Source: a virus
Lineage: Duplodnaviria > Heunggongvirae > Uroviricota > Caudoviricetes
Direction: 5' to 3' (one strand)
Virus record (IMG/VR): IMGVR_UViG_2534682078_000030
DNA length: 30,947 bases
In this document: in pieces, positions 1-30,947 of the stretch
How positions within the stretch are numbered: the first letter of the stretch is position 1
Layout of the letters: the number at the start of each line of letters is the position of its first letter
Made by a program: the position numbers and the translations under genes
Notes under the pieces: generated by a model
What the model saw: the letters and a program-made list of their open reading frames with translations, nothing else
Databases searched by the model: none
Told to the model about the DNA's origin: nothing

Positions 1-22
1 GTATATTTATCTCATGGCTTGT

Positions 23-1000
23 TGAACCGCCCCGGGTTTCCTGGAGAGTGTTTTATCTGTGAACTCAGGCTGCCAGATCATCGTTTCCGATGGAAGCATA
101 ATAAGCTTTTTCTGCTTCTGCCGGAGGAGTATGGCCCAGCCTTCCCAGCAATCGTCGATTGTTATACCAGTCCACCCACGTTAGTGTGGCCAGTTCCACT
201 TCTGCACGGTTTTTCCAGCTCTTACGGTGTATTACCTCCGCTTTGTAAAGACCATTGATGCTCTCAGCCATCGCGTTGTCATACGAGTCGCCTGTACTCC
301 CTGTTGATGCCAGTAATCCGGCTTCTTTTAGTCGCTCCGTATAGGCCAGTGACACATACTGAGAGCCTTTATCGCTGTGATGGATGGTGCCAGACGGACG
401 ACGGGCCCACAACGCCTGCTCCAGCGCATCCAGCACGAATGTCGTTTCCATAGACGATGAGACCCGCCACCCCACGATGTATCCGGCAAACACATCAATG
501 ATAAACGCCACATAGACGAAGCCCTGCCATGTGCTGACGTAAGTAAAATCAGCCACCCACAGCTGGTCAGGTCGTTCTGCCACGAACTGACGGTTTACGC
601 GGTCGCCTGCGGCAACGGCTTTCCGGCTGATGGTCGTACGGACCTTTTTACCCCGGAGAACACCGGCAAGTCCCATAACCGCCATGTTACTGCGGCGCAG
701 TTCACGATTTTCACGTTCCAGCTCTTTCAGACGCTGACGTTCAGCGCTGGTGAGCCCACCATCACCGCCCCCGGTATCCCGCTCATGCTGGCGAACCCAG
801 ACACGCAGAGTCTCCGGCGTACAGCCAATCTTTGGGGCAATGGAACAAATTGCCGCCCACTGTGAGTCATATTCATCCTGACTTTCCAGAACCATACGAA
901 TCGCCCGCTGACGGACTTCGGGGGAAAAACGAGTATTTTTAGTCATCCTGTTTACCTCTTTCTCAGGGAGTTTAGTCTCCAGGATTTCCGGGGCGGTTCA
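23..1000 (-). mobile_element. IS3-family insertion sequence (IS629/IS1203-like), copy A, 978 bp, internally deleted
   Basis: Termini match copy B: TGAACCGCCCCGGGTTTCC from 23 (right end, reverse orientation) and GGATTTCCGGGGCGGTTCA ending at 1000 (left end). It is 332 bp shorter than the 1310-bp copy B; the junction at 685/686 joins orfA codons ...RRSN to orfB codons MAVMG. Flanking triplets TGT (20-22) and TTC (1001-1003) are not a direct repeat. Confidence 0.85.
65..946 (-). CDS. IS3-family transposase, in-frame OrfA-OrfB fusion created by the internal deletion (293 aa)
   Basis: First 86 aa are identical to OrfA of copy B ([19 protein letters not shown]...RELRRSN) and the remaining 207 aa are identical to the C-terminal part of OrfB of copy B ([14 protein letters not shown]...NDDLAA). 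The programmed-frameshift window and OrfB N-terminus are missing. Confidence 0.8.
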
Positions 1001-2412
1001 TTCAGGAGGACCGCCACGAGCTGGGCGATGACATAACTCCGCGTTTTAAGGCGGAGTATGTCGACGGCTCAAAAGGCACACCAACCAGCTACATCGCCAC
1101 CTACATCGGAAAGAACCTGGACAGCCGCGCCGTGGATGGCATCGACCCGAAAACGGGCAAGCCACGCGTTGACCACGAAACCGGAAAATCAATGGCCGAG
1201 AGCGTGGAGCGCGCCATCGGCTGGGCGCGCCTTCACCGGGTCCGTCAGTTCCAGTTCTTTGGCATCCCCTCCCGTCAGGTGTGGCGTGAACTGCGCCGCC
1301 TTGCCAGCCAGATGGCACGCAATCCGGAAGGCCCGCAACGGCTGAAAGATGATGCAATGGATGCGGTACTCGCTGCCGCCGATGCCGGGTGTTTTGCCAC
1401 CTACATTGAAAAACAGGGCGGCGTACTTGTTCCACGCAAAGACTACCTGATTCGCACCGCCTACGACCTCGCAGATGAGCTGAATGATTACGGCGAACAG
1501 AGCGTACAGATTTACGGGATCTGGTCACCACTCATCGGGGAATCCTCCCGTGTGTGCACGCATCCGGATAACTGGAAACTGGTAAGACGTAAACCGGAAA
1601 CGGAAGACAGCGCCCGCGAAAATGGTTTTGACCTTCAGGGCGGCCCTGCCGCCCCTTGGACTCGTGGCAATAACTGTCCCCGTGTACAGGAAACGGACAA
1701 CAACGGGGCAGAACAGCCGGAAGAACGGCCAGCACCGTGGCCGCAGCTCCCTGACGGCGTTGAAGTGAACGAATGGATGCGCTCACTGAAACGGCACGAA
1801 CGCCGGGCGCTGATGCGTTCGCTTCGTGACAAACAGGCAAAAAACAGCAGTGATGAAATGCAGAGCTGGACACAGAGCCGCAAACAGCAGCGGCCTTTGC
1901 CTGATAACCACGAATTACTCGCTAAAGAATGGCGGGAGTCTGCCGAATCTCTCGGCCTGCATATCGGTGAACAGCAGATGCAGCACCTGCTACGGGGCGG
2001 CAGCCTGTACGTTGACGGCAGCATCATTGCACCGCAGGGATATGAAATTGTACGCAAACCGGATACCCGCCCGGACAGCCGAATCACGCAGCTCTGGCAG
2101 CACCTGAGCCGTAATCACGGCGTAAGCAGCACGGAGATCCGCCATAACCCGGTCGCCAGCTATCTGGCACAGCTGGGGGCATCAGACCCCGAAGCCGCCG
2201 CACGCCTGGCATCCGCACTTCAGCAGGATCAGAACACCATGAAAACACCCGTTACCGTGCTTTCTGACATGCTGCGCGCCATCCGCGACGCAGAGCACGC
2301 ACAGAGAATCAGTGAAACCACTGAACGCGCCAGCCGCAAAGCAGACCTGCTGCAGGGTGGCCTGACCAGTGGAAACAAAAACAGACAGAAACGGGACTCA
2401 CGAATCCCGTAA
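1001..2412 (+). pseudogene. A: Replication initiator gpA-like (rolling-circle Rep with paired catalytic tyrosines), 5'-truncated by IS copy A
   Basis: Open frame starts at the IS boundary with no start codon (QEDRHELGDD...). It contains the Y-x3-Y motif SYIATYIGKN typical of the P2 A / phiX174 A nickase family and sits upstream of the Q-P / O-N-M-L head cluster as in P2-like phages. About 470 codons remain. Confidence 0.7.
2391..2410. repeat. 20-bp palindrome ACGGGACTCACGAATCCCGT, copy 1 of 2, overlapping the gene A stop
   Basis: Inverted arms ACGGGAYT / AATCCCGT read directly in the sequence; repeated 73 bp downstream. Confidence 0.6.
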
Positions 2413-2463
2413 ATGAGCAAAAAACGCGCAGCGATATATGAAGCGCGCACAAAACAGGCAAAA

Positions 2464-2483
2464 ACGGGATTTCAGAATCCCGT
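2464..2483. repeat. 20-bp palindrome ACGGGATTTCAGAATCCCGT, copy 2 of 2, about 35 bp upstream of parM
   Basis: Perfect 8-bp arms with a 4-bp spacer; both copies are followed by TAAA. Position is consistent with an operator or centromere-like site for the parM operon. Confidence 0.6.
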
Positions 2484-2517
2484 AAACGATTAATTAATCA
2501 ACATAAGGAAAAGCGAC

Positions 2518-3477
2518 ATGAAAATTTGTATCGACGACGGCTCCACCAACATCAAGCTGGCATGGACTGAGAACGGCGAACGCCGCAACGCCATCAGCCC
2601 GAACAGCTTCAAGTCGGAATGGTCTGCGCCGTTCGGTGGCACGCAGCCCGCGAACTACATGCTTGATGGCGTGCGCTATGGTTTTGATCCGGTCAGCGAT
2701 CGCTTTGTCCAGACGACCGACACGCAATACCAATACAGTGATGTGAATGTCATTGCCATTCATCACGCGCTGGTCAAATCAGGCATCACGCCACAGGAGG
2801 TGGATGTGGTTGTCACCCTGCCACTGAGCGAGTATTTCGACACAAACGCACAGCCGGACATAGCCAACATCAACCGCAAAAAAGCGAACGTTATGCGCCC
2901 GGTGGAGTACCAGAACGGCGAAGCATTCACTATCCGTAACGTGCGGGTTATGCCTGAATCCATTCCGGCTGGCTTTAAGGCACTGGCTGACATGAGTCCG
3001 TTTGAATCCCTGCTGATTGTGGATTTGGGCGGAACCACGCTGGATGTGGCAAAGGTTCAGGGGCAGCTGGCAGGTATCAGCCAGGTGTTTTGCGATCCAC
3101 ACGTAGGCGTTTCCCTGATGGCTGATGCCGTGCTGTCGGTGATGGCCACTAACGGTATGCGTACCAGTCACCACATCGCCAATACCATTATTGAGCACCG
3201 TCACGATGAAGCCTGGCTGCGCCAGCACATTCACAATGACGCGCATTACAACAGCCTGATGGCGGTTATTCGTGAAAAGGAGGAGACACTGAAACAACGA
3301 GTGATCCGCGCGCTGGCGGGTTTTTCCGGTTACGGGCGGGTGATGGTTGTCGGTGGAGGGGCGGAGATTGTGGCACCCGCTATCCGCGAAGCCTGCGGAG
3401 TTAATGCGACTTTCATCACGGACGGGGTGCCACATTTTGCTCTGGTTAATGGGCTGTACGCAATGAACAAGGAGTAA
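2518..3477 (+). CDS. parM: ParM/StbA-like actin-type plasmid segregation ATPase
   Basis: 319 aa; N-terminus ICIDDGSTNIKLAW...ISPNSFKSEW, then YSDVNVIAIHHAL, VMPESIPAG, LIVDLGGTTLD and VVGGGAEI align closely with my recollection of plasmid R1 ParM. SD AAGGAAAA precedes the ATG at 2518. Confidence 0.85.
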   Translation: MKICIDDGSTNIKLAWTENGERRNAISPNSFKSEWSAPFGGTQPANYMLDGVRYGFDPVSDRFVQTTDTQYQYSDVNVIAIHHALVKSGITPQEVDVVVTLPLSEYFDTNAQPDIANINRKKANVMRPVEYQNGEAFTIRNVRVMPESIPAGFKALADMSPFESLLIVDLGGTTLDVAKVQGQLAGISQVFCDPHVGVSLMADAVLSVMATNGMRTSHHIANTIIEHRHDEAWLRQHIHNDAHYNSLMAVIREKEETLKQRVIRALAGFSGYGRVMVVGGGAEIVAPAIREACGVNATFITDGVPHFALVNGLYAMNKE

Positions 3478-3481
3478 ACCA

Positions 3482-3793
3482 ATGACGACACCAACCAGAA
3501 GAATAAGTTTCTATCTGAAGCCAGCTGCCGTCAAGAACGAAGGAGAAGCATGCGCCTGGCTGGACAGCCTTACACCAGAAGCCCGCAAAAGCGGCCAACG
3601 CGTGGCTTTTCTGGCCGGGCTGGCACTTCTGAAGACGAATCCGGCAGAGGCTTACCGACTGGCCGCATGGGCTGATGATGAGATGTTACCTGTGACACAA
3701 ATCAGCTCAAAAAAGTTTGAAGCACAGTCTGCACCAGTGGCTAAGATAACCAGCCAGATGGCTGGGAATATCCGGGCGTTATTTCCTGAGTAA
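3482..3793 (+). CDS. parR: ParR/StbB-like centromere-binding adaptor
   Basis: 103 aa immediately after parM; RRISFYLKP...LDSLTPEARKSGQRVAFLAGLAL resembles the R1 ParR N-terminal ribbon-helix-helix region (RRTIAFKLNP...LDSIPQGERSRLNRAALTAGLAL). Confidence 0.7.
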   Translation: MTTPTRRISFYLKPAAVKNEGEACAWLDSLTPEARKSGQRVAFLAGLALLKTNPAEAYRLAAWADDEMLPVTQISSKKFEAQSAPVAKITSQMAGNIRALFPE

Positions 3794-3921
3794 AAGCATC
3801 TGCGCGAAAAATGCTCACATTTATAGAAACAGTATCATTCCATTTGGCGCACTTACTTCAATAATCGATCTGTTAAACAAATAGATTGTCTATTATCTAT
3901 CGATTAAAACGATCAATTATC

Positions 3922-3949
3922 TTGACAGTAATGTGCCTTTTTGTAAGAT
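3922..3949 (+). promoter_or_regulatory. Candidate sigma70 promoter TTGACA-16-TAAGAT
   Basis: Perfect -35 hexamer at 3922-3927, 16-bp spacer, -10 TAAGAT at 3944-3949, inside an AT-rich region with nested inverted repeats (TAATCGAT...ATCGATTA at 3861-3906). Sequence-only prediction. Confidence 0.4.
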
Positions 3950-4000
3950 CGTTCGCATTGTGAGCGACAAGATAATTGCGCGGCATTGTCCATGCAAAAC

Positions 4001-4026
4001 GCCCCAATAGCAGCAACTATTGGGGC
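4001..4026 (+). other. Stem-loop GCCCCAATAG-cagcaa-CTATTGGGGC (10-bp perfect stem, no U tract)
   Basis: Perfect inverted repeat read in the sequence, downstream of the candidate promoter. Confidence 0.4.
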
Positions 4027-4055
4027 GTAGAACTCGGTCGGACTCACTTAACCTG

Positions 4056-4140
4056 ATATGCGTGCCTTCCGAAGTAAATCAAAATGTGCGTCGTATATTT
4101 TATTGCTTACACGCACCTCTGTAAAGGCACGCATATTTTT
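4056..4140 (+). other. Long hairpin ATATGCGTGCCTT ... AAGGCACGCATAT with inner GTGCGT/ACGCAC stem, followed by TTTT; terminator/attenuator or structured RNA
   Basis: 13-bp arms at 4056-4068 and 4124-4136 enclose about 55 nt containing a second inverted repeat; the T run at 4137-4140 is directly before the SD and GTG start of the next ORF. Confidence 0.4.
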
Positions 4141-4157
4141 CCTATGAGGTAAATAAA

Positions 4158-4427
4158 GTGCGGGCTAAAACAGGTATTTGCAAGAACCCTCATCGTTATA
4201 ACCCAACATTTCTGTCTCTCCCTGAATATCAAGGACAAGAAGGTCGGCACAAATGCGCTGCCTGTGCTTTTGAGCTAGGCATAAAAGATGCGCTTGAAGG
4301 ACGCGCTATGGCTCAGAATGATTTAGTTTTAGCTAACATTCCGTTTAGCCAGGCTGGAACTGTAAGGCACAGAGATGCTTATGAAGCATATGTTCGTGGT
4401 TGGCGATTAATACACAGCAACAATTGA
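4158..4427 (+). CDS. Hypothetical 89-aa protein (GTG start), Cys-containing (HKCAACAFELG)
   Basis: ORF with SD GAGG 8 nt upstream of GTG and a strong intrinsic terminator directly downstream. I do not recognise a family. Confidence 0.5.
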   Translation: MRAKTGICKNPHRYNPTFLSLPEYQGQEGRHKCAACAFELGIKDALEGRAMAQNDLVLANIPFSQAGTVRHRDAYEAYVRGWRLIHSNN

Positions 4428-4435
4428 TATTTTTG

Positions 4436-4460
4436 AAGCGCCGATAAGGCGCTTTTTTTT
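4436..4460 (+). terminator. Rho-independent terminator AAGCGCC-gataa-GGCGCTT followed by T8
   Basis: GC-rich 7-bp stem and a run of 8 T, 9 bp after the stop codon at 4425-4427. Confidence 0.75.
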
Positions 4461-4989
4461 GTTTGCACGATAGTGCACAAGTTTGCACAATTTTTTTGAA
4501 CGACTTTTTGTACTTCCGGCCCGCGTGGCGGCTGGATCCGTCAAGGATCCGTACGTGCACAAAAAACGCGTTTTTTCTACGCGCAGGTGACGGGGGAACA
4601 GCCCGCGTTTCAGGGGGGTAAACAGCATTCCCTGAACGATGTCGCAGAGACACAACAGAATGGCCATATTTCTCACGCTGAGCATGAAAAAGGCGTGAGG
4701 GCTTTTGATTTGATGGGGTGAAAGGTAAGGCCGTCAAAATCGCACTGAGGCAGCGAGAACATACAGTCAACGCGGTGGGATTGCGTAAGAGTCTGACCGT
4801 CGATGGTGGCGATAAACTGGAAGGCGTCGTGAAATTATCTGATTGATACAGGAGCTGGAGAGCCGGGGCATAAATTTTTTATGCCCCGGCGAAGCAGCAG
4901 ACAAGCGAAGCGCGTCAGTGATGCGGCACCTTGCCGACCACACTTCATAAGTGCAAAATACGAGCAAAGAAATCAATGGAGGCTGTTTT

Positions 4990-5514
4990 ATGGTCATTAA
5001 TTACAAGCAGTTACGAGAAAAACGAGAGCAGGTAAAGGAAAGTTTTCGCCGCAATGAAGATCTGACCCCGCTTGTACACCTTGCTCAGGGAATTGTAGAT
5101 GCTTATGAAATCTCTCTGGAGCTGCCATCACAGACATGGACTGATAGCGACGGTAATCGCCAGCATTACGTTTCATGCGGACTGGAAACAACTGAAGGGT
5201 TTCGCAGAATGCCTTTATCTCAGATTCCTGCCTCTACCCCCAAAGCAAGGGGCGGCAATGATGAGCGAAAACTGATTTTCAGCATTGAGACAGTGGTTGA
5301 CGACACACCTGGCGAAGTCGCCTTCGTGCATACTCCTCTTTCGATCGCAATGTATAACGATGAAATACAGGTTCGCGTTAATAATAATATCGTGCCACTT
5401 AAAGAAGGTAATTCACCCTACACCACCGTTTGTGAAGCCATTCAATATTACGTTCTCTCTGAAATTGATAATCTCAAGCCTGACGGCACCCAGAAAATGG
5501 TTCAACTCTGGTAA
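4990..5514 (+). CDS. Hypothetical protein, about 174 aa, unknown function
   Basis: ATG at 4990 with GGAGG 7 nt upstream (the tracked ORF opens at 4951, but the start at 4990 has the SD). Terminated by a hairpin plus T run. No recognisable motif. Confidence 0.5.
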   Translation: MVINYKQLREKREQVKESFRRNEDLTPLVHLAQGIVDAYEISLELPSQTWTDSDGNRQHYVSCGLETTEGFRRMPLSQIPASTPKARGGNDERKLIFSIETVVDDTPGEVAFVHTPLSIAMYNDEIQVRVNNNIVPLKEGNSPYTTVCEAIQYYVLSEIDNLKPDGTQKMVQLW

Positions 5515-5519
5515 AAAGG

Positions 5520-5545
5520 ACAGCCCCATCACGGGGCTGTTTTTT
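5520..5545. terminator. Bidirectional intrinsic terminator ACAGCCCC-atcac-GGGGCTGT flanked by A5 and T6
   Basis: 8-bp GC-rich stem with a U tract on either strand; lies between the convergent 174-aa ORF and Q. The Q stop codon (5529-5531) is in the loop. Confidence 0.7.
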
Positions 5546-6575
5546 CATCAAGAAGAGCATAAGAATTAAAACGGATCACCTCTTCGCCAAGCCAGTCATT
5601 GATGTGCTTCATGGCCTCCATAACGGGCATCAGCTCGTTAATTGCATAAACCCGCGCGGCCTTCTCCACATCACCAAACGCACTTTTTTCGCCCGGCATC
5701 GCCCCCATCAGTTGCGGCGGAACACGGTGCGCAGCCAGCACATCATCACGGGATGCCGCCTTAACATTCATGAACTCATCTTTTGCGGTGATCTGCTGGA
5801 ACGGCAAAATTTGCACCCCCTCTTTGCCCCCGTTGGGCGCATGAATGAGCACGTTTTTAAATGCACCACTACCACGTGCACCCTGTAATGTTTCTTTCAG
5901 GGAGTCCATGCTTTCGCGGTTTACCTGCGCTGCACCGATGTAGATGATGCACCCGGCGTGGGATCCGTTGTCGTAATACAGTTTTCTGAACATGTCCGCC
6001 GAATGAGACAGGCTGGCCGAGAGTAATGCGCCGAGATATTCCGGCATGCCGTAGATTTCCTGGTTAATATCCGGATTCATCAGGTGGCACACTTTGCCAG
6101 GGCGAAACTGAAACGCGTCCTTGCCATCCTGCACATACCACCATGATTCAAGATCGCTTCCGCGTCGCATGTATTTCGCCAGTGCGTGCCGTAATTTAAG
6201 CGGTTCGCCGAGCATATTGCTTCGAAGCTCAAGGTATGCGTTACCGAACACAAACCAGTCCAGCGCCAGCGCCGAGAAATCCTGCCGGGAAAGCAGCGGG
6301 TGCGGAATATAGCAGCCGAGCAATACATTGCGCTTAAAGTAAAGCGCAGACTGATGCCAGGACGTTTGCCGGGCGGCTCTTGCCAGACCGTACCAGTCCA
6401 CCGGGGTTTCATACCACCGCCCGTTATCAGCACAGTACATATTGTCCAGCAAATCATGCCCGGTCAGGCGATAAGGACCATCAAAAGTGAATGCACTGAG
6501 CGACGATTCTTTCCTGAGCGCATCAGCGAGATCAATGCGTGAACTCATGCGCACTTTTTTATTTTTTCTGCTCAT
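5529..6575 (-). CDS. Q: Portal protein (P2 gpQ family)
   Basis: 348 aa, immediately downstream of and overlapping the terminase large subunit on the same strand, as in P2; length and position fit gpQ. Confidence 0.8.
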   Translation of the reverse strand: MSRKNKKVRMSSRIDLADALRKESSLSAFTFDGPYRLTGHDLLDNMYCADNGRWYETPVDWYGLARAARQTSWHQSALYFKRNVLLGCYIPHPLLSRQDFSALALDWFVFGNAYLELRSNMLGEPLKLRHALAKYMRRGSDLESWWYVQDGKDAFQFRPGKVCHLMNPDINQEIYGMPEYLGALLSASLSHSADMFRKLYYDNGSHAGCIIYIGAAQVNRESMDSLKETLQGARGSGAFKNVLIHAPNGGKEGVQILPFQQITAKDEFMNVKAASRDDVLAAHRVPPQLMGAMPGEKSAFGDVEKAARVYAINELMPVMEAMKHINDWLGEEVIRFNSYALLDEKTAP

Positions 6576-8326
6576 CAGAACTCCATAACCGTGAAACGCT
6601 CGTTTTCTCCTTCGCCGCCAATTGGTTCGTTAATGACAGCAAGCATGGTTGCCCACGCAAGGTCGCCGTGGCTGATCCCCCTCGCGCGGTCCGTTTCGTA
6701 AGTGATAAAACCGCCCGGTGTTTTCACCTTACGCACGGCGTTAAAGGCCGCGACCAGCTCGCGTTCGGCGCGATCGTATTCCCACCGCCCGGCACGCATT
6801 ATTTGCAGCATTTTCAGTACCAGCGACCGTTTTGATGACAGCGTGAAGGTGTACGGAATAGCAGCAGGGAAAAACCGTTTCACTATCTGATAAACAGCCT
6901 CCCCGTTCCCGCCCGTCACATCAATGCCGATGTGTTCCACGTTGTAGCGACACGTGAACTCTTCAATGACTCTGGCCTGTTCTTCAAACTCCAGCCCCTG
7001 AACGCGTCGCGTCTCCACCGTTCGAAAACGGCCACCAGGAACAGCCGGAGGAACCACCACAGACACAGCGCCGCTGTCGCCGTTGCCACTGCTGCCGTTT
7101 GCGTCATACCCAATCCATACCGGACGATTCCCCATCGGGCGGGGAGCAAAAGGTTTCCAGTCTTTCCAGTCGTCGTATCCGTCAACACCGCAGCCAATCA
7201 GGATATTCAGGTTAAATGCCGATTCCCCTTCGCGGACAAACTCACACATATAGAGATTGAGGAACTCGTCTTCGGTGTTTTCATCACGAATTTCGTCGAT
7301 ATCGGTGTGTTTCCAGCCGTGATTAACCACATCTTCCAGCGTGACAATTTGCCGCCACGTCCGGTCAGGGCAGATAAGCCCGTTATGCAGCGTATTCCAG
7401 TCCACAGAAAAACGCCGGCGTTTATGCGTGGCCTTTTTCTCGTTCCAGCGGTCGCCGTTCCAGTAGGCGTATGCTTCGTGCGTTTCGGTGGATGGCGTGG
7501 AGAAGTAGGTGCGCCGCAGTCCGCTGAGGGTTGCCATAGCGCCAGCCACCTTGCGCAGTTCAGCAAAGCGACTGACCCAGAAAAATTCATCAAAATAAAA
7601 ATTGCCCGTATAGGACTGCGCCGACGCAGCAGAAGTGCCGAGAAAATGCAGCTCTGCGCCATTGGAGAGGATGATTTTATCGCCCCCTTTCAGCTCCACA
7701 TCAACTTCAGCCGCAGCCTTCTGAATAATGCTTTTAAACTGGAACGCCTGACGACGCGACGCAGACAAAAAAATCTGGTTACGCTGGTAAGGTTGCGCCA
7801 CATCGTCACGCAGCGCCATCAGCAGAGCTTCCTGTGCAAAATACCAGGTCGCCCCAATCTGTCGGGATTTCAGGATCATCCTGTTACGTATCCCGGCTTC
7901 CCTGCAAAGGGTCAGGGAGTCAAACCAGCCCCGCTGATGCCACTCCAGCCTGCTGATGATTTTTTCCCGCAGTGCGGAAATCTGTTCCGGCGTGAAATGA
8001 TTTTTGAGTTTTTTCGCCCGGCCTTTCTTTCCTGCGGCCATCACATCCGGATGGCCATCATGCAGCTTTTTAAGCTGCCGGGTCAGCAGGTCTATTTCCT
8101 TAAAGTCACCGCCTGTTTTATTCTGTTTTTCAGTAAGCTGGATGAGGCGCGCATCGATGGACTGCGTGACACGCTGCACGGGTGGCGTTTCATCCCACTG
8201 GTCGCGTTTTTTCCACGCATAAATCGTGTTCGGGTTTATTCCCATCAGACGTGATATTTCTGCGGGCGGATAACCCTGCCAGTAAAGTTGCCGCGCACGC
8301 TGGCGCACAAAAGCGTCCTGAATCAT
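6575..8326 (-). CDS. P: Terminase large subunit (P2 gpP family)
   Basis: 583 aa; divergent from the O-N-M-L operon across a 120-bp intergenic region, as in P2. Confidence 0.85.
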   Translation of the reverse strand: MIQDAFVRQRARQLYWQGYPPAEISRLMGINPNTIYAWKKRDQWDETPPVQRVTQSIDARLIQLTEKQNKTGGDFKEIDLLTRQLKKLHDGHPDVMAAGKKGRAKKLKNHFTPEQISALREKIISRLEWHQRGWFDSLTLCREAGIRNRMILKSRQIGATWYFAQEALLMALRDDVAQPYQRNQIFLSASRRQAFQFKSIIQKAAAEVDVELKGGDKIILSNGAELHFLGTSAASAQSYTGNFYFDEFFWVSRFAELRKVAGAMATLSGLRRTYFSTPSTETHEAYAYWNGDRWNEKKATHKRRRFSVDWNTLHNGLICPDRTWRQIVTLEDVVNHGWKHTDIDEIRDENTEDEFLNLYMCEFVREGESAFNLNILIGCGVDGYDDWKDWKPFAPRPMGNRPVWIGYDANGSSGNGDSGAVSVVVPPAVPGGRFRTVETRRVQGLEFEEQARVIEEFTCRYNVEHIGIDVTGGNGEAVYQIVKRFFPAAIPYTFTLSSKRSLVLKMLQIMRAGRWEYDRAERELVAAFNAVRKVKTPGGFITYETDRARGISHGDLAWATMLAVINEPIGGEGENERFTVMEF

Positions 8327-8480
8327 TGCTCCCCCTGAGTAATTACAGGAAGATTACCCGCGCGCGAAACCGTTCTCCTTAACCCCCTGTTCTGGCCGTT
8401 TTCTTACAACAAAAGCCCTTTGTATCAGCCTGTTACGCTTTGCCATCATGACTGAAGAACCAGTCAGAGGGGCAAAAACT

Positions 8481-9317
8481 ATGGCTAATGAAAAAAAGAC
8501 ATCCCGCAAAAAGTTTCGCGTGGCTGTCTCCGGATCAACTGTTGATGGCCGTGAAATCAGTCCGGTGCATCTGCGTGAAGCCGCCGAGAACTTCAACCCG
8601 GATGTTTACGCTGCCCGCGTGAACGTTGAGCACTATCTCTCGCCATGCCCGTCAAGCGAATTTTCCGCAATGGGCGATGTCACCGCACTGAGTACGGAAG
8701 ACATTACGGAAGGTCCGCTGGCCGGACGTACTGCGCTGTATGCAGAAATCGAACCGACCGAGCGCATGAAGCAGCTTGTCGCGGACGGCAAGAAAATCTA
8801 TTCCAGTATCGAACTGCACCCGCAGTTCTCCGTTAACGGGCGTGCCTATCTGGTCGGGCTGGCGATGACCGACACCCCGGCAAGCCTGGGCACTGAGCGC
8901 CTGAAATTCACGGCACAGCAACGTCAGGCGGTAATGACGTTCAACAGTGTCCAGGGTGAAGCGCCGCTTATCTCCGAAGCCATCGAGTCTGAAATCATCG
9001 AAATGGCAGAACAACGCCAGGAAGAAGGCACCCAGTGGTTTAACCGCGTAATGGGGATTATTGGCCGTGGCCGCAAAGCGGATGACGCCAGTTTTTCCCG
9101 TATTCAGGAAGCGGTGGAAGGCGTCGCAACGTCACAGGCCGACATTATCGACCGTTTTAATGTGCTGGAAACCCGCCATCAGCAGGACCGCCAGAAAATT
9201 ACGTCACTGACCACAGAGCTGACAGCACTGAAGGAAAAACTGCGCACGCAGGACGGCGATCCGCAGAACCGGTTCACCGCAACGGGCGCAGCCTCCGACC
9301 AGCTGGCTGACTTCTGA
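8481..9317 (+). CDS. O: Capsid scaffolding protein (P2 gpO family)
   Basis: FRVAVSGSTVDGREISPVHLREAAENFNPDVYAARVNVEHY matches the conserved gpO N-terminus. ATG at 8481 is preceded by GAGGGG; the tracked ORF starts at 8448 without an SD. Confidence 0.85.
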   Translation: MANEKKTSRKKFRVAVSGSTVDGREISPVHLREAAENFNPDVYAARVNVEHYLSPCPSSEFSAMGDVTALSTEDITEGPLAGRTALYAEIEPTERMKQLVADGKKIYSSIELHPQFSVNGRAYLVGLAMTDTPASLGTERLKFTAQQRQAVMTFNSVQGEAPLISEAIESEIIEMAEQRQEEGTQWFNRVMGIIGRGRKADDASFSRIQEAVEGVATSQADIIDRFNVLETRHQQDRQKITSLTTELTALKEKLRTQDGDPQNRFTATGAASDQLADF

Positions 9318-9340
9318 TAAGACAAAGGAGCAAATTTTTT

Positions 9341-10393
9341 ATGAATCTGGTGATGTCAGATATTACCCGCAACAAGCTGGGTTGCTATATGGCGCAGCAG
9401 GCGTCGCTTAATAATATCCCGGTTTCTGCGCTGGTATCGCGATTTACCGTAGAACCCTCGGTGCAGCAGCGTTTTGAAAACGCCTCAAAGGAAAGCACCG
9501 AATTTACAAAAAGAATTAACGTGATCGGCGTGACCGACCAGAAAGGCGAAAAAATCCTCCTGGATACCACAGGACCGATTGCGCGCACGAATACCAGTTA
9601 TGACGGCACAAAACGCCGTAACCCGAATAACGTGGTTGATCTGAAAAACCGCAAATACCAGTGCGAACAGGTGAACTACGACACGTTTATTTCATATCCG
9701 CAGCTTGATGCCTGGGCGGCACATCCTGATTTTCAGTCCCGCATCAGCGCACAGATTGCCCGACAGGTGGCGCTTGACCGCATCATGATCGGTTTCAACG
9801 GCACGTCTCACGCGGATGAGTCCAACTTCAGCACCAACAAGCTGCTTCAGGACGTTAACGTGGGCTGGCTGGAGCACATCAGAACCGACGCCAGCGAACG
9901 CGTTATGAATGACGTGACGCTGACCTCCCGCAACATGGACAACACCGTGGCGCACGCGGGTAAGTATGCGAACGCTGATGCACTGGTACAGGACGCACGC
10001 TCATCCCTGCTGGATGAATGGCACAAGGAAGCTGACGACCTCGTGGTGATTATGGGGCGCAACCTGTTTAACTCGCTGCGTCTGCCCGTGCTGAACAGCA
10101 TCAGCGGCCAGAATCCCAATGCGGAATTACTTGCCGGGCAGCTCATCCTGTCATCGCGCACCATTGGCGGGCTGGGCGTGTTCCTTGCGCCGTTCTTCCC
10201 GGATGCAACGATGCTTATCACCTCGTTCAACAACCTGTCGATTTACTGGCAGAAAGGTTCAATGCGTCGCCTGATGAAAGACGAACCGGAATACAACCGC
10301 ATCGCCACCTACCAGTCCATCAATGACGCTTATGTCGTTGAAGACTATGGCAAGTGCGCGATGGTCACTGGCCTGAAGTTCGCCGACAGCTAA
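9341..10393 (+). CDS. N: Major capsid protein (P2 gpN family)
   Basis: 350 aa; motifs FTVEPSV, MLQDVNVGWL, YFPDAMLIT, DYVVEDY align with P2 gpN. SD AAGGAG precedes the ATG. Confidence 0.9.
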   Translation: MNLVMSDITRNKLGCYMAQQASLNNIPVSALVSRFTVEPSVQQRFENASKESTEFTKRINVIGVTDQKGEKILLDTTGPIARTNTSYDGTKRRNPNNVVDLKNRKYQCEQVNYDTFISYPQLDAWAAHPDFQSRISAQIARQVALDRIMIGFNGTSHADESNFSTNKLLQDVNVGWLEHIRTDASERVMNDVTLTSRNMDNTVAHAGKYANADALVQDARSSLLDEWHKEADDLVVIMGRNLFNSLRLPVLNSISGQNPNAELLAGQLILSSRTIGGLGVFLAPFFPDATMLITSFNNLSIYWQKGSMRRLMKDEPEYNRIATYQSINDAYVVEDYGKCAMVTGLKFADS

Positions 10394-10438
10394 TCAACTC
10401 ACGGCGGGCATCATGCCCGCCTGTAACGGAGAGAAAAA

Positions 10439-11239
10439 ATGATTACTCCTGCACAGCAACACTGGCAGAACGTGATGGCACAGCGCGCAGGCCGGGCGAA
10501 TGAAGGCGTGGACCACGCCGCGCGTACCGCGCATGAAGAGGTGCTGTATCGTCTGCGTCTGGCACAGGCCCGCCTTAAGGGCGTACAGGCCAGAAGCGCG
10601 AAAGCCGCCATCAAAAAAGAGTTATTGCCGGACTTTTCCGGCTGGATTGAGGGAACGCTGGAGGCTGACGGCGGGCAGCAGGATGAAGTGATTGCCACGC
10701 TGATGGTGTGGGCGATTGACTGCGGCGATCTTCCGCTGGCGCTGCGTATTGGTGCGTATGTGGTCCGTCATAACCTCATTATGCCGGATAACTTTGGCCG
10801 TACTGCTGCCACGGTACTGACCGAAGAAATCTGCAACCCGGTACTGACGCAGGCCGGGACGGATGCCGACGCGGATTTATCCGCCTTTATCGAACCACTG
10901 GATACCCTCCGGGAGATTGTCACCGACCAGGACATGCCGGACGAAGTGCGCGCCAAATTATGCAAGGCGTGCGCCTTTGCCCGTCGTGGTCTGACCGATG
11001 CAGACAACATGGCCTTATCACTGAAGCTGCTGCGCGAAGCGATGCACCTGAACCCGAACGCAGGTGTGAAACGCGAGATTGCAACCCTTTCCCGCGCCCT
11101 GAAAAAAGCCGATTCCGCAGCCGAACCAGAAGACGCCAGCGCACAGCAGGCGCAGGACGAAAGCAGCAAAAGTAAAAAGACAACGCGGAAGCCTGCAACA
11201 CGAAAAACCACCGCGACGCAGAAGGCGAAGCGCGGTTAA
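10439..11239 (+). CDS. M: Terminase small subunit (P2 gpM family)
   Basis: 266 aa; DMPDEVRAKL and NAGVKREI motifs and a basic Lys/Arg-rich C-terminus as in gpM. Confidence 0.85.
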   Translation: MITPAQQHWQNVMAQRAGRANEGVDHAARTAHEEVLYRLRLAQARLKGVQARSAKAAIKKELLPDFSGWIEGTLEADGGQQDEVIATLMVWAIDCGDLPLALRIGAYVVRHNLIMPDNFGRTAATVLTEEICNPVLTQAGTDADADLSAFIEPLDTLREIVTDQDMPDEVRAKLCKACAFARRGLTDADNMALSLKLLREAMHLNPNAGVKREIATLSRALKKADSAAEPEDASAQQAQDESSKSKKTTRKPATRKTTATQKAKRG

Positions 11240-11255
11240 CGACTGACCCCGTCAG

Positions 11256-11327
11256 CGGGCGGCGTGCGCGGTGTTCCGGTTTGACTCCGTGACCGTTTAC
11301 ACCGCGCACCCACCGCCCGATTTTTTT
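11256..11327 (+). terminator. Long imperfect hairpin followed by T7 between M and L; candidate intrinsic terminator/attenuator
   Basis: CGGGCGGCGTGCGCGGTG (11256-11273) pairs with CACCGCGCACCCACCGCCCG (11300-11319); T run at 11321-11327. Confidence 0.45.
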
Positions 11328-11341
11328 CAGGAGTGAACCCC

Positions 11342-11836
11342 ATGAGTATGGTTGCCAGAACTGAACCCAGACCCGCAGAGGACGACATCACCGATACCGA
11401 TGATGGCGATACCCGCATTTCAGCGGGTGCATTCTGGCCGGATATTGTGCTGCGCGAGCTGCGTCTGGCGGTACGACTGCCGGGCCGCGTGACCACCTCC
11501 CGCCTGCTGCATACTGCCACCGGGGCTGTGGCACACGTTACCCGCGAGCTGGAAGCATGGCAGCAGGAACAGCAGGCAGCTGGCCATCAGACGCTGGCCG
11601 ATGTTCCGGCCCCTGTAATTAACGGAGAAAGCGTCAATCTCTGGCACTGGCGCAATGCGGTTTATACCGCCACGCGCGCCCTGATTCTGGAGCGTTATCG
11701 TGATGCAGACACAACGGACAAGGGCGACCGCCGGGCGGACGCTCTGGATATACAGACATCGGATTTGTGGCGTGATGTGAGCTGGGCCATCTCTGACATT
11801 CTGTGCCGCCCGCGAATCTTTGCGGAGTTGTGCTGA
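11342..11836 (+). CDS. L: Head completion/stabilisation protein (P2 gpL family)
   Basis: Position after M; ATG at 11342 with SD CAGGAG (the tracked ORF begins at a GTG at 11333). Confidence 0.75.
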   Translation: MSMVARTEPRPAEDDITDTDDGDTRISAGAFWPDIVLRELRLAVRLPGRVTTSRLLHTATGAVAHVTRELEAWQQEQQAAGHQTLADVPAPVINGESVNLWHWRNAVYTATRALILERYRDADTTDKGDRRADALDIQTSDLWRDVSWAISDILCRPRIFAELC

Positions 11837-12036
11837 TGAAAGTGAAGGCACTGGAAGGCGACACCGTGGATTCGCTCTGTTTCCGGTACTACGGCACGAC
11901 GCAGGGCGTCACCGAAAAGGTGCTGGATGCCAACCCCGGACTCTGTCAGCAGGTATTTCTGGACGCCGGGCAGGAAGTTGAGATGCCGGAGCCGGAGAAG
12001 AAGAAACGAGAAATGATTCAGTTGTGGGGGGAGTAG
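11836..12036 (+). CDS. X: Tail protein X (P2 gpX family)
   Basis: 66 aa, MKVKALEGDTVDSLCFRYYG...; the ATG overlaps the L stop (TGATG). Confidence 0.75.
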   Translation: MKVKALEGDTVDSLCFRYYGTTQGVTEKVLDANPGLCQQVFLDAGQEVEMPEPEKKKREMIQLWGE

Positions 12037-12038
12037 CA

Positions 12039-12362
12039 GTGAGCACCATTCAAACAGGGATCACAGAGCAGGTTATTGCGTGGCTCTTTGACCACCTGCC
12101 AACGGTGTATGCAGTAGGCGCGGCGGTCAGCATTTCCGCGCTGATGAGTCTTTATGACGGACGAACACTGGTTCAGACCGTAACGGGATCGCTGGCGTGC
12201 GGCGTTCTTGCCATGGCCGTGGCCGGGTCGTTGCGCTTCTTCGGGTTTCCTGAAGATGCCGTGACGTTTATCGGCGCATCAATCGGTTTTATGGGTGCAG
12301 AGAAAGCACGCGACAAGGTTATTGCGGCCTTTAATCGCAGGGTGAAGGAGAAGGACGAATGA
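12039..12362 (+). CDS. Holin (P2 gpY-like)
   Basis: About 107 aa with three hydrophobic segments and a charged C-terminus; GTG at 12039 preceded by GGGGGAG. Start uncertain (the tracked ORF begins at 12024). Confidence 0.65.
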   Translation: MSTIQTGITEQVIAWLFDHLPTVYAVGAAVSISALMSLYDGRTLVQTVTGSLACGVLAMAVAGSLRFFGFPEDAVTFIGASIGFMGAEKARDKVIAAFNRRVKEKDE

Positions 12363-12751
12363 GCAACACATTTAAATTCAGCAGCCGGAGCGAAAAGAAT
12401 TTGCAGGGCGTAAATCCTGATCTGGTGAAAGTGACCCGACGGGCACTGGAAATCTCGGAAGTGGATTTTGGTATCACCGAAGGGTTGCGCAGCCGTTACC
12501 GCCAGAAGCAACTGGTGGCCACGGGTAAGAGCCAGACCATGAACAGCCGCCACCTTACGGGGCATGCCGTGGATGTTGTGGCTTATATCGGCAGCCAGGT
12601 GTCATGGGAATGGCCGCTGTACGAAAAAATCGCAGCAGCATTCAGACAGGCCAGCCGGGAACTGAATATTCCGGTGGAATGGGGCGGCGACTGGAAGACC
12701 CTGAAAGACGGACCGCATTTTCAGTTACCACACGGAGCCTATCCGGCATGA
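12359..12751 (+). CDS. Endolysin, peptidase M15-like (not a P2 K-type lysozyme)
   Basis: 130 aa with SRHLTGHAVD, the SxHxxGxAxD zinc-binding signature of VanY/M15 peptidases. Confidence 0.7.
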   Translation: MSNTFKFSSRSEKNLQGVNPDLVKVTRRALEISEVDFGITEGLRSRYRQKQLVATGKSQTMNSRHLTGHAVDVVAYIGSQVSWEWPLYEKIAAAFRQASRELNIPVEWGGDWKTLKDGPHFQLPHGAYPA

Positions 12752-13155
12752 AGCTCTGGCCCACGCTTGGCGTCGCTTTCCTTCTGATTGCCGGATGGGG
12801 AACATCCATGCGTCTGTCTTGGTCGCTGGGCCGGGAGAACGCCAGAAACGAAGCACAGGCCAGCACCCTGAAAAGTACCGCCGACACCCTGAATATCATC
12901 AGCGCCGGGGGACAGGATATGCAGCAGGTGCTGGCGCAACTCCGCGTGGAAAATCAGCAACGCAATCAGGACGGAGAGGTAAGACGTGAACAGCTACGCA
13001 ACGATATTGCAAAAGATGAATGCGCCCACGCTTTGCCTGACGCTCGTTTTACTGACAGGCTGCGCAGGCACGCAGAACGCGCCACTGCCAGCGCCGTCAG
13101 TCCGGCTTATACCGCAGACGCTGACCATACCGGTAACGCCTCCCCGCTTCCCTGA
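12748..13155 (+). CDS. i-spanin (Rz/LysB-like)
   Basis: ATG overlaps the endolysin stop; N-terminal membrane anchor MKLWPTLGVAFLLIAGWG followed by a coiled-coil-like charged region. Confidence 0.6.
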   Translation: MKLWPTLGVAFLLIAGWGTSMRLSWSLGRENARNEAQASTLKSTADTLNIISAGGQDMQQVLAQLRVENQQRNQDGEVRREQLRNDIAKDECAHALPDARFTDRLRRHAERATASAVSPAYTADADHTGNASPLP

Positions 13156-13306
13156 TACTCCCACATGGGGAAATCTCGGTATATGGGGCGACCGCCTTCT
13201 GGATGCACTGGAAACCTGTAACGCGGATAAACGGGCCATTGAATTACTGGAACAGCGCAGGCTGCAACGACTGAACAACGAGGATAACAACCATGCTGAA
13301 AACTGA
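12986..13306 (+). CDS. o-spanin lipoprotein (Rz1/LysC-like), overlapping the i-spanin in the +1 frame
   Basis: Lipobox LLTGC after a short hydrophobic signal and a Pro-rich mature region; starts inside the i-spanin gene and extends beyond it. Alternative start at 13016. Confidence 0.6.
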   Translation: MNSYATILQKMNAPTLCLTLVLLTGCAGTQNAPLPAPSVRLIPQTLTIPVTPPRFPDTPTWGNLGIWGDRLLDALETCNADKRAIELLEQRRLQRLNNEDNNHAEN

Positions 13307-13760
13307 TTCCCTGCGTGAAGCCATGACCCGTTCATGCCGATGGTGTCAGGCCAACCCGGAAAAATTCACCATTTTCGTGGAGAGCGGCAACATTGAAACG
13401 ACCGGAGAAACCCCATCGTTTGTTTACCGCTATCAGATGGTGATGTTTGTCATGGATTACGCCGGGGAGCTGGACGACCTCACGCTGCCGCTGCTGGCGT
13501 GGTTATCCGAAAATCAGCCACAGTTGTTGCTCAACCCTGAGCGTAATCAGGACATCAAATTCTCCGCCGTTATCAATGACGATGACAGCGCCGATCTCCT
13601 GTTTACGCTCCCCCTGCGGGAACGCGTTCGCATCACGCGCAGCAGTCAGGGGACACCGCAGGCAGAACACCTGCCGGAGCCAAAACCCCGCCTGCCATCT
13701 CCCGAAGGCGACTGGTCGCATGTATTCCAGGATGTGACGTGGGGTGAAAGCGATGGATAA
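13293..13760 (+). CDS. R: Tail completion protein (P2 gpR family)
   Basis: 155 aa, MLKTDSLREAMT...LLAWLSENQP resembles gpR. Confidence 0.8.
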   Translation: MLKTDSLREAMTRSCRWCQANPEKFTIFVESGNIETTGETPSFVYRYQMVMFVMDYAGELDDLTLPLLAWLSENQPQLLLNPERNQDIKFSAVINDDDSADLLFTLPLRERVRITRSSQGTPQAEHLPEPKPRLPSPEGDWSHVFQDVTWGESDG

Positions 13761-14388
13761 GGCATTCACCCGCGTGGATGAAACCTTTGAGGCCATCCGC
13801 GACAGCCTGAATCAGCAGGCCATCAATAACATCGCCAGAAAGCTGGCACAGGATTTACGCCGCGCCCAGCAGGCGCGTATCCGGTCACAGAAAGCGCCGG
13901 ACGGGACCGCGTGGACACCACGCAGACGCCGCGTAACCCGGATACAGGAACGCATTCGCTTTATCTGGAATAACGAAGCACGCACGCTGAAAAACTGGCA
14001 TCACGACACGGGGAAATACGGGCGAACCATTACCGGGTGGGATGAGGATAAAAACAATATCCGCACGTTTTACCGGGATGACATCGACCGTTTTCTGGAA
14101 ATACGCACCCGGCGCATCAACCAGGACAGCACAAAGCGCGTCCCCATGTTCGTAAAACTGCGCACCGCCCGCTACCTGAAAGCCCGTGCAGATGCTTCCG
14201 GTGTGACGGTGGGTTACAGCGGCGTGGCCGCACGTATTGCCCGCGTTCATCAGTTCGGTGAGCGCGATCAGGTTGCGCCGGGCATTTTCACCGATTACCC
14301 GGTACGTGAGCTGTGGGGTATCAGCCAGGCAGATGAGCGCCTGATTTATAACACGGTGCTGGGCCGGATTGCGGAGGCTGTACGGTGA
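13753..14388 (+). CDS. S: Tail completion / virion morphogenesis protein (P2 gpS family)
   Basis: Position between R and V; ATG at 13753 with SD GGGGTGA. Longer than P2 gpS. Confidence 0.65.
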   Translation: MDKAFTRVDETFEAIRDSLNQQAINNIARKLAQDLRRAQQARIRSQKAPDGTAWTPRRRRVTRIQERIRFIWNNEARTLKNWHHDTGKYGRTITGWDEDKNNIRTFYRDDIDRFLEIRTRRINQDSTKRVPMFVKLRTARYLKARADASGVTVGYSGVAARIARVHQFGERDQVAPGIFTDYPVRELWGISQADERLIYNTVLGRIAEAVR

Positions 14389-14966
14389 GCGCTGAACTCA
14401 TGCGACTGCTGAGCAACATCATCCGTACCGGGATCATCTCTGAAGTTGATGAGGAATCCTGGTGCGTGCGCGTTCGCAGCGGCGAACTGGAAACAGGCTG
14501 GCTGCGCTGGAACACCACGCGCGCGGGTGCCTTCAATGTGTGGTTGCCGCCATCACCCGGCGAACAGGTGGTAATTGCCTGCATCGGCGGCAACCCGGAA
14601 ACCGCCATGATAATTGGCAGTCTGTGGAGTGATGCCATTCCGGCACCCGGCAAAAGCCTGAAAGAAATCGTGGTCAGCGCGCCGGATGGCGCGGTGTTCC
14701 GCTACGACGCGGACGCAGGCGCACTGAGCGCCAGCGGCATGAAAACGGCCACCCTGCAGGCATCCGTCAGTGTGACGCTGGACACACCTGTCGTGGAATG
14801 CACAGACCTTCTGAGAACAGCGACGCTTGACGTCACAAAAGGAGGAAAGATGAGCGGCAATATCACGCACAGCGGCGGCAACTTCACCTCAAACGGCATT
14901 ACCGTGCATACGCATAAACACGGTGGCGTGAAAGGCGGCAGCGATTCGACAGGAGGCCCGCAGTGA
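14385..14966 (+). CDS. V: Baseplate spike protein (P2 gpV family)
   Basis: IRTGIISEVD...GEQVVIAC...HTHKHGGVKGGSDSTGGP matches the gpV pattern including the C-terminal HTHKH motif. Confidence 0.85.
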   Translation: MSAELMRLLSNIIRTGIISEVDEESWCVRVRSGELETGWLRWNTTRAGAFNVWLPPSPGEQVVIACIGGNPETAMIIGSLWSDAIPAPGKSLKEIVVSAPDGAVFRYDADAGALSASGMKTATLQASVSVTLDTPVVECTDLLRTATLDVTKGGKMSGNITHSGGNFTSNGITVHTHKHGGVKGGSDSTGGPQ

Positions 14967-15313
14967 CAACCCGCTACACAGGAATGAATCCGGACGGGAC
15001 GGGAAACCTGAACGATATGGAGCACCTGAAACAGTCAGTCAGGGATATCCTGACCACCCCGCTGGCAAGCCGGGTTATGCGACGGGAATATGGCAGCCTT
15101 GTGCCTGATTTGATTGACGAACCCATGAATAACACCACGCGTCTGCAATGCATGAGTGCTGCCGTGATTGCGCTGACACGATGGGAACCCCGCATTGCCC
15201 TGGATGCCATCGACGTTGTCTGGAAAGCGGGAGGCCGCGCCGGGGTGACGCTGTCGGGCACTGTCATGCAGACCATGCAGAATGTTGAGTTAACCATCAC
15301 GCTGAGGGAGTAA
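14963..15313 (+). CDS. W: Baseplate wedge protein (P2 gpW family)
   Basis: 116 aa, overlaps the V stop; position and size fit gpW. Confidence 0.85.
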   Translation: MTTRYTGMNPDGTGNLNDMEHLKQSVRDILTTPLASRVMRREYGSLVPDLIDEPMNNTTRLQCMSAAVIALTRWEPRIALDAIDVVWKAGGRAGVTLSGTVMQTMQNVELTITLRE

Positions 15314-15316
15314 ATC

Positions 15317-16213
15317 ATGCCCGCCGTTGACCTTTCCCAGTTACCGGAACCCGCCATCATCGCGGAGCCTGACTTTGAGGCAATTCTGGCTGACACAAAG
15401 GCCATGATGATTGCGGCTTATCCCGCCGAACAGCGTGAAGCCGTCTCCGCCGCGCTGGAGCTGGAATCGGAACCCCTGAACGTTATCGCCCAGACAACAG
15501 CGTTTCGTGAAATGCTGTTACGCCAGCGGGTCAATGAGGGGGCACGCGCCTGCATGTTAAGCCACAGCGCCGGGACAGACCTGGACAACCTCGCGGGCAA
15601 TATGAACACAAAGCGCCTGACCATCACTCCGGCAACGGATACCACCGACGCAGTGATGGAAAGTGACACCTCGCTGAGACTGCGGGCGCAGCGGGCGTAC
15701 GATGGCCTGAGTGTTGCTGGCCCGTCAGGTGCATACGAGTATTTTGCCCGCAGCGCCAGCGGTCTGGTGCGTGATGCGCGGGCTATCAGTCCGTCTCCGG
15801 CAAATGTGACGGTTTCCATCCTGTCCACTGAAGGCGACGGCACAGCAACGGAGGCGTTGCTTAATACCGTTCGCGCCGTTCTGAATGCAGAGGATACCCG
15901 CCCGGTGGCCGACCGCCTTACTGTACAGAGCGCCAGAATCGTGACATGGCGGCTGAATGCAAAACTGTACTTTTACCCCGGCCCGGAATCCGAACCTATT
16001 CTGGCGGCGGCTGAATCGTCGTTCAGGAAGTGGCTGGCTGAGCAGGGGCTTATCGGTCAGGACGTGGCGTTGTCCGCCATTGCTGCCGCACTGCATGTGC
16101 ACGGTGTGCAACGCGTGGAGATAATCGAACCCACACAGAATATGGCCATCAGCGACATACAGGCGGCGCGCTGTGAGTCGTTCACCATCAGCGAAGGTGG
16201 GCGCAATGAGTAA
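15317..16213 (+). CDS. J: Baseplate assembly protein (P2 gpJ family)
   Basis: 298 aa between W and I. Confidence 0.85.
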   Translation: MPAVDLSQLPEPAIIAEPDFEAILADTKAMMIAAYPAEQREAVSAALELESEPLNVIAQTTAFREMLLRQRVNEGARACMLSHSAGTDLDNLAGNMNTKRLTITPATDTTDAVMESDTSLRLRAQRAYDGLSVAGPSGAYEYFARSASGLVRDARAISPSPANVTVSILSTEGDGTATEALLNTVRAVLNAEDTRPVADRLTVQSARIVTWRLNAKLYFYPGPESEPILAAAESSFRKWLAEQGLIGQDVALSAIAAALHVHGVQRVEIIEPTQNMAISDIQAARCESFTISEGGRNE

Positions 16214-16736
16214 TTCACTGTTACCACCATCAGCCAGCAGTTTCATGCGTTGTGCCGAAGCTGTCGGAACGCGCATTACAGACATCCCGGTAGACCTCAA
16301 CACGCTGTGGTCGCCGGACACCTGCCCGGTGCACCTGCTGCCTTATCTCGCCTGGGCATTTTCCGTTGACCGCTGGGATCGCAACTGGCCGGAAGAGACA
16401 AAACGACAGGTGATTCGTGATGCATGGCTGATACACCGACACAAAGGGACCATCAGCGCACTGCGCAGGGCCATTGAGCCGCTGGGATACCTCATTCGCG
16501 TGTCTGAGTGGTGGGAGTTCGGCGGAGAACCGGGAACATTTACCGTTGAAGTCGGCACACTGGACAGTGGCGTGACGGAGGAAATGTATCTGGAAATGGA
16601 GCGGTTGATTGCTGATGCCCGTCCGGTCAGCCGCCACATGACAGGGCTGAATATCATTCAGGAAATTCCGGGGGATATTTTTGCAGCGGCGGCAACTTAT
16701 GACGGTGAAGTTATTACCATTTATCCGGACGATTAA
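16206..16736 (+). CDS. I: Baseplate protein (P2 gpI family)
   Basis: ATG at 16206 overlaps the J stop; about 176 aa. Confidence 0.8.
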
Positions 16737-16738
16737 GC

Positions 16739-18871
16739 ATGAGTACCACAACACGAAAATTTAAAACCGTTATCACCGATACAGGTGCCAAAAAATTAGC
16801 TCAGGCAGCCGCGCCAGATGGTAAGCCTGTCCGCCTGACTCATATGGCCGTGGGCGACGGTGGCGGCGCGTTGCCCACACCAGACAGTAAGCAGACCCGT
16901 CTGGTGCATGAGGTGTGGCGACACACTGTTAATCGCGTCATCCTGGACGCAACACATCAGAACCGCATTATTGCGGAGCTGGTTATTCCTCCAGAAACGG
17001 GCGGATTCTGGATCCGGGAAATTGGTGTGTTTGATGAGCACGGCGATTTAATCGCGGTGGGCAATACTGCCGAAAGTTACAAGCCAGCCGTTGCCGAAGG
17101 GTCCGGACGTGCACAAACATTTCGCACCATTCTGACCGTATCCAGCACTGCCACTGTGGCGCTTACCGTGGATAACACCATGGTGATGGCCACAGTGGAT
17201 TACGTGGATAACAAACTGAAAGAGCATGAACAGTCACGACGTCACCCGGATGCCTCGCTGACCGCAAAAGGCTTTGTTCAACTCAGTAGCGCCACTAACA
17301 GCGATTCTGAAACGCTGGCTGCAACGCCGAAAGCGGTTAAGGTCGCGTATGATCTTGCTAACGGAAAATATACAGCGCAGGATGCCACAACAGCGCGAAA
17401 AGGCCTTGTCCAGCTTAGTAGTGCAACCAACAGTACATCTGAAACGCTGGCGGCAACTTCAAATGCAGTAAAAGCTGCCTATGACAATGCTGAAAAACGT
17501 CTGCAGAAAGCTAAGAATGGTGAGGATATCTCTGATAAAGACACCTTTACGAAAAATATCGGTGCCTGCCGTGCATATAGTGCAGAGCTGAATATTGGTG
17601 GAGATAGTGAAGCATGGACAACTGCGCAGTTGATTTTTTGGCTAGAGAGTCAGGGGGCATTTAACCATCCTTACTGGATGTGCAAAGGCTCATGGGCTTA
17701 TGCAAATAATAAGGTCATTACAGATACAGGTTGCGGAAGTATTTGTCTTGCAGGTGCTGTTGTGGAAGTTATTGGCACCCGCGGCGCAATGACCATACGC
17801 ATTACCACACCGAGTACATCCAGCGGTGAAGGCATCCCTAATGCTCAATTTACTTATATTAATCATGGTGATGCTTATGCTCCTGGCTGGCGAAGGGACT
17901 ATAACTCCAGGAATAAGCCAACAGCATCAGAGATCGGGGCGTTACCGTCAGATGGGACAGCAGTATCGTCAGTTAATCTGGCTTCAAAAGGTCGGCTGAC
18001 CGCCCTGACAGATAATATGCAGGGGGCCACAGGTCTGGAGTTATACGAGGCGTATAACAACGGATATCCAACAACGTATGGAAATATCATTCACCTGAAA
18101 GGGATGACAGCCGTTGGCGAAGGCGAATTACTCATCGGCTGGAGTGGTATAAGCGGTGCTCATGCTCCGGCATTTATTCGTTCACGACGGGATACGACCG
18201 ACGCAAACTGGTCGCCGTGGGCGCAGCTTTACACCTCGGCTCATCCTCCTGAAGAGTTTTATCCAGTCGGTGCACCGATTCCGTGGCCATCAGATACCGT
18301 TCCGTCTGGTTATGCCCTGATACAGGGGCAGACTTTTGACAAATCTGCATACCCGAAACTTGCAGTCGCTTATCCGTCAGGCGTTATTCCTGATATGCGT
18401 GGCTGGACTATCAAGGGCAAACCTGCCAGTGGTCGTGCCGTATTGTCTCAGGAACAGGACGGCATTAAATCGCACACCCACAGCGCCAGCGCATCCAGTA
18501 CTGATTTGGGGACGAAAACCACATCGTCGTTTGATTACGGTACTAAAACGACCAGTTCATTTGATTACGGCACAAAAACCACAAATAGCGCAGGAGCTCA
18601 TTCACACAATATACCTGTTGGTCACACTGGCGCGGGGAATGGTGTATCAGCCGGTTATAACGCTGCGTTAGGTACAGGTACCACGTCGAGCGCAGGAGGG
18701 CATGCTCACAATGTATATATCGGTGCCCATAACCACACTATCGGCATTGGTGCTCATGCCCATTCTGTCATTATTGGTCCCCACGGACACACCATCACCG
18801 TTAATGCTACGGGGAACGCAGAAAACACCGTAAAAAACATCGCATTTAACTATATTGTGAGGCTTGCATAA
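16739..18871 (+). CDS. H: Tail fibre protein (P2 gpH family) with divergent His-rich C-terminal receptor-binding region
   Basis: N-terminal 250 aa align with P2 gpH ([15 protein letters not shown]...[10 protein letters not shown]...[17 protein letters not shown]...). C-terminus has tandem [10 protein letters not shown] repeats and HxH motifs. Confidence 0.9.
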
Positions 18872-19447
18872 TGACATTCAGAATGAGTGAACAATCACGG
18901 ACCATAAAAATTTATAATCTACTGACCGGAACCAATGAGTTTATTGGTGAAGGTGATGCATACATTCCACCTCATACAGGTCTGCCTGCAAACAGTACCG
19001 ATATTGCCCCGCCAGATATTCCGGCTGGCTTCGTGGCCGTTTTCAACAGTGATGAGGCATCGTGGAATCTCGTTGAAGACCATCGGGGAAAAACCGTCTA
19101 TGACGTGGCTTCCGGCGACGCGTTATTTATTTCTGAACTCGGTCCATTACCGGAAAATGTTACCTGGTTGTCGCCGTATGGAGAGTATCAGAAGTGGAAC
19201 GGCACATCCTGGGTGAAAGATGCAGAAGCAGAAAAACTGTTTCGGATAAGGGAGGCGGAAGAACAAAAACAGCCTGATGCAGGTAGCCAGCGAGCATATT
19301 GCGCCACTTCAGGATGCCGTAGATTTGGATATTGCAACGGAGGAAGAGGCATCGTTACTGGCTGCATGGAAGACATACCGGGTATTGTTGAATCGTGTTA
19401 ATACAGCGGTAGCAGCGGATGTTGAGTGGCCAGTCGCCCCACAATAA
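18871..19447 (+). pseudogene. G: Tail fibre assembly chaperone (gpG/Tfa family), frameshifted at an A5 run (19265-19269)
   Basis: Frame 1 ends at 19401 with an atypical Cys-rich tail. The -1 frame from the A run encodes the conserved Tfa C-terminus [58 protein letters not shown], ending at about 19447. Confidence 0.6.
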
Positions 19448-19490
19448 AGAGAAAAAGCCATCGATTGAAATATAGATGGCTTTATGTACT

Positions 19491-20063
19491 CTATTTATAC
19501 AATACAACACCGCTCTTTTTAGTTATATATGTGCAGTTCGATGGTATATCTTTATTTATAAAAGACATTGCACCTATTTTTACATTATCCCCAATTTTAC
19601 GTGATAATCCAATGATGCAACAATTAGCTCCGATATCAACGTTACTACCAATTTTTACTCTTGAACCAGGCATGTCACCATCTATCTGTCCAATGGTAGT
19701 ATTCTGTCGTAACACCAGATTTTCACCAGCATCAACAGCAAAATGAACAACAATTCCAGCATGATGGGGAATTGTTAACCCTTTTCCAATATTTGCGCCC
19801 AATCCAATTTCACAACCAAATTTGTTAATTATTTTACTGTTTAACTTTTTGGCTGCTTTCTTATGTAATTTATTACCATTAATATACATTTCGTTAGCCA
19901 ACCGCCACCAGAAAAGGAAATTCCGGTTACGCTGTTTTTTCTCTCTTAAAAGCCTCCAGATATCCATACGTTTCCGCCGAATTACTTCATATTTCCAGAA
20001 GTTTTTTAAATTAGTAGAGTCCCCAAATAAAACAAAGTGAATTGCCATTAAGTAAGACAGCAC
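19491..20063 (-). CDS. Hexapeptide-repeat (left-handed beta-helix) acetyltransferase, cargo gene at the Z/fun position
   Basis: Repeated [LIV]-G-x-x-x-x hexads (IGLGANIGKGLTI, VKIGSNVDIGANCCIIG, KIGDNVKIGAMSF); AT-rich. Likely GTG start at 20063 with SD AAGGAG (the tracked ORF starts at 20096). Confidence 0.7.
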   Translation of the reverse strand: MLSYLMAIHFVLFGDSTNLKNFWKYEVIRRKRMDIWRLLREKKQRNRNFLFWWRLANEMYINGNKLHKKAAKKLNSKIINKFGCEIGLGANIGKGLTIPHHAGIVVHFAVDAGENLVLRQNTTIGQIDGDMPGSRVKIGSNVDIGANCCIIGLSRKIGDNVKIGAMSFINKDIPSNCTYITKKSGVVLYK

Positions 20064-20114
20064 GATAATCTCCTTAATTATTATTTCAGACCACACATAT
20101 TATAAGGTTAAGAG

Positions 20115-20143
20115 ATTATAAAATCCTGTTGTTTGTTATTCAA
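20115..20143 (-). promoter_or_regulatory. Candidate sigma70 promoter TTGAAT-17-TATAAT for the acetyltransferase
   Basis: On the minus strand: -35 TTGAAT (20143-20138), 17-bp spacer, perfect -10 TATAAT (20120-20115), about 50 bp upstream of the start codon. Confidence 0.5.
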
Positions 20144-20219
20144 AAACAATTTTCTGAGAAGGACATACAACAGCAAGTCGCCAGTCACCTTCATCAGGAA
20201 ATTGGCGACATACGTTAAA

Positions 20220-20714
20220 TCAGAGCAGCCCCTTAACTGAGCTGGTCGCGCTATTAAGGGATGATGTCACCTTATCTTTGAAGCCGGACAACATATCGCT
20301 GAACGATGAGGATTGCAGGCGCTCCCGCAAATCCTCATCACAGCGTTCAAGAGTCAGTGAAAATTCTATCTTTTTCGCCTTACCGTAGCGATCAAACTCG
20401 GAGCGGGTCGTATTCGTTCCGGTCAGGACATACATGCCGTAAATCTGCCCGACACCATCAATCAGAGGCCAGGGGCGTCCTGTATATGCCTGCGTGGTCA
20501 GCAGAGACAGCGACACTTCGCCACCTGTAATTTCAGGATAAAGCACGCCGGAAAGCACGATGCGATCATCACCTGCACCGATATACTGCCAGCTTGCTGA
20601 ACGGTTAACACGTTCATTTTTCACATGCCGCCAGCTTTTGTTTTGCTGTAACTGCTGATGCGGCAGTGTGCGCAGCTCAAAAACAAACATGCCGTAGATC
20701 ATCATCATGACCAT
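20220..20714 (-). CDS. U: Tail protein (P2 gpU family)
   Basis: 164 aa; YGMFVFELRTLPHQQLQQNKSWRH resembles the gpU N-terminus; directly downstream of the tape measure gene. Confidence 0.85.
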   Translation of the reverse strand: MVMMMIYGMFVFELRTLPHQQLQQNKSWRHVKNERVNRSASWQYIGAGDDRIVLSGVLYPEITGGEVSLSLLTTQAYTGRPWPLIDGVGQIYGMYVLTGTNTTRSEFDRYGKAKKIEFSLTLERCDEDLRERLQSSSFSDMLSGFKDKVTSSLNSATSSVKGLL

Positions 20715-20720
20715 GACTCC

Positions 20721-23537
20721 TCAATCTTTATCGTAAAAACTGCCACGTCCGGCACGGGCGCGCCGTTCCATCTCTGCCCTGACCATTTCACCGACCAGTT
20801 TCGCCAGTTCGCGGGGATTCTGCGTAACAACGTTATGCAGATGAACATGAATTTCACCGCCAAATCCGGAGGCAACAGGCTCCCGGTTACGGGAAGTTAC
20901 AGGAACTGATGCCACTGGAGATCGTATGGCCTCCGCCACCGGGCGGGAGCTGGCCGCAACAACAGGGACCAGCGCCGGAGGCAGCGGAGCCGGGACCACG
21001 GGTGTGATATTAATTGCGGGGGCAGGCTTACTGACCTGCGCAATCTTCCGCTCCTGCCACTCCCCACGAACAGCAAGTGCGCGGGGCAGGTTCTTAAAGA
21101 CAATATCGCCAGGGCCAATGCGTTTTTTCGTCTCATCAACCAGCTTACCTGTGTTATCAGCAATTTTGCTGAGTCTGCGTAGCGTCCCGGTATTGCTGTC
21201 TGTGAGCGGTTTGTTGTCTTTGGGTTTATCACCTCCGGTGCCATTGCCATTTTCCACAGGCTTCGGCGGATTGATTTTCGCCAGGTCCCCCTGAAGTAAG
21301 GCAACCTTATCCTGAAGAATGGCCGCACGCTGTGCGTCTTCGATTTTCTTGCGCGCCCTTTCCGCTTCATCCGGAAGGACGCCAAGTTTTTCAAGTATCC
21401 ACGCCAGCGTATCCAGTAGCATTTTTGCAGGTGTCAGAACAAGTTGTAACGCACCGCCAAGAACGTTACCGAATATCTCGCCAGCACTGGTACATTTATC
21501 CAGCGTTTCCTTGCTGGACTCCATCGGTGACAGCAGCGATTTAAACCAGTTAAACACCTGGCTGATCCCGCTTCCGATTGCGTCAAAAACAGGGCCAAAC
21601 CGTTCAAAGGTTTCACGCAACGGGTTCAGCCTTTCCATAATCCCGCTGAACACCCCGGCAAAAAATGCCCTGATGGGATCCCAGTATTTCCAGATAAGGA
21701 CGGCAGCTCCGGCAAGCGCAGCCACGATAAGACCAACCGGACTGAACAGCGCCCCGATAGCGCCTCCCAGTAAAGAAACGGAACCCGTCACCATTCCCCA
21801 TAGTGCTGGCAGGACCCTGACAGCATTCATTGATCCGGTCAGGAGAGAAAAACCAAGACGCAGTTTTGCCAGCGGACCAGCAAGCACACCAATAGCCAGC
21901 GACAACGAGCCAACCGTTGCAGTCATTGCCAGCAACGCACCGCCTGCTATCAGTAGCTGGCGCGTCAGTGCCGGATGGGCCTGCGCCAGCGCCGTCACCC
22001 TTGATACCACCCGCGTGAGCCACTGCGTGACAGAACGCAGCGGACCGTCAATCAGATCTGCAATGCGGATGCGCAACCCTTCCCATGCACTGCCGAGTGA
22101 TTTCAGATCGCCGTCAAGGTTGTTGGCCATAACCTTTGCTGTGCGTTCAGCCTCACCGCGCGCGCCTTCAAGTTCTTTTCTCAGTTTGGGTAAGGAACCG
22201 TCACCCGCTGCATCAACGAGCGCCATAAACGATGTGAAAGCCTCTTCTCCGGCAATGTCCTTAAAGAACGATACCCGGTCAACTTCCCCGTATTTGCGGG
22301 TGGCTTTATAAAGGTCGGCCAGCACATCCTCCATCGGGCGCATTTTGCCGTTCGCGTCAGAGACTGCCACACCAAGCTCTTTCAGCGCCTCTGCTGCCGC
22401 CTTTGGCGGTGATGCCAGACGAGCCAGGCTGGCACGCATTGCCGTCCCGGCATCACTTCCCCTGATACCCATATTCGCCAGCACGCCCGCCATCGCTGCG
22501 GCCTGCTCCAGCGATATTCCCAGCTTGCCCGCCACCGGACCTGCATATTTCATGGTTTCGCCCAGTGCGCGAAGGTCAGTGTTGGTACGGGTAAACGCTG
22601 CGGTGAGCGTGTCACCGACCCGGTCCATCTGGTCGGCAGAAAGGCCGAACTGCGTCAGGATGTTTGAGCCAATATCCGCCGTCTCGCCGAGATCCATACC
22701 GCCAGCCGTTGCCATGCTCAGCACACCGGGAAGCGCAGCCTGAATGGCCTGTGGTGTGAAGCCAGCCATTGCAAGAAATGCCTGGCCACTGGCGGCATCG
22801 CCTGCGGTGAACTGCGTTTCAGAGCCAAGTTTTAACGCCTGCTCACGCAGCGCCTTAAACTGTGGGCTGTTCTGGTCGATTCGCGTCAGCGCCTGAACGC
22901 GGGACATCTCTTTCCCGAACCCGATCGCAGGCTGCAAAAAACGCCCGGCAGCATAGCCGCCCGCCGCTGCCGCACCAATTGCCAGCGCACCACCTGTTTT
23001 CAGTTTTCCCGCGGTTTCCTGCGCGCGCGAATACCGCTCACGCGCCCGCGTTACACGCGCAAGCGCCTGCCGTTCGCGTTCAAGCTGGTTGTTGTACTGT
23101 TCGGTGCGTCTGATGGCCTGCTGGATGGTGTTATCGCTGCCTGTCAGGGAAATGCCGTGGCGTTTCAGTTCTCCGCCAAGTTCCCGCATTTTCTGAATTT
23201 CCCGTGTGCGCGATTCATTCAGGCGTTCAAGCCGGGTGCTTAACTGCTGCATCAGCTTTTGTTGTTTTTCGCTGAGCACTGTACCCGTGCGTTGTAACTG
23301 ATTAAGGGCGTTAAGCTGGCGTCGTGCTTTCACGATACCCGCATCCGCTTTACTGACAGCGTCGCGGGCGCGCTCAAATGAACGCGCCTGACGCTCGAGA
23401 TTTTTGATCGCCCCCTGCGTTCGCTGGATGGAGTCACCAAACTGCCCCATCAGGCGGCGGGCGTTTTCGGCAGGCCGGGTCAGCCTGTCAACGGCGCTGA
23501 AAGCGACCCGGATATCAAGAGTCTTCATTATCTGCAT
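20721..23537 (-). CDS. T: Tail tape measure protein (P2 gpT family)
   Basis: 938 aa, coiled-coil N-terminal half and Ala/Gly-rich hydrophobic central region; follows E/E'. Confidence 0.9.
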   Translation of the reverse strand: MQIMKTLDIRVAFSAVDRLTRPAENARRLMGQFGDSIQRTQGAIKNLERQARSFERARDAVSKADAGIVKARRQLNALNQLQRTGTVLSEKQQKLMQQLSTRLERLNESRTREIQKMRELGGELKRHGISLTGSDNTIQQAIRRTEQYNNQLERERQALARVTRARERYSRAQETAGKLKTGGALAIGAAAAGGYAAGRFLQPAIGFGKEMSRVQALTRIDQNSPQFKALREQALKLGSETQFTAGDAASGQAFLAMAGFTPQAIQAALPGVLSMATAGGMDLGETADIGSNILTQFGLSADQMDRVGDTLTAAFTRTNTDLRALGETMKYAGPVAGKLGISLEQAAAMAGVLANMGIRGSDAGTAMRASLARLASPPKAAAEALKELGVAVSDANGKMRPMEDVLADLYKATRKYGEVDRVSFFKDIAGEEAFTSFMALVDAAGDGSLPKLRKELEGARGEAERTAKVMANNLDGDLKSLGSAWEGLRIRIADLIDGPLRSVTQWLTRVVSRVTALAQAHPALTRQLLIAGGALLAMTATVGSLSLAIGVLAGPLAKLRLGFSLLTGSMNAVRVLPALWGMVTGSVSLLGGAIGALFSPVGLIVAALAGAAVLIWKYWDPIRAFFAGVFSGIMERLNPLRETFERFGPVFDAIGSGISQVFNWFKSLLSPMESSKETLDKCTSAGEIFGNVLGGALQLVLTPAKMLLDTLAWILEKLGVLPDEAERARKKIEDAQRAAILQDKVALLQGDLAKINPPKPVENGNGTGGDKPKDNKPLTDSNTGTLRRLSKIADNTGKLVDETKKRIGPGDIVFKNLPRALAVRGEWQERKIAQVSKPAPAINITPVVPAPLPPALVPVVAASSRPVAEAIRSPVASVPVTSRNREPVASGFGGEIHVHLHNVVTQNPRELAKLVGEMVRAEMERRARAGRGSFYDKD

Positions 23538-24053
23538 TCCCGCTGCGAAGTGCCGCCCGCTCGCGCCAGCTAACCACTTCGCCGGGCGTCATCATGAAGA
23601 TTTCGGCGGGCGACCAGTTAAAAATGGCGGCAATATCCGCCACCAGATCTTCGATGTGCTCAAAGCACACCAGGGTGATTACGCTGCCGTCTCCTGCACG
23701 CTCTTCGCGCCAGAGTCTGGCTCGCTCATAAAATTTACAGCCACTGCGCACAACTGAATAAAATCGCGTGACGACATTTTTTTAATCATCACTTCATCCA
23801 GTCGTGGCGAGGTCACGCGAGGCAACAGCGTAAACATGGTATCCGCTTTCAGATTCAGCACATCAGACAGCGACAGACCACGCAGGGATCCAGCCTGCTC
23901 AATAGCCCCGGTGATCTCCACATACGTGATTTTTTCGCCACCACGCTCAATTGGTCGGGTCAGTTTTACGCCACGTTCGACAGCCATATCCTCACCTGCC
24001 GTCACATCACCCGCCACGGTGTTATTCCGGGTTTCAGTATCGATGTCTTTCAT
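23515..24053 (-). CDS. E': Tail assembly chaperone E+E' made by programmed -1 frameshift
   Basis: The -1 frame is open from the A7 run to 23515 and encodes ...FMMTPGEVVSWRERAALRSG, resembling the conserved E' C-terminus; overlaps the start of T as in P2. Confidence 0.6.
23679..24053 (-). CDS. E: Tail assembly chaperone (P2 gpE family)
   Basis: 124-aa ORF upstream of T; contains the A7 slippery run (plus-strand T7 at 23777-23783). Confidence 0.7.
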   Translation of the reverse strand: MKDIDTETRNNTVAGDVTAGEDMAVERGVKLTRPIERGGEKITYVEITGAIEQAGSLRGLSLSDVLNLKADTMFTLLPRVTSPRLDEVMIKKMSSRDFIQLCAVAVNFMSEPDSGAKSVQETAA

Positions 24054-24108
24054 CAGTTGTCTCCTTTTCAGTCAGAGGCGACGCACTGCGCCGCCTGCAT
24101 ATTACTTA

Positions 24109-24621
24109 TCAGCCAAGCCCAAGCGCGGAACGGATACGGTCAGGCACAATGTCCTTGCCGTCCTTCCGGTAAATGAAGTTCAGCAGGTCAATCTCCCACA
24201 ACGGGCGATCGTTAACACTCAGCTTGTAGTAGGTGTTTTTAATGGCGTAAGTGTGTGATGTGGCTTCGCCCTGTTTGGCTTCCCCCATATCAATTTCCGT
24301 CACACGCCCGCGCATCTCGATTTCATACAGATCGCTTTCTGCATCGGTGTAGTATTCACCCACAAAACGCAGCAGCGTGCCGTCAATCGTGCCGCCATAC
24401 TTAAGGAACAGCGCACGAACAGCTCCCCCCATGACAAAACTCGCATCAAGCGCGGAGTCGTCCAGACCGAGATCAATACTTACCGCACCCATCATGCCGC
24501 CCCCCCGGTAGCTGTCGGTTTTGCGCGTCAGTTTGGGCAGAGTGACGGACGTCACCTTACCCACTTCGTTTTCACCATCCACAAACAGCGTAAAAAAGCG
24601 AAGATGTTTTGGTACAGCCAT
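24109..24621 (-). CDS. FII: Tail tube protein (P2 gpFII family)
   Basis: 170 aa; VTLPKLTRK...YRGGGMMGA...DLGLDD matches the gpFII N-terminal pattern. Confidence 0.9.
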   Translation of the reverse strand: MAVPKHLRFFTLFVDGENEVGKVTSVTLPKLTRKTDSYRGGGMMGAVSIDLGLDDSALDASFVMGGAVRALFLKYGGTIDGTLLRFVGEYYTDAESDLYEIEMRGRVTEIDMGEAKQGEATSHTYAIKNTYYKLSVNDRPLWEIDLLNFIYRKDGKDIVPDRIRSALGLG

Positions 24622-24836
24622 CAGGCACCTCCCAGCACCGCAAATGCGGGTTCAAAGTATTCATCAGTAAACGTCTGGTAAAGCTCCATGTCTTCCAGTG
24701 GCGGAACGGGCGTATATTTGTAGCGAATACGCACACGCCCCTGACGTAAATCCGTGGTGCTGTTATCCACCACGTCATACCAGCACTCCGCGCCAATCAG
24801 TTTCCCGGCAGTAACCAGTGAATCCAGTTTTGCCCT

Positions 24837-24839
24837 GAT
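24837..24839. repeat. Target-site duplication GAT, left copy
   Basis: Triplet immediately 5' of the IS terminus TGAACCGCC; identical to 26150-26152. Confidence 0.8.
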
Positions 24840-24893
24840 TGAACCGCCCCGGAAATCCTGGAGACTAAACTCCCTGAGAAAGAGGTAAACAGG

Positions 24894-25220
24894 ATGACTA
24901 AAAATACTCGTTTTTCCCCCGAAGTCCGTCAGCGGGCGATTCGTATGGTTCTGGAAAGTCAGGATGAATATGACTCACAGTGGGCGGCAATTTGTTCCAT
25001 TGCCCCAAAGATTGGCTGTACGCCGGAGACTCTGCGTGTCTGGGTTCGCCAGCATGAGCGGGATACCGGGGGCGGTGATGGTGGGCTCACCAGCGCTGAA
25101 CGTCAGCGTCTGAAAGAGCTGGAACGTGAAAATCGTGAACTGCGCCGCAGTAACGATATCCTTCGCCAGTCTTCCGCTTATTTTGCGAAGGCGGAGTTCG
25201 ACCGCCTCTGGAAAAAATGA
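24894..25220 (+). CDS. IS3-family transposase OrfA (helix-turn-helix, leucine zipper)
   Basis: 108 aa, [41 protein letters not shown]..., which I recognise as IS629/IS1203 OrfA. Confidence 0.9.
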
Positions 25221-26107
25221 TGCCACTGCTGGATAAGCTGCGTGAGCAGTACGGGGTCGGACCGGTATGCAGCGAACTGCATATTGCCCCGTCAACGTAT
25301 TACCATTGTCAGCAACAGCGACATCATCCGGATAAACGCAGTGCCCGTGCGCAGCACGACGACTGGCTGAAGAGAGAGATACAGCGCGTATACGATGAAA
25401 ATCATCAGGTGTACGGTGTGCGTAAAGTCTGGCGTCAGTTGTTACGGGAAGGAATCAGGGTGGCCAGATGTACAGTGGCACGTCTCATGGCGGTTATGGG
25501 ACTTGCCGGTGTTCTCCGGGGTAAAAAGGTCCGTACGACCATCAGCCGGAAAGCCGTTGCCGCAGGCGACCGCGTAAACCGTCAGTTCGTGGCAGAACGA
25601 CCTGACCAGCTGTGGGTGGCTGATTTTACTTACGTCAGCACATGGCAGGGCTTCGTCTATGTGGCGTTTATCATTGATGTGTTTGCCGGATACATCGTGG
25701 GGTGGCGGGTCTCATCGTCTATGGAAACGACATTCGTGCTGGATGCGCTGGAGCAGGCGTTGTGGGCCCGTCGTCCGTCTGGCACCATCCATCACAGCGA
25801 TAAAGGCTCTCAGTATGTGTCACTGGCCTATACGGAGCGACTAAAAGAAGCCGGATTACTGGCATCAACAGGGAGTACAGGCGACTCGTATGACAACGCG
25901 ATGGCTGAGAGCATCAATGGTCTTTACAAAGCGGAGGTAATACACCGTAAGAGCTGGAAAAACCGTGCAGAAGTGGAACTGGCCACACTAACGTGGGTGG
26001 ACTGGTATAACAATCGACGATTGCTGGGAAGGCTGGGCCATACTCCTCCGGCAGAAGCAGAAAAAGCTTATTATGCTTCCATCGGAAACGATGATCTGGC
26101 AGCCTGA
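25217..26107 (+). CDS. IS3-family transposase OrfB (DDE catalytic domain)
   Basis: 296 aa in the -1 frame relative to orfA, normally expressed as an OrfAB fusion by frameshifting at the A run. Confidence 0.9.
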
Positions 26108-26149
26108 GTTCACAGATAAAACACTCTCCAGGAAACCCGGGGCGGTTCA

Positions 26150-26152
26150 GAT
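26150..26152. repeat. Target-site duplication GAT, right copy
   Basis: Triplet immediately 3' of the IS terminus ...GGGCGGTTCA. Confidence 0.8.
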
Positions 26153-27275
26153 GGCACTGATAACATCCTTCACGTTCGCAGGCGTCAGTGGACTGTCGAT
26201 GGTTTCAAACTGCGCTTCCGCAATTGAATCAGCAAGCACCTGTGCGGTTCGGGTATACACCTCAAAGATGTAGGCGTTCGTTTCCGGTGTGCGGTTGCCC
26301 CAGAAGCGGAACCCGTTGCGACGAATAATGGTCGTGATTTCTTTGTTGTTGAGGCTGTTGGCATCGCTGTCTTCGGCCTGCAACGACCAGAACACATGCC
26401 TCGACATCCCCAGCACATTTTTAACCGGAACGTTGGACAGTGATTTGTGCCAGCCCTGCTCATGGTCAATGTACGCACGAAGGCCGCACGCATAGGCAGG
26501 CGCGGGGAACGTTTCGTTTTTGCCACTTTTCGGGTTGTAGGCGATGAAGTCCGGCCATAAGAGCATCACCTCACGTTCGTTGAATTTCTGGCGGTAGGTA
26601 ATCGCCTCAGCCATCGTGTTACAGCCGTGACATGAGGCATACACAAACGCGCGCAGTTTACCCGCAATCACGCACAGGGATTTTGTTACCGCCTCCGTGT
26701 CCAGCTCCGGCGCGGCCAGAATACGCGGACGGTATCCGATGCTTTCATCCTGCTCTGCAACAAGCAGCGCATACATCCCCGTATAGCTGCCGTCAGATTC
26801 AGAACCACCGATAACCAGTTGATCCTGCGTTTTTCCGTCTTCTTCTTTATGTTCAGCCACGCGAACGACGATCACCTTTGTGCTCACCTGGTCTGCGATG
26901 GCCTTAAGCGCACGATAAAGCGTCCCCGTTGTTCCGCATTTTCCCAGCACGTCATTGACGCGGGTCAGCAGTGTGGGCTTGTTCAGCGGGAACAGCTCCG
27001 CGTCCGCATCATCCGCCGTTGCCACGATACCGATAACACTGGAATCAACATCATTAATCGCTGTTACCAGGTCGGTACTTTCCGTAACACGGGCACCATG
27101 AAAACGAGTTTCACTCATAGCTTCAGCCCCTTGTATCCGTTAAATGATTCGGCAACAATCATCACCCACCACGCGCGTAATCTCACCCCTGCGCCGTTCT
27201 CCCGCCCCGGCGACAACAAAAAGCAGTAACCCCCTCCGCACGCACATGCGACCATGCCGCACAGGGAGGGAGCAG

Positions 27276-28384
27276 ATGACCGACACCACCATGCAATTGC
27301 TCAGTCAGGGCACAGACCCCGTGAAAATGCCGGATTTTGATATTCTCGCGGAGGGTAAAACGCTGTCAGGCGTGGCAGAGCGCCTGATGAGCCTGTCACT
27401 GACCGACAACCGGGGATTTGAGGCGGACCAGCTCACCATCACGCTGGATGATGCGGATGGTCAGTTGCAGCTACCGCCACGGGGCGCGCGCCTGACGGTT
27501 CTCATTGGCTGGAAAGGAGAACCGCTGACAGAAAAAGGCACTTACATTGTTGATGAAATCGCTCACGAAGGACCGCCGGACAGGCTGACTGTTTCAGCCA
27601 GAAGCGCAGATTTTCGGGATGAATTTAACGTTAAACGTGAGGTGTCCTGGCATGATGTGACCGTTGAGCGTGTGGTATCCGCCATCGCTCATCGGTATGG
27701 TCTGAAACCGCAAATCAGCGAAATGCTGATGGATATCGAAATCGACCACGCCGACCAGACCGAAGAAAGCGACATGTCCTTCCTTACGCGCATGGCGGAA
27801 ATGCTGGGCGCAATCACCACGGTAAAAAGAGGTAATCTGTTATTCATCATGCCCGGCGGTGGCGTGAACGCACAGGGCCAGCCGTTGCCCTCGTTCGCCA
27901 TCACACGCAGCAGCGGCGATCGCCATCAGTTCCGCATTGCTGACCGCGAAGCGTATACGGGGGTACGCGCTTACTGGCTTGATCTTAATTACGGGAAAAA
28001 GAAAAAGTCAGCGTGAAACGCCGCAAACCGTCAAAACCAAAAAAGGAGAAAAGCAGCAGCCGGGAAGGCGACTATATGGAAGGTGCGGAAGGCAACGTGT
28101 TTGTGTTACGCAAAACTTATCAGAACGAGCAGGCAGCAAGACGTGCAGCGGCGGCAAAGTGGCAGCAGCTACAACGCGGAGCCGCATCATTCTCCATCAC
28201 ACTGGCGCATGGACGTGCAGAACTCTACCCCGAAATGCATGGCACGGTAACAGGATTTAAAAGCGAGATTGATAATCAGGACTGGATTATTGCAAAAGCC
28301 GAGCACACCATTGATAACAGCGGCTTTACCACGCAGCTTGAGCTTGAGGCAAAAATCCCGGAATGGATAGCAGAAACAGAGTGA
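27276..28384 (+). pseudogene. D: Tail protein D (P2 gpD family), split by a -1 frameshift in GGGAAAAAGAAAAAG (27993-28007)
   Basis: N part (to 28016) has SLSLTDNRGFEADQLTITLDDADGQL and SARSADFR; C part (from 28013) has REGDYMEGAEGNVF and GFTTQLELE; both are collinear with P2 gpD. ATG at 27276 is preceded by GGGAGGGA. Could equally be a homopolymer sequencing error. Confidence 0.6.
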
Positions 28385-28546
28385 GCAACTTAAATGTATT
28401 AACTCAGAACGGATCAACACACTCACAACATAGAGTCAATATAGCTGCTCGCTTTGTTCCAGCAAGGATGCCTATTTCTAAGGAAAAACAGAGCAGAAAC
28501 ATATGGTGTTTTCCTACCTGACATCAGGGGTGGTAAGAATCATGCT

Positions 28547-28574
28547 TTGATAACCAATTGATAACTATTATTAT
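28547..28574 (+). promoter_or_regulatory. Candidate sigma70 promoter TTGATA-16-TATTAT for the 500-aa cargo gene
   Basis: -35 at 28547-28552 and -10 at 28569-28574, about 35 bp upstream of the ATG at 28610; AT-rich context. Sequence-only prediction. Confidence 0.4.
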
Positions 28575-28609
28575 ATTAATCTAACACCATTGACATAGTT
28601 GAGGTTTGA

Positions 28610-30112
28610 ATGAACAAAAAGCTGTATTTATTCCCAGACTCAAACATTTTTCTACAATGCAAGGACTTGACGCAGGTAAATTTTTCCGAGATTACTGCTT
28701 GTGATGAAGTATGTATCATTATTACAAGGCCCATTCAGCAAGAGATTGACCGCCAGAAAGGGCAAGGTAATTCCCGCCTATCCAAAAAAGCAAGGAAGGC
28801 TGCTAGCCTATTTAATCAAGTAGTTGATTCAACTGACATGACTCTTGTTATTCGTGAACGCTCGCCGCGAGTTTTTCTTACCATGGATCTAAGCCTGAAA
28901 CCATGTGAACAGTTATCTGAACAATTGGATTATCAGGAGGCCGACGATCGTTTTGTTGGTATTGCGGCAGGGTATTGCGCTGACGATCCAGATTCGGAGG
29001 TGGCAATCATTACCAATGATAGCGGTCCACGTTTTTCAGCAATAAAACATAATATAATCTGCTATAAAGTGCCTTCTTCATGGTTGCTTCCTGCTGAGCC
29101 AGATGAAAAGGATAAACAAATTAAATTGCTGGAAGCTAAGCTGAAGCAATTCACTCAGTCTATGCCCGATTTCAGCATTAAAGTAGCCGATGACGAGCAA
29201 TTAAATATTGTACTTCCTTATTATACAGCTTTATCTGAATATGAAGTTGATAATTTGCTTTGTCAACTAACGGATGCATTCCCATTGGTTACAAACTTTG
29301 ACAATGAACAAACTACCCCACAATCACTAGAAAAAATCATCAAGTCATTTAGTCAACAGGAGTATTTCCCTGTATCAGCAGATGATATTTCTCTTTATAA
29401 AGAAAAACATTATCCACTTTGGAAAAAGCAGTGTGAAGAAATACTGAAAAACTGTCATACTCATATTAATCCGAAGGCAATAAAATACCCGCTGTCGTTT
29501 TTATTACAAAACACAGGTTATACTATCGCTGAACGTGCTGTGGTAACATTTACAGCAAAAGGAGATTTTCGTCTGTGTGGATTTAATTGGGAGATAATGG
29601 AAGAGCTGACTGAAAGCAAAAGGATTGACCTACCTTCAGCCCCTACCGCCCCCAAAGGAAAATGGCGTAGTGTATGTGGCGTAACAGAAAGAATGCCTTA
29701 CGCTGGGGGAGCTTTGGAAACACCGCTATCCAGTATAATTTCAAAAGAAATTGGTCCTTTGTTATCTCTTACTCCAACAGAAAGGGATAAAAACGATTTT
29801 TATTATAAAGAAAAGAGAAATGAGCCAGTTCAAGTTGTATCGCTGGAATGCGAAGAGTGGCGTCATCAAGTCAAAGAAGAAATATTCCCGTTGTTCGTAT
29901 ATACAGCCAACAAACCAAAGAAAGTGAATGGTGCAATTGAGGTGAGAGTTGATGCAAATAACCTTACCAATCCGGTCATTAAAACATTTAAATTAAAAAT
30001 AACTATAGAAGAACATAGTGCATTTTCAACCATAACAGAAATGGTGCAGACATACATTCAAGAGCAGAAGAAAAGACAGAAAAGTTCTATTAGCGCACAA
30101 ATCAAAACATGA
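28610..30112 (+). CDS. 500-aa protein with N-terminal PIN-like nuclease domain and uncharacterised C-terminal region; candidate phage-defence effector
   Basis: Long ORF with SD GAGG 9 nt upstream; AT-rich codon usage unlike the flanking phage genes. N-terminus LYLFPDSNIFLQ...IIITRPIQQEIDRQ...KKARKAASLF...VAIITNDSGP has PIN-like spacing of acidic residues. No Walker A or HEPN motif seen. Confidence 0.6.
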   Translation: MNKKLYLFPDSNIFLQCKDLTQVNFSEITACDEVCIIITRPIQQEIDRQKGQGNSRLSKKARKAASLFNQVVDSTDMTLVIRERSPRVFLTMDLSLKPCEQLSEQLDYQEADDRFVGIAAGYCADDPDSEVAIITNDSGPRFSAIKHNIICYKVPSSWLLPAEPDEKDKQIKLLEAKLKQFTQSMPDFSIKVADDEQLNIVLPYYTALSEYEVDNLLCQLTDAFPLVTNFDNEQTTPQSLEKIIKSFSQQEYFPVSADDISLYKEKHYPLWKKQCEEILKNCHTHINPKAIKYPLSFLLQNTGYTIAERAVVTFTAKGDFRLCGFNWEIMEELTESKRIDLPSAPTAPKGKWRSVCGVTERMPYAGGALETPLSSIISKEIGPLLSLTPTERDKNDFYYKEKRNEPVQVVSLECEEWRHQVKEEIFPLFVYTANKPKKVNGAIEVRVDANNLTNPVIKTFKLKITIEEHSAFSTITEMVQTYIQEQKKRQKSSISAQIKT

Positions 30113-30355
30113 GGGTGTACTCAAATAATACAATGCTATAGTAAATCTATAAGTGCATAACTATTTCCTGATCTTTTCCCAAAATAGATGACAGGATAAA
30201 AAACATTCCAATCTTTTACAGGCTTTGGATAAATCGTATCAAAGCCTATTTCTTCAAGAGTTAAATCACCGCTTTTCGCTCGAAACGGACTGGCTGTTGG
30301 AGTATGAGCCAGAACAACTTAGAATAGCCCCTGCACTACGTTAAGGGAGGTCGCT

Positions 30356-30616
30356 ATGTTCCGTTGTCCGCTTTGTGGCGCATCTGCCCGTATCCGCACC
30401 AGTCGTCCGGAAAATGATTCAAACACCGTGCGGCAAAAGTATTACCAGTGTAACAATCTGGAATGCGGCGTATGCTTCTCAACACTGGAAGCTTTCCATA
30501 AATTCACATCAAAACACGCCTCCGGCGTTCACTCTTCAGAAGATATCCCGTGGCATGATCTGCCAGCTTCACACAGGGGAAACAATCAGATGAGCTTGCC
30601 TTTACCTCAGAATTAA
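30356..30616 (+). CDS. ogr: Late gene transcriptional activator, Ogr/Delta zinc-finger family
   Basis: MFRCPLCGASARIRTSR...YYQCNNLECGVCF matches the C-x2-C...C-x4-C pattern and N-terminus of P2 Ogr (MFHCPLCQHAAHARTSR...YHQCQNVNCSATF); SD GGGAGG upstream. Confidence 0.85.
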   Translation: MFRCPLCGASARIRTSRPENDSNTVRQKYYQCNNLECGVCFSTLEAFHKFTSKHASGVHSSEDIPWHDLPASHRGNNQMSLPLPQN

Positions 30617-30676
30617 CAGGCAGAATTGCCGGAGTAACAAAAAAGCGATAGATTACGCGCGGGTGCCTTTCGGCTG

Positions 30677-30889
30677 ATGGTCGGAGGGAATACCCGAAGG
30701 CCAGATGTGGAAAGGCCCCGGAAAACATCTCTGTTTAACCGAGGCCCTAACCGCATTACCTTGACAAGTGAAAGGTTAGCGCCTCTCCGGAAAAGGAGCA
30801 AGTGCTATGTCGCAAAAATCGCTTACGACCATCACGTTCTGCGTGACGGCAATCCTCATCATCTGGATGTTGCACGGTTCGCTGTGTGA
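30677..30889 (+). CDS. Possible mok-like overlapping reading frame of the hok locus
   Basis: 70-aa ORF overlapping the hok-like gene in another frame, as mok does in hok/sok loci. No independent support. Confidence 0.3.
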   Translation: MVGGNTRRPDVERPRKTSLFNRGPNRITLTSERLAPLRKRSKCYVAKIAYDHHVLRDGNPHHLDVARFAV

Positions 30890-30947
30890 AATACGGATGA
30901 GCTTCTGGGGAGCGGAGTTTGCGGCGTTCTTACAGTGTAAGCAGTAA
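30807..30947 (+). CDS. Hok/Gef-family type I toxin (small membrane peptide)
   Basis: 46 aa MSQKSLTTITFCVTAILIIWMLHGSLCEIRMSFWGAEFAAFLQCKQ: one transmembrane segment followed by SLCEIR and EFAAF, the Hok/PndA family signature. SD AAGGAG 8 nt before the ATG. The stop codon is the last triplet of the window. Confidence 0.7.
   Translation: MSQKSLTTITFCVTAILIIWMLHGSLCEIRMSFWGAEFAAFLQCKQ

Follow-up and report, generated by a model that had tools for sequence, protein, structure and literature searches.

The tail fibre gene and its neighbours

The window, by which we mean the whole stretch of 30,947 nucleotides of viral DNA analysed here, carries a tail fibre gene on the plus strand at 16739..18871, encoding 710 amino acids plus a stop. 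This assignment draws on the ORF call and on matches to Pfam, the PDB and the PHROG tail fibre families. Its product has the same sequence as RefSeq WP_000108519.1, which comes from a P2-like prophage of E. coli O111:H- 11128. The genes upstream match Baseplate_J and Tail_P2_I in Pfam, in agreement with the reference annotation. Directly downstream, also on the plus strand, a tail fibre assembly (Tfa) chaperone gene lies at 18871..19401 (Pfam Caudo_TAP PF02413, phrog_105).

Judged by its sequence, the fibre is a mosaic. Its N-terminus is of the P2 gpH type; fibre repeats and a middle domain resembling Mu S' follow, and the tip is of the lambda Stf / T4 gp37 type. The predicted baseplate-attachment domain at 16754..17197 (aa 6-153, plus strand) matches Pfam PF12571 Phage_tail_fib with an E-value of 6.9e-54. 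With this N-terminus and its location after J and I, we class the protein as a P2 gpH-type fibre. Two tandem Phage_fiber_2 repeats of 44 residues follow at 17255..17518, plus strand (aa 173-216 and 217-260; PF03406 in 2 stretches, E 2.6e-39), and the copies have 25 of 44 residues and 74 of 132 nucleotides in common. A first reading of this DNA, made without database searches, had noticed a duplicated 31-residue segment at 17280-17470. It was right, and what it saw are these two Pfam copies; the VQLSSATNS core of the duplication starts at 17276 and 17408, and 23 of the 31 core residues are shared. It is also at these repeats (query nucleotide 538, about aa 180) that the DNA starts to resemble lambdoid side tail fibre genes. 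The middle domain at 17483..17950, plus strand, was found by phmmer against the PDB (8ju3_A, E 3.3e-95); in the best stretch, aa 249-404 closely resemble residues 177-332 of the Mu fibre construct in PDB 8JU3.

Architecture of the tip

The tip starts with a collar (knob) domain at 18257..18472 (aa 507-578), on the plus strand like all the parts that follow. Pfam PF07484 Collar matches aa 511-558 (E 7.8e-11, 42.2 bits, cut-off 24) and the domain aligns to the collar of PDB 2XGF, the receptor-binding tip of T4 gp37 (Bartual et al. 2010). The sequence-only reading had set the start of its tip feature at 18336, which is off the fibre frame and coincides with the start of a spurious ORF of 111 residues in another frame. 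We reject this ORF (18336..18671, plus strand) together with another at 18668..18877 on the minus strand; both lie wholly or almost wholly within a strongly conserved coding frame.

The first HxH motif, HxH-1 (SHTHS, 18473..18481, aa 579-581), is predicted to be the first metal site; it lies at the foot of the outgoing strand and aligns to KAHSHS in T4. H579 and H581, which are H79 and H81 of the query fragment, are invariant across 130 aligned homologues. The outgoing needle strand then runs through three tandem decapeptides at 18509..18598 (aa 591-600, 601-610 and 611-620), seen in the translation and by TRF, which reports a period of 30, 2.3 copies and 75% matches. These three repeats had been recognized before at 18511-18600; they are present, but the span needs correcting to the one given here, and the third copy is degenerate, conserved in its first half only, while copies 1 and 2 are identical. 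HxH-2 at 18599..18607 (aa 621-623) is the predicted last metal site before the head and corresponds in position to T4 H929/H931, iron ligands that are essential for function (PMC6957217).

Next comes a hypervariable loop of 31 residues at 18608..18700 (aa 624-654), picked out by column entropy and predicted to be the surface that contacts the receptor. Four HxH motifs with an exact 9-residue period make up the returning strand at 18701..18790 (aa 655-684), as seen in the translation and in homologue conservation. The C-terminal strand at 18791..18868 (aa 685-710) would return into the collar, and its last 16 residues are identical to those of T4 gp37 and lambda Stf.

There are thus six HxH motifs, at aa 579, 621, 655, 664, 673 and 682, two on the outgoing and four on the returning strand. 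The five HxH and GxH motifs listed in the sequence-only reading are all there, but it overlooked SHTHS upstream of the repeats. Chance does not readily give such a number: composition-preserving shuffles of the protein contain 0.85 HxH on average, and six or more turned up in 1 of 20,000 whole-protein shuffles, and never when the last 210 residues were shuffled 20,000 times. The histidines of the motifs are invariant or nearly so across 33 and 130 homologues. We found no use of the phrase 'His box' in the literature searched.

Assignment of the tip

We are highly confident that in this P2-type prophage fibre the last 204 residues (aa 507-710) form a receptor-binding tip of the lambda Stf / T4 gp37 type. 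In a phmmer search of the PDB, they match 2XGF end to end with an E-value of 3.9e-77, covering chain residues 28-242, and they are 65% identical to lambda orf-314, the Stf C-terminus. A T4-type metal-binding tip had been predicted from the motifs alone, and this direct homology bears the prediction out. We found this module in 348 phage records, among them T4-like, lambdoid, P1-like and P2-like phages. It is ordinary and already known, and the form seen here, with six predicted metal sites, is a short one that is common.

Structure prediction adds to this mainly through the fold search. An AlphaFold monomer built from a 33-sequence alignment had an overall pLDDT of 48 and was unusable. One built from 130 sequences reached 65.7 overall, with a good collar (about 88-94 at model residues 11-50, aa 511-550), a poor needle and a head below 50; the second model also had raised confidence in strand 204-208, the C-terminal strand. 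A monomer cannot represent an interdigitated trimer, and the metal-binding beta structure was therefore assessed indirectly, through homology and Foldseek. Foldseek with the monomer model gives 2xgf_A as the sole significant PDB match (E 2.2e-17, probability 1.00, 66% identity, TM-score 0.45).

One could argue instead for a domain of the T4 gp12 short tail fibre type, with a collar and a single metal site rather than a long needle. Short tail fibres are indeed matched weakly (9cuy_c, E 2.1e-8; in Foldseek also 1ocy and 5lye, confined to the collar), and the PF07484 Collar domain is common to both kinds of fibre. We give this idea almost no credence, since 2XGF is matched far more strongly and from end to end, and six HxH motifs with an identical C-terminus are features of gp37 and Stf.

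Two papers describe the T4 gp37 tip as a collar, a needle and a head, with the chain doubling back at the head and seven Fe ions held by HxH motifs (PMC6957217, PMC12609058). By homology to that structure, three chains of our fibre would come together in a collar, followed by an antiparallel needle of six strands. On its way out each chain would pass HxH-1, then the three decapeptides, then HxH-2; it would turn in a small head and come back through the four HxH motifs spaced 9 residues apart. Each HxH triplet, two histidines from each of three chains, would hold one axial metal ion, so that we predict six ions for this tip where T4 has seven Fe. The decapeptides and the histidine array would be the conserved structural scaffold, with the aa 624-654 loop as the hypervariable head that touches the receptor. 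Folding and trimerization would depend on the lambda Tfa-type chaperone encoded directly downstream.

It has also been proposed for fibres bearing HxH that the array serves chiefly to carry iron, letting the phage exploit iron-uptake receptors, with any structural role secondary ('Ferrojan' or Trojan horse; PMC11705849). This strikes us as extremely improbable here. The T4 irons are buried along the needle axis, their histidine ligands are needed for folding and function, and the mapped receptor contacts in the T4 head loop bind LPS and OmpC rather than siderophore receptors (PMC6957217). We see no connection between this locus and iron uptake.

Where the tip varies

The tip had been called a hotspot for host-range variation, and this is true of one part of it. 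Among 70 distinct tips of the same class, mean column entropy reaches 1.98 bits at aa 624-654, whereas all the other segments lie at 0.16-0.72 bits. Variability is therefore concentrated in the loop of 31 residues that joins HxH-2 to HxH-3, at the position equivalent to T4 residues mapped to LPS/OmpC binding (PMC6957217). The decapeptides and the histidine array are conserved scaffold, contrary to the sequence-only reading, which had included them in the variable part.

As that reading had anticipated, the number of repeats is not invariant across relatives. The 170 distinct tips have 2, 3 or 4 decapeptides and 5-8 HxH motifs, with three decapeptides in 98 of the 170 (the window's own tip counted). 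It could be claimed from such differences that the tip is a contingency locus, with decapeptide and HxH repeats prone to slippage or recombination and the copy number itself acting as a host-range switch. Tetart et al. reportedly described in 1996 how the host range of T4 widened through duplications in the adhesin domain of gp37, which we counted in its favor. Nevertheless, we consider a contingency locus very improbable. The peptide-identical copies 1 and 2 have just 22 of 30 nucleotides in common, every difference being synonymous, so the decapeptides are not a slippage-type polymorphism. TRF detected the decapeptide array alone and found no array over the HxH units. All of the 17 closest homologue clusters (at least 92% identity) keep three decapeptides; the number differs only between deep architectural classes, and there it is compensated on the other strand.

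It is important to realize how strict this compensation is. An extra outgoing decapeptide is almost always paired with an extra nine-residue HxH unit on the returning strand, and in 168 of the 170 distinct tips the outgoing span exceeds the returning one by 13-16 residues, whatever the needle length. Mirrored changes of this kind point to rare exchange of whole cassettes under structural constraint, and not to frequent slippage. A constant offset is also what we would expect if the two strands pair in register, so it gives indirect support for paired strands.

We also considered and rejected an invertible tip or one diversified by a DGR. The reference annotation and the ORFs around the fibre gene contain no Gin/Cin-type invertase and no DGR reverse transcriptase. 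The sole pair of inverted repeats near the tip is 20 nucleotides long with an 85% match, consistent with chance and not convincing.

Is needle length quantized?

The coupling between the strands leads us to a speculative idea, one we think is rather less likely to be right than wrong, that this tip family obeys a quantized building rule. Each outgoing GTKxxxxFDY decapeptide may pair with one returning 9-residue HxHxxxIGx unit, and each outgoing 14-residue HxH module with a returning 14-residue HxH module. Paired additions of modules would therefore yield needles of discrete length. The outgoing and returning spans do fall into two series, 32/18, 42/27 and 52/36 in the first and 46/32 and 56/41 in the second, with one more metal site per step; the window's fibre would be the 42/27 'short' form. 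We found no statement of such a strand-coupling rule in the literature searched. If it is true, needle length may be tuned to the thickness of the host LPS/O-antigen layer, and repeat number would join the head loop as a second determinant of host range. It would also be a design constraint for chimeric fibres, in which any gain or loss of a decapeptide should go along with that of a return-strand HxH nonapeptide.

The chaperone gene and the state of the prophage

In the window, a 2-bp deletion at 19263 shifts the frame of tfa. The correct frame is kept up to aa 131 of the 192-residue reference and no further, and Caudo_TAP matches over profile positions 1-73 of 131 only. The intact reference Tfa (O111) is 88% identical to lambda Tfa. 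An IS1203-like element at 24840-26149, with terminal inverted repeats of 25 nucleotides, splits the sheath gene; the reference has no such insertion. Because of the frameshift and this insertion, this strain probably does not build the fibre into particles.

A stronger claim would be that the fibre is a remnant: an intact ORF whose product cannot be folded or mounted in a decayed prophage, and which is at most recombination material for other phages. We find the arguments evenly balanced. The deletion replaces the conserved C-terminal part of Tfa and the sheath gene is broken, as described. Another IS copy adjoins a replication endonuclease gene annotated as incomplete in the reference, where the gpD-like gene is only 801 nucleotides long and the tail genes lie on the strand opposite to the fibre genes. 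The stf-tfa part has 87% nucleotide identity to lambdoid phages, so recombination with them is possible. Against this, the ORF of 710 residues is uninterrupted and identical to the reference allele, and a compatible Tfa could be supplied in trans by a co-resident phage. A search of 5,426 complete E. coli genomes did not turn up the 2-bp deletion even once, so an error in sequencing or assembly could have produced it. Whether the fibre is a remnant concerns its function in this strain and does not conflict with the structural assignment.

Significance

We believe these results carry little weight beyond annotation, and they resolve no open question. They do allow the generic label "phage tail protein" to be replaced by a precise one, a P2-type fibre with a lambda Stf/T4 gp37-type tip. 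The predicted receptor-contact loop at aa 624-654 could be of use in predicting or engineering host range, for instance with prophages or tailocins of E. coli O111/STEC.

Comparison with known systems

The tip is about 64% identical to that of T4 gp37 over 204 residues, and both have a collar, HxH motifs on the outgoing and returning strands, a small head at the turn, and the same 16 residues at the C-terminus. They differ in that T4 has seven HxH motifs to the window's six. The T4 pair of 14-residue modules, GGHTHS... and HSHTF..., is missing from the window tip, which has no counterpart of the GGHTHS metal site. Conversely, the window tip has three decapeptides and four 9-residue HxH units where T4 has two and three. 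From the first to the last HxH, the window spans 42 residues outgoing and 27 returning, compared with 46 and 32 in T4, so we infer a slightly shorter needle. The head loops, 31 residues in the window and 34 in T4, are largely unrelated in sequence, and because of this the receptor is not inferable from T4. The N-terminal part is P2-type rather than T4-type and the chaperone is lambda Tfa-like.

The long and short tail fibres of the Felixounavirus Bas63 have gp37-like tips with a collar, a six-stranded HxH needle and a head; they carry six or seven di-histidine motifs, and HxH number and needle length differ between the fibres (PMC12609058). Genomes of Felixounavirus size (about 86-88 kb) match the window tip at only about 35-45% identity, mostly over half of the query or less, and the virion context is not that of the window fibre.

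Lambda Stf (orf-401/orf-314) with Tfa (orf-194) has about 89% DNA identity over the last 1.1 kb or so, including tfa. Its tip, like that of the window, carries three decapeptides and, on the returning strand, four HxH motifs at close intervals, but lambda has eight HxH in all, one extra 14-residue module per strand and a 45-residue head. Lambda Stf sits on a siphovirus tail, whereas the window fibre has the baseplate-binding N-terminus of P2 gpH. With P2 gpH/gpG the fibre shares the PF12571 N-terminus and the gene order J-I-H-G of a P2-like morphogenetic cluster. It differs from P2 gpH from about aa 180 on, where it is of lambdoid Stf type and Mu S' type, and its distal tip is the HxH needle of gp37 and Stf.

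The fibre gene and its origin

The tail-fibre ORF (16739..18871, plus strand) encodes 710 residues, with the tip features in its last quarter. Pfam places a P2 gpH-type N-terminal domain (PF12571) at aa 6-153, two Phage_fiber_2 repeats at aa 173-216 and 217-260, and a Phage Tail Collar domain (PF07484) at aa 511-558. The two Phage_fiber_2 copies share 25/44 residues and 74/132 nt, and they account for the upstream duplication claimed in an earlier reading of the sequence alone. Genes for baseplate J and tail protein I lie upstream; on the downstream side, the next gene has its Pfam match in the Caudovirales tail fibre assembly protein family. The protein is identical to RefSeq WP_000108519.1, labelled only "phage tail protein", and the window is near-identical to the P2-like prophage adjoining ihfA/pheST in E. 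coli O111:H- 11128, our reference.

Sequence matches show the fibre to be a mosaic. A Mu fibre construct, PDB 8JU3, is the match for residues 249-404 (E 3.3e-95). Side tail fibre genes of lambdoid phages share about 87% identity with the DNA that begins near nt 538 of the gene and runs to the end of tfa, which encodes the tail-fibre assembly chaperone Tfa. The lambdoid nucleotide similarity starts inside the first Phage_fiber_2 repeat (the repeats occupy 17255-17518, aa 173-260), so the conserved repeat may have served as the recombination joint that brought a P2-type N-terminus to a lambdoid-type shaft and tip. Two other ORFs overlap the tip, one of 111 aa in another frame (18336-18671, plus) and one of 69 aa on the other strand (18668-18877, minus). 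Both are most likely spurious because they lie wholly or almost wholly inside a strongly conserved coding frame. The start of the 111-aa ORF is also where the sequence-only reading began its tip region (18336).

The tip and its fold

We believe that aa 507-710 very probably form a receptor-binding tip of the lambda Stf/T4 gp37 type, with a trimeric needle, six metal ions, a head loop and Tfa-assisted folding. They align over their full length with the crystallised T4 gp37 tip (2XGF, E 3.9e-77), which bears out the T4-type HxH tip proposed by the sequence-only reading. Identity to the lambda Stf C-terminus is 65%, and T4 gp37, lambda Stf and the window's fibre have the same last 16 residues. 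The AlphaFold monomer built on a 130-sequence alignment has a confident collar, with pLDDT about 90, and a weak needle and head. When Foldseek compares this model with PDB, 2xgf_A alone is significant (E 2.2e-17, TM 0.45, 66% identity).

Translation of the plus strand gives a first decapeptide at aa 591-600, an exact copy at 601-610 and a half-conserved third unit at 611-620. Together they cover DNA 18509-18598, a few bases from where these consecutive repeats had first been placed, and Tandem Repeats Finder describes them as period 30, 2.3 copies and 75% matches. There are six HxH motifs, at aa 579, 621, 655, 664, 673 and 682, the last four with an exact nine-residue period. The last five had already been listed and are real; SHTHS at aa 579, upstream of the repeats, had been overlooked. 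Protein shuffles contain 0.85 HxH motifs on average, and at least six occur in 1/20,000 whole-protein shuffles and in 0/20,000 shuffles of the last 210 residues.

In T4, according to papers citing its structure (PMC6957217; PMC12609058), the gp37 tip consists of a collar and a needle that has six strands because every chain reverses its course at a small head, seven Fe ions lie along the needle axis coordinated by HxH motifs, and the LPS/OmpC contacts map to head residues directly after H929/H931. The positional equivalents here are HxH-2 (aa 621-623) for H929/H931 and aa 624-654 for the head. By this homology the fibre would form a trimeric collar and six-stranded needle stabilised by six axial metal ions, each held by the two His of one HxH motif from each of three chains; we infer both the binding and the identity of the metal. 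The decapeptides would make up the outgoing strand (with HxH-1 and HxH-2 at its ends) and pack against the four returning HxH units, the loop at aa 624-654 would be the receptor-binding head, and the Tfa encoded downstream would assist folding. The head differs from that of T4 except at a few Gly, Ile and Tyr positions, so the receptor cannot be named.

Coupling of the two strands

The sequence-only reading had proposed comparing repeat number among relatives, and architectures do vary. We collected 267 homologues, 120 from a 90%-identity cluster search and 147 more from a 50% representative library; with the T4 gp37 tip and the window's own they give 170 distinct complete tips. The window's form, with 2 outgoing and 4 returning HxH motifs and three decapeptides, is found in 89/170. 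The T4 form (3 + 4, two decapeptides) accounts for 41, a 2 + 3 form with two decapeptides for 13, the lambda form (3 + 5, three decapeptides) for five, and four decapeptides with five returning HxH for two. Other small combinations make up the remaining 20, mostly where a simple count of G[TS]K units differed.

The residues between first and last HxH on the outgoing strand exceed those on the returning strand by 13-16 in 168/170 tips, at any total length. The outgoing/returning spans fall into two series, 32/18, 42/27, 52/36 and 46/32, 56/41; four tips are 52/36, all of the four-decapeptide form. The exceptions are P0107, whose degenerate motif AHTY was misread by the parser, and P0260, which differs strongly in its outgoing strand and is probably misparsed too. 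Each outgoing decapeptide is thus accompanied by a returning 9-aa HxH unit, and an outgoing 14-aa HxH module by a returning one of 14 aa. An antiparallel needle whose two strands must keep their register would be expected to show this pattern. In relatives with two decapeptides there are exactly three closely spaced HxH units on the returning strand, and in those with four there are exactly five (32/18 in homologues P0186 and P0193; 52/36 in P0190 and P0191). The head loop is between about 29 and 67 residues long among relatives, and the longest, 67 aa, occurs in the short-needle 32/18 class (P0186, P0193).

Where the variation sits

Among 70 distinct tips of the window's own class, mean column entropy is 1.98 bits in the head loop (aa 624-654), 0.16, 0.50 and 0.72 bits in decapeptides 1 to 3, 0.51 bits in the returning HxH stem, and about 0.3 bits in the collar and C-terminal strand. 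A host-range hotspot in the tip had been predicted, and the head loop is the candidate for it; the repeats and His array are conserved (0.16-0.72 bits). The two identical decapeptides share 22/30 nt with every difference synonymous (for example TCG versus AGT serine codons), and three units are present in 17/17 of the closest homologue clusters (at least 92% identity). On these grounds we reject a slippage-prone array, and the same observations argue that the decapeptides are an old, selected scaffold.

The state of the prophage

The fibre ORF is intact in the window. Its tfa (18871-19401) has a 2-bp deletion at 19263 relative to the reference, and the frame shift after aa 131 replaces the last 61 of 192 residues with 45 out-of-frame residues. 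The region lost is described as the part of Tfa proteins that is helical, conserved and responsible for trimerisation (PMC9608196). A search of 5,426 complete E. coli genomes found the deletion in none of them (best match 97.6% over 81 nt); it therefore reflects either decay specific to this strain or an error in sequencing. This strain probably does not build the fibre into particles, except if the frameshift is such an error or another source provides Tfa in trans.

An IS1203/IS629-like element of about 1.31 kb (24840-26149) interrupts the tail sheath gene. Its terminal inverted repeats are 25 nt long and 88% complementary, and it has an apparent 3-bp target duplication; the reference has none at this site. 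A second copy at the left end of the window (1-1006) adjoins a truncated replication endonuclease gene and, compared with the reference copy, is missing 331 bp internally, including the programmed-frameshift region. The reference annotation has this endonuclease gene as incomplete and the gpD-like gene, which comes after the tail genes, as short (801 nt). The tail genes (U, tape measure, E', E, tube and sheath; 20220-27118, minus strand, L001 21484-28336) lie on the opposite strand to the fibre genes, a block we take to be inverted relative to the canonical P2 order. A small pseudogene fragment sits at its junction, and no inverted repeats flanking it were found. Between tfa and the tail genes, a hexapeptide-type acetyltransferase gene (19491-20096, minus) has a GC content of 0.33-0.38 against about 0.50 for its neighbours. 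RefSeq calls it a serine O-acetyltransferase, and it matches phrog_2154, whose function is unassigned. The gene resembles a moron and may act in surface modification.

Comparison with known tips

The tip module is common among phages. By tblastn, 348 phage records contain at least 80% of its length, among them Tequatrovirus, lambdoid, P1-size and P2-size genomes, and at E ≤ 0.001 it matches about 1,700 representatives of 50%-identity clusters. Earlier papers trace the distal part of T4 g37/g38 to lambda (PMC3157838), note that lambda and other phages conserve the HxH motifs (PMC11705849), and report that gp37-like tips vary in HxH number (six or seven) and needle length (PMC12609058). The module is already known, and the window's protein is already in RefSeq. 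The only new element, and a mildly new one, is the explicit quantised coupling of outgoing decapeptides to returning HxH nonapeptides, for which we found no earlier statement in the accessible literature; it is a structural corollary and no new kind of system. Compared with T4, the window's outgoing span is 4 aa shorter, its returning span 5 aa shorter, and there is one metal site fewer, whereas lambda exceeds it by 14 aa in each span and by two metal sites.

Follow-up and report, generated by a model that had tools for sequence, protein, structure and literature searches.

Loss of one A from each of two adjacent runs splits a tail-fibre assembly gene in an early draft of a P2-like Escherichia coli prophage and probably reflects homopolymer undercalls

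The window (the whole stretch of DNA analysed here, 30,947 nucleotides of IMG/VR record IMGVR_UViG_2534682078_000030) contains a degraded P2-like prophage located between btuC and ihfA. The plus strand carries the baseplate genes V, W, J, and I, the fibre gene H, and the tail-fibre assembly gene tfa, and the minus strand carries a low-GC acetyltransferase gene followed by U, the tape measure gene, E', E, and the tube and sheath genes. In the right part of the window, the plus strand encodes a gpD remnant, a PIN-domain protein, ogr, and hok. The same gene content and order are found in the P2-like prophage of E. coli O111, which also lies between btuC and ihfA and is virtually identical in sequence; the window differs from it by an IS1203-like insertion in the sheath gene and by the loss of bases from A-runs. 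At the left end of the window, a second IS3-family copy (23-1006) abuts an N-terminally truncated replication-endonuclease gene, an arrangement that is also present in complete O111 genomes. The block from sheath through tube, E, and tape measure to U (20220-27118, minus strand) is convergent with the baseplate and fibre block (15317-19447, plus strand) here and in all relatives seen. In the canonical P2 map, the sheath-to-U and baseplate/fibre blocks are collinear.

The tail-fibre gene (16739-18871, plus strand, from the ORF list) encodes a P2 gpH-like protein of 710 aa. It is annotated in RefSeq as 'phage tail protein' on identical relatives, and the identical protein matches the Pfam families Phage_tail_fib, Phage_fiber_2, and Collar. 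A tandem peptide repeat is encoded at 18509-18583, near the C-terminal receptor-binding part of this protein. The tfa reading frame as recorded (18871-19401, plus strand, 176 aa) begins one base inside the fibre-gene stop, at TAATG. Its position directly 3' of the fibre gene, in the same orientation and with a 1-base overlap, follows the layout known for Caudo_TAP proteins and is shared by the relatives.

A first-pass annotation of the window had reported that tfa shifts frame at an A5 run, and this run is indeed present at 19265-19269, between C19264 and C19270 (window 19255-19275, GCGGAAGAACAAAAACAGCCT). The in-frame part of the gene (18871-19269, plus strand, residues 1-133) comprises the N-terminal domain and the first half of the Caudo_TAP profile, which is matched by residues 72-134. 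After the residues REAEEQK, the recorded frame continues as a tail of 43 residues (19270-19401, plus strand) with five Cys and eight Gly before it reaches a stop codon, much as the same annotation had described it; there is no Pfam match past residue 134, and this is not a real coding frame. The conserved C-terminal helical part of Tfa, recognised from Pfam and from an alignment with Mu protein U, is encoded in a different frame (19271-19447, plus strand), where a further 59 residues ending in EWPVAPQ* can be read up to 19447. Codon starts change from position mod 3 = 1 in the N-terminal frame to mod 3 = 2 in the C-terminal frame, so the conserved C-terminus lies in the +1 frame and not, as had been proposed, in the -1 frame.

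Both pieces match Caudo_TAP (PF02413, 131 positions), a family described in Pfam as 'lambda gpK'. The 176-aa ORF covers profile positions 1-73 (E = 1.3e-9, 38.7 bits) and a 56-aa ORF in the +1 frame covers positions 76-131 (E = 8.8e-23, 81.3 bits), both above the curated Pfam cut-off of 22.1 bits. An intact relative matches positions 1-131 in one piece (E = 1.5e-39, 135.6 bits). The two ORFs are consecutive halves of one family, and a chance resemblance is excluded. As judged from these profile matches, the gene is a tail-fibre assembly gene (Tfa/Caudo_TAP), in agreement with the identity first given to it and with the view that its conserved C-terminus falls out of frame after the A-run. The C-terminal 65 residues align with the tail fibre assembly protein U of phage Mu (PDB 5YVQ_B, residues 113-174, E = 4.7e-8). 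Tfa proteins are modular: fibre binding is assigned to a variable N-terminal domain, and the C-terminal domain, which is helical and conserved, has been proposed to drive trimerisation and fibre assembly (PMC9608196). The two domains are contiguous in one frame in every relative examined, whereas in the window, unlike in other Caudo_TAP proteins, the C-terminal domain is out of frame as recorded, most likely through an artefact.

The first-pass annotation had assumed that a single A is missing and that A6 in place of A5 would give one continuous ORF. In a simulation of run lengths, however, A6 yields a product of only 135 aa, and this one-base repair was rejected. A run of A4 gives 191 aa and a run of A7 gives 192 aa, and no other length restores the frame. 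Alignment with Tfa homologues, which the annotation had proposed as a check, shows that the relatives are intact at 192 aa and that the window is short by two A's, missing from two adjacent runs. Intact relatives read GAAGAAAC-AAAAAA-CAG and the window reads GAAGAAC-AAAAA-CAG. At the defect site (19262-19269, plus strand), the window has AA-C-AAAAA where every intact relative has AAA-C-AAAAAA, as supported by both the alignments and the repair simulation. The loss consists of two separate single A's (A3 to A2 and A6 to A5), with one C between the runs. A single contiguous 2-base deletion was rejected because, in a hand check against the alignment, none turned GAAGAAACAAAAAAC into GAAGAACAAAAAC; two events or two errors are therefore required.

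Upstream of the A-runs, tfa is 100% identical to its intact relatives. O111-type strains gave the best matches in a search of 5,426 complete E. coli genomes; in these strains, a gene of 579 bases aligns with the 577 bases of the window with no mismatches and two gaps. The intact product is a protein of 192 aa (RefSeq WP_000144026.1, 'tail fiber assembly protein'). In the best 40 of 46 records at >=99% identity, all 579 bases align with the 577-base query, with two gap positions. The short version of tfa was found in none of the 5,426 complete E. coli genomes.

Window positions 23147-30118 share 100% identity with NCBI AFDS01000059.1 (GCA_000225065.2), and the two are identical wherever compared; Logan contigs of SRR058482 and SRR058483 are likewise 100% identical to the window where compared. 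The AFDS01 accessions have been assigned to a draft of strain 2534-86 of E. coli (PMC4358887). Across 153 billion gene positions, the 176-aa product is on record in one contig only, from Logan SRR058483, and the 172-aa NCBI gene call for the broken tfa occurs in AFDS01 only. At least 1000 contigs encode the intact 192-aa Tfa. The fibre protein of 710 aa was found as an exact match in 4055 index blocks, with the 192-aa Tfa adjoining it in all 27 contigs read (27/27). The defect is private to the AFDS01 assembly and its own reads.

AFDS01 is attributed to a porcine ETEC strain, 2534-86 (PMC4358887), yet a contig of this assembly (L027; AFDS01000059.1, 136823-157194) has no substitutions relative to EHEC O111:H- 11128 over 16.4 kb, and the same degraded prophage is present. 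This suggests very close kinship or a labelling issue.

Full-length Tfa might in principle be produced from the split gene through +1 ribosomal frameshifting or transcriptional slippage, or the gene might be switched by run length. The A-run at the frame junction is compatible with such recoding or phase variation, and nothing further speaks for it. The split arrangement occurs in no relative, all of which have a single ORF, and no run-length polymorphism of tfa was seen among at least 1000 contigs with the intact protein. Read from the sequence, the junction GAA CAA AAA CAG CCU appears to offer no 0-frame stop, rare codon, or tRNA re-pairing suited to +1 slippage. For transcriptional slippage to be efficient in E. 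coli, a longer run than A5 is needed. Recoding and phase variation, being unconserved and without a signal at the junction, were rejected, and we regard them as extremely improbable.

A private defect could also be genuine, in which case the 2534-86 clone would truly carry the short form GAAGAACAAAAACAG, and two slippages or one complex event would have inactivated Tfa in this clone alone. An IS1203-like element of the IS3 family interrupts the sheath gene (24840-26149, plus strand), is flanked by a 3-bp target duplication (GAT), and provides a lineage marker for this question. None of the complete E. coli genomes that were searched has its junction with the sheath gene. Other short-read assemblies do have this junction, and a lookup of an 81-aa edge-truncated product, as expected of a gene caller at a contig edge inside the IS, led to at least 15 contigs. 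A similar lookup of the 50-aa sheath C-fragment returned prophages with a sheath frameshift and not IS-sharing sisters. One contig from Logan SRR10723495 (L034) ends at the same sheath-gene IS junction. Over 7,246 bases compared with window positions 17623-24866, this contig has no mismatches, and the sole difference is the two A's; its Tfa is 192 aa long. The absence of the loss from an otherwise identical, IS-sharing sister, from all complete genomes, and from every other assembly in the collection argues against genuine pseudogenisation.

The tfa site is one of three affected A-run sites in the window (2377, 19264/19265, and 28002), where the first-pass annotation had counted two frameshifts. 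The first is an A5 run (2377-2381, plus strand) in the remnant replication-endonuclease gene, which is A6 in relatives (GGAAAC-AAAAAA-CAGAC); its shortening alters the last ~20 codons. About 790 complete genomes contain this region, and the short form occurs in none of them. This site and the tfa site share the local motif AAAC-A6-CAG. The third is an A5 run (28002-28006, plus strand) in gpD (27276-28384), which is A6 in relatives (GGGAAAAAG-AAAAAA-GTCAG) and splits gpD into pieces of 246 and 123 aa. The gpD A5 was found in none of the complete E. coli genomes, and five IS-sharing assemblies (L006 and L009-L012) have A6 at this site. It does occur in early drafts that lack the IS (AIGF01 and AIGJ01) or in a draft where the sequence lies at another locus (JHHQ01), and in ADUP01 a different single base is lost from the same A-rich stretch of gpD (A4-G-A6). 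These occurrences are at odds with the IS marker, and the change therefore arose repeatedly. Such recurrent loss fits a technical error in a sequence context that is hard to read, or else a hypermutable site.

Comparison with close relatives shows how unevenly these differences are distributed among mutation types. Over 29.6 kb, the window differs from strain E2863 by four indels and one substitution, and every indel is a single A lost from a plus-strand A-run (2377, 19264, 19265, and 28002). Over 16.4 kb, it differs from O111:H- 11128 by three indels and no substitutions, and ihfA, pheT, pheS, and rplT are clean. With indels assumed to account for 10-20% of real mutations, the binomial probability of at least four indels among five differences is 0.0005-0.007. 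A-runs are natural slippage hot spots, which would favour a genuine loss, but this reading requires two independent events one base apart and two more A-run losses within 30 kb, where the same comparisons show 0-1 substitutions. The runs of the window are affected unevenly, which counts against an artefact: 3 of 23 A6 runs are affected, compared with 0 of 15 T6 runs and 0 of 6 runs of 7-8 bases. The strand bias between A6 and T6 runs is not significant (Fisher p = 0.26).

One-base homopolymer undercalls are typical of flow-based (454) sequencing. The literature searched yielded no statement of the platform used for AFDS01 and SRR058482/3. For the flanking accessions AFDQ-AFEA, which belong to the same centre and project, 454 Titanium FLX 3-kb paired-end libraries were the only source of reads, and Celera v6 was the assembler (PMC3491183). 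From this neighbouring batch, we infer that AFDS01 was probably also sequenced by 454. If AFDS01 was made in the same way as AFDQ-AFEA, homopolymer undercalls are expected. The four indels of the window resemble such undercalls in that all are single bases lost from A-runs, are private, and lack accompanying substitutions. They differ from the usual pattern in that one affected run has only three bases and the loss survives k-mer assembly, and the likeness depends on a platform assigned from neighbouring accessions.

The k-mer assembly of the reads (Logan SRR058483) carries the same double loss, and an error would therefore sit in most of the reads, beyond the assembler consensus. This agreement at the level of reads speaks for a genuine loss. 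However, the reads are not independent of the assembly, and if they are 454 reads, the Logan contigs share the same error-prone data and provide no independent confirmation. A run that shortens from A3 to A2 is unusually short for a 454 undercall, which also counts against an artefact. The prophage is, moreover, already degraded, with the IS in the sheath gene, a truncated replication endonuclease and integrase region, and a gpD remnant, so that no selection would oppose the loss of Tfa and an additional genuine lesion would cost nothing.

Weighing these points, we consider it likely (a probability of roughly 0.85) that the split results from two homopolymer undercalls in an early draft and that the Tfa gene of this degraded prophage is intact in the real genome. 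Adjacent A3 and A6 runs, with one C between them, would each have been called one base short, and the net loss of two bases would leave the C-terminal helical domain, which is conserved, in the +1 frame. The real DNA most likely reads GAAGAAACAAAAAACAG and would encode the 192-aa protein. Systematic sequencing error, which the first-pass annotation had raised as a serious alternative to genuine decay, is thus the best-supported explanation. The decay that it had set beside this explanation is disfavoured, since no assembly apart from this draft and its own reads has the change and the IS-sharing sister is intact; we consider it unlikely, although it is the main rival and much less improbable than recoding.

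If the loss were genuine after all, it would represent a very recent, clone-private double slippage, a case of clustered homopolymer contractions that would still be ordinary prophage decay. The oligomerisation module would be lost and, as far as the domain layout indicates, the chaperone function of Tfa should be abolished. There would be no further consequence, as the prophage is already defective.

With undercalls as the preferred explanation, the frame breaks in tfa and gpD and the altered end of the replication-gene remnant should be left out of pseudogene counts and should not be taken to show prophage decay, and A-run frameshifts in this and similar draft assemblies from 2010-2012 are suspect. 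Comparison of an assembly with a sister strain found through a common IS junction is a cheap test for such errors. The value of this result lies in quality control, and it involves no new biology.

Several features around tfa and elsewhere in the window are independent of the frame defect. An inverted repeat (AGCCATC...GATGGCT, 19457-19482, strand not assigned), read from the sequence, lies between tfa and the convergent acetyltransferase gene. A terminator scan did not flag this repeat because its loop exceeds 8 nt; it may be a candidate terminator common to both genes. The adjoining gene (19491-20096, minus strand), located between tfa and gpU, has a GC content of 33-37% compared with about 50% in its flanks. 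Its product is named 'serine O-acetyltransferase' in RefSeq, its hexapeptide-repeat matches are weak and below the Pfam threshold, and it is possibly involved in the modification of surface polysaccharides. A 500-aa PIN-domain protein (PF13638, 28610-30112) is encoded between the gpD remnant and ogr and looks like cargo, and a hok/gef gene is present at 30807-30947. A PADLOC scan of the acetyltransferase and PIN-domain proteins gave no hits.

In related P2-like prophages, the slot after gpU is occupied by a DNA invertase gene (Resolvase/HTH_7; L018 12596-15095, L019 10046-12314, and L024 5153-5752), in contrast to the acetyltransferase gene of the window. In L018 and L019, the invertase is followed by fibre-tip or Caudo_TAP cassettes, which in L018 are found on both strands; the L024 contig ends just past the invertase. 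The combination of invertase and cassettes in L018 and L019 suggests an invertible host-range segment.

Follow-up and report, generated by a model that had tools for sequence, protein, structure and literature searches.

A putative surface-glycan acyltransferase gene exchanged as an AT-rich cassette beside the tail-fibre genes of P88-like Escherichia coli prophages

Introduction

NeuO, which is encoded by prophage CUS-3 of Escherichia coli K1 (PDB 3JQY), is a polysialic-acid O-acetyltransferase that modifies a surface glycan serving as a phage receptor. Oac of phage Sf6 and proteins of the GtrC/OafA type, which are found in serotype-converting phages, are integral-membrane acyltransferase-3 proteins that act on the periplasmic side. 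Accessory slots such as the Z/fun site of P2 are also places where defence genes often sit.

Here we describe a gene for a predicted acyltransferase in the IMG/VR virus record IMGVR_UViG_2534682078_000030, of which the whole stretch of 30,947 nucleotides was analyzed and is referred to as the window. The gene is present in about one tenth of the complete E. coli genomes and also in P1-like phage-plasmids, and it is annotated everywhere as a cysteine-biosynthesis enzyme, an annotation that is contradicted by the residue and domain tests presented below. With a probability of roughly one half, we favor the reading that the gene is a moron whose product would O-acetylate the lipopolysaccharide (LPS) core or another surface glycan in the lysogen and change the surface that phages use as a receptor.

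Results

A single minus-strand gene between tfa and gpU

Two stop codons delimit the interval from 19448 to 20219, that of tfa, the plus-strand gene for tail-fibre assembly (19447), and that of the minus-strand tail gene gpU (20220). The interval contains one long open reading frame, which is located on the minus strand. The genes in and around the interval are the following:

16739 to 18871, plus strand: tail-fibre gene; its C-terminal part, from about 17492, lies in a block that diverges from P88
18871 to 19447, plus strand: tfa, tail-fibre assembly gene (Pfam Caudo_TAP), convergent with the acetyltransferase gene and frameshifted in the window
19491 to 20063, minus strand: acetyltransferase coding sequence including the stop codon; 190 amino acids, predicted left-handed beta-helix acyltransferase, serine-acetyltransferase-like
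20070 to 20075, minus strand: Shine-Dalgarno motif AAGGAG, read from the sequence, 6 nt 5' of the GTG start
20220 to 20714, minus strand: gpU tail gene (Phage_P2_GpU, 1.5e-38), the right border of the slot and the final gene of the inverted FI-FII-E-T-U operon

The acetyltransferase gene starts with a GTG codon at 20063-20061, and an in-frame ATG is also present at 20048-20046. Its G+C content is 34.6% and that of its upstream spacer 32.7%, as compared to 52.7% for the window. The RefSeq protein WP_000954196.1, named serine O-acetyltransferase, has the same length (190 amino acids) and is encoded in E. coli E2865 by a locus that is 100% identical to that of the window.

The prophage in the window is a defective P2-family prophage of E. 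coli, in which the acetyltransferase reading frame has stayed intact while its surroundings have decayed. The sheath gene contains an IS3-family element, another IS copy is located at the left end, gpD is split, and tfa is frameshifted by two 1-nt deletions at 19261 and 19264, as judged against E2865. The frameshift in the adjoining tfa had gone unremarked in the original prediction for this locus, as had the joint spread of the gene, tfa and the tail-fibre cassette through different phage families.

The slot holds different cargo in related prophages

The window represents a P88-like prophage (genus Xuanwuvirus, Peduoviridae) with a backbone that is 96-97% identical to phages 520873, 503458 and P88 and to Citrobacter phage phiSM. 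Compared with P2, the P88-like group has the FI-FII-E-T-U tail block in reverse orientation, and the cargo slot is therefore located between tfa and gpU rather than between G and FI as in P2. Since the phage is P88-like and not P2 proper, the Z/fun position to which the gene had originally been assigned is an analogy only. In phages P88 and 520873, as well as in prophages of strain CD306 and isolate ECA64, the slot contains a second inverted tfa, a fibre tip and a DNA invertase, which together make up an invertible host-range segment. The homology to these phages is lost past 17491, midway through the fibre gene, and is regained from 20214 on, such that the divergent block covers the C-terminal part of the fibre, tfa and the cargo gene.

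In total, the acetyltransferase gene was identified in 531 of 5426 complete E. coli genomes, of which 510 contain the full junction. The P88-like gpU/T segment is present in 1407 of the 5426 genomes; thus, about 510 of about 1407 carry the gene, and approximately two thirds of otherwise similar P88-like prophages do not. The gene is frequent in Shiga-toxin strains of types O26, O103, O111 and O157, which make up many of the carriers and have near-identical copies. About 33 P1-like phage-plasmids also carry the gene, with 90-95% identity, and E. coli E2865 has one chromosomal and one plasmid copy. The gene is accessory cargo and not core, as had been predicted: it is polymorphic for presence and absence among the 5426 genomes, and related prophages have other contents in the same slot. 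The deviant G+C content, the presence/absence polymorphism and the alternative slot contents are as expected for a moron.

The gene is swapped as a block with its putative regulatory signals

We identified the following candidate signals and borders around the gene:

20115 to 20143, minus strand: sigma-70 promoter-like site, TTGAAT-17 nt-TATAAT, a sequence match at 10 of 12 consensus positions
19454 to 19483, no strand assigned: hairpin in the gap where tfa and the acetyltransferase gene converge; the stem has 9 bp and the loop 12 nt
20178 to 20210, minus strand: hairpin just 3' of the gpU stop codon, -22 kcal/mol, z -4.6
19442 to 20164, no strand assigned: exchangeable AT-rich cassette of terminator hairpin, gene and promoter; the flanks in common with E. 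coli A8 reach up to 19441 and begin again with 20165

The near-consensus promoter of the original prediction was located at 20143-20115 on the minus strand, with the -10 hexamer ending 51 nt ahead of the GTG start. In the 2-kb region, six promoter-like sites were found as compared to 4.7 expected from shuffled sequences, and with no excess over shuffles in an AT-rich stretch, the match in sequence does not prove that the site is functional; a role as the promoter of the acetyltransferase gene is plausible only. No significant structure was obtained for the 5' untranslated region of the gene in a shuffle test (z -1.0).

Owing to its 12-nt loop, the hairpin at 19454-19483 is missed by a scan with loops of at most 8 nt. 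Folding yields -14.3 kcal/mol for the plus strand (z -4.2) and -16.6 kcal/mol for the minus strand (z -4.6), with shuffled sequences as the reference. On the minus strand the hairpin is followed by UUUUUCUCUUUAUU, and because the U-rich tail is present on the minus strand only, it would terminate transcription of the acetyltransferase gene better than that of tfa. The hairpin is present exactly as given in the original prediction, with the correction that the U-tail is confined to the acetyltransferase strand. As compared to phage JL22, the stem is conserved and the loop is different. The second hairpin, at 20178-20210, is likely to be the terminator of the late tail operon, which would insulate the cargo gene from read-through. 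It is common to the variant in E. coli A8 and absent from P88, in which homology starts at 20214.

In E. coli A8, the segment from 19442 to 20164 is replaced by a GT9 glycosyltransferase cassette with 33% G+C and the same flanks, and the promoter-like site at 20115-20143 is located inside the segment that is swapped. Judged from its sequence, the acetyltransferase unit has the anatomy of a moron, with a promoter-like site, a ribosome-binding site, the gene and a terminator hairpin that are swapped as a block. No tandem repeats were found between 19300 and 20300, including 5' phase-variable repeats of the NeuO type. A search of the cassette against Rfam gave no credible structured RNA, and the sole match, IS009, is located inside tfa.

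The protein belongs to a serine-acetyltransferase-like branch but is probably not CysE

The 190-aa protein scored 24 bits against the Pfam family Hexapep (PF00132), as compared to a gathering score of 27, and 17.7 bits against Hexapep_2; PF00132 or PF14602 is present in most homologs according to precomputed annotations. The best NCBIfam matches were EpsC (4e-21; 75.4 bits with a cut-off of 150), CysE (8e-17) and WcaB (7e-15; 54-55 bits with cut-offs of 194-196), and every curated cut-off was missed. Profile searches, which the original prediction had proposed for the assignment to a hexapeptide subfamily, thus placed the protein in the serine-acetyltransferase-like branch, but not within any NCBIfam family at its cut-off. 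In PHROGs, the protein matched phrog_2154 over its full length (1.4e-87), which is a family without assigned function. The protein has the features of the left-handed beta-helix fold, and the beta-helix part was modeled with moderate confidence (pLDDT 57-73). The gene proposed in the original prediction, for an AT-rich left-handed beta-helix acyltransferase, is thus borne out by the open reading frame at 19491-20063, its G+C content of 34.6%, the predicted fold and the catalytic pair described next.

We compared 51 family members, mapped onto Yersinia CysE with a HMMER alignment. The residue at position 85, which aligns with CysE Asp143, is aspartate or glutamate in all 51 members, and His100, which aligns with CysE His158, is present in all members except one. 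The position of CysE Asp157 is occupied by P, A, F, S or G and in no member by D, the position of Arg192 is R in only 10 of the 51 members, and His193 falls in a gap. We take Asp157, Arg192 and His193 to be the serine/cysteine-binding residues of E. coli CysE. In the family, a specific motif, RQNTTIG, would instead contribute the pocket for the acceptor.

The name used by RefSeq and in phage records, serine (O-)acetyltransferase, would make the gene an auxiliary metabolic gene, which increases the supply of O-acetylserine and cysteine or triggers the CysB regulon during lysogeny or phage growth. This fits with the conserved acid/histidine pair and with the closest solved structures, all of which are serine acetyltransferases. 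The similarity at the profile level is, however, limited to positions 54-181, the serine-binding positions are not conserved, and the scores against TIGR01172 cysE (61.7 bits with a cut-off of 210.65) and PRK11132 (36.8 with 397) are far too low. There was no match to SATase_N (PF06426) at E-values up to 1, and the C-terminal tail that binds CysK, with its terminal Ile, is absent, the protein ending with ...TKKSGVVLYK about 10 residues past the beta-helix. Moreover, cys genes were not among the neighbors of homologs in other genomes, where glycosyltransferase and tail-fibre genes are found instead. We consider a genuine serine acetyltransferase improbable, and since the serine-binding residues, SATase_N and the C-terminal tail are missing and the NCBIfam cut-offs were not reached, the RefSeq name of WP_000954196.1 is probably wrong. 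The sequence is already contained in the databases and in PHROGs, under a name that is probably wrong. Its residues suggest an active-looking acyltransferase of the serine-acetyltransferase-like branch that is not CysE.

Weak NCBIfam matches to galactoside and maltose O-acetyltransferases (1e-6 and 2e-4), along with matches to PDB entries 1kqa and 3srt, could also suggest that the substrate is a small molecule, such as an antibiotic, as for Vat/CatB-like enzymes, or a sugar to be detoxified, as for LacA/Maa-like enzymes, and that the fitness benefit is unrelated to phage receptors. Some homologs are encoded by plasmids, namely EPEC bfp/EAF-type plasmids and the P1-like phage-plasmids, which can carry resistance genes. 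The modification of antibiotics had been part of the original prediction, but the protein matched none of the curated resistance-enzyme families of the Vat/CatB type, and we assign a low probability to a xenobiotic or other small-molecule substrate.

The gene family is recurrently found convergent to tfa

Members of the family are recurrently convergent to tfa in many unrelated phages, and this synteny is the new point to emerge from the comparison. Among 80 viral contigs in IMG/VR, 68 have a convergent tfa within 400 bp of a family member, including diverged members and at least three types of tfa. The family members that adjoin a convergent tfa span 35-99% identity and are located in P88-like and P1-like phages, phiNP, yong2 and other prophages. 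In the P1-like phage JL22, the segment corresponding to 18258-20055, with fibre tip, tfa, hairpin and open reading frame, is present at 94% identity and without the promoter region; the full 190-aa reading frame is located there between the two convergent sets of fibre and chaperone genes beside cin, and its GenBank annotation is too short. The order of fibre gene, tfa and convergent acetyltransferase gene was also observed in Citrobacter phage phiNP (44% identity), Hafnia phage yong2 (35%) and E. coli phage 613R2 (36%). The convergent arrangement with tfa was further identified in genomes of Salmonella, Buttiauxella and Gilliamella, and a homolog adjoins a fibre gene in Buttiauxella agrestis and Xenorhabdus. 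Other members are found at the ends of prophages, where they adjoin genes for an integrase, hok or abortive infection, and still others on the bfp plasmids of EPEC.

The linkage is not strict. The fibre tip and tfa type of the window is present in 4354 of the 5426 genomes, mostly without the acetyltransferase gene, and an obligatory linkage to this fibre type was therefore rejected. The identities of the acetyltransferase and its adjacent tfa are correlated (Spearman rho 0.88), a value that stems from near-identical sequences; among pairs with less than 70% identity, the divergence of the two is not tightly coupled, and strict co-inheritance with co-diversification is thus unsupported. An arrangement that outlasts reassortment fits either with selection for linkage or with repeated capture at a favored site. 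Accessory genes are generally inserted in the region 3' of tfa, and the synteny could therefore be due to hitch-hiking.

In its extreme form, hitch-hiking would make the gene a decaying passenger without a current function that persists inside an often-exchanged recombination module of tail-fibre and tfa genes. The fibre tip, tfa and the acetyltransferase gene are indeed shared at the DNA level between P88-like prophages and P1-like plasmids, the host prophage is decayed, and truncated copies exist (P0013, P0043 and P0115). The reading frame is, however, full-length in most of the 510 genomes and intact across 35-99% identity, and the catalytic residues are retained in all or nearly all of the 51 diverse members. 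The gene is also under purifying selection, with a dN/dS value of 0.19 as compared to the copy in JL22, and the arrangement persists in diverged pairs even though the identities of gene and tfa are loosely coupled. There is in our view only a slim chance that the gene is a mere passenger.

The close and repeated association with tfa and fibre genes could alternatively indicate a late morphogenetic accessory that acts on the tail fibre of the phage itself or on its assembly. Given that the gene is oriented opposite to the fibre operon, has its own sigma-70-type promoter-like site and has hairpins between itself and the late tail operon, and that about two thirds of similar prophages lack the gene and many chromosomal members have no phage nearby, we regard this as the least probable of all explanations considered, with a likelihood close to negligible.

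Glycan genes are found next to some homologs

In Xenorhabdus bovienii prophages, a GT25 glycosyltransferase gene ("LPS biosynthesis") comes 58 nt after the homolog in the same orientation, and the pair is located next to the tail-fibre gene. A gene cluster in Zophobihabitans (Orbaceae) contains three GT9 genes, a polysaccharide pyruvyltransferase gene, the homolog and a GT25 gene, and in another genome of the Orbaceae a GT9 gene is located directly upstream of the homolog; the product of the latter is 36% identical to the GT9 protein of the A8 prophage. In Gilliamella, a GT9 gene is located directly downstream of the homolog, and in Mixta and Pantoea the homolog is located just ahead of a pair of GT9 and GT4 genes, which we read as waaQ/waaG-like. 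NeuB adjoins the homolog in six loci of Halopseudomonas and Pseudomonas. The glycan loci of the Orbaceae have a G+C content of 33-35%, like the cassette at 19442-20164. In a Pfam scan of the neighbors in 75 species-level loci, most were unrelated housekeeping genes, with phage-tail or glycan genes in a minority, and most chromosomal members, such as those in nine Rahnella loci, are isolated and without glycan neighbors. The argument from glycan neighbors is one of guilt by association.

A surface glycan is nevertheless the acceptor that is best supported by the gene context and the one that we favor, with the LPS core as the most economical candidate. To our knowledge, there is no established O-acetyl substituent in the R1-R4 and K-12 core structures of E. 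coli. The receptor of phages phiSM and phiNP consists of the glucose residues of the LPS outer core (PMC6456863), and phiSM has a backbone that is about 97% identical to the window while phiNP carries a homolog. [quoted passage not shown] We found no functional study in the literature on the function, expression and phenotype of the family. The surface modification proposed in the original prediction is consistent with the gene context as far as a surface glycan is concerned, but a serotype conversion specific to the O-antigen is unlikely because near-identical copies are found in O26, O103, O111 and O157 strains.

An intracellular role is also conceivable, in which the substrate is a protein, nucleotide or charged tRNA and the enzyme, like a toxin or an anti-phage factor, blocks superinfection after DNA entry. 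The gene is located in a prophage accessory slot analogous to the P2 Z/fun site, the ESSI2_ev040 homolog adjoins an abortive-infection gene, and the phiNP homolog adjoins hicAB. The glycan neighbors in other genomes point to sugars, however, and the gene stands alone in the window, without partners; a PADLOC search of the protein gave no family at E-values up to 1. We know of no beta-helix acyltransferase among the defence systems that have been described, and we would be surprised if the gene acted in this way.

Discussion

Under the reading that we favor, a surface-modifying moron, the acetyltransferase gene would have entered a P2-family prophage of the P88-like type by horizontal transfer, at the site of variable content that separates tfa from gpU. 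The encoded protein is predicted to be a soluble and probably trimeric O-acyltransferase that would depend on acetyl-CoA, and to consist of a short helical N-terminal domain followed by a left-handed beta-helix, in which the Asp/Glu-His pair is retained and the serine-binding residues are missing. The gene would be expressed in the lysogen, where the enzyme may acetylate a sugar hydroxyl on the precursor of a surface glycan at the cytoplasmic face. The LPS core is the most likely target; alternatively, the enzyme may modify enterobacterial common antigen (ECA), colanic acid or a different common glycan. The surface would thereby be altered for phages that use the structure as a receptor, resulting in lysogenic conversion or receptor masking.

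A more specific version, which we offer tentatively and consider unlikely, is that the family is a conserved partner of the host-range cassettes of tail-fibre and tfa genes in temperate myoviruses, and edits the receptor by O-acetylating the LPS-core sugar that is recognized by the fibres. The enzyme and the fibre module would then be exchanged together among P2-/P88-like, P1-like, phiNP-like and other phages, the lysogen would be masked from phages that use the same receptor, and lysogen debris would not trap the progeny phages. Both cassettes, the AT-rich one and its GT9 alternative, may in that case originate from LOS-modification clusters of low-G+C Gammaproteobacteria, such as the Orbaceae.

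If the LPS core or another common glycan is acetylated, the gene would be an overlooked lysogenic-conversion factor that could affect phage susceptibility, with relevance for typing and therapy, as well as antigenicity and possibly host interaction, and a receptor-binding module and a receptor-modifying enzyme would be inherited together. If the function is ordinary, the correction of the annotation is still useful. The linkage to tfa and the partnership with GT9 and GT25 genes result in a concrete and testable hypothesis.

Comparison with known systems

The closest solved relatives are the CysE structures (PDB 1T3D, 3GVD, 6WYE and 4N69), with which the protein shares a helical N-terminal domain, a beta-helix and a catalytic pair of the Asp143/His158 type, but the protein in the window is about 80-100 residues shorter. 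It is similar in size and architecture to WcaB of the colanic-acid pathway and to EpsC (NF007564, TIGR04016 and NF041874; profiles of 146-168 residues), which provided the best NCBIfam matches, and some distant members of the family are also located in glycan gene clusters. With 54-75 bits as compared to cut-offs of 150-196, the protein does not belong to these equivalogs, and its gene is found on phages and plasmids rather than in colanic-acid or EPS loci, the gene in the window being located in a prophage between tfa and gpU.

The slot resembles Z/fun of P2 in that it is located 3' of the fibre assembly gene, is AT-rich and has a variable content. It differs in its location between tfa and gpU and in the invertible fibre cassette and invertase that it holds in the type phage, and there is no sequence relation to Z/fun. 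With Oac, GtrC and OafA, the gene shares the position of accessory genes at prophage margins and, as proposed here, a role in the O-acetylation of LPS and lysogenic conversion; unlike these proteins, the enzyme is predicted to be a soluble beta-helix protein, which would need cytoplasmic precursors. NeuO has no close relationship to the 190-aa protein in sequence or structure, and the gene in the window lacks 5' tandem repeats. Both are, however, prophage-borne, soluble left-handed beta-helix O-acetyltransferases whose genes are located beside the gene for a receptor-binding protein, and NeuO is thus the best functional analogy, which would place the acyltransferase in the class of prophage-borne surface-modifying acetyltransferases.

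Variable slots in the prophage lineage

The slot between the tail-fibre assembly gene tfa and gpU, which holds the acetyltransferase gene in the window, is occupied in E. coli A8 by a glycosyltransferase gene, with the same flanks on either side. Among the fetched loci, the nearest relatives of this GT9 gene are Orbaceae GT9 genes that adjoin homologs of the acetyltransferase.

E. coli A8 locus (NZ_CP028766.1), 3192-4370: GT9 (heptosyltransferase-family) gene, 392 amino acids, 33% G+C

Two further intervals differ in gene content between the window and E. coli E2865. From gpD to the ogr/hok end of the prophage, the window carries a PIN_4 gene, possibly a defence or toxin gene, at the position of a YecA-family gene in E2865, and this interval is another variable cargo slot. 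The third variable slot of the lineage is bordered by the lysis genes on one side and by the first tail gene on the other; there E2865 contains a DUF6645 gene that is absent from the window.

Window 28610-30112, plus strand: gene for a 500-amino-acid protein with an N-terminal PIN_4 domain
E. coli E2865 locus 11991-13868: DUF6645 gene, 1.9 kb; window counterpart at about 13241-13335

Decay of the prophage in the window

The tail sheath gene is broken by an IS3-family insertion of 1.3 kb that is absent from E. coli E2865, and the prophage is therefore defective. A second transposase of the same family was also identified. The gpD gene, a single gene of 366 amino acids in E2865, is seemingly in two pieces in the window, which is probably due to a further frameshift.

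Window 24894-26107, plus strand: IS3-family element; orfA, 108 amino acids, HTH_Tnp_1; orfB, 296 amino acids, rve
Window 26147-27118, minus strand: tail sheath gene fragment
Window 65-946, minus strand: second IS3-family transposase
Window 27144-28384, plus strand: gpD (late control D/baseplate hub) gene; two ORFs, 290 and 123 amino acids

Comparison with the intact tfa of E2865 (192 amino acids) revealed two 1-base deletions in the window gene, both in A-runs, and the resulting frameshift, which divides tfa into ORFs at 18871-19401 and 19277-19447, could represent either genuine decay or a homopolymer sequencing error. IS009, a candidate small RNA of E. coli, gave a strong match in Rfam that is located wholly within the 3' part of tfa, across the frameshift site.

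Window 18871-19447: tfa, frameshifted; differences at 19261 and 19264
Window 19214-19410, plus strand: IS009 (RF02111), 182 bits, E 2e-45

Acetyltransferase copies on phages and plasmids

Two copies of the acetyltransferase gene were identified in E. coli E2865 (NZ_AP018808.1, NZ_AP018809.1), of which one belongs to the P88-like prophage and the other, at about 94% identity, to a P1-like phage-plasmid; the same was noted for RM10386. In the P1-like phage JL22, "sacF" is annotated at 477 nt, but the 190-amino-acid ORF is nevertheless whole, and its AT-rich upstream region of 490 nt is unrelated to that in the window.

JL22 (ON018986.2) locus 6091-6663: acetyltransferase copy, full 190-amino-acid ORF, ATG start
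EPEC plasmid loci (L009-L012) 6001-6594: acetyltransferase homolog, 50% identical

The plasmids with the EPEC homolog are virulence plasmids of the EAF type that carry bfp. The gene lies downstream of the bundle-forming-pilus operon, at a distance of a few kb, amid IS66 and IS remnants, and has a long N-terminal extension in some database versions (P0037, 269 amino acids).

Follow-up and report, generated by a model that had tools for sequence, protein, structure and literature searches.

A complete IS629/IS1203 element with a GAT target duplication in the tail sheath gene of a P88-like prophage of Escherichia coli O111:H8

IS1203 is an isoform of IS629 and was first described in Escherichia coli O111:H-. 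For the IS3 family, to which these elements belong, a circular copy-out-paste-in intermediate is established. The DDE transposase of IS629 is made by programmed -1 frameshifting, and the ALIL pseudoknot is the stimulator of such frameshifting in IS3-family elements. Insertion of IS629 duplicates 3-4 bp of the target, and in O157:H7 62% of the IS629 copies sit in prophages (PMC3271280).

Phage P88 (Xuanwuvirus P88, Peduoviridae) has a sheath gene of 1185 nt, and carries the genes U-T-E-FII-FI on one strand and D on the other. The same arrangement is found in the window, by which is meant the whole stretch of 30,947 nucleotides analysed here (IMG/VR record IMGVR_UViG_2534682078_000030). The window derives from E. 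coli O111:H8, and its prophage is located between btuC and ihfA (ihfA/pheT in O111:H- strain 11128). The synteny is seen in a match to Phage_tube and one to Phage_P2_GpU (E = 1.5e-38), together with a weak match to Phage_TAC_7 and with the chaperone (E) and tape-measure (T) genes downstream; the tube, chaperone, tape-measure and gpU genes are annotated in the same way in 11128 and in P88. The O111 prophage differs from P88 in having an IS in gene A and other cargo, including a PIN-domain protein and an acetyltransferase. Outside the element studied here, that is over positions 1-24839 and 26150-30947, the window is colinear with the 11128 prophage. The window differs from 11128 solely by the IS in the sheath gene, which it has in addition (with one differing base within the element), by the lack of 332 bp inside the other IS copy, and by the loss of a single A at four positions. 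The features are listed in Table 1.

Table 1. Coordinates of the insertion, of the genes around it and of comparable insertions (window positions unless another locus is named)
Feature	Coordinates	Strand	Remarks
Target site duplication, left copy	24837..24839	.	GAT; ATC, an Ile codon, on the sheath strand
IS629/IS1203 (IS3 family), complete, 1310 bp	24840..26149	+	Transposase antisense to the sheath gene
Left terminal inverted repeat (IRL)	24840..24864	+	25 nt
orfA, 108 aa, HTH_Tnp_1	24894..25220	+	Intact; with private G>T at 25170 (Ala93Ser)
ALIL pseudoknot	25175..25291	+	Rfam RF01497, 121.5 bits, E = 1.3e-32
orfB, 296 aa, HTH_21 + rve DDE integrase core	25217..26107	+	Intact; predicted to be expressed as OrfAB fusion
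Right terminal inverted repeat (IRR)	26125..26149	-	Final TCA is the TGA stop in the sheath frame
Target site duplication, right copy	26150..26152	.	GAT
Sheath gene 5' fragment, codons 1-323	26150..27118	-	Ends at TGA from IS bases 26147-26149
Sheath gene 3' fragment	24621..24839	-	Duplicated Ile codon, codons 324-394, stop; stop overlaps tube start (ATGA)
Tail tube gene (FII homologue)	24109..24621	-	Directly downstream of the sheath gene; Pfam Phage_tube E = 7e-46
Second IS629 copy	23-1000 (ORF 65-946)	-	978 bp; same as the full copy except for a 332-bp internal deletion (IS positions 316-647)
Sheath IS1203 insertion, O157:H7, locus L002	2864-4173		Orientation as here
Sheath IS1203 insertion, O157:H7, locus L003	3528-4837		Orientation as here
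Sheath IS1203 insertion, O157:H7, locus L004	3368-4677		Orientation as here

The element is covered over 1310/1310 positions, and is identical at 1309/1310 (99.9%), by copies annotated as 'IS3-like element IS1203 family transposase'. Such copies are present in 4,253 of the 5,426 complete E. coli genomes, in up to 40 or more places per genome. The two 25-nt terminal repeats are imperfect, with 22 matching positions (88% complementary), and the element starts with TG and ends with CA (TGAACCGCCCCGG... / ...CCGGGGCGGTTCA). The 13-mer terminus TGAACCGCCCCGG is found four times in the window, at both ends of each of the two IS copies, where 0.05 occurrences would be expected by chance. orfA and orfB overlap at 25217-25220, and PGAP labels the identical arrangement in other genomes as a programmed frameshift. 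Membership in IS629/IS1203 is thus indicated by the near-identity, the inverted repeats, a two-ORF layout of the kind expected for frameshifting, and a duplication within the 3-4 bp range. The element resembles the IS629/IS1203 of EHEC and Shigella (IS3 family, IS150/IS3 group) in its length of 1310 bp, its inverted repeats, orfA and orfB, ALIL and 3-bp duplication, and it lies in a prophage, as most IS629 copies do.

The difference from these elements is one private base, the G>T at 25170, which is possibly a sequencing error. It alone distinguishes the element from the 11128 copy, and it lies 5 nt upstream of ALIL. Among the fetched loci, T at this position is found only in AFDS01000059.1, and the other fetched copies that cover it (L001-L004) have G. 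With homopolymer errors elsewhere in the same assembly, it is uncertain whether the substitution is a real mutation or an error.

The boundaries can be read directly as ...TTTGCCCTGAT / TGAACCGCCCCGG... (1310 bp) ...CCGGGGCGGTTCA / GATGGCACTG..., or at greater length, over 24837-26152, as ...TTTGCCCTGAT / TGAACCGCCCCGGAAATCCTGGAGA ... TCTCCAGGAAACCCGGGGCGGTTCA / GATGGCACTGATAAC..., the slashes marking the ends of the inserted segment, which is exactly 1310 bp. The corresponding empty site exists in nature. When the element and one GAT are removed, the resulting 800-bp junction is matched over 800/800 bp at 100% by many complete O111:H8/H-/NM genomes, 11128 included, and at 98.6% by phage P88. 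The annotation of those O111 genomes gives an intact sheath gene at the empty site, with the tube gene after it. Alignment of the excised junction with the empty-site genomes shows that the uninterrupted site has a single GAT. Therefore, the GAT repeat is a true target duplication and not a 1-in-64 coincidence, and the insertion is simple. The first-pass annotation had proposed just this, a simple IS insertion with a 3-bp GAT duplication, and its observation is confirmed to the base.

It had also claimed that removal of the IS and one GAT gives a continuous FI reading frame, and had called for alignment of the excised frame with sheath proteins. Deletion of 24840-26152 in silico yields a minus-strand ORF of 1185 nt and 394 aa with no internal stop, which reads ...PANVKDVISAI-RAKLDSLVTAGK... 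across the junction (...VKDVISAI-RAKLDSL...). The restored DNA is 100% identical to the uninterrupted sheath gene of many complete O111:H8/H- genomes (e.g. strain 11128). The restored protein matches PF22671 (Gp18_domIII_N, residues 28-87), PF04984 (Phage_sheath_1, 127-277) and PF17482 (Phage_sheath_1C, 281-375), all above the gathering scores. Moreover, homology runs through the junction between residues 323 and 324. The alignment with the R-pyocin sheath PA0622 (PDB 3j9q) covers residues 6-384 (E = 1.6e-47), is gapless at the junction (VKDVISAIRAKLDSL) and continues without a gap through residues 311-384. In tblastn, single HSPs extend over residues 7-384, with about 47% identity to P2-type gpFI and 99% to P88-like phages. 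The frame and the alignment thus bear out the claim. The name FI holds in the sense of sheath identity, which is given by the Pfam domains and the homology. The prophage is P88-like (Xuanwuvirus, Peduoviridae) and not P2 itself, however, so that FI is the name of the homologue. The protein has the same Pfam domains as P2 gpFI and PA0622, is of similar length (394 aa, the PA0622 chain having 386 aa), and aligns with them continuously from the N-terminus to residue 384, but it is a homologue of P2 gpFI rather than that protein, its identity to P2-type gpFI being about 47%.

Read on the sheath strand, the junction is GCC ATC TGA ACC. The terminal TCA of the IS forms an in-frame TGA straight after Ile323, with no foreign residues, and the product is therefore a clean C-terminal truncation. 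It is without residues 324-394, the 71 C-terminal residues, which amount to half of Phage_sheath_1C. In P2 gpFI, the C-terminal residues Asn374-Thr382 form an inter-subunit 'handshake' sheet (bioRxiv 10.64898/2026.09.14.750843). By homology, the truncation would remove the C-terminal strand of this sheet. Since half of Phage_sheath_1C and the interlocking C-terminal beta-strand are missing, the truncated sheath should not polymerise. The sheath had earlier been called inactivated; the truncation after Ile323 is plainly seen, and loss of function is what it would be expected to entail.

Effects on the genes downstream may also be expected. Because the sheath stop overlaps the tube start (ATGA at 24619-24623), the two genes would no longer be translationally coupled, and the 1.3 kb of antisense IS is likely to exert transcriptional polarity. 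The tube, chaperone, tape-measure and gpU genes would probably suffer from both. A scan of 24000-27400 for promoters and terminators found no more of them than in shuffled sequence, and so speaks neither for nor against polarity or outward promoters. As gene A was already non-intact, the insertion may have been without phenotypic consequence.

The copy of IS629 at 23-1000 adjoins gene A, which is annotated without its N-terminus, i.e. is 5'-truncated. Its 332-bp deletion joins OrfA residues 1-87 in frame with OrfB residues 91-296, giving a 293-aa ORF for which no frameshift is needed. This copy has no target duplication (its flanks are TGT and TTC) and has the same location in every close O111 relative. 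The deleted 978-bp form is found in most O111:H8 complete genomes, and the full 1310-bp copy occupies the site in 11128 and in two further genomes. Because the gene A lesion is common to the close O111 relatives and the 5' part of the gene is lost, the prophage was already replication-defective, and the sheath IS was a second hit. The earlier view that IS expansion is inactivating the prophage is therefore sustained by two IS lesions, with the refinement that the lesion in gene A is the older one, lacks a duplication and is accompanied by loss of the 5' part of the gene.

Both occupied junctions were searched in the 5,426 complete E. coli genomes, and the insertion was found in none of them; only the nearby, independent O157:H7 insertions described below were found. 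Carriers were found elsewhere. AFDS01000059.1 contains both junctions, encodes precisely the truncated product of 323 aa, shares the private T at 25170, and is probably the source of the window. Strain F6627 (JHJS), which is O111:H8 (PMC4125765), has the exact truncated 323-aa product and the identical junction. Logan contigs also have the 323-aa product, and one of them, which has the junction as well, is seen in at least 20 samples (read sets). Altogether, the identical right junction was seen in seven loci. Since the insertion-free O111 backbone otherwise matches and there are several carriers, the insertion is younger than the backbone and marks a sub-lineage. The event had been described as probably recent. 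This is acceptable in a relative sense, the only sense in which it can be dated here, because the flanking 29.6 kb is otherwise identical to insertion-free O111 genomes and no complete genome carries the insertion; it is, however, not confined to one isolate.

It is thus almost certain that a complete IS629/IS1203 transposed into the sheath gene of a P88-like, P2-family prophage and truncated its product C-terminally, as a second hit that was inherited by a sub-lineage. Nothing contradicts the explanation as a simple insertion. In the proposed course of events, the full-length element would have entered codon 323/324 by the copy-out-paste-in route, with the DDE transposase presumably supplied through programmed -1 frameshifting. 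A 3-bp staggered cut at GAT, once repaired, would have left the flanking duplication. The gene now consists of a 5' part of 323 codons and a 3' part of 71 codons. The event took place within the O111:H8 clone, later than the IS lesion in gene A, with subsequent inheritance by the sub-lineage.

The event is of an ordinary, well-documented kind and offers no new insight into transposition or tail biology. It is chiefly of practical use, as a clean marker of an O111:H8 sub-lineage that can be typed by PCR through the 1.3-kb size difference. It also adds one further documented step of IS629-driven decay of EHEC prophages.

The other explanations differ in how well they survive. In one of them the insertion is a reversible switch, in which the IS-excision enhancer IEE excises IS629 precisely and restores the sheath, so that cells would differ in their output of tails or tailocin-like particles. 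IEE does promote IS629 excision and occurs in O111:H8 (PMC9943667), and IEE-mediated excision restores lacZ in O121:H19 (PMC9397093). The IS copy here is complete, and its duplication offers microhomology for exact restoration. Such a switch is nevertheless very unlikely, since gene A is destroyed, tail expression and IEE in this strain are without support, and no selection on the sheath is evident, the gene being hit by an IS or frameshifted in other lineages. Moreover, reversibility is a general trait of any IS629 insertion and is not specific to this one.

The sheath gene has been hit elsewhere. In P2-like prophage remnants of O157:H7, IS1203 lies in the homologous sheath gene at three other positions, independently and in the same orientation (Table 1). 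The insertion in the FRIK944 clade has the duplication GTT and lies 37 bp from the O111 site, that in CEC13091 has the duplication TAT, and that in NE 1092-2 has no duplication and is joined to an IS30. These insertions resemble the present one in element, gene and orientation, with 3-bp duplications in two of the three, but differ from it in position, serotype and prophage allele (about 98% identical). In the O157:H7 remnants the tape-measure gene is also frameshifted, and gpD is truncated by IS30. Such recurrent hits on the sheath gene fit neutral decay in defective prophages of IS629-rich genomes.

A shared target motif was also considered, and was rejected as evidence of a hot spot: no consensus emerges over the four sheath sites, and their agreement in orientation (four of four) has a chance probability of 1/8. 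In the window, CCTGA adjoins the IRL of both IS copies. The wider proposal, that the sheath gene of EHEC P2-family prophages is a preferred, orientation-biased target of IS629 and serves as a reversible tail or tailocin switch in IEE-carrying strains, is highly improbable.

Two further observations concern sheath genes in related prophages. A related prophage in GCA_029351345.1 (JARKHE010000069.1; locus L008, 6001-6970), which lies elsewhere in the chromosome, by uvrC and pgsA, has the same 323 N-terminal sheath residues, and its contig ends one base past the insertion point (...GCCATCA). A repeat or an IS at this position or next to it could account for the end, as could a contig break that falls there by coincidence. 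In six other loci (L016, L018-L020, L023 and L025; e.g. GCA_003113835.1 and GCA_003113875.1) the sheath gene, spanning about 1184 nt and free of any IS, is split into ORFs of 335 aa and 50 aa, which points either to independent pseudogenisation through a small indel or to errors of assembly.

That the insertion is an assembly artefact, i.e. that a repeated IS629 was misplaced by the assembler, is scarcely credible. The element is indeed highly repeated (about 40 copies per O111 genome), and errors of sequencing type are present in the assembly, namely the four single-A homopolymer deletions relative to 11128. A misjoin, however, would not yield an exact 3-bp duplication with both flanks colinear and 100% identical. 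Furthermore, both junctions lie within one 423-kb contig, and the seven loci sharing the right junction, O111:H8 F6627 and the Logan contig of at least 20 samples included, were retrieved independently. The artefact is thereby effectively refuted.

The scar of an IS-mediated rearrangement (a deletion, an inversion or a recombination between two IS copies), for which the duplication-free IS629 copy next to the truncated gene A and the duplication-free sheath IS1203 of NE 1092-2 with its adjoining IS30 offer precedents, is refuted, and its probability negligible, because the flanks are contiguous in the empty-site genomes and no base was lost or gained except the duplicated GAT. The simple insertion is therefore retained.

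The four single-A deletions (at 2377, 19264, 19265 and 28002) lie in A-runs, as A6-to-A5 changes, and are private to this assembly. They produce apparent frameshifts in the remnant of gene A (2377), in the tail-fibre assembly gene (19264-19265) and in gpD (28002), which is split into 27144-28016 and 28013-28384. Since F6627 and other contigs with the identical IS junction encode an unbroken gpD of 369 aa, these frameshifts are probably homopolymer sequencing errors in the assembly and not decay. For annotation, some caution is thus advisable: in this assembly the IS lesions are real, and the single-base 'frameshifts' in the neighbouring phage genes are probably errors.

The cargo consists of non-P2 genes that are annotated as intact in 11128, and over these genes the window and 11128 have the same DNA. 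A 500-aa PIN-domain protein is encoded between gpD and ogr (28610-30112), and a ParM-like segregation pair lies at 2518-3793. A serine O-acetyltransferase gene (about 19491-20096) separates the tail-fibre genes from gpU, and beside ihfA, at the right end of the window, lies a hok/gef toxin gene.

Follow-up and report, generated by a model that had tools for sequence, protein, structure and literature searches.

The gpD protein of phage P2, the tail and baseplate hub (PF05954), is encoded by one ORF, as the first-pass annotation of the DNA analyzed here had stated, and the D genes of P2 and of phages P88 and P88_4B11 (Xuanwuvirus) are all uninterrupted. Over the D region, the stretch of 30,947 nucleotides under study (hereafter, the window, i.e. 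the whole stretch at its full length) is 97.5% identical to P88 at the DNA level, and the Xuanwuvirus records show 95.4-97.6% identity to it. P88 and the window share their gene order: D is divergent from the sheath-to-U block, and ogr and hok come next. In the window, D sits in a P2-type tail cluster (sheath, tube, E, tape measure, and U on the minus strand adjoining D), with a PIN cargo gene as well as ogr and hok downstream of it. In contrast to D of P2 and P88, D of the window is broken by the loss of one base.

The two parts of D (Table 1) are read in different frames. The start codon was placed at ATG 27276 by setting the gene against the 1,110-nt D coding sequence of strain FCI1. At positions 27990-28019, the zero-frame codons are TAC GGG AAA AAG AAA AAG TCA GCG TGA, where TGA (28014-28016, plus strand) is the premature stop of D and overlaps the GTG at 28013 as GTGA. 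The −1 frame is open from 27989 to 28384, and its ORF-finder translation from that GTG begins with VKRRKPSKPKKEK. D is interrupted at 28007-28016, i.e. the window holds no single D ORF of about 360-390 aa. In the comparison with the Pfam profile Phage_GPD, the N-terminal part matches profile positions 48-207 (29.3 bits) and the C-terminal part matches positions 208-304 (28.7 bits); the two matches abut exactly at the break, and either half alone falls slightly below the cut-off of 30.1 bits. Joining the parts at 28007 restores a protein of 369 aa that aligns over its full length with P2 gpD (50% identity, E = 2e-121). Given the abutting profile matches and this end-to-end alignment, the two halves of D are collinear far beyond chance. 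Thus, the initial description, whereby D ends with GKKKKSA-stop and resumes in the −1 frame, with both halves collinear with P2 gpD, was borne out by the two ORFs, the profile matches and the full-length alignment.

Table 1 Coordinates of the two parts of gene D and of other features in the window.
Feature	Position	Strand	Description	Basis
Second IS3-family transposase	65-946	−	adjoins gene A	
Replication endonuclease (gene A)	1132-2412	+	N-terminally truncated	
A6 to A5 loss vs. E2863	2371-2376	+	in the replication gene A remnant	E2863 annotation
ParM-like and partition-protein genes	2518-3793	+	within the prophage	E2863 annotation
IS009 (RF02111)	19214-19410	+	overlaps the 3' end of the tail fibre assembly gene, includes both A-run losses	Rfam, 182 bits
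Two single-A losses (AAA to AA, A6 to A5)	19258-19270	+	tail fibre assembly gene of 176 aa vs. 192 aa in E2863	
Acetyltransferase-like moron	19491-20096	−	between the tail fibre assembly gene and U	
Tail chaperone pair	23524-24053	−	124-aa ORF (24053-23679), then 51-aa GpE-family ORF in its −1 frame	
IS3-family element	24840-26149	+	1,310 bp, in the tail sheath gene; 3-bp junction overlap	breakpoints vs. E2863
IS orfA	24894-25220			
ALIL pseudoknot (RF01497)	25175-25291	+	spans the orfA/orfB overlap of the IS	Rfam, 121.5 bits
IS orfB	25217-26107			
Gene D, N-terminal part	27276-28016	+	zero frame, 246 aa, ends YGKKKKSA, then TGA	ORF list
A5-G-A5-G tract	27996-28007	+	second run (28002-28006) one A short compared to A5-G-A6-G	alignments with relatives
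Gene D, C-terminal part	28007-28384	+	−1 frame; ORF-finder start GTG 28013	
PIN_4-domain protein	28610-30112	+	500 aa, cargo between D and ogr	

To the relatives, the difference is a single base. A 1,321-nt query around D produced matches in 1,392 complete E. coli genomes, and in the best of these, E. coli E2863, the sole difference over the 1,321 bases was the missing A. The tract of the relatives reads GGGAAAAAGAAAAAAG (A5-G-A6-G), compared to A5-G-A5-G in the window; with the A put back, the sequence becomes YGKKKKVSVKRRKP, the 369-aa protein is identical to that of E2863, and the restored sequence is in line with the consensus of the family, which spans Escherichia to Serratia and Klebsiella. 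The D homologues were uninterrupted in the best 120 of 2,456, most of them 360-390 aa long, and so were those of the 99%-identity D cluster (6,052 members). Of 196 related loci with a full-length D, 189 had no frameshift, and no site in D other than the A5-G-A6 tract was frameshifted recurrently (5 of the 196). Many relatives carry the paired annotation 'VgrG/Pvc8 family protein' and 'hypothetical protein', suggestive of a widespread split of D; this was rejected, given that the coding sequence crosses the site uninterrupted and the annotation comes from a start call that shortens the gene, together with a spurious fragment on the antisense strand.

Judging from these sequences, the split of D is due to one A lost from an A6 run, that is, to an ordinary inactivating mutation or a base-calling error and not to programmed recoding, and it fits the category of homopolymer-length errors and frameshifted pseudogenes. 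The first-pass annotation had named an extra A restoring a single ORF on resequencing as what would speak against the split, and such an A is present in every close relative examined at the site, apart from the rare A5 alleles; this extra A, the 'frameshifted' annotations and the absent stimulator, both described below, agree with its ranking of mutation or homopolymer error above recoding. The tandem GAAAAAG motifs that it reported at the break are indeed found in the window, but their tandem appearance results from the deletion itself, the ancestral tract being GAAAAAGAAAAAAG; furthermore, with 10 copies vs. 4.8 ± 2.3 expected, GAAAAAG is no rarity in the window.

The A5 form is infrequent and unevenly distributed. 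When a 90-nt query over the site was compared with complete E. coli genomes, 730 were matched, none of them exactly, and the best matches all had one extra base. A 46-nt query able to seed only on the A5 form retrieved two complete genomes of about 730, KSC9 and EC04, in both of which D is labeled 'frameshifted' by PGAP. In KSC9, the sheath, methylase and flk genes nearby are also frameshifted; in EC04, the genes neighbouring the frameshifted D are clean. An exact pattern accepting either run length was run on IMG/VR and on metagenome contigs: the 120 IMG/VR contigs comprised 115 with A6 and 5 with A5, and A5 was found in none of the 102 metagenome contigs (101 with A6 and one with a substitution), so that A6 was present in 216 of the 222 pattern-matched contigs combined. 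The A5 contigs in IMG/VR were confined to three early isolate-genome batches (5/16 there vs. 0/104 elsewhere; hypergeometric p ~2e-5). The nine A5 alleles collected are 14-49 substitutions apart, which places A5 on at least nine haplotypes and indicates that it arose, or was called, independently many times. Considered in terms of phase variation, in which recurrent, reversible changes in the length of one tract turn a gene on and off, the change does recur on these haplotypes; however, its occurrence goes with the batch and type of assembly, and the tract itself is short.

The element as a whole is classified as a defective P2/P88-like prophage. Copies similar to the IS in its sheath gene are annotated as IS1203-family transposase in relatives; the same sheath/IS junction was not found in complete genomes. 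The same arrangement of the second IS and gene A is seen in E2863, which indicates that the replication function was lost before the strains diverged. The annotated integrase coding sequence in the near-identical E2863 copy is 753 nt long compared to 1,014 nt for P2 int, and is probably truncated. The ParM-like and partition-protein genes suggest a plasmid-type segregation module in this P88-like element. The moron between the tail fibre assembly gene and U is a serine O-acetyltransferase according to the E2863 annotation and has a faint Hexapep match in one relative. The cargo slot occupied by the PIN gene is variable in relatives, with a YecA-family gene in FCI1 and no gene in strain 2/0. 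Neither the PIN cargo gene nor the acetyltransferase-like moron had a match in a PADLOC scan.

As to how the A was lost, the window is 100% identical to AFDS01000059.1, from the draft genome of the porcine ETEC strain 2534-86 (PMC4358887). The single most likely cause of the split, to which we give about an even chance, is a homopolymer miscall in the draft assembly of E. coli 2534-86 (AFDS01000059). The length of the A6 run would have been under-called, and D in the cell would then be an ordinary 369-aa single ORF. The absence of one A from the A6 run of A5-G-A6, in the lysine-rich linker of gpD, shifts the frame by −1 and brings up the TGA three codons on. Compared to E2863 over 29.6 kb, the window has 1 substitution and 4 single-A deletions (2376, 19263, 19264 and 28001); each of the deletions shortens an A run, and two lie only 2 nt from each other. 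An excess of indels over substitutions is the reverse of the expectation from E. coli mutation-accumulation data and spontaneous spectra, and the A-run losses were therefore counted in favor of an artefact; the three A-run losses other than that in D, set against a single substitution, argue against a deletion in the DNA itself. Other A5 carriers show comparable changes: L073 differs from its nearest neighbour by 5 single-base homopolymer deletions and 6 substitutions, deletions in G/C runs are numerous in L010, and D of L046 contains a second, non-compensating A-run indel. In the latter case, compensation of the −1 at the tract by the +1 located 48 nt later was considered and rejected, given that a TGA lies between the two indels and the ORF stays broken. 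The window has three further A losses, in 2371-2376 and 19258-19270; two of these sites have the common context GAAACAAAAAACAG, and an Rfam IS009 match covers the second of these regions (Table 1). The runs affected in the window (3/25 A runs, 0/19 T runs and 0/6 runs of at least 7 bases) are too few to separate error from mutation. Several observations weigh against an artefact: all six A/T runs of 7-8 bases are unaffected, the 7 kb chromosomal flank in the same assembly is error-free, and the same truncated protein is found in a second GenBank assembly, AIGF01000023, with the allele present also in two later read sets.

The latter observations are shared with the competing account, a substantial possibility if a somewhat doubtful one, in which the deletion is real: slipped-strand mispairing would have taken one A from A6, turning D into a frameshifted pseudogene that drifts in an already non-functional prophage, with the allele inherited in a small sublineage. 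The A5 allele is common to four nearly identical prophage copies from different samples, and the exact truncated product was recovered from four assembled read sets, two of which match the GenBank assemblies exactly. In AIGF01000023, the sheath gene is free of the IS, and there is no other indel compared to E2863 over about 20 kb. The read sets SRR21721513 and SRR18191518 have a private SNP (28445 T) that is absent from 59/59 complete genomes with this prophage type; its presence in both of these later A5 read sets looks like inheritance within a clade. Two independent read-set contigs with 28445 T, L010 and L013, both end at window coordinate 28774, inside the PIN gene, a possible sign that this sublineage has an insertion or rearrangement at that point. 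With the IS in the sheath gene, gene A cut by an IS and the integrase probably truncated, the prophage was already defective, so that no selection for an intact D would be expected, and in EC04 PGAP calls the same allele a frameshifted pseudogene among clean neighbours. However, the frequency of A5 tracks assembly batch and type rather than phylogeny, none of 101 metagenome contigs and none of the 59 complete genomes with this prophage type carries it, and the exact truncated product is found in only 7 contigs of a 153-billion-gene index. This distribution fits a loss that may be technical, as the miscall reading holds, rather than one in the DNA.

Readings in which the split itself is functional fare far worse. 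Programmed or otherwise functional −1 frameshifting, whereby a slip at G_AAA_AAG (28001-28007) would give full-length gpD, appears very unlikely. A −1 slip on the AAG at 28005-28007 would yield exactly the wild-type YGKKKKVSVKRR, but any deletion in a run of this kind has the same property, which is no sign of design. Likewise, the slippery look of the run at the break lends recoding no independent support, given that A runs are also sites of deletions and base-calling errors. The first-pass annotation invoked A_AAA_AAG, a classic slippery sequence; this does not hold, since the tract is phased in the zero frame as AAA AAG AAA AAG, i.e. G_AAA_AAG twice, which is not a canonical X_XXY_YYZ heptamer, only the A_AAG tetramer being canonical. 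The two-frame layout is not conserved, D being a single ORF from P88 to Serratia and Klebsiella. The predicted structure of the 83 nt downstream (28008-28090) was no better than that of shuffled sequences (minimum free energy −15.5 kcal/mol vs. a shuffle mean of −17.0, z = +0.54), an Rfam scan produced no match at the D break, and no Shine-Dalgarno-like (GGAGG-like) element was seen upstream of the slip site on reading the sequence. Transcriptional slippage sites are long homopolymers, typically of 8-9 or more A/T; the runs here (A5 + A5 in the window, A5 + A6 in the relatives) are too short. In E. coli, no tetramer is shiftier than A_AAG read by lysyl-tRNA (PMC4066793); when a stimulator is lacking, tetramers shift at ~0.15% vs. 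a background of 0.11%, and A_AA.G reaches 5.6% only with the IS3 pseudoknot (Sharma et al. 2014, PMC4066793). Trace rescue of gpD by a −1 slip is conceivable.

It is also extremely improbable that D of the window is made as two polypeptides, the first ending at TGA 28014 and the second restarting at GTG 28013, with the halves assembling into the hub. The stop and start do overlap as GTGA, and the break falls where the family alignment is most variable and rich in gaps; the cut would lie in a flexible Lys-rich linker. Such an organization is seen in no relative, however, and no ribosome-binding site precedes the GTG as read from the sequence; besides, the A5 allele is rare and scattered over haplotypes, and the prophage would be unable to build tails anyway. 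Slightly less far-fetched, but still quite unlikely, is the idea that P88-like prophages have a true mutational hot spot in the A5-G-A6 tract of the gpD linker, by which D is turned off time and again, with low-level −1 slippage on G_AAA_AAG restoring the exact wild-type protein, i.e. a leaky, reversible 'savior-indel' state. If true, this would provide a minor further case in which a frameshift in a structural gene of a phage is leakily suppressed.

The window does hold a true frameshift contrast to D. In the IS within the sheath gene, orfA and orfB overlap at TGGAAAAAATGATG, and given the ALIL pseudoknot spanning it, this overlap is identified as the genuine programmed −1 frameshift element of the window. 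The tail chaperone pair is, in turn, probably the E/E+E'-type frameshift of this phage group; the 51-aa ORF belongs to the GpE family (PF06528) in relatives, and its −1 frame opens just past an A7 run at ~23777-23783.

Biologically, the split matters little: a tail gene frameshifted at a homopolymer is nothing unusual in a prophage already riddled with IS elements, be the loss in the DNA or only in the assembly. It does call for caution: an A run at a frame break is expected from a deletion or a base-calling error, and recoding should not be called without a conserved split and a stimulator. With the −1 sites of E. coli (dnaX and IS3/IS911/IS150), which combine A_AAA_AAG with a stem-loop or pseudoknot and, in some cases, an upstream SD, D of the window shares the AAG lysine codon after A's and the −1 direction; unlike these, it has G_AAA_AAG, no stimulatory structure, no conserved two frames and no alternative product. 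The tail assembly chaperones (E/E+E' of P2 and G/GT of lambda) also involve a −1 change within a phage tail gene cluster, but those frameshifts are conserved, give two required products and are located upstream of the tape measure gene (P2 annotation), whereas the split of D affects another gene and is not conserved. In contrast, compared to the frameshifted pseudogenes and homopolymer errors flagged by PGAP, the D gene of the window shows no difference: the identical A5 allele occurs in KSC9 and EC04, and, as in homopolymer errors, several assemblies with this allele have also lost single bases from other runs.

Follow-up and report, generated by a model that had tools for sequence, protein, structure and literature searches.

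An AT-rich island lies between the tail gene D and the late-gene activator ogr of a P2-like prophage, within the 30,947-nucleotide stretch of viral DNA analysed here (the window). What does this island encode, and how did it come to sit between two conserved phage genes? The original prediction saw a horizontally acquired moron carrying a candidate anti-phage gene, and each computational check proposed with it turned out to favour it. Our preferred answer, to which we give a probability of roughly 60%, is that the island is a cassette of 1.92 kb that lacks a transposase, and that its only cargo gene encodes a single-protein anti-phage nuclease of the abortive-infection type. What the analysis shows directly is the identity and fold of a PIN domain, the conservation of its catalytic residues, a fixed two-part architecture, the lack of a partner gene, mobility and an association with defence loci. 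Judged from the sequence, the gene most likely encodes a defence nuclease and is a well-supported candidate for a single-gene system.

The island as a repeat-bounded cassette

The island is flanked by two phage genes:

27276..28384, + strand: tail gene D (left flank), frameshifted by a 1-bp deletion in GGGAAAAAGAAAAAG near 28001-28006
30356..30616, + strand: late-gene activator ogr (right flank), an ORF (RefSeq WP_000488103.1, ogr/Delta-like zinc finger)

The predicted end of D at 28384 is correct, but the gene itself is broken. Its A-run reads A5GA5 in the window versus A5GA6 in O111 11128 and CDE6306 (by alignment), and the gene, named VgrG/Pvc8-family or late control D protein in RefSeq, is split into two overlapping ORFs (27144-28016 and 28013-28384). 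The prophage around it is defective: besides the frameshift in D, one insertion sequence (IS) lies in gene A and a second in the sheath gene.

As predicted, a single long ORF occupies the AT-rich space between D and ogr (28610..30112, + strand, 500 aa). GC content across 28350-30300 is 0.34-0.43, compared with 0.50-0.60 (about 0.53) in the late genes on either side. Two candidate expression signals precede the ORF:

28547..28574, + strand: sigma-70-like promoter candidate TTGATA-16-TATTAT, 10/12 match
28601..28604, + strand: Shine-Dalgarno-like GAGG, 5 nt before the ATG, read from the sequence

The sites behind the predicted promoter and Shine-Dalgarno sequence are thus present, but promoter-like sites are no commoner in the AT-rich stretch than expected by chance (7 found versus 6.4 expected), so that a promoter of the ORF is plausible rather than demonstrated. 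No intrinsic terminator was found 3' of the ORF. The reading frame is unbroken in 59 near-clonal genomes, which says little about selection because the host prophage is decaying.

The island is more than an AT-rich stretch. It is a bounded insertion (28395-30316, 1.92 kb) whose ends are inverted repeats and which is flanked by a 7-bp duplication, a repeat-bounded cassette of the P2 Z-region type that the original prediction had missed. In 719 E. coli genomes the D-ogr junction is empty and only 42 bp long, which identifies the island as a discrete insertion. The empty junction, GAGCAACTTAGAATAGCG, holds a single copy of the 7-bp repeat. The boundaries in the window are as follows:

28388..28394, no strand: left 7-bp direct repeat ACTTAAA, resembling a target-site duplication
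28395..28471, + strand: left inverted-repeat end, beginning TGTATTAACTCA (nhmmer E 2.9e-9, match 28396-28471, with a profile built from 11 cassette ends that include this one)
30263..30316, - strand: right inverted-repeat end with a degenerate tip, TGAGCCAGAACA (nhmmer E 3e-6)
30317..30323, no strand: right 7-bp direct repeat ACTTAGA, partner of the left ACTTAAA copy

An insert between conserved phage genes that is absent from close relatives, deviates in GC and brings a promoter-like site and a Shine-Dalgarno sequence has the features of a moron, and both the low GC and the 719 empty junctions uphold the predicted horizontal acquisition. The junction also proved to be a site of variable cargo, in line with the hotspot that had been proposed.

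The same ends recur elsewhere. Other cargo cassettes, at D-ogr, S-V and G-FI, have left ends homologous to the one in the window; the right end aligns with those of the O157 and ETEC cassettes, and its 3' segment, CGAGCGAAAAGCGG...TTCTTGAAGAAATAG, is shared with a Rahnella cassette that carries a PIN gene. In general the inverted repeats are about 80-85 bp long, the cassette termini are TGTATTAGCTCA...TGAGCTAATACA, and 7-bp duplications are found at six distinct sites (CATAAAT, GATTAAG, TATAACG, CCTGAGG, CATCATT and A[AC]TTAGA). Cassettes with these ends occupy G-FI, S-V, D-ogr, A-portal, int-adjacent and U-adjacent positions, an ICE and an unrelated prophage. The 'left/right inverted repeat' annotated in Z-region inserts of P2-like coliphages (GenBank AJ512676 and AJ512680; Nilsson et al. 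2004, Mol Biol Evol 21:1) are the same elements as the island ends, and the end profile matches these annotated repeats (L184 and L185) at E 1e-9 to 1e-15. They likewise surround AT-rich ORFs of foreign origin that have promoters of their own. Compared through the GenBank annotation of these records, the Z-region inserts lie at the G-FI (Z/fun) site, whereas the window's cassette lies at D-ogr.

Terminal inverted repeats, a 7-bp duplication, insertion at several sites and no transposase found inside are the marks of a non-autonomous transposable cassette (MITE/MIC-like). When 134 cargo ORFs were compared with the IS256 family, the single transposase family used, none matched. A 598-aa ORF considered as a transposase inside the large cassettes (in L085) turned out to be an ORC/Cdc6-type AAA ATPase. 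An IS256 origin of the ends themselves was suggested by E. coli M15, in which an IS256-family transposase adjoins an end element. It was rejected because other copies of this IS begin only at L052:3589, which is 80 bp further in and downstream of the end element, and because each genome has a single end element, also when the IS is present in several copies. A role as structured RNA or terminator was also discarded, as folding energies are ordinary (z +0.8 to -1.8) and Rfam gave no match.

What the ends enclose points to defence. Cargo of the sister cassettes, those with the same ends, matches 201 PADLOC models at E <= 1e-8, among them SduA, PDC-S06, PDC-S15, PDC-S31 and CBASS-type endonucleases. 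The same end repeats surround hypervariable, defence-rich cargo at several sites.

A PIN domain joined to a conserved C-terminal region

The cargo protein of the window has two parts:

28610..29089, + strand: N-terminal PIN_4 endonuclease domain, residues 1-160, with catalytic candidates D10, E45, D112 and D137 (from Pfam, predicted fold and conservation)
29090..30112, + strand: C-terminal region of about 340 aa, with the stop codon; helical linker, small alpha/beta unit, long helix pair, beta-sandwich and terminal helix

The PIN-like fold that had been proposed for the N-terminus is recovered both by profile and by fold search. Pfam PIN_4 (PF13638) matches residues 10-151 (E 4.5e-8; 33.9 bits, cut-off 21.9), and a precomputed PF13638 match is present in most homologues. 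The predicted fold is a Rossmann-like alpha/beta/alpha PIN domain that matches the PIN RNases SMG6, Nmd4 and VapC. Across 167 relatives the catalytic acids are essentially invariant: D10 is kept in 160/160 non-gap positions, E45 in 164/167, and D112 and D137 in 167/167 each; T/S135 is conserved as well. Such conservation argues for purifying selection on the active site, and the four acids form a candidate PIN metal site. Among the acidic hallmarks originally named, Asp10 is indeed conserved, but the CADDPDSEV stretch is variable, and the conserved third acid is D112, in EADDRFVG. The protein is a probable RNA-cutting enzyme fused to a domain without a known relative; against an RNA substrate, some PIN-like domains cut DNA. 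The PIN_4-type proteins SMG6/EST1A and Nmd4 act in eukaryotic mRNA decay, carry other, unrelated domains around the PIN domain and share only 13-24% identity, and the resemblance to them is one of catalytic chemistry, not of biological role.

The C-terminal region had been described as matching nothing recognisable and as lacking NTPase motifs, and the searches agree. Its roughly 340 aa match no Pfam, NCBIfam or PADLOC model; Pfam, the secondary structure of the model and fold matches disclose no NTPase domain in the 500-aa protein; and PDB sequence searches gave no match. No profile or fold search placed the protein in a characterised non-defence family. In the predicted model, the beta-sandwich is macroglobulin/Ig-like by fold search, a generic match that gives no hint of a ligand. 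Ten C-terminal residues are invariant or nearly so (Y263, W271, N301, G303, P345, P348, C414, R418, H419 and N451). With a mean column conservation of 0.42-0.47 in its structured parts, compared with 0.53 in the PIN domain, the region is almost as well conserved in the alignment as the PIN domain.

Used alone as a query, the C-terminal region retrieves 842 representatives at 50% identity from many phyla. In matches of full-length size it begins after about 160 residues. PIN_4 was present in four of the five longer matches tested (the fifth is P0073), and shorter family members look like N-terminal truncations. The PIN domain and the C-terminal region thus almost always occur together, a nearly constant two-part architecture. 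Effector-domain swapping is seen in many sensor-effector defence families; here, other effector domains fused to the C-terminal region were sought among the best 150 of the 842 representatives, and none was found, a point against the defence reading. A 745-aa match that might have been an alternative fusion seems to result from a gene call that merged it with a membrane protein.

The family is sporadic and clearly horizontal in its distribution: a scan of about 100,000 species' genomes, seeded with two peptide motifs, found only 35 loci. The protein could still be an ordinary enzyme of RNA metabolism, or another non-conflict enzyme, carried by chance, or a decaying gene without current function in the prophage. 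We regard this as very unlikely. PIN_4 domains do occur in housekeeping RNA-processing proteins, and the prophage around the gene is defective; against this stand the intact ORF, the invariant catalytic residues, the low GC of the island, the sporadic distribution and a systematic association with mobile and defence loci.

Neighbours, known systems and competing readings

Homologues were found in known hotspots of phage defence, next to a Gabija-like pair and within type I restriction-modification (R-M) operons, although such associations are an indirect argument for defence. In P2-like prophages the gene occupies at least four variable loci: D-ogr (the window), S-V (Rahnella), A-portal (Enterobacter) and int-att. 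The A-portal site is a classic defence hotspot of these prophages. A further copy lies in an ICE, and the Gabija-like pair adjoining one locus consists of AAA_15/21 and UvrD. Among 272 neighbour ORFs from 31 genome loci are type I, II and III methyltransferases, specificity subunits, an Mrr-like PDC-S02 protein, AAA_15/21 ATPases, integrases and transposases. None of the 5027 models of PADLOC-DB 2.0.0 matches the protein itself at E <= 10, in agreement with the view that it belongs to no named system. The cultured-phage collection holds no near match to the island, and no indexed paper names the protein accession.

Carriage by a temperate phage, between late genes and beside the late activator ogr, would also suit a nuclease that serves the phage, by degrading host or competitor RNAs (e.g. 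defence guide or signalling RNAs) or by processing phage transcripts; anti-defence genes, too, occur in variable phage loci. Yet many homologues are chromosomal, in ICEs or in R-M operons, across many phyla and far from any phage. The gene has a sigma-70-like promoter candidate of its own and not an Ogr-type late promoter context, and it is dispensable for the phage, since the junction is empty in 719 genomes. We consider a phage-beneficial role quite unlikely.

Since PIN domains are most familiar from VapC toxins, the gene might instead be a selfish toxin that kills cells losing the cassette or its carrier, or that acts in competition between mobile elements, with no protection from phage. 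It does move in mobile cassettes, prophages and ICEs, and VapBC pairs lie nearby in three loci. However, an all-against-all comparison of ORFs within 2.5 kb of the gene in 41 loci revealed no conserved neighbour and no antitoxin-sized partner; the top neighbour 'cluster' was an artefact, an antisense ORF inside the PIN gene itself. VapC has about 130 aa and always follows an upstream VapB, whereas the window protein has 500 aa, nearly four times as many, with a large conserved extra region and no antitoxin gene. A stable single protein also offers no obvious post-segregational mechanism. Addiction is, in our judgement, an improbable function.

A further competing reading is a special case of defence with a defined trigger: the protein would monitor the type I R-M complex, or sense phage anti-restriction proteins, and its RNase would fire when restriction is disabled, much as PrrC does with EcoprrI and PARIS with Ocr. 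R-M components are the commonest neighbours overall, and in four loci (L011, L037, L039 and L021) the gene lies directly after hsdS and before hsdR, the same placement as the RNase genes of PrrC and RloC. The logic of a latent RNase unleashed on infection would also be alike. These four loci come from different phyla, but their HsdM proteins are near-identical, so they are not independent and represent one mobile module. Moreover, the copies in E. coli, Rahnella, Enterobacter and Pectobacterium have no adjoining R-M genes, and the window protein has neither the defining ABC-ATPase domain of PrrC and RloC nor their different nuclease domain. An R-M guard is an unlikely form of the defence reading.

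Single-protein PIN defence has a precedent. DS-3 (WP_022645725.1), identified by DefensePredictor, is a validated single-protein PIN system of E. coli; its defence depends on the catalytic residues of the PIN domain, and the protein has been proposed to stay auto-inhibited until infection (PMC13092281). Like the 500-aa protein, DS-3 is one protein with a PIN ribonuclease domain and no antitoxin. It differs in having 340 aa and a PIN domain in two parts, one at each terminus, whereas the window protein has a contiguous N-terminal PIN_4 and a 340-aa sandwich tail; the two were set apart by accession and description. The window protein does not appear in the accessible part of the DefensePredictor supplementary text. 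Protection of E. coli has also been demonstrated for two PIN systems of two genes each, DS-5 (PMC13092281) and HEC-03 (10.1101/2024.01.29.577857). They share with the present family a PIN nuclease effector and discovery in defence loci by 'guilt by embedding' or machine learning. HEC-03 needs an ABC ATPase partner and DS-5 a DUF5830/AcrIF4-like one, whereas the window family has no conserved partner; an adjoining ABC/AAA_15-21 ATPase occurs in just 2/41 loci (L004 and L007) and not in the window. The PIN domain of DS-5, furthermore, is PIN_12 rather than PIN_4.

A possible mode of action and its implications

We infer an RNA substrate, auto-inhibition, sensing by the C-terminal region and a defence phenotype, which could fit together as follows. 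In an uninfected cell, the C-terminal helices and beta-sandwich would keep the fused PIN_4 domain, a putative metal-dependent endoribonuclease, inactive. On infection, a cue (a phage protein or another ligand) may bind at the invariant C414/R418/H419/N451/N301/Y263 site. Its detection would release or assemble the PIN domain, and the active enzyme would cut an essential RNA (tRNA, rRNA or mRNA), stopping phage production. If the protein does defend, it represents a further RNase system of one gene, broadly distributed and with a sensing region that has no known relative, and its few invariant, directly mutable residues would make it a compact model for nuclease restraint and infection-triggered release.

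A wider reading, which we hold tentatively and at somewhat less than even odds, joins two linked claims. The PIN-plus-sandwich protein would found an undescribed, widespread family of single-gene immune nucleases with a new type of sensor pocket (C414/R418/H419/N451), and the Z-region repeats of about 85 bp would be the ends of non-autonomous transposable cassettes that, with a 7-bp duplication, seed defence genes into P2-like variable loci, ICEs and other prophages. Hotspot turnover has been ascribed to a 'recombination process still to be elucidated' (10.64898/2026.02.27.708500), and transposable cassettes, if that part holds, would supply it. The ends also give a testable hypothesis for how hotspots are refilled, namely transposition in trans. 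The ends mark cargo at several P2-like hotspots, much of which matches defence models; since a simple profile finds them, they offer a cheap, annotation-free route to candidate defence genes. The 500-aa protein is carried by O111 and related Shiga-toxin-producing E. coli, where it bears on phage therapy and prophage dynamics.

The island gene and its protein

From 28384, where tail gene D stops, to 30356, where ogr begins, the GC content is 0.34-0.43, against 0.50-0.60 in the neighbouring late genes, and the interval holds a single long ORF, just as the original prediction had described it. The further claim that this gene has its own promoter and Shine-Dalgarno sequence stands in part: both elements are present, but promoter-like matches in the interval are no more frequent than in shuffled sequence, so the expression signals are plausible.

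Features of the island (window coordinates)
28395-30316: insert relative to the empty site
28547-28574: promoter-like site TTGATA-16-TATTAT, upstream of the 500-aa ORF
5 nt ahead of the ATG of the 500-aa ORF: GAGG
28610-30112, plus strand: 500-aa ORF
29396-29962: stretch with ten invariant or nearly invariant C-terminal residues (residues 263-451)

The product is named in RefSeq just as 'PIN domain-containing protein' (WP_001035742.1). Out of 5426 complete E. coli genomes, 59 carry the 1971 bp of the D-ogr interval at 99% identity or more; all belong to O111 or related strains that produce Shiga toxin.

Across 167 aligned full-length relatives, mostly less than 50% identical to each other, the canonical acidic residues are effectively invariant: D10 (160/160 non-gap sequences), E45 (164/167), D112 (167/167) and D137 (167/167). 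D10 was among the PIN residues originally proposed; 'CADDPDSEV', also proposed, is not a conserved motif, the third conserved acidic motif being 'EADDRFVG'. For the remaining ~340 residues, said at the outset to match nothing recognised, searches of Pfam, NCBIfam, PADLOC and PDB sequences indeed returned nothing; a PHROGs match is marginal and uninformative. Modelled alone (pLDDT 85, pTM 0.73), this region consists, in order, of a helical linker, a small alpha/beta unit, a long helical hairpin, a beta-sandwich and a terminal helix. It is nearly as conserved as the PIN domain, and Y263, W271, N301, G303, P345, P348, C414, R418, H419 and N451 are invariant or nearly so in the 167 relatives, with the strand motif 'LECEQWRH' among them. 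This conservation, together with the region's own invariant residues, points to a putative second functional site, which may be ligand- or partner-binding or regulatory; the residues themselves hint that the beta-sandwich part holds a second site for catalysis or binding.

A word-indexed search returned 52 clusters, nearly all of 470-520 aa, and HMMER, run exhaustively with just the C-terminal region as query, gave 842 representatives at 50% identity. Among the best 150 of these 842, the region starts after about 160 residues in hits of full-length size, short hits are N-terminal truncations, and no different effector was found joined to it. Unusually long hits carry PIN_4 in front in four of the five tested, and one hit of 745 aa resembles a fusion with a membrane protein. 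Scanning one genome per species with two conserved peptide motifs gave 35 loci in Alpha-, Beta-, Gamma- and Deltaproteobacteria, Chloroflexi, Planctomycetota, Nitrospira, Gemmatimonadota, Acidobacteria, Latescibacterota, Poribacteria and one Peregrinibacteria genome. The distribution of the family is sporadic, and it has spread horizontally.

A cassette with inverted-repeat ends

The original prediction proposed comparing the D-ogr junction with that of related P2-like prophages. In 719 E. coli genomes 42 bp separate D from ogr; the insert has ACTTAAA to its left and ACTTAGA to its right, where the empty site has one ACTTAGA. At the same site other E. coli genomes hold different cargo within ends homologous to the island's: a 379-aa protein carrying a SEC-C zinc motif at its N-terminus (cassette locus L013:5697-7474), or a 340-aa protein with weak similarity to HEPN_RiboL-PSP (L014:5697-6980; E 1.6e-4, below Pfam's cut-off). 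The left end of the SEC-C cassette has a match of at least 99% in 80 genomes, its cargo having been read in one.

The ends are imperfect inverted repeats of ~80-90 bp. For the O157 cassette the inverted-repeat alignment scores 51, compared with 20 +/- 3.9 for shuffles, none of 300 shuffles reaching 51. A profile built from 11 ends finds both ends around the Rahnella PIN gene and in nine IMG/VR contigs carrying the identical E. coli island. In a Pectobacterium integrative conjugative element (locus L003) the ends lie at 7439-7529 and 9736-9787, in the same orientation and one on each side of the PIN gene; the first is a near-perfect palindrome with an 11-bp stem, GTGTTAGCTCAGATTTGAGCTAACAC. The arrangement suggests tandem or nested cassettes, of which the upstream one would hold two unknown genes (244 and 272 aa).

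Convergent end pairs, spanning 0.8-6 kb, were present in 78 of 120 viral contigs collected via a 23-nt motif, which with four reference loci make 82 cassettes.

Cassette sites
S-V: 5 cassettes, plus Rahnella
D-ogr: 3 cassettes
A-portal: 2-3 cassettes
Adjacent to int: 2 cassettes
Adjacent to U: 2 cassettes
G-FI: also occupied, in P2-like contigs (IMG/VR loci L053-L172)
Example cassettes: L086:457-1950; L166:2423-3556; L099:1230-2579

Intact tips read TGTATTAGCTCA...TGAGCTAATACA, and the 7-bp duplications vary by site (CATAAAT, GATTAAG, TATAACG, CCTGAGG, CATCATT). Tips and site-specific duplications together look like the signature of transposition, not of homologous exchange. The cassettes also extend beyond P2-like phages, since a left-end element (L051:3501-3587) lies ahead of a 331-aa hypothetical gene, by an integrase, in a yfdP-yfdR-type prophage of E. 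coli MN06021 that is unrelated to P2-like prophages.

In AJ512676 and AJ512680, the GenBank 'Z-region' records of P2-EC30 and P2-EC46, 'left/right inverted repeat' annotations coincide exactly with profile hits. The inverted repeats were thus already known, having been annotated there twenty years ago; the two records reportedly belong to the study of Nilsson et al. The cassette repeats are unmentioned in the recent surveys of P2 hotspots consulted, one of which states that the recombination behind hotspot turnover has yet to be worked out (10.64898/2026.02.27.708500).

An IS256-family derivation of the ends, prompted by one copy abutting such a transposase in strain M15, was rejected: other copies of that IS start a further 80 bp inward, and there is just one copy of the end element. 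No cargo ORF matched the single IS256-family transposase compared, and a 598-aa cargo ORF considered as a transposase candidate proved to be an ORC/Cdc6-type ATPase.

The 82 cassettes carry 134 ORFs in 98 unrelated protein clusters. Cluster representatives match (E <= 1e-8) 201 PADLOC models, among them Shedu SduA, PDC-S06, PDC-S15, PDC-S31, mad3 and CBASS-type endonuclease effectors. Judged by these matches, many defence genes are therefore part of the usual cargo of the kind of cassette that carries the PIN gene.

Neighbourhoods and proposed function

The expectation that homologues would lie near defence genes was borne out.

Settings of individual homologues
Rahnella: P2-like prophage, between tail genes S and V
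Enterobacter asburiae: P2-like prophage, classic gpA-portal defence hotspot, adjoining an AAA_15/21 ATPase
186-like prophage: between int and the attachment site
Pectobacterium: integrative conjugative element that encodes a type IV secretion system
Metagenomic island: Gabija-like AAA_15/21 and UvrD pair alongside, plus integrase fragments and a zeta toxin

In four further loci (L011, L037, L039 and L021; from Chloroflexi, Gemmatimonadota, Binatia and an unassigned metagenome) the PIN gene directly follows hsdS in type I R-M operons ordered hsdM-(small gene)-hsdS-PIN500-(variable gene or VapBC); L011 and L037 also have hsdR downstream. Because the HsdM proteins hardly differ, the four loci represent one mobile module rather than four independent events, and this near-identity implies that the whole hsd-PIN unit probably moved between phyla recently. 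These relatives recall PrrC.

Among 272 ORFs within 6 kb at 31 genome loci are type I, II and III methyltransferases, specificity subunits, MmeI- and Eco57I-type enzymes, an Mrr-like PDC-S02 protein, AAA_15/21 and HerA-type ATPases, SocA/Panacea antitoxin domains, integrases and transposases. By general expectation, such genes are far more frequent here than in the background. All-against-all comparison of ORFs within 2.5 kb at 41 loci found no conserved partner gene, and the PIN gene therefore behaves as a solitary unit.

The protein joins a PIN nuclease domain, whose active site is conserved, to a further conserved region, and its gene is inherited alone, mobile and associated with defence loci. 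We favour a defence function of the general abortive PIN-RNase type, at a probability of roughly 0.6; any particular trigger or RNA target carries far lower weight. The rival readings are that the protein guards R-M, itself a special case of defence; that it is a selfish toxin; that it is an RNase serving the phage or acting in anti-defence; or that it has no part in conflict. Comparable defence candidates now number in the hundreds. In the uninfected cell the nuclease would be inactive, because in the absence of an antitoxin gene a constitutively active PIN RNase would poison the cell. The C-terminal region would both restrain the nuclease and sense infection, and the activated protein would cleave RNA and so abort the infection. 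By analogy, the candidate probably works like known single-protein PIN defence nucleases. PIN-based defence has precedents in DS-3 and DS-5, each needing its catalytic residues (PMC13092281), and in HEC-03 (10.1101/2024.01.29.577857).

The protein nevertheless lies outside every named system that could be tested, in line with the original prediction, and matches none of the PADLOC models. Unlike VapBC it has no VapB-type partner, and unlike ABC-ATPase-linked systems it has neither an ABC-ATPase partner nor a fused ATPase; its PIN domain is of the PIN_4 rather than the PIN_12 type, and its architecture differs from that of DS-3.

The host prophage

The host element is a defective P2-like prophage, given an IS in the sheath gene and a second inside replication gene A.

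Other features of the prophage (window coordinates)
65-946, minus strand: second IS copy, at the window start inside replication gene A; annotated IS1203 in O111 strain 11128
2518-3793, plus strand: ParM- and StbB-like plasmid partition genes, in the gpA-portal hotspot
19491-20096, minus strand: serine O-acetyltransferase gene at the G/U junction, which corresponds to the position of Z/fun cargo
19491-27118, minus strand: FI-FII-E-T-U tail block, inverted relative to P2 gene order
24894-26107, plus strand: ORF pair (108 and 296 aa) typical of the IS3 family, inside sheath gene FI
30807-30947, plus strand: 46-aa ORF for a Hok/Gef-family toxin, downstream of ogr where the prophage ends

In strain 11128 IS1203 likewise interrupts gene A and the integrase is shortened; the sheath gene, interrupted by the IS3-type element in the window, is intact there (1185 bp). 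In the region 27960-28050, an A-run near 28001-28006 has lost 1 bp, which divides tail gene D between two reading frames; the run reads A5GA5 in the window versus A5GA6 in 11128 and CDE6306. The loss may be a genuine mutation that makes D a pseudogene, or else a sequencing error in the homopolymer. The inverted tail block may be a lineage feature, because ETEC4070 and CDE6306 share the arrangement on the D side, with the sheath gene on the minus strand beside D. A ParM/StbB-like pair also adjoins the PIN homologue in the Enterobacter prophage (L004), and in 11128 chromosomal ihfA comes right after the position of the Hok/Gef ORF.

Follow-up and report, generated by a model that had tools for sequence, protein, structure and literature searches.

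The stretch of DNA analysed here (30,947 nt, referred to as the window) ends in a short segment that begins directly after ogr. The ogr ORF, which carries the name ogr/Delta-like zinc finger protein in RefSeq, stops at position 30616. The remainder of the window holds a hok toxin gene that runs from its ATG to its TAA (141 nt), the stop codon being the final triplet of the window, and upstream of it the elements of a hok-type mRNA leader and a predicted antisense gene on the opposite strand. The features are collected in Table 1. An earlier note on this DNA had placed a Hok-type locus just after ogr, at a prophage end. This placement proved to be correct, the prophage being a P2-like one.

Table 1. 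Features of the hok locus at the right end of the window. Positions are those of the whole window.
Feature	Position	Strand	Sequence or detail	Basis
ogr (P2 late-gene activator; context, outside the cassette)	30356..30616	+	86 aa	Pfam Ogr_Delta, 52.3 bits
Predicted hok promoter	30626..30654	+	-35 TTGCCG 30626-30631, 17-nt spacer, -10 TAGATT 30649-30654	By eye and position
tac element, 5' end of hok mRNA	30661..30675	+	GGGUGCCUUUCGGCU	Pairs with fbi in the minimum-energy fold
70-codon mok-like ORF	30677..30889	+	In-frame GTG at 30707	ORF list
Candidate non-canonical leader-ORF start	30696..30710	+	GAAGG-N4-AUGUGG (ATG 30705, GTG 30707)	Semi-conserved
Predicted Sok-like antisense RNA, ~60 nt	30705..30765	-	GUCAAGGUAAUGCGGUUAGGGCCUCGGUUAAACAGAGAUGUUUUCCGGGGCCUUUCCACAU	5' end aligned to annotated K-12 sokB and sokC
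ucb-like box	30710..30719	+	GAAAGGCCCC	Alternative tac partner; columns invariant or nearly so
Sok-target hairpin	30714..30746	+	GGCCCCGG ... CCGAGGCC	Aligns with the hairpin of hokB, hokC and R1
Hypervariable segment, target of the predicted Sok 5' tail	30751..30762	+		Highest column entropy in the mRNA alignment
Predicted sok promoter	30773..30801	-	-35 TTGCTC 30801-30796, 17-nt spacer, -10 TAACCT 30778-30773	
hok translation-initiation hairpin	30777..30808	+		Minimum-energy and consensus folds
hok toxin gene, HokA-like	30807..30947	+	46 aa, MSQKSLTTITFCVTAILIIWMLHGSLCEIRMSFWGAEFAAFLQCKQ	Pfam HOK_GEF, PHROG 251, identity to WP_000078923.1, pN/pS

The product of the hok ORF was compared with protein family models. 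Pfam HOK_GEF (PF01848) matched residues 9-44 with 29.0 bits and an E-value of 8.1e-7, above the gathering cut-off of 22 bits, and PHROG 251 matched with an E-value of 1e-22. The peptide is hydrophobic at about residues 5-23, with a maximum Kyte-Doolittle mean of 2.4 over 15 aa (residues 8-22), and it contains the SLCEIR and EFAAF motifs. This bears out the description in the earlier note, which had read the last 141 nt as a 46-aa Hok-family peptide with a transmembrane stretch and these two motifs, and had also pointed to a strong Shine-Dalgarno (SD) sequence; the latter is AAGGAG at 30793-30798, 8 nt 5' of the ATG. Alignment to the known Hok peptides, which the note had put forward as a check, succeeded with HokA-E and R1 Hok, and C12, T14, L26, E28, and E37 are invariant in it. 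Judged by its sequence, the 46-aa peptide belongs to the Hok/Gef family of type I toxins. In a set of 25 distinct coding sequences of this type, pN/pS came to 0.19 for the hok frame, compared with 1.1-1.3 for the other two (1.33 in the mok-like frame discussed below), and since purifying selection is seen in the hok frame only, it acts on the Hok peptide and not on the overlapping frame.

The closest characterised paralogue is HokA (K-12 yiaZ; NCBIfam NF007290), with 43% identity and the best NCBIfam match. The score of 34.1 bits against an equivalog cut-off of 89 indicates, however, that the window peptide is not a HokA orthologue. Both cysteines, C27 and C44, are hard-coded, as they are in HokA, and TadA editing, which is needed by HokB, should therefore not be required.

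The gene is already known. The peptide is 100% identical to WP_000078923.1, annotated in RefSeq as 'Hok/Gef family protein' from EHEC O111/O26 and present in at least 1000 contigs, and it is included in a recent catalogue of Hok proteins, the survey by Escalera-Maurer et al. (bioRxiv 10.1101/2025.08.07.668861). There it falls in the 60%-identity cluster 72, separate from HokA, which is in cluster 93. The survey found 42 of the 45 tested homologues toxic on overexpression and named the three non-toxic ones. Two members of cluster 72 were cloned, namely 72_1621, which is the window peptide with T8A, and 72_1589, which is the copy located beside lom in Stx phages; as neither is among the three non-toxic sequences, both were reported as toxic. 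It was the T8A variant that was assayed, and the window peptide, with T8, would be toxic by its near identity to it. The survey analysed the coding sequence only and deliberately left out Mok, Sok, and the mRNA structure.

The hok transcript is predicted to start at G30661. A consensus scan for sigma-70 promoters on both strands, with a threshold of 9/12 matches, reported none. The predicted hok promoter fits the consensus at 8 of 12 positions and was for this reason missed; with the scan empty, the promoters of the locus were placed by position or positional homology. The hok -10 box is kept, as TAGATT, TAGAAT, TAAATT, or TAGAGT, in relatives in which the sequence further upstream is unrelated.

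The hok mRNA extends past the end of the window, and its 3' part was read from L001, an O111 record with an identical cassette in another strain. Compared with L001, the window has an extra insertion sequence (IS) in its last 6.6 kb, and the identity was verified for the last 648 nt and the non-IS parts. In L001, an fbi element is located at 6697-6714, outside the window and 344 nt downstream of tac, and it is followed by an intrinsic terminator. Every base of the 5' GGGUGCCUU (30661-30669) has its complement in AAGGCACCC, found 57-65 nt beyond the stop codon of hok. For the full transcript of 411 nt, the predicted folding energy is -176.7 kcal/mol (z = -7.4), and the two ends of the RNA pair with each other, so the long-range tac/fbi-type pairing by which the earlier note proposed to examine its assignment is present in the minimum-energy fold. 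Near the gene itself, an anti-SD sequence, CCUCUCC (30782-30788), pairs with the SD in the translation-initiation hairpin, the stem of which extends to the A of the AUG. When the 3' end is truncated, tac pairs with the ucb-like box instead of fbi in the predicted fold, and the hok SD is left open.

These structures were followed through an alignment of 32 distinct mRNAs of this hok type (A3), over which the consensus structure is 98.2% paired. The core helix between tac and fbi, GGGUGCC (30661-30667) with GGCACCC (L001 6707-6713), comprises 7 bp and is paired in all 32 variants; its only changes are three different C-to-U substitutions, which keep G-U pairs. The Sok-target helix is likewise kept in 32/32 variants, with one double change, and helices 9 and 10 of the initiation hairpin are 98-99% paired, with GC/GU/AU covariation at one pair. 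Altogether, 17 double-changed pairs were observed, compared with 5.1 ± 1.6 in shuffled alignments (none of 500 reached the observed number) and 3-6 when the pairing partners were slid. Among the relatives, the conserved sequence extends from the -10 box and tac to a few bases past fbi, whatever the flanking context, and these bounds delimit a self-contained cassette. The cassette measures about 410 bp; 287 bp of its transcript, counted from the 5' end, fall within the window.

The Rfam model RF01794 ('sok') covers 30661-30820 on the plus strand at its full length, with a score of 48.4 bits and an E-value of 1.5e-9, which does not reach the gathering score of 59. For calibration, the same model was scored on other hok-sense leaders, giving 118 bits for hokC, 110 for hokB, 87 for R1, 70 for hokA, and 36 for a relative from a Stx phage. 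By this measure the window leader is homologous, but it is among the most divergent of those scored and lies below every named locus.

In characterised hok loci, the Sok RNA is antisense to the leader and is encoded upstream of hok. The leader of the window was aligned with K-12 hokB and hokC, for which sokB and sokC are annotated, and with R1, and the 5' end of the RNA was placed by the annotated sokB and sokC 5' ends, both RNA ends being predictions. A Sok-like gene is accordingly predicted to lie inside the window, upstream of hok on the minus strand, starting near 30765 and running to about 30705. The earlier note had expected this RNA at the edge of the window or outside it, where it could not be assessed, and this expectation is contradicted by the predicted position. 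The predicted sok promoter occupies a position equivalent to those of R1 (TTGCGC-17-TATCCT) and hokB (TTGCCG-17-TAAGAT). The minus-strand promoter search proposed in the note thus had a divided outcome, as the consensus scan did not report the site, which has 6/12 consensus matches, but positional homology did provide a candidate. AGGTTA, the complement of its -10 box, is invariant in 32/32 variants, and the neighbouring bases vary. The predicted RNA consists of a single-stranded 5' tail, a long GGCCUCGG...CCGGGGCC hairpin, and a U-rich tail, and it folds at -26.9 kcal/mol (z = -3.6).

The 5' tail of the predicted Sok is directed against the hypervariable segment of the leader. This segment occurs in at least five sequence types among loci that are otherwise 95-100% identical, and single genomes carry 2-4 copies of the cassette, of which some 2000 are found in E. 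coli altogether. Such variability would fit a diversified antitoxin specificity among co-resident copies.

In its architecture, the locus resembles hok/mok/sok (parB) of plasmid R1 and hokA-E of K-12. They share a small single-pass membrane toxin with an SLCE motif and a C-terminal cysteine, an mRNA of about 400 nt that is closed by tac/fbi and has an alternative tac/ucb pairing, a conserved GGCCCCG...CGAGGCC target hairpin, a hok SD located in a local hairpin and, as predicted here, an antisense gene with a promoter overlapping the hok SD region. The window locus differs from them in having a shorter peptide (46 vs 49-52 aa) that is only 22-43% identical, a shorter leader (146 nt) with a lower RF01794 score (48 vs 70-118 bits), and no start at the canonical mok position. 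In addition, it is carried by a prophage and not by a plasmid or the core chromosome.

We consider it very probable that the segment is a hok/sok-type type I toxin-antitoxin cassette, located on a P88-like prophage and operating by an R1-like mechanism. The identity of the cassette parts is well supported; the 3' trimming, the refolding, the cleavage by RNase III, and the instability of Sok would be as in R1, by analogy. A weak promoter would produce the hok mRNA from about G30661. The 5' tac would pair with the fold-back element, situated some 57 nt beyond the stop codon of hok, and the hok SD would be buried in the local hairpin; by homology with R1 hok/sok, this closed full-length mRNA should be stable and untranslated. 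Slow trimming from the 3' end would take off the fold-back element, upon which tac would re-pair with GAAAGGCCCC, the leader would refold, and hok would become translatable. The short-lived minus-strand antisense RNA of about 60 nt would then pair with the refolded leader, with expression blocked and the RNAs cleaved by RNase III. Once Sok synthesis stops, whether by loss of the element, by shut-off of transcription or by prophage induction, Hok would be made, and the peptide would insert into the inner membrane, where the membrane potential would collapse. Likely roles would be the stabilisation of the prophage end, assistance in lysis or the exclusion of other phages. Speaking against this reading, the chromosomal hok loci studied so far in K-12 and E. 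coli C are reported to give no post-segregational killing; the sub-threshold Rfam score, the weak consensus fit of the promoters and the missing canonical mok start point the same way.

The surroundings of the cassette were examined in 88 related loci, which were drawn from genome and IMG/VR collections with a narrow Hok alignment (A2) as the query. In 78 of them, hok is preceded on its own strand by an Ogr homologue at a distance of about 193 nt. The remaining ten are in other contexts, one of which is the region downstream of lom in Stx phages (e.g., VT2-Sakai and 933W), where the annotation omits the gene. Many EHEC O111 and O26 chromosomes match the last 648 nt of the window with 100% identity, and in O111:H- 11128 the genes ihfA-pheT-pheS follow about 300 bp downstream of hok. 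Over positions 999-24839, the window shares about 97% identity with P88-like phages (Xuanwuvirus, Peduoviridae), and in phage P88 the hok gene is inside the packaged phage genome. The best explanation is that the cassette is a moron of a P88-like (P2-family) prophage, carried at its right end in the interval from ogr to the attachment site. The prophage of the window, which comes from a pathogenic E. coli, is itself decayed and defective: two identical, inverted copies of an IS3-family element are present at 23-1006 and 24834-26149, the second of them lying in the gene for the tail sheath; in addition, gene D is split. A phage-related role may therefore be moot in this particular strain. An intact cassette in a defective prophage is at least in keeping with a selfish module that stabilises itself.

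The same molecular system could, on the other hand, be chiefly phage-directed, serving lysis and progeny release or superinfection exclusion and not addiction. The fixed position beside the late activator in the 78 loci, with no terminator predicted between ogr and hok, is in line with this, as is the reported four-fold enrichment of hok genes in prophages. The R1 hok/sok system has been reported to exclude T4, and hokW-sokW of the Stx2 prophage Sp5 was found to speed up lysis and to double the release of Sp5 after mitomycin C (PMC8621323). The published hokW, however, encodes a different, HokD-like peptide of 51 aa (MKQQKAM...) that belongs to another cluster. Furthermore, hok genes are reported not to be enriched near defence systems, and PADLOC gave zero matches for Hok or the neighbouring ORFs. 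We regard a chiefly phage-directed function as a real possibility, though one with somewhat less than even prospects. It concerns only the biological role and is compatible with the reading as a hok/sok-type cassette.

The comparison with hokW-sokW (Takada et al. 2021) needs some care. Both are Hok-family type I toxin-antitoxin systems of temperate phages of EHEC, and for the Sp5 system an antisense antitoxin and a role during induction have been demonstrated (PMC8621323). The two are found at different loci, hokW in a lambdoid phage and the window gene in a P2-like one. The Stx-phage locus that is 83% identical to that of the window was considered as a candidate for the published hokW and rejected, since the primers given in PMC8621323 show the HokD-like gene. 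As hokW is a different gene, its functional data are not transferable to the window locus.

The locus departs from the R1 scheme with respect to mok. The earlier note had described a mok-like frame overlapping hok, and the 70-codon ORF is indeed present, with the A of the hok start as the second base of a codon, the same +1 relation as in R1. The canonical mok start is, however, absent, and the frame is broken in relatives. In the leader alignment, R1, hokB, and hokC have their mok start, an ATG, 7-8 nt downstream of the GAGG with which the target hairpin closes. The homologue of this mok SD in the window is the GAGG at 30741-30744 in the Sok-target hairpin, and no ATG, GTG, or TTG is found 5-12 nt past it, where the sequence reads CCCUAACCGCAUUACC. 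The ATG at 30677 with which the ORF opens lies 16 nt from the mRNA 5' end, within the first hairpin and without an SD. The frame is interrupted by stops or has no start in a fair proportion, though a minority, of the 43-46 unique relatives. The canonical coupling of mok and hok is therefore not established for this locus. In R1, by comparison, mok must be translated as far as the hok SD (PMC9841398).

A plain absence of mok was rejected as a reading, since enumeration of the leader ORFs revealed the semi-conserved AUGUGG start, the ORF of which usually reaches the SD hairpin. An ORF that opens at the AUG or the GUG of this motif extends to the hok SD hairpin or beyond in about 90% of the 88 loci. 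A tally over 87 loci gave 64 ORFs that cross the hok start, 16 that end inside the SD hairpin, and seven that fall short. These figures speak for a three-gene hok/mok/sok locus of the canonical kind, as does the frame relation shared with R1. On the other hand, the frame and the end point of the ORF vary among loci (-45 to +134) and differ between near-identical relatives, 5-7 variants have no such ORF, L013 lacks the start itself, and the AUGUGG site is base-paired in both predicted mRNA conformations. The tally is also not statistically compelling, as two of the three frames carry a start and an open frame would have one by chance in two-thirds of cases. Taken together with the missing start after GAGG and the unfavourable position of the ATG at 30677, this makes a canonical three-gene locus doubtful in our judgement.

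A different use of the GAGG motif is suggested by the predicted fold of the 3'-trimmed mRNA, in which GAGGC (30741-30745) is paired with GCCUC (30781-30785), the very strand by which the hok SD is otherwise covered. We put forward, tentatively and as an unlikely rather than a leading model, a Hok cluster without mok, in which GAGG would act as an 'anti-anti-SD' and hok would be translated directly. Sok would then sequester GAGGC, besides bringing about cleavage by RNase III, and the segment at 30751-30762 would make the antitoxin copy-specific. The bases of the proposed GAGGC/GCCUC relay are invariant and thus show no covariation. An abundant prophage Hok cluster without a canonical mok start is the sole non-trivial residue of a locus that is otherwise ordinary. 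If hok translation were indeed independent of mok, this would be a modest revision of the R1 paradigm for one widespread Hok lineage of EHEC prophages.

That the segment is an inactive relic, i.e., a decaying chromosomal-type hok locus, comparable to most of those in K-12, that expresses neither toxin nor antitoxin and hitch-hikes in the prophage, is improbable: the defective state of the prophage, the missing canonical mok start, the weak consensus fit of the promoters, and the reported failure of studied chromosomal hok loci to be activatable would agree with it, but the hok ORF is intact and under purifying selection, tac, fbi, the Sok-target hairpin, the SD hairpin, and the -10 boxes are intact and conserved with compensatory changes across 32-46 variants, the same cassette is carried by viable phages such as P88, PhiR44_2, Chuche, and 500465-2, and the peptide type is reported as toxic (bioRxiv 10.1101/2025.08.07.668861).

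Many IMG/VR contigs stop exactly at the hok stop codon, as the window does, and the cut is thus probably an artefact of the provirus boundary call. The earlier note had described the locus as cut by the window edge; this applies to the hok 3' UTR with its fbi fold-back element and terminator, but the predicted antisense region is retained. Provirus calls that end at the last ORF remove this 3' UTR, as in the window and many other IMG/VR contigs, so RNA-level analysis of such hok loci needs the flanking host record. The toxin itself, in turn, proved recognisable from the raw sequence by a first-pass reading. As a minor point, the label of PHROG 251, 'MokW-like host killing', is a misnomer, since the protein is Hok-like and not Mok.

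Within the hok/sok-type cassette at the right end of the window, variability among near-identical prophages peaks at two places, 30751-30762, the target of the predicted Sok 5' tail, and 30725-30740, the loop of the Sok-target hairpin. The tail target occurs in at least five types and the hairpin loop in two alleles. The variation of both elements suggests that antitoxin specificity may have diversified between cassette copies co-resident in one genome. The Rfam family RF01794 ('sok antitoxin') matches the hok-sense strand in the window (30661-30820, +) and in the comparison loci L003, L005, L006, and L007, the match running from the 5' end of the mRNA up to the hok start codon. In K-12, sokB and sokC are annotated on the strand opposite the matched one. 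To find Sok with this family, its strand calls therefore need to be inverted.

The same Hok cluster is carried unannotated by Stx phages (VT2-Sakai, 933W, and others), where the peptide has 46 amino acids, is 76% identical, and is accompanied by its own tac/fbi pair. This copy is a separate locus from the published hokW-sokW of the same Stx prophage. Near-identical copies of the cassette (74-96%) were also found in three genome_contigs records titled Planococcaceae (L008), Vagococcus (L010), and Xanthomonas pisi (L012). The presence of an enterobacterial cassette in assemblies of such unrelated taxa is most likely due to contaminating contigs of E. coli or Salmonella. Among the related viral contigs from IMG/VR (L015-L094), about half stop exactly 3 nt past the last hok codon, so the hok 3' UTR, with fbi and the terminator, is systematically lost through provirus boundary calls. 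It is likewise missing from the window.

Features of the window and of an Stx phage
Feature	Location	Details
IS3-family insertion sequence, first copy	23-1006	rve + HTH transposase ORF, 65-946
IS3-family insertion sequence, second copy	24834-26149	Inverted relative to first copy; rve + HTH transposase ORF, 25217-26107
Two 94-nt direct repeats	17266-17359 and 17398-17491	Inside 710-aa ORF 16739-18871
P2 gene D homologue, two overlapping ORFs	27144-28016 and 28013-28384	Pfam Phage_GPD
500-aa ORF	28610-30112 (+)	N-terminal PIN_4 domain, 33.9 bits
Unannotated copy of same Hok cluster	L004 1521-1875	VT2-Sakai (AP000363.1), at ~44.5 kb, just downstream of lom

The two inverted IS3-family copies are 100% identical, with 24 kb between them. 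The second has broken the tail sheath gene, of which a truncated ORF remains (26147-27118); the prophage of the EHEC chromosome O111 11128, identical in other respects, lacks this copy. The first is cut by the window start; as the window begins within it, the left-hand section of the prophage, with int, C, and cox, is either absent or located elsewhere. The gene D ORFs cover positions 48-207 and 208-304 of the Phage_GPD profile, a split that indicates a frameshift and provides further evidence for a defective prophage.

Between gene D and ogr, where phage P88 has nothing, lies the PIN_4 ORF, whose C-terminal ~350 amino acids are uncharacterised. It had no match in PADLOC or NCBIfam, and may represent a moron or a defence gene occupying a P2-type hotspot. 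The 94-nt repeats, 132 nt apart and 73% identical, are located in what is presumably the tail fibre gene.
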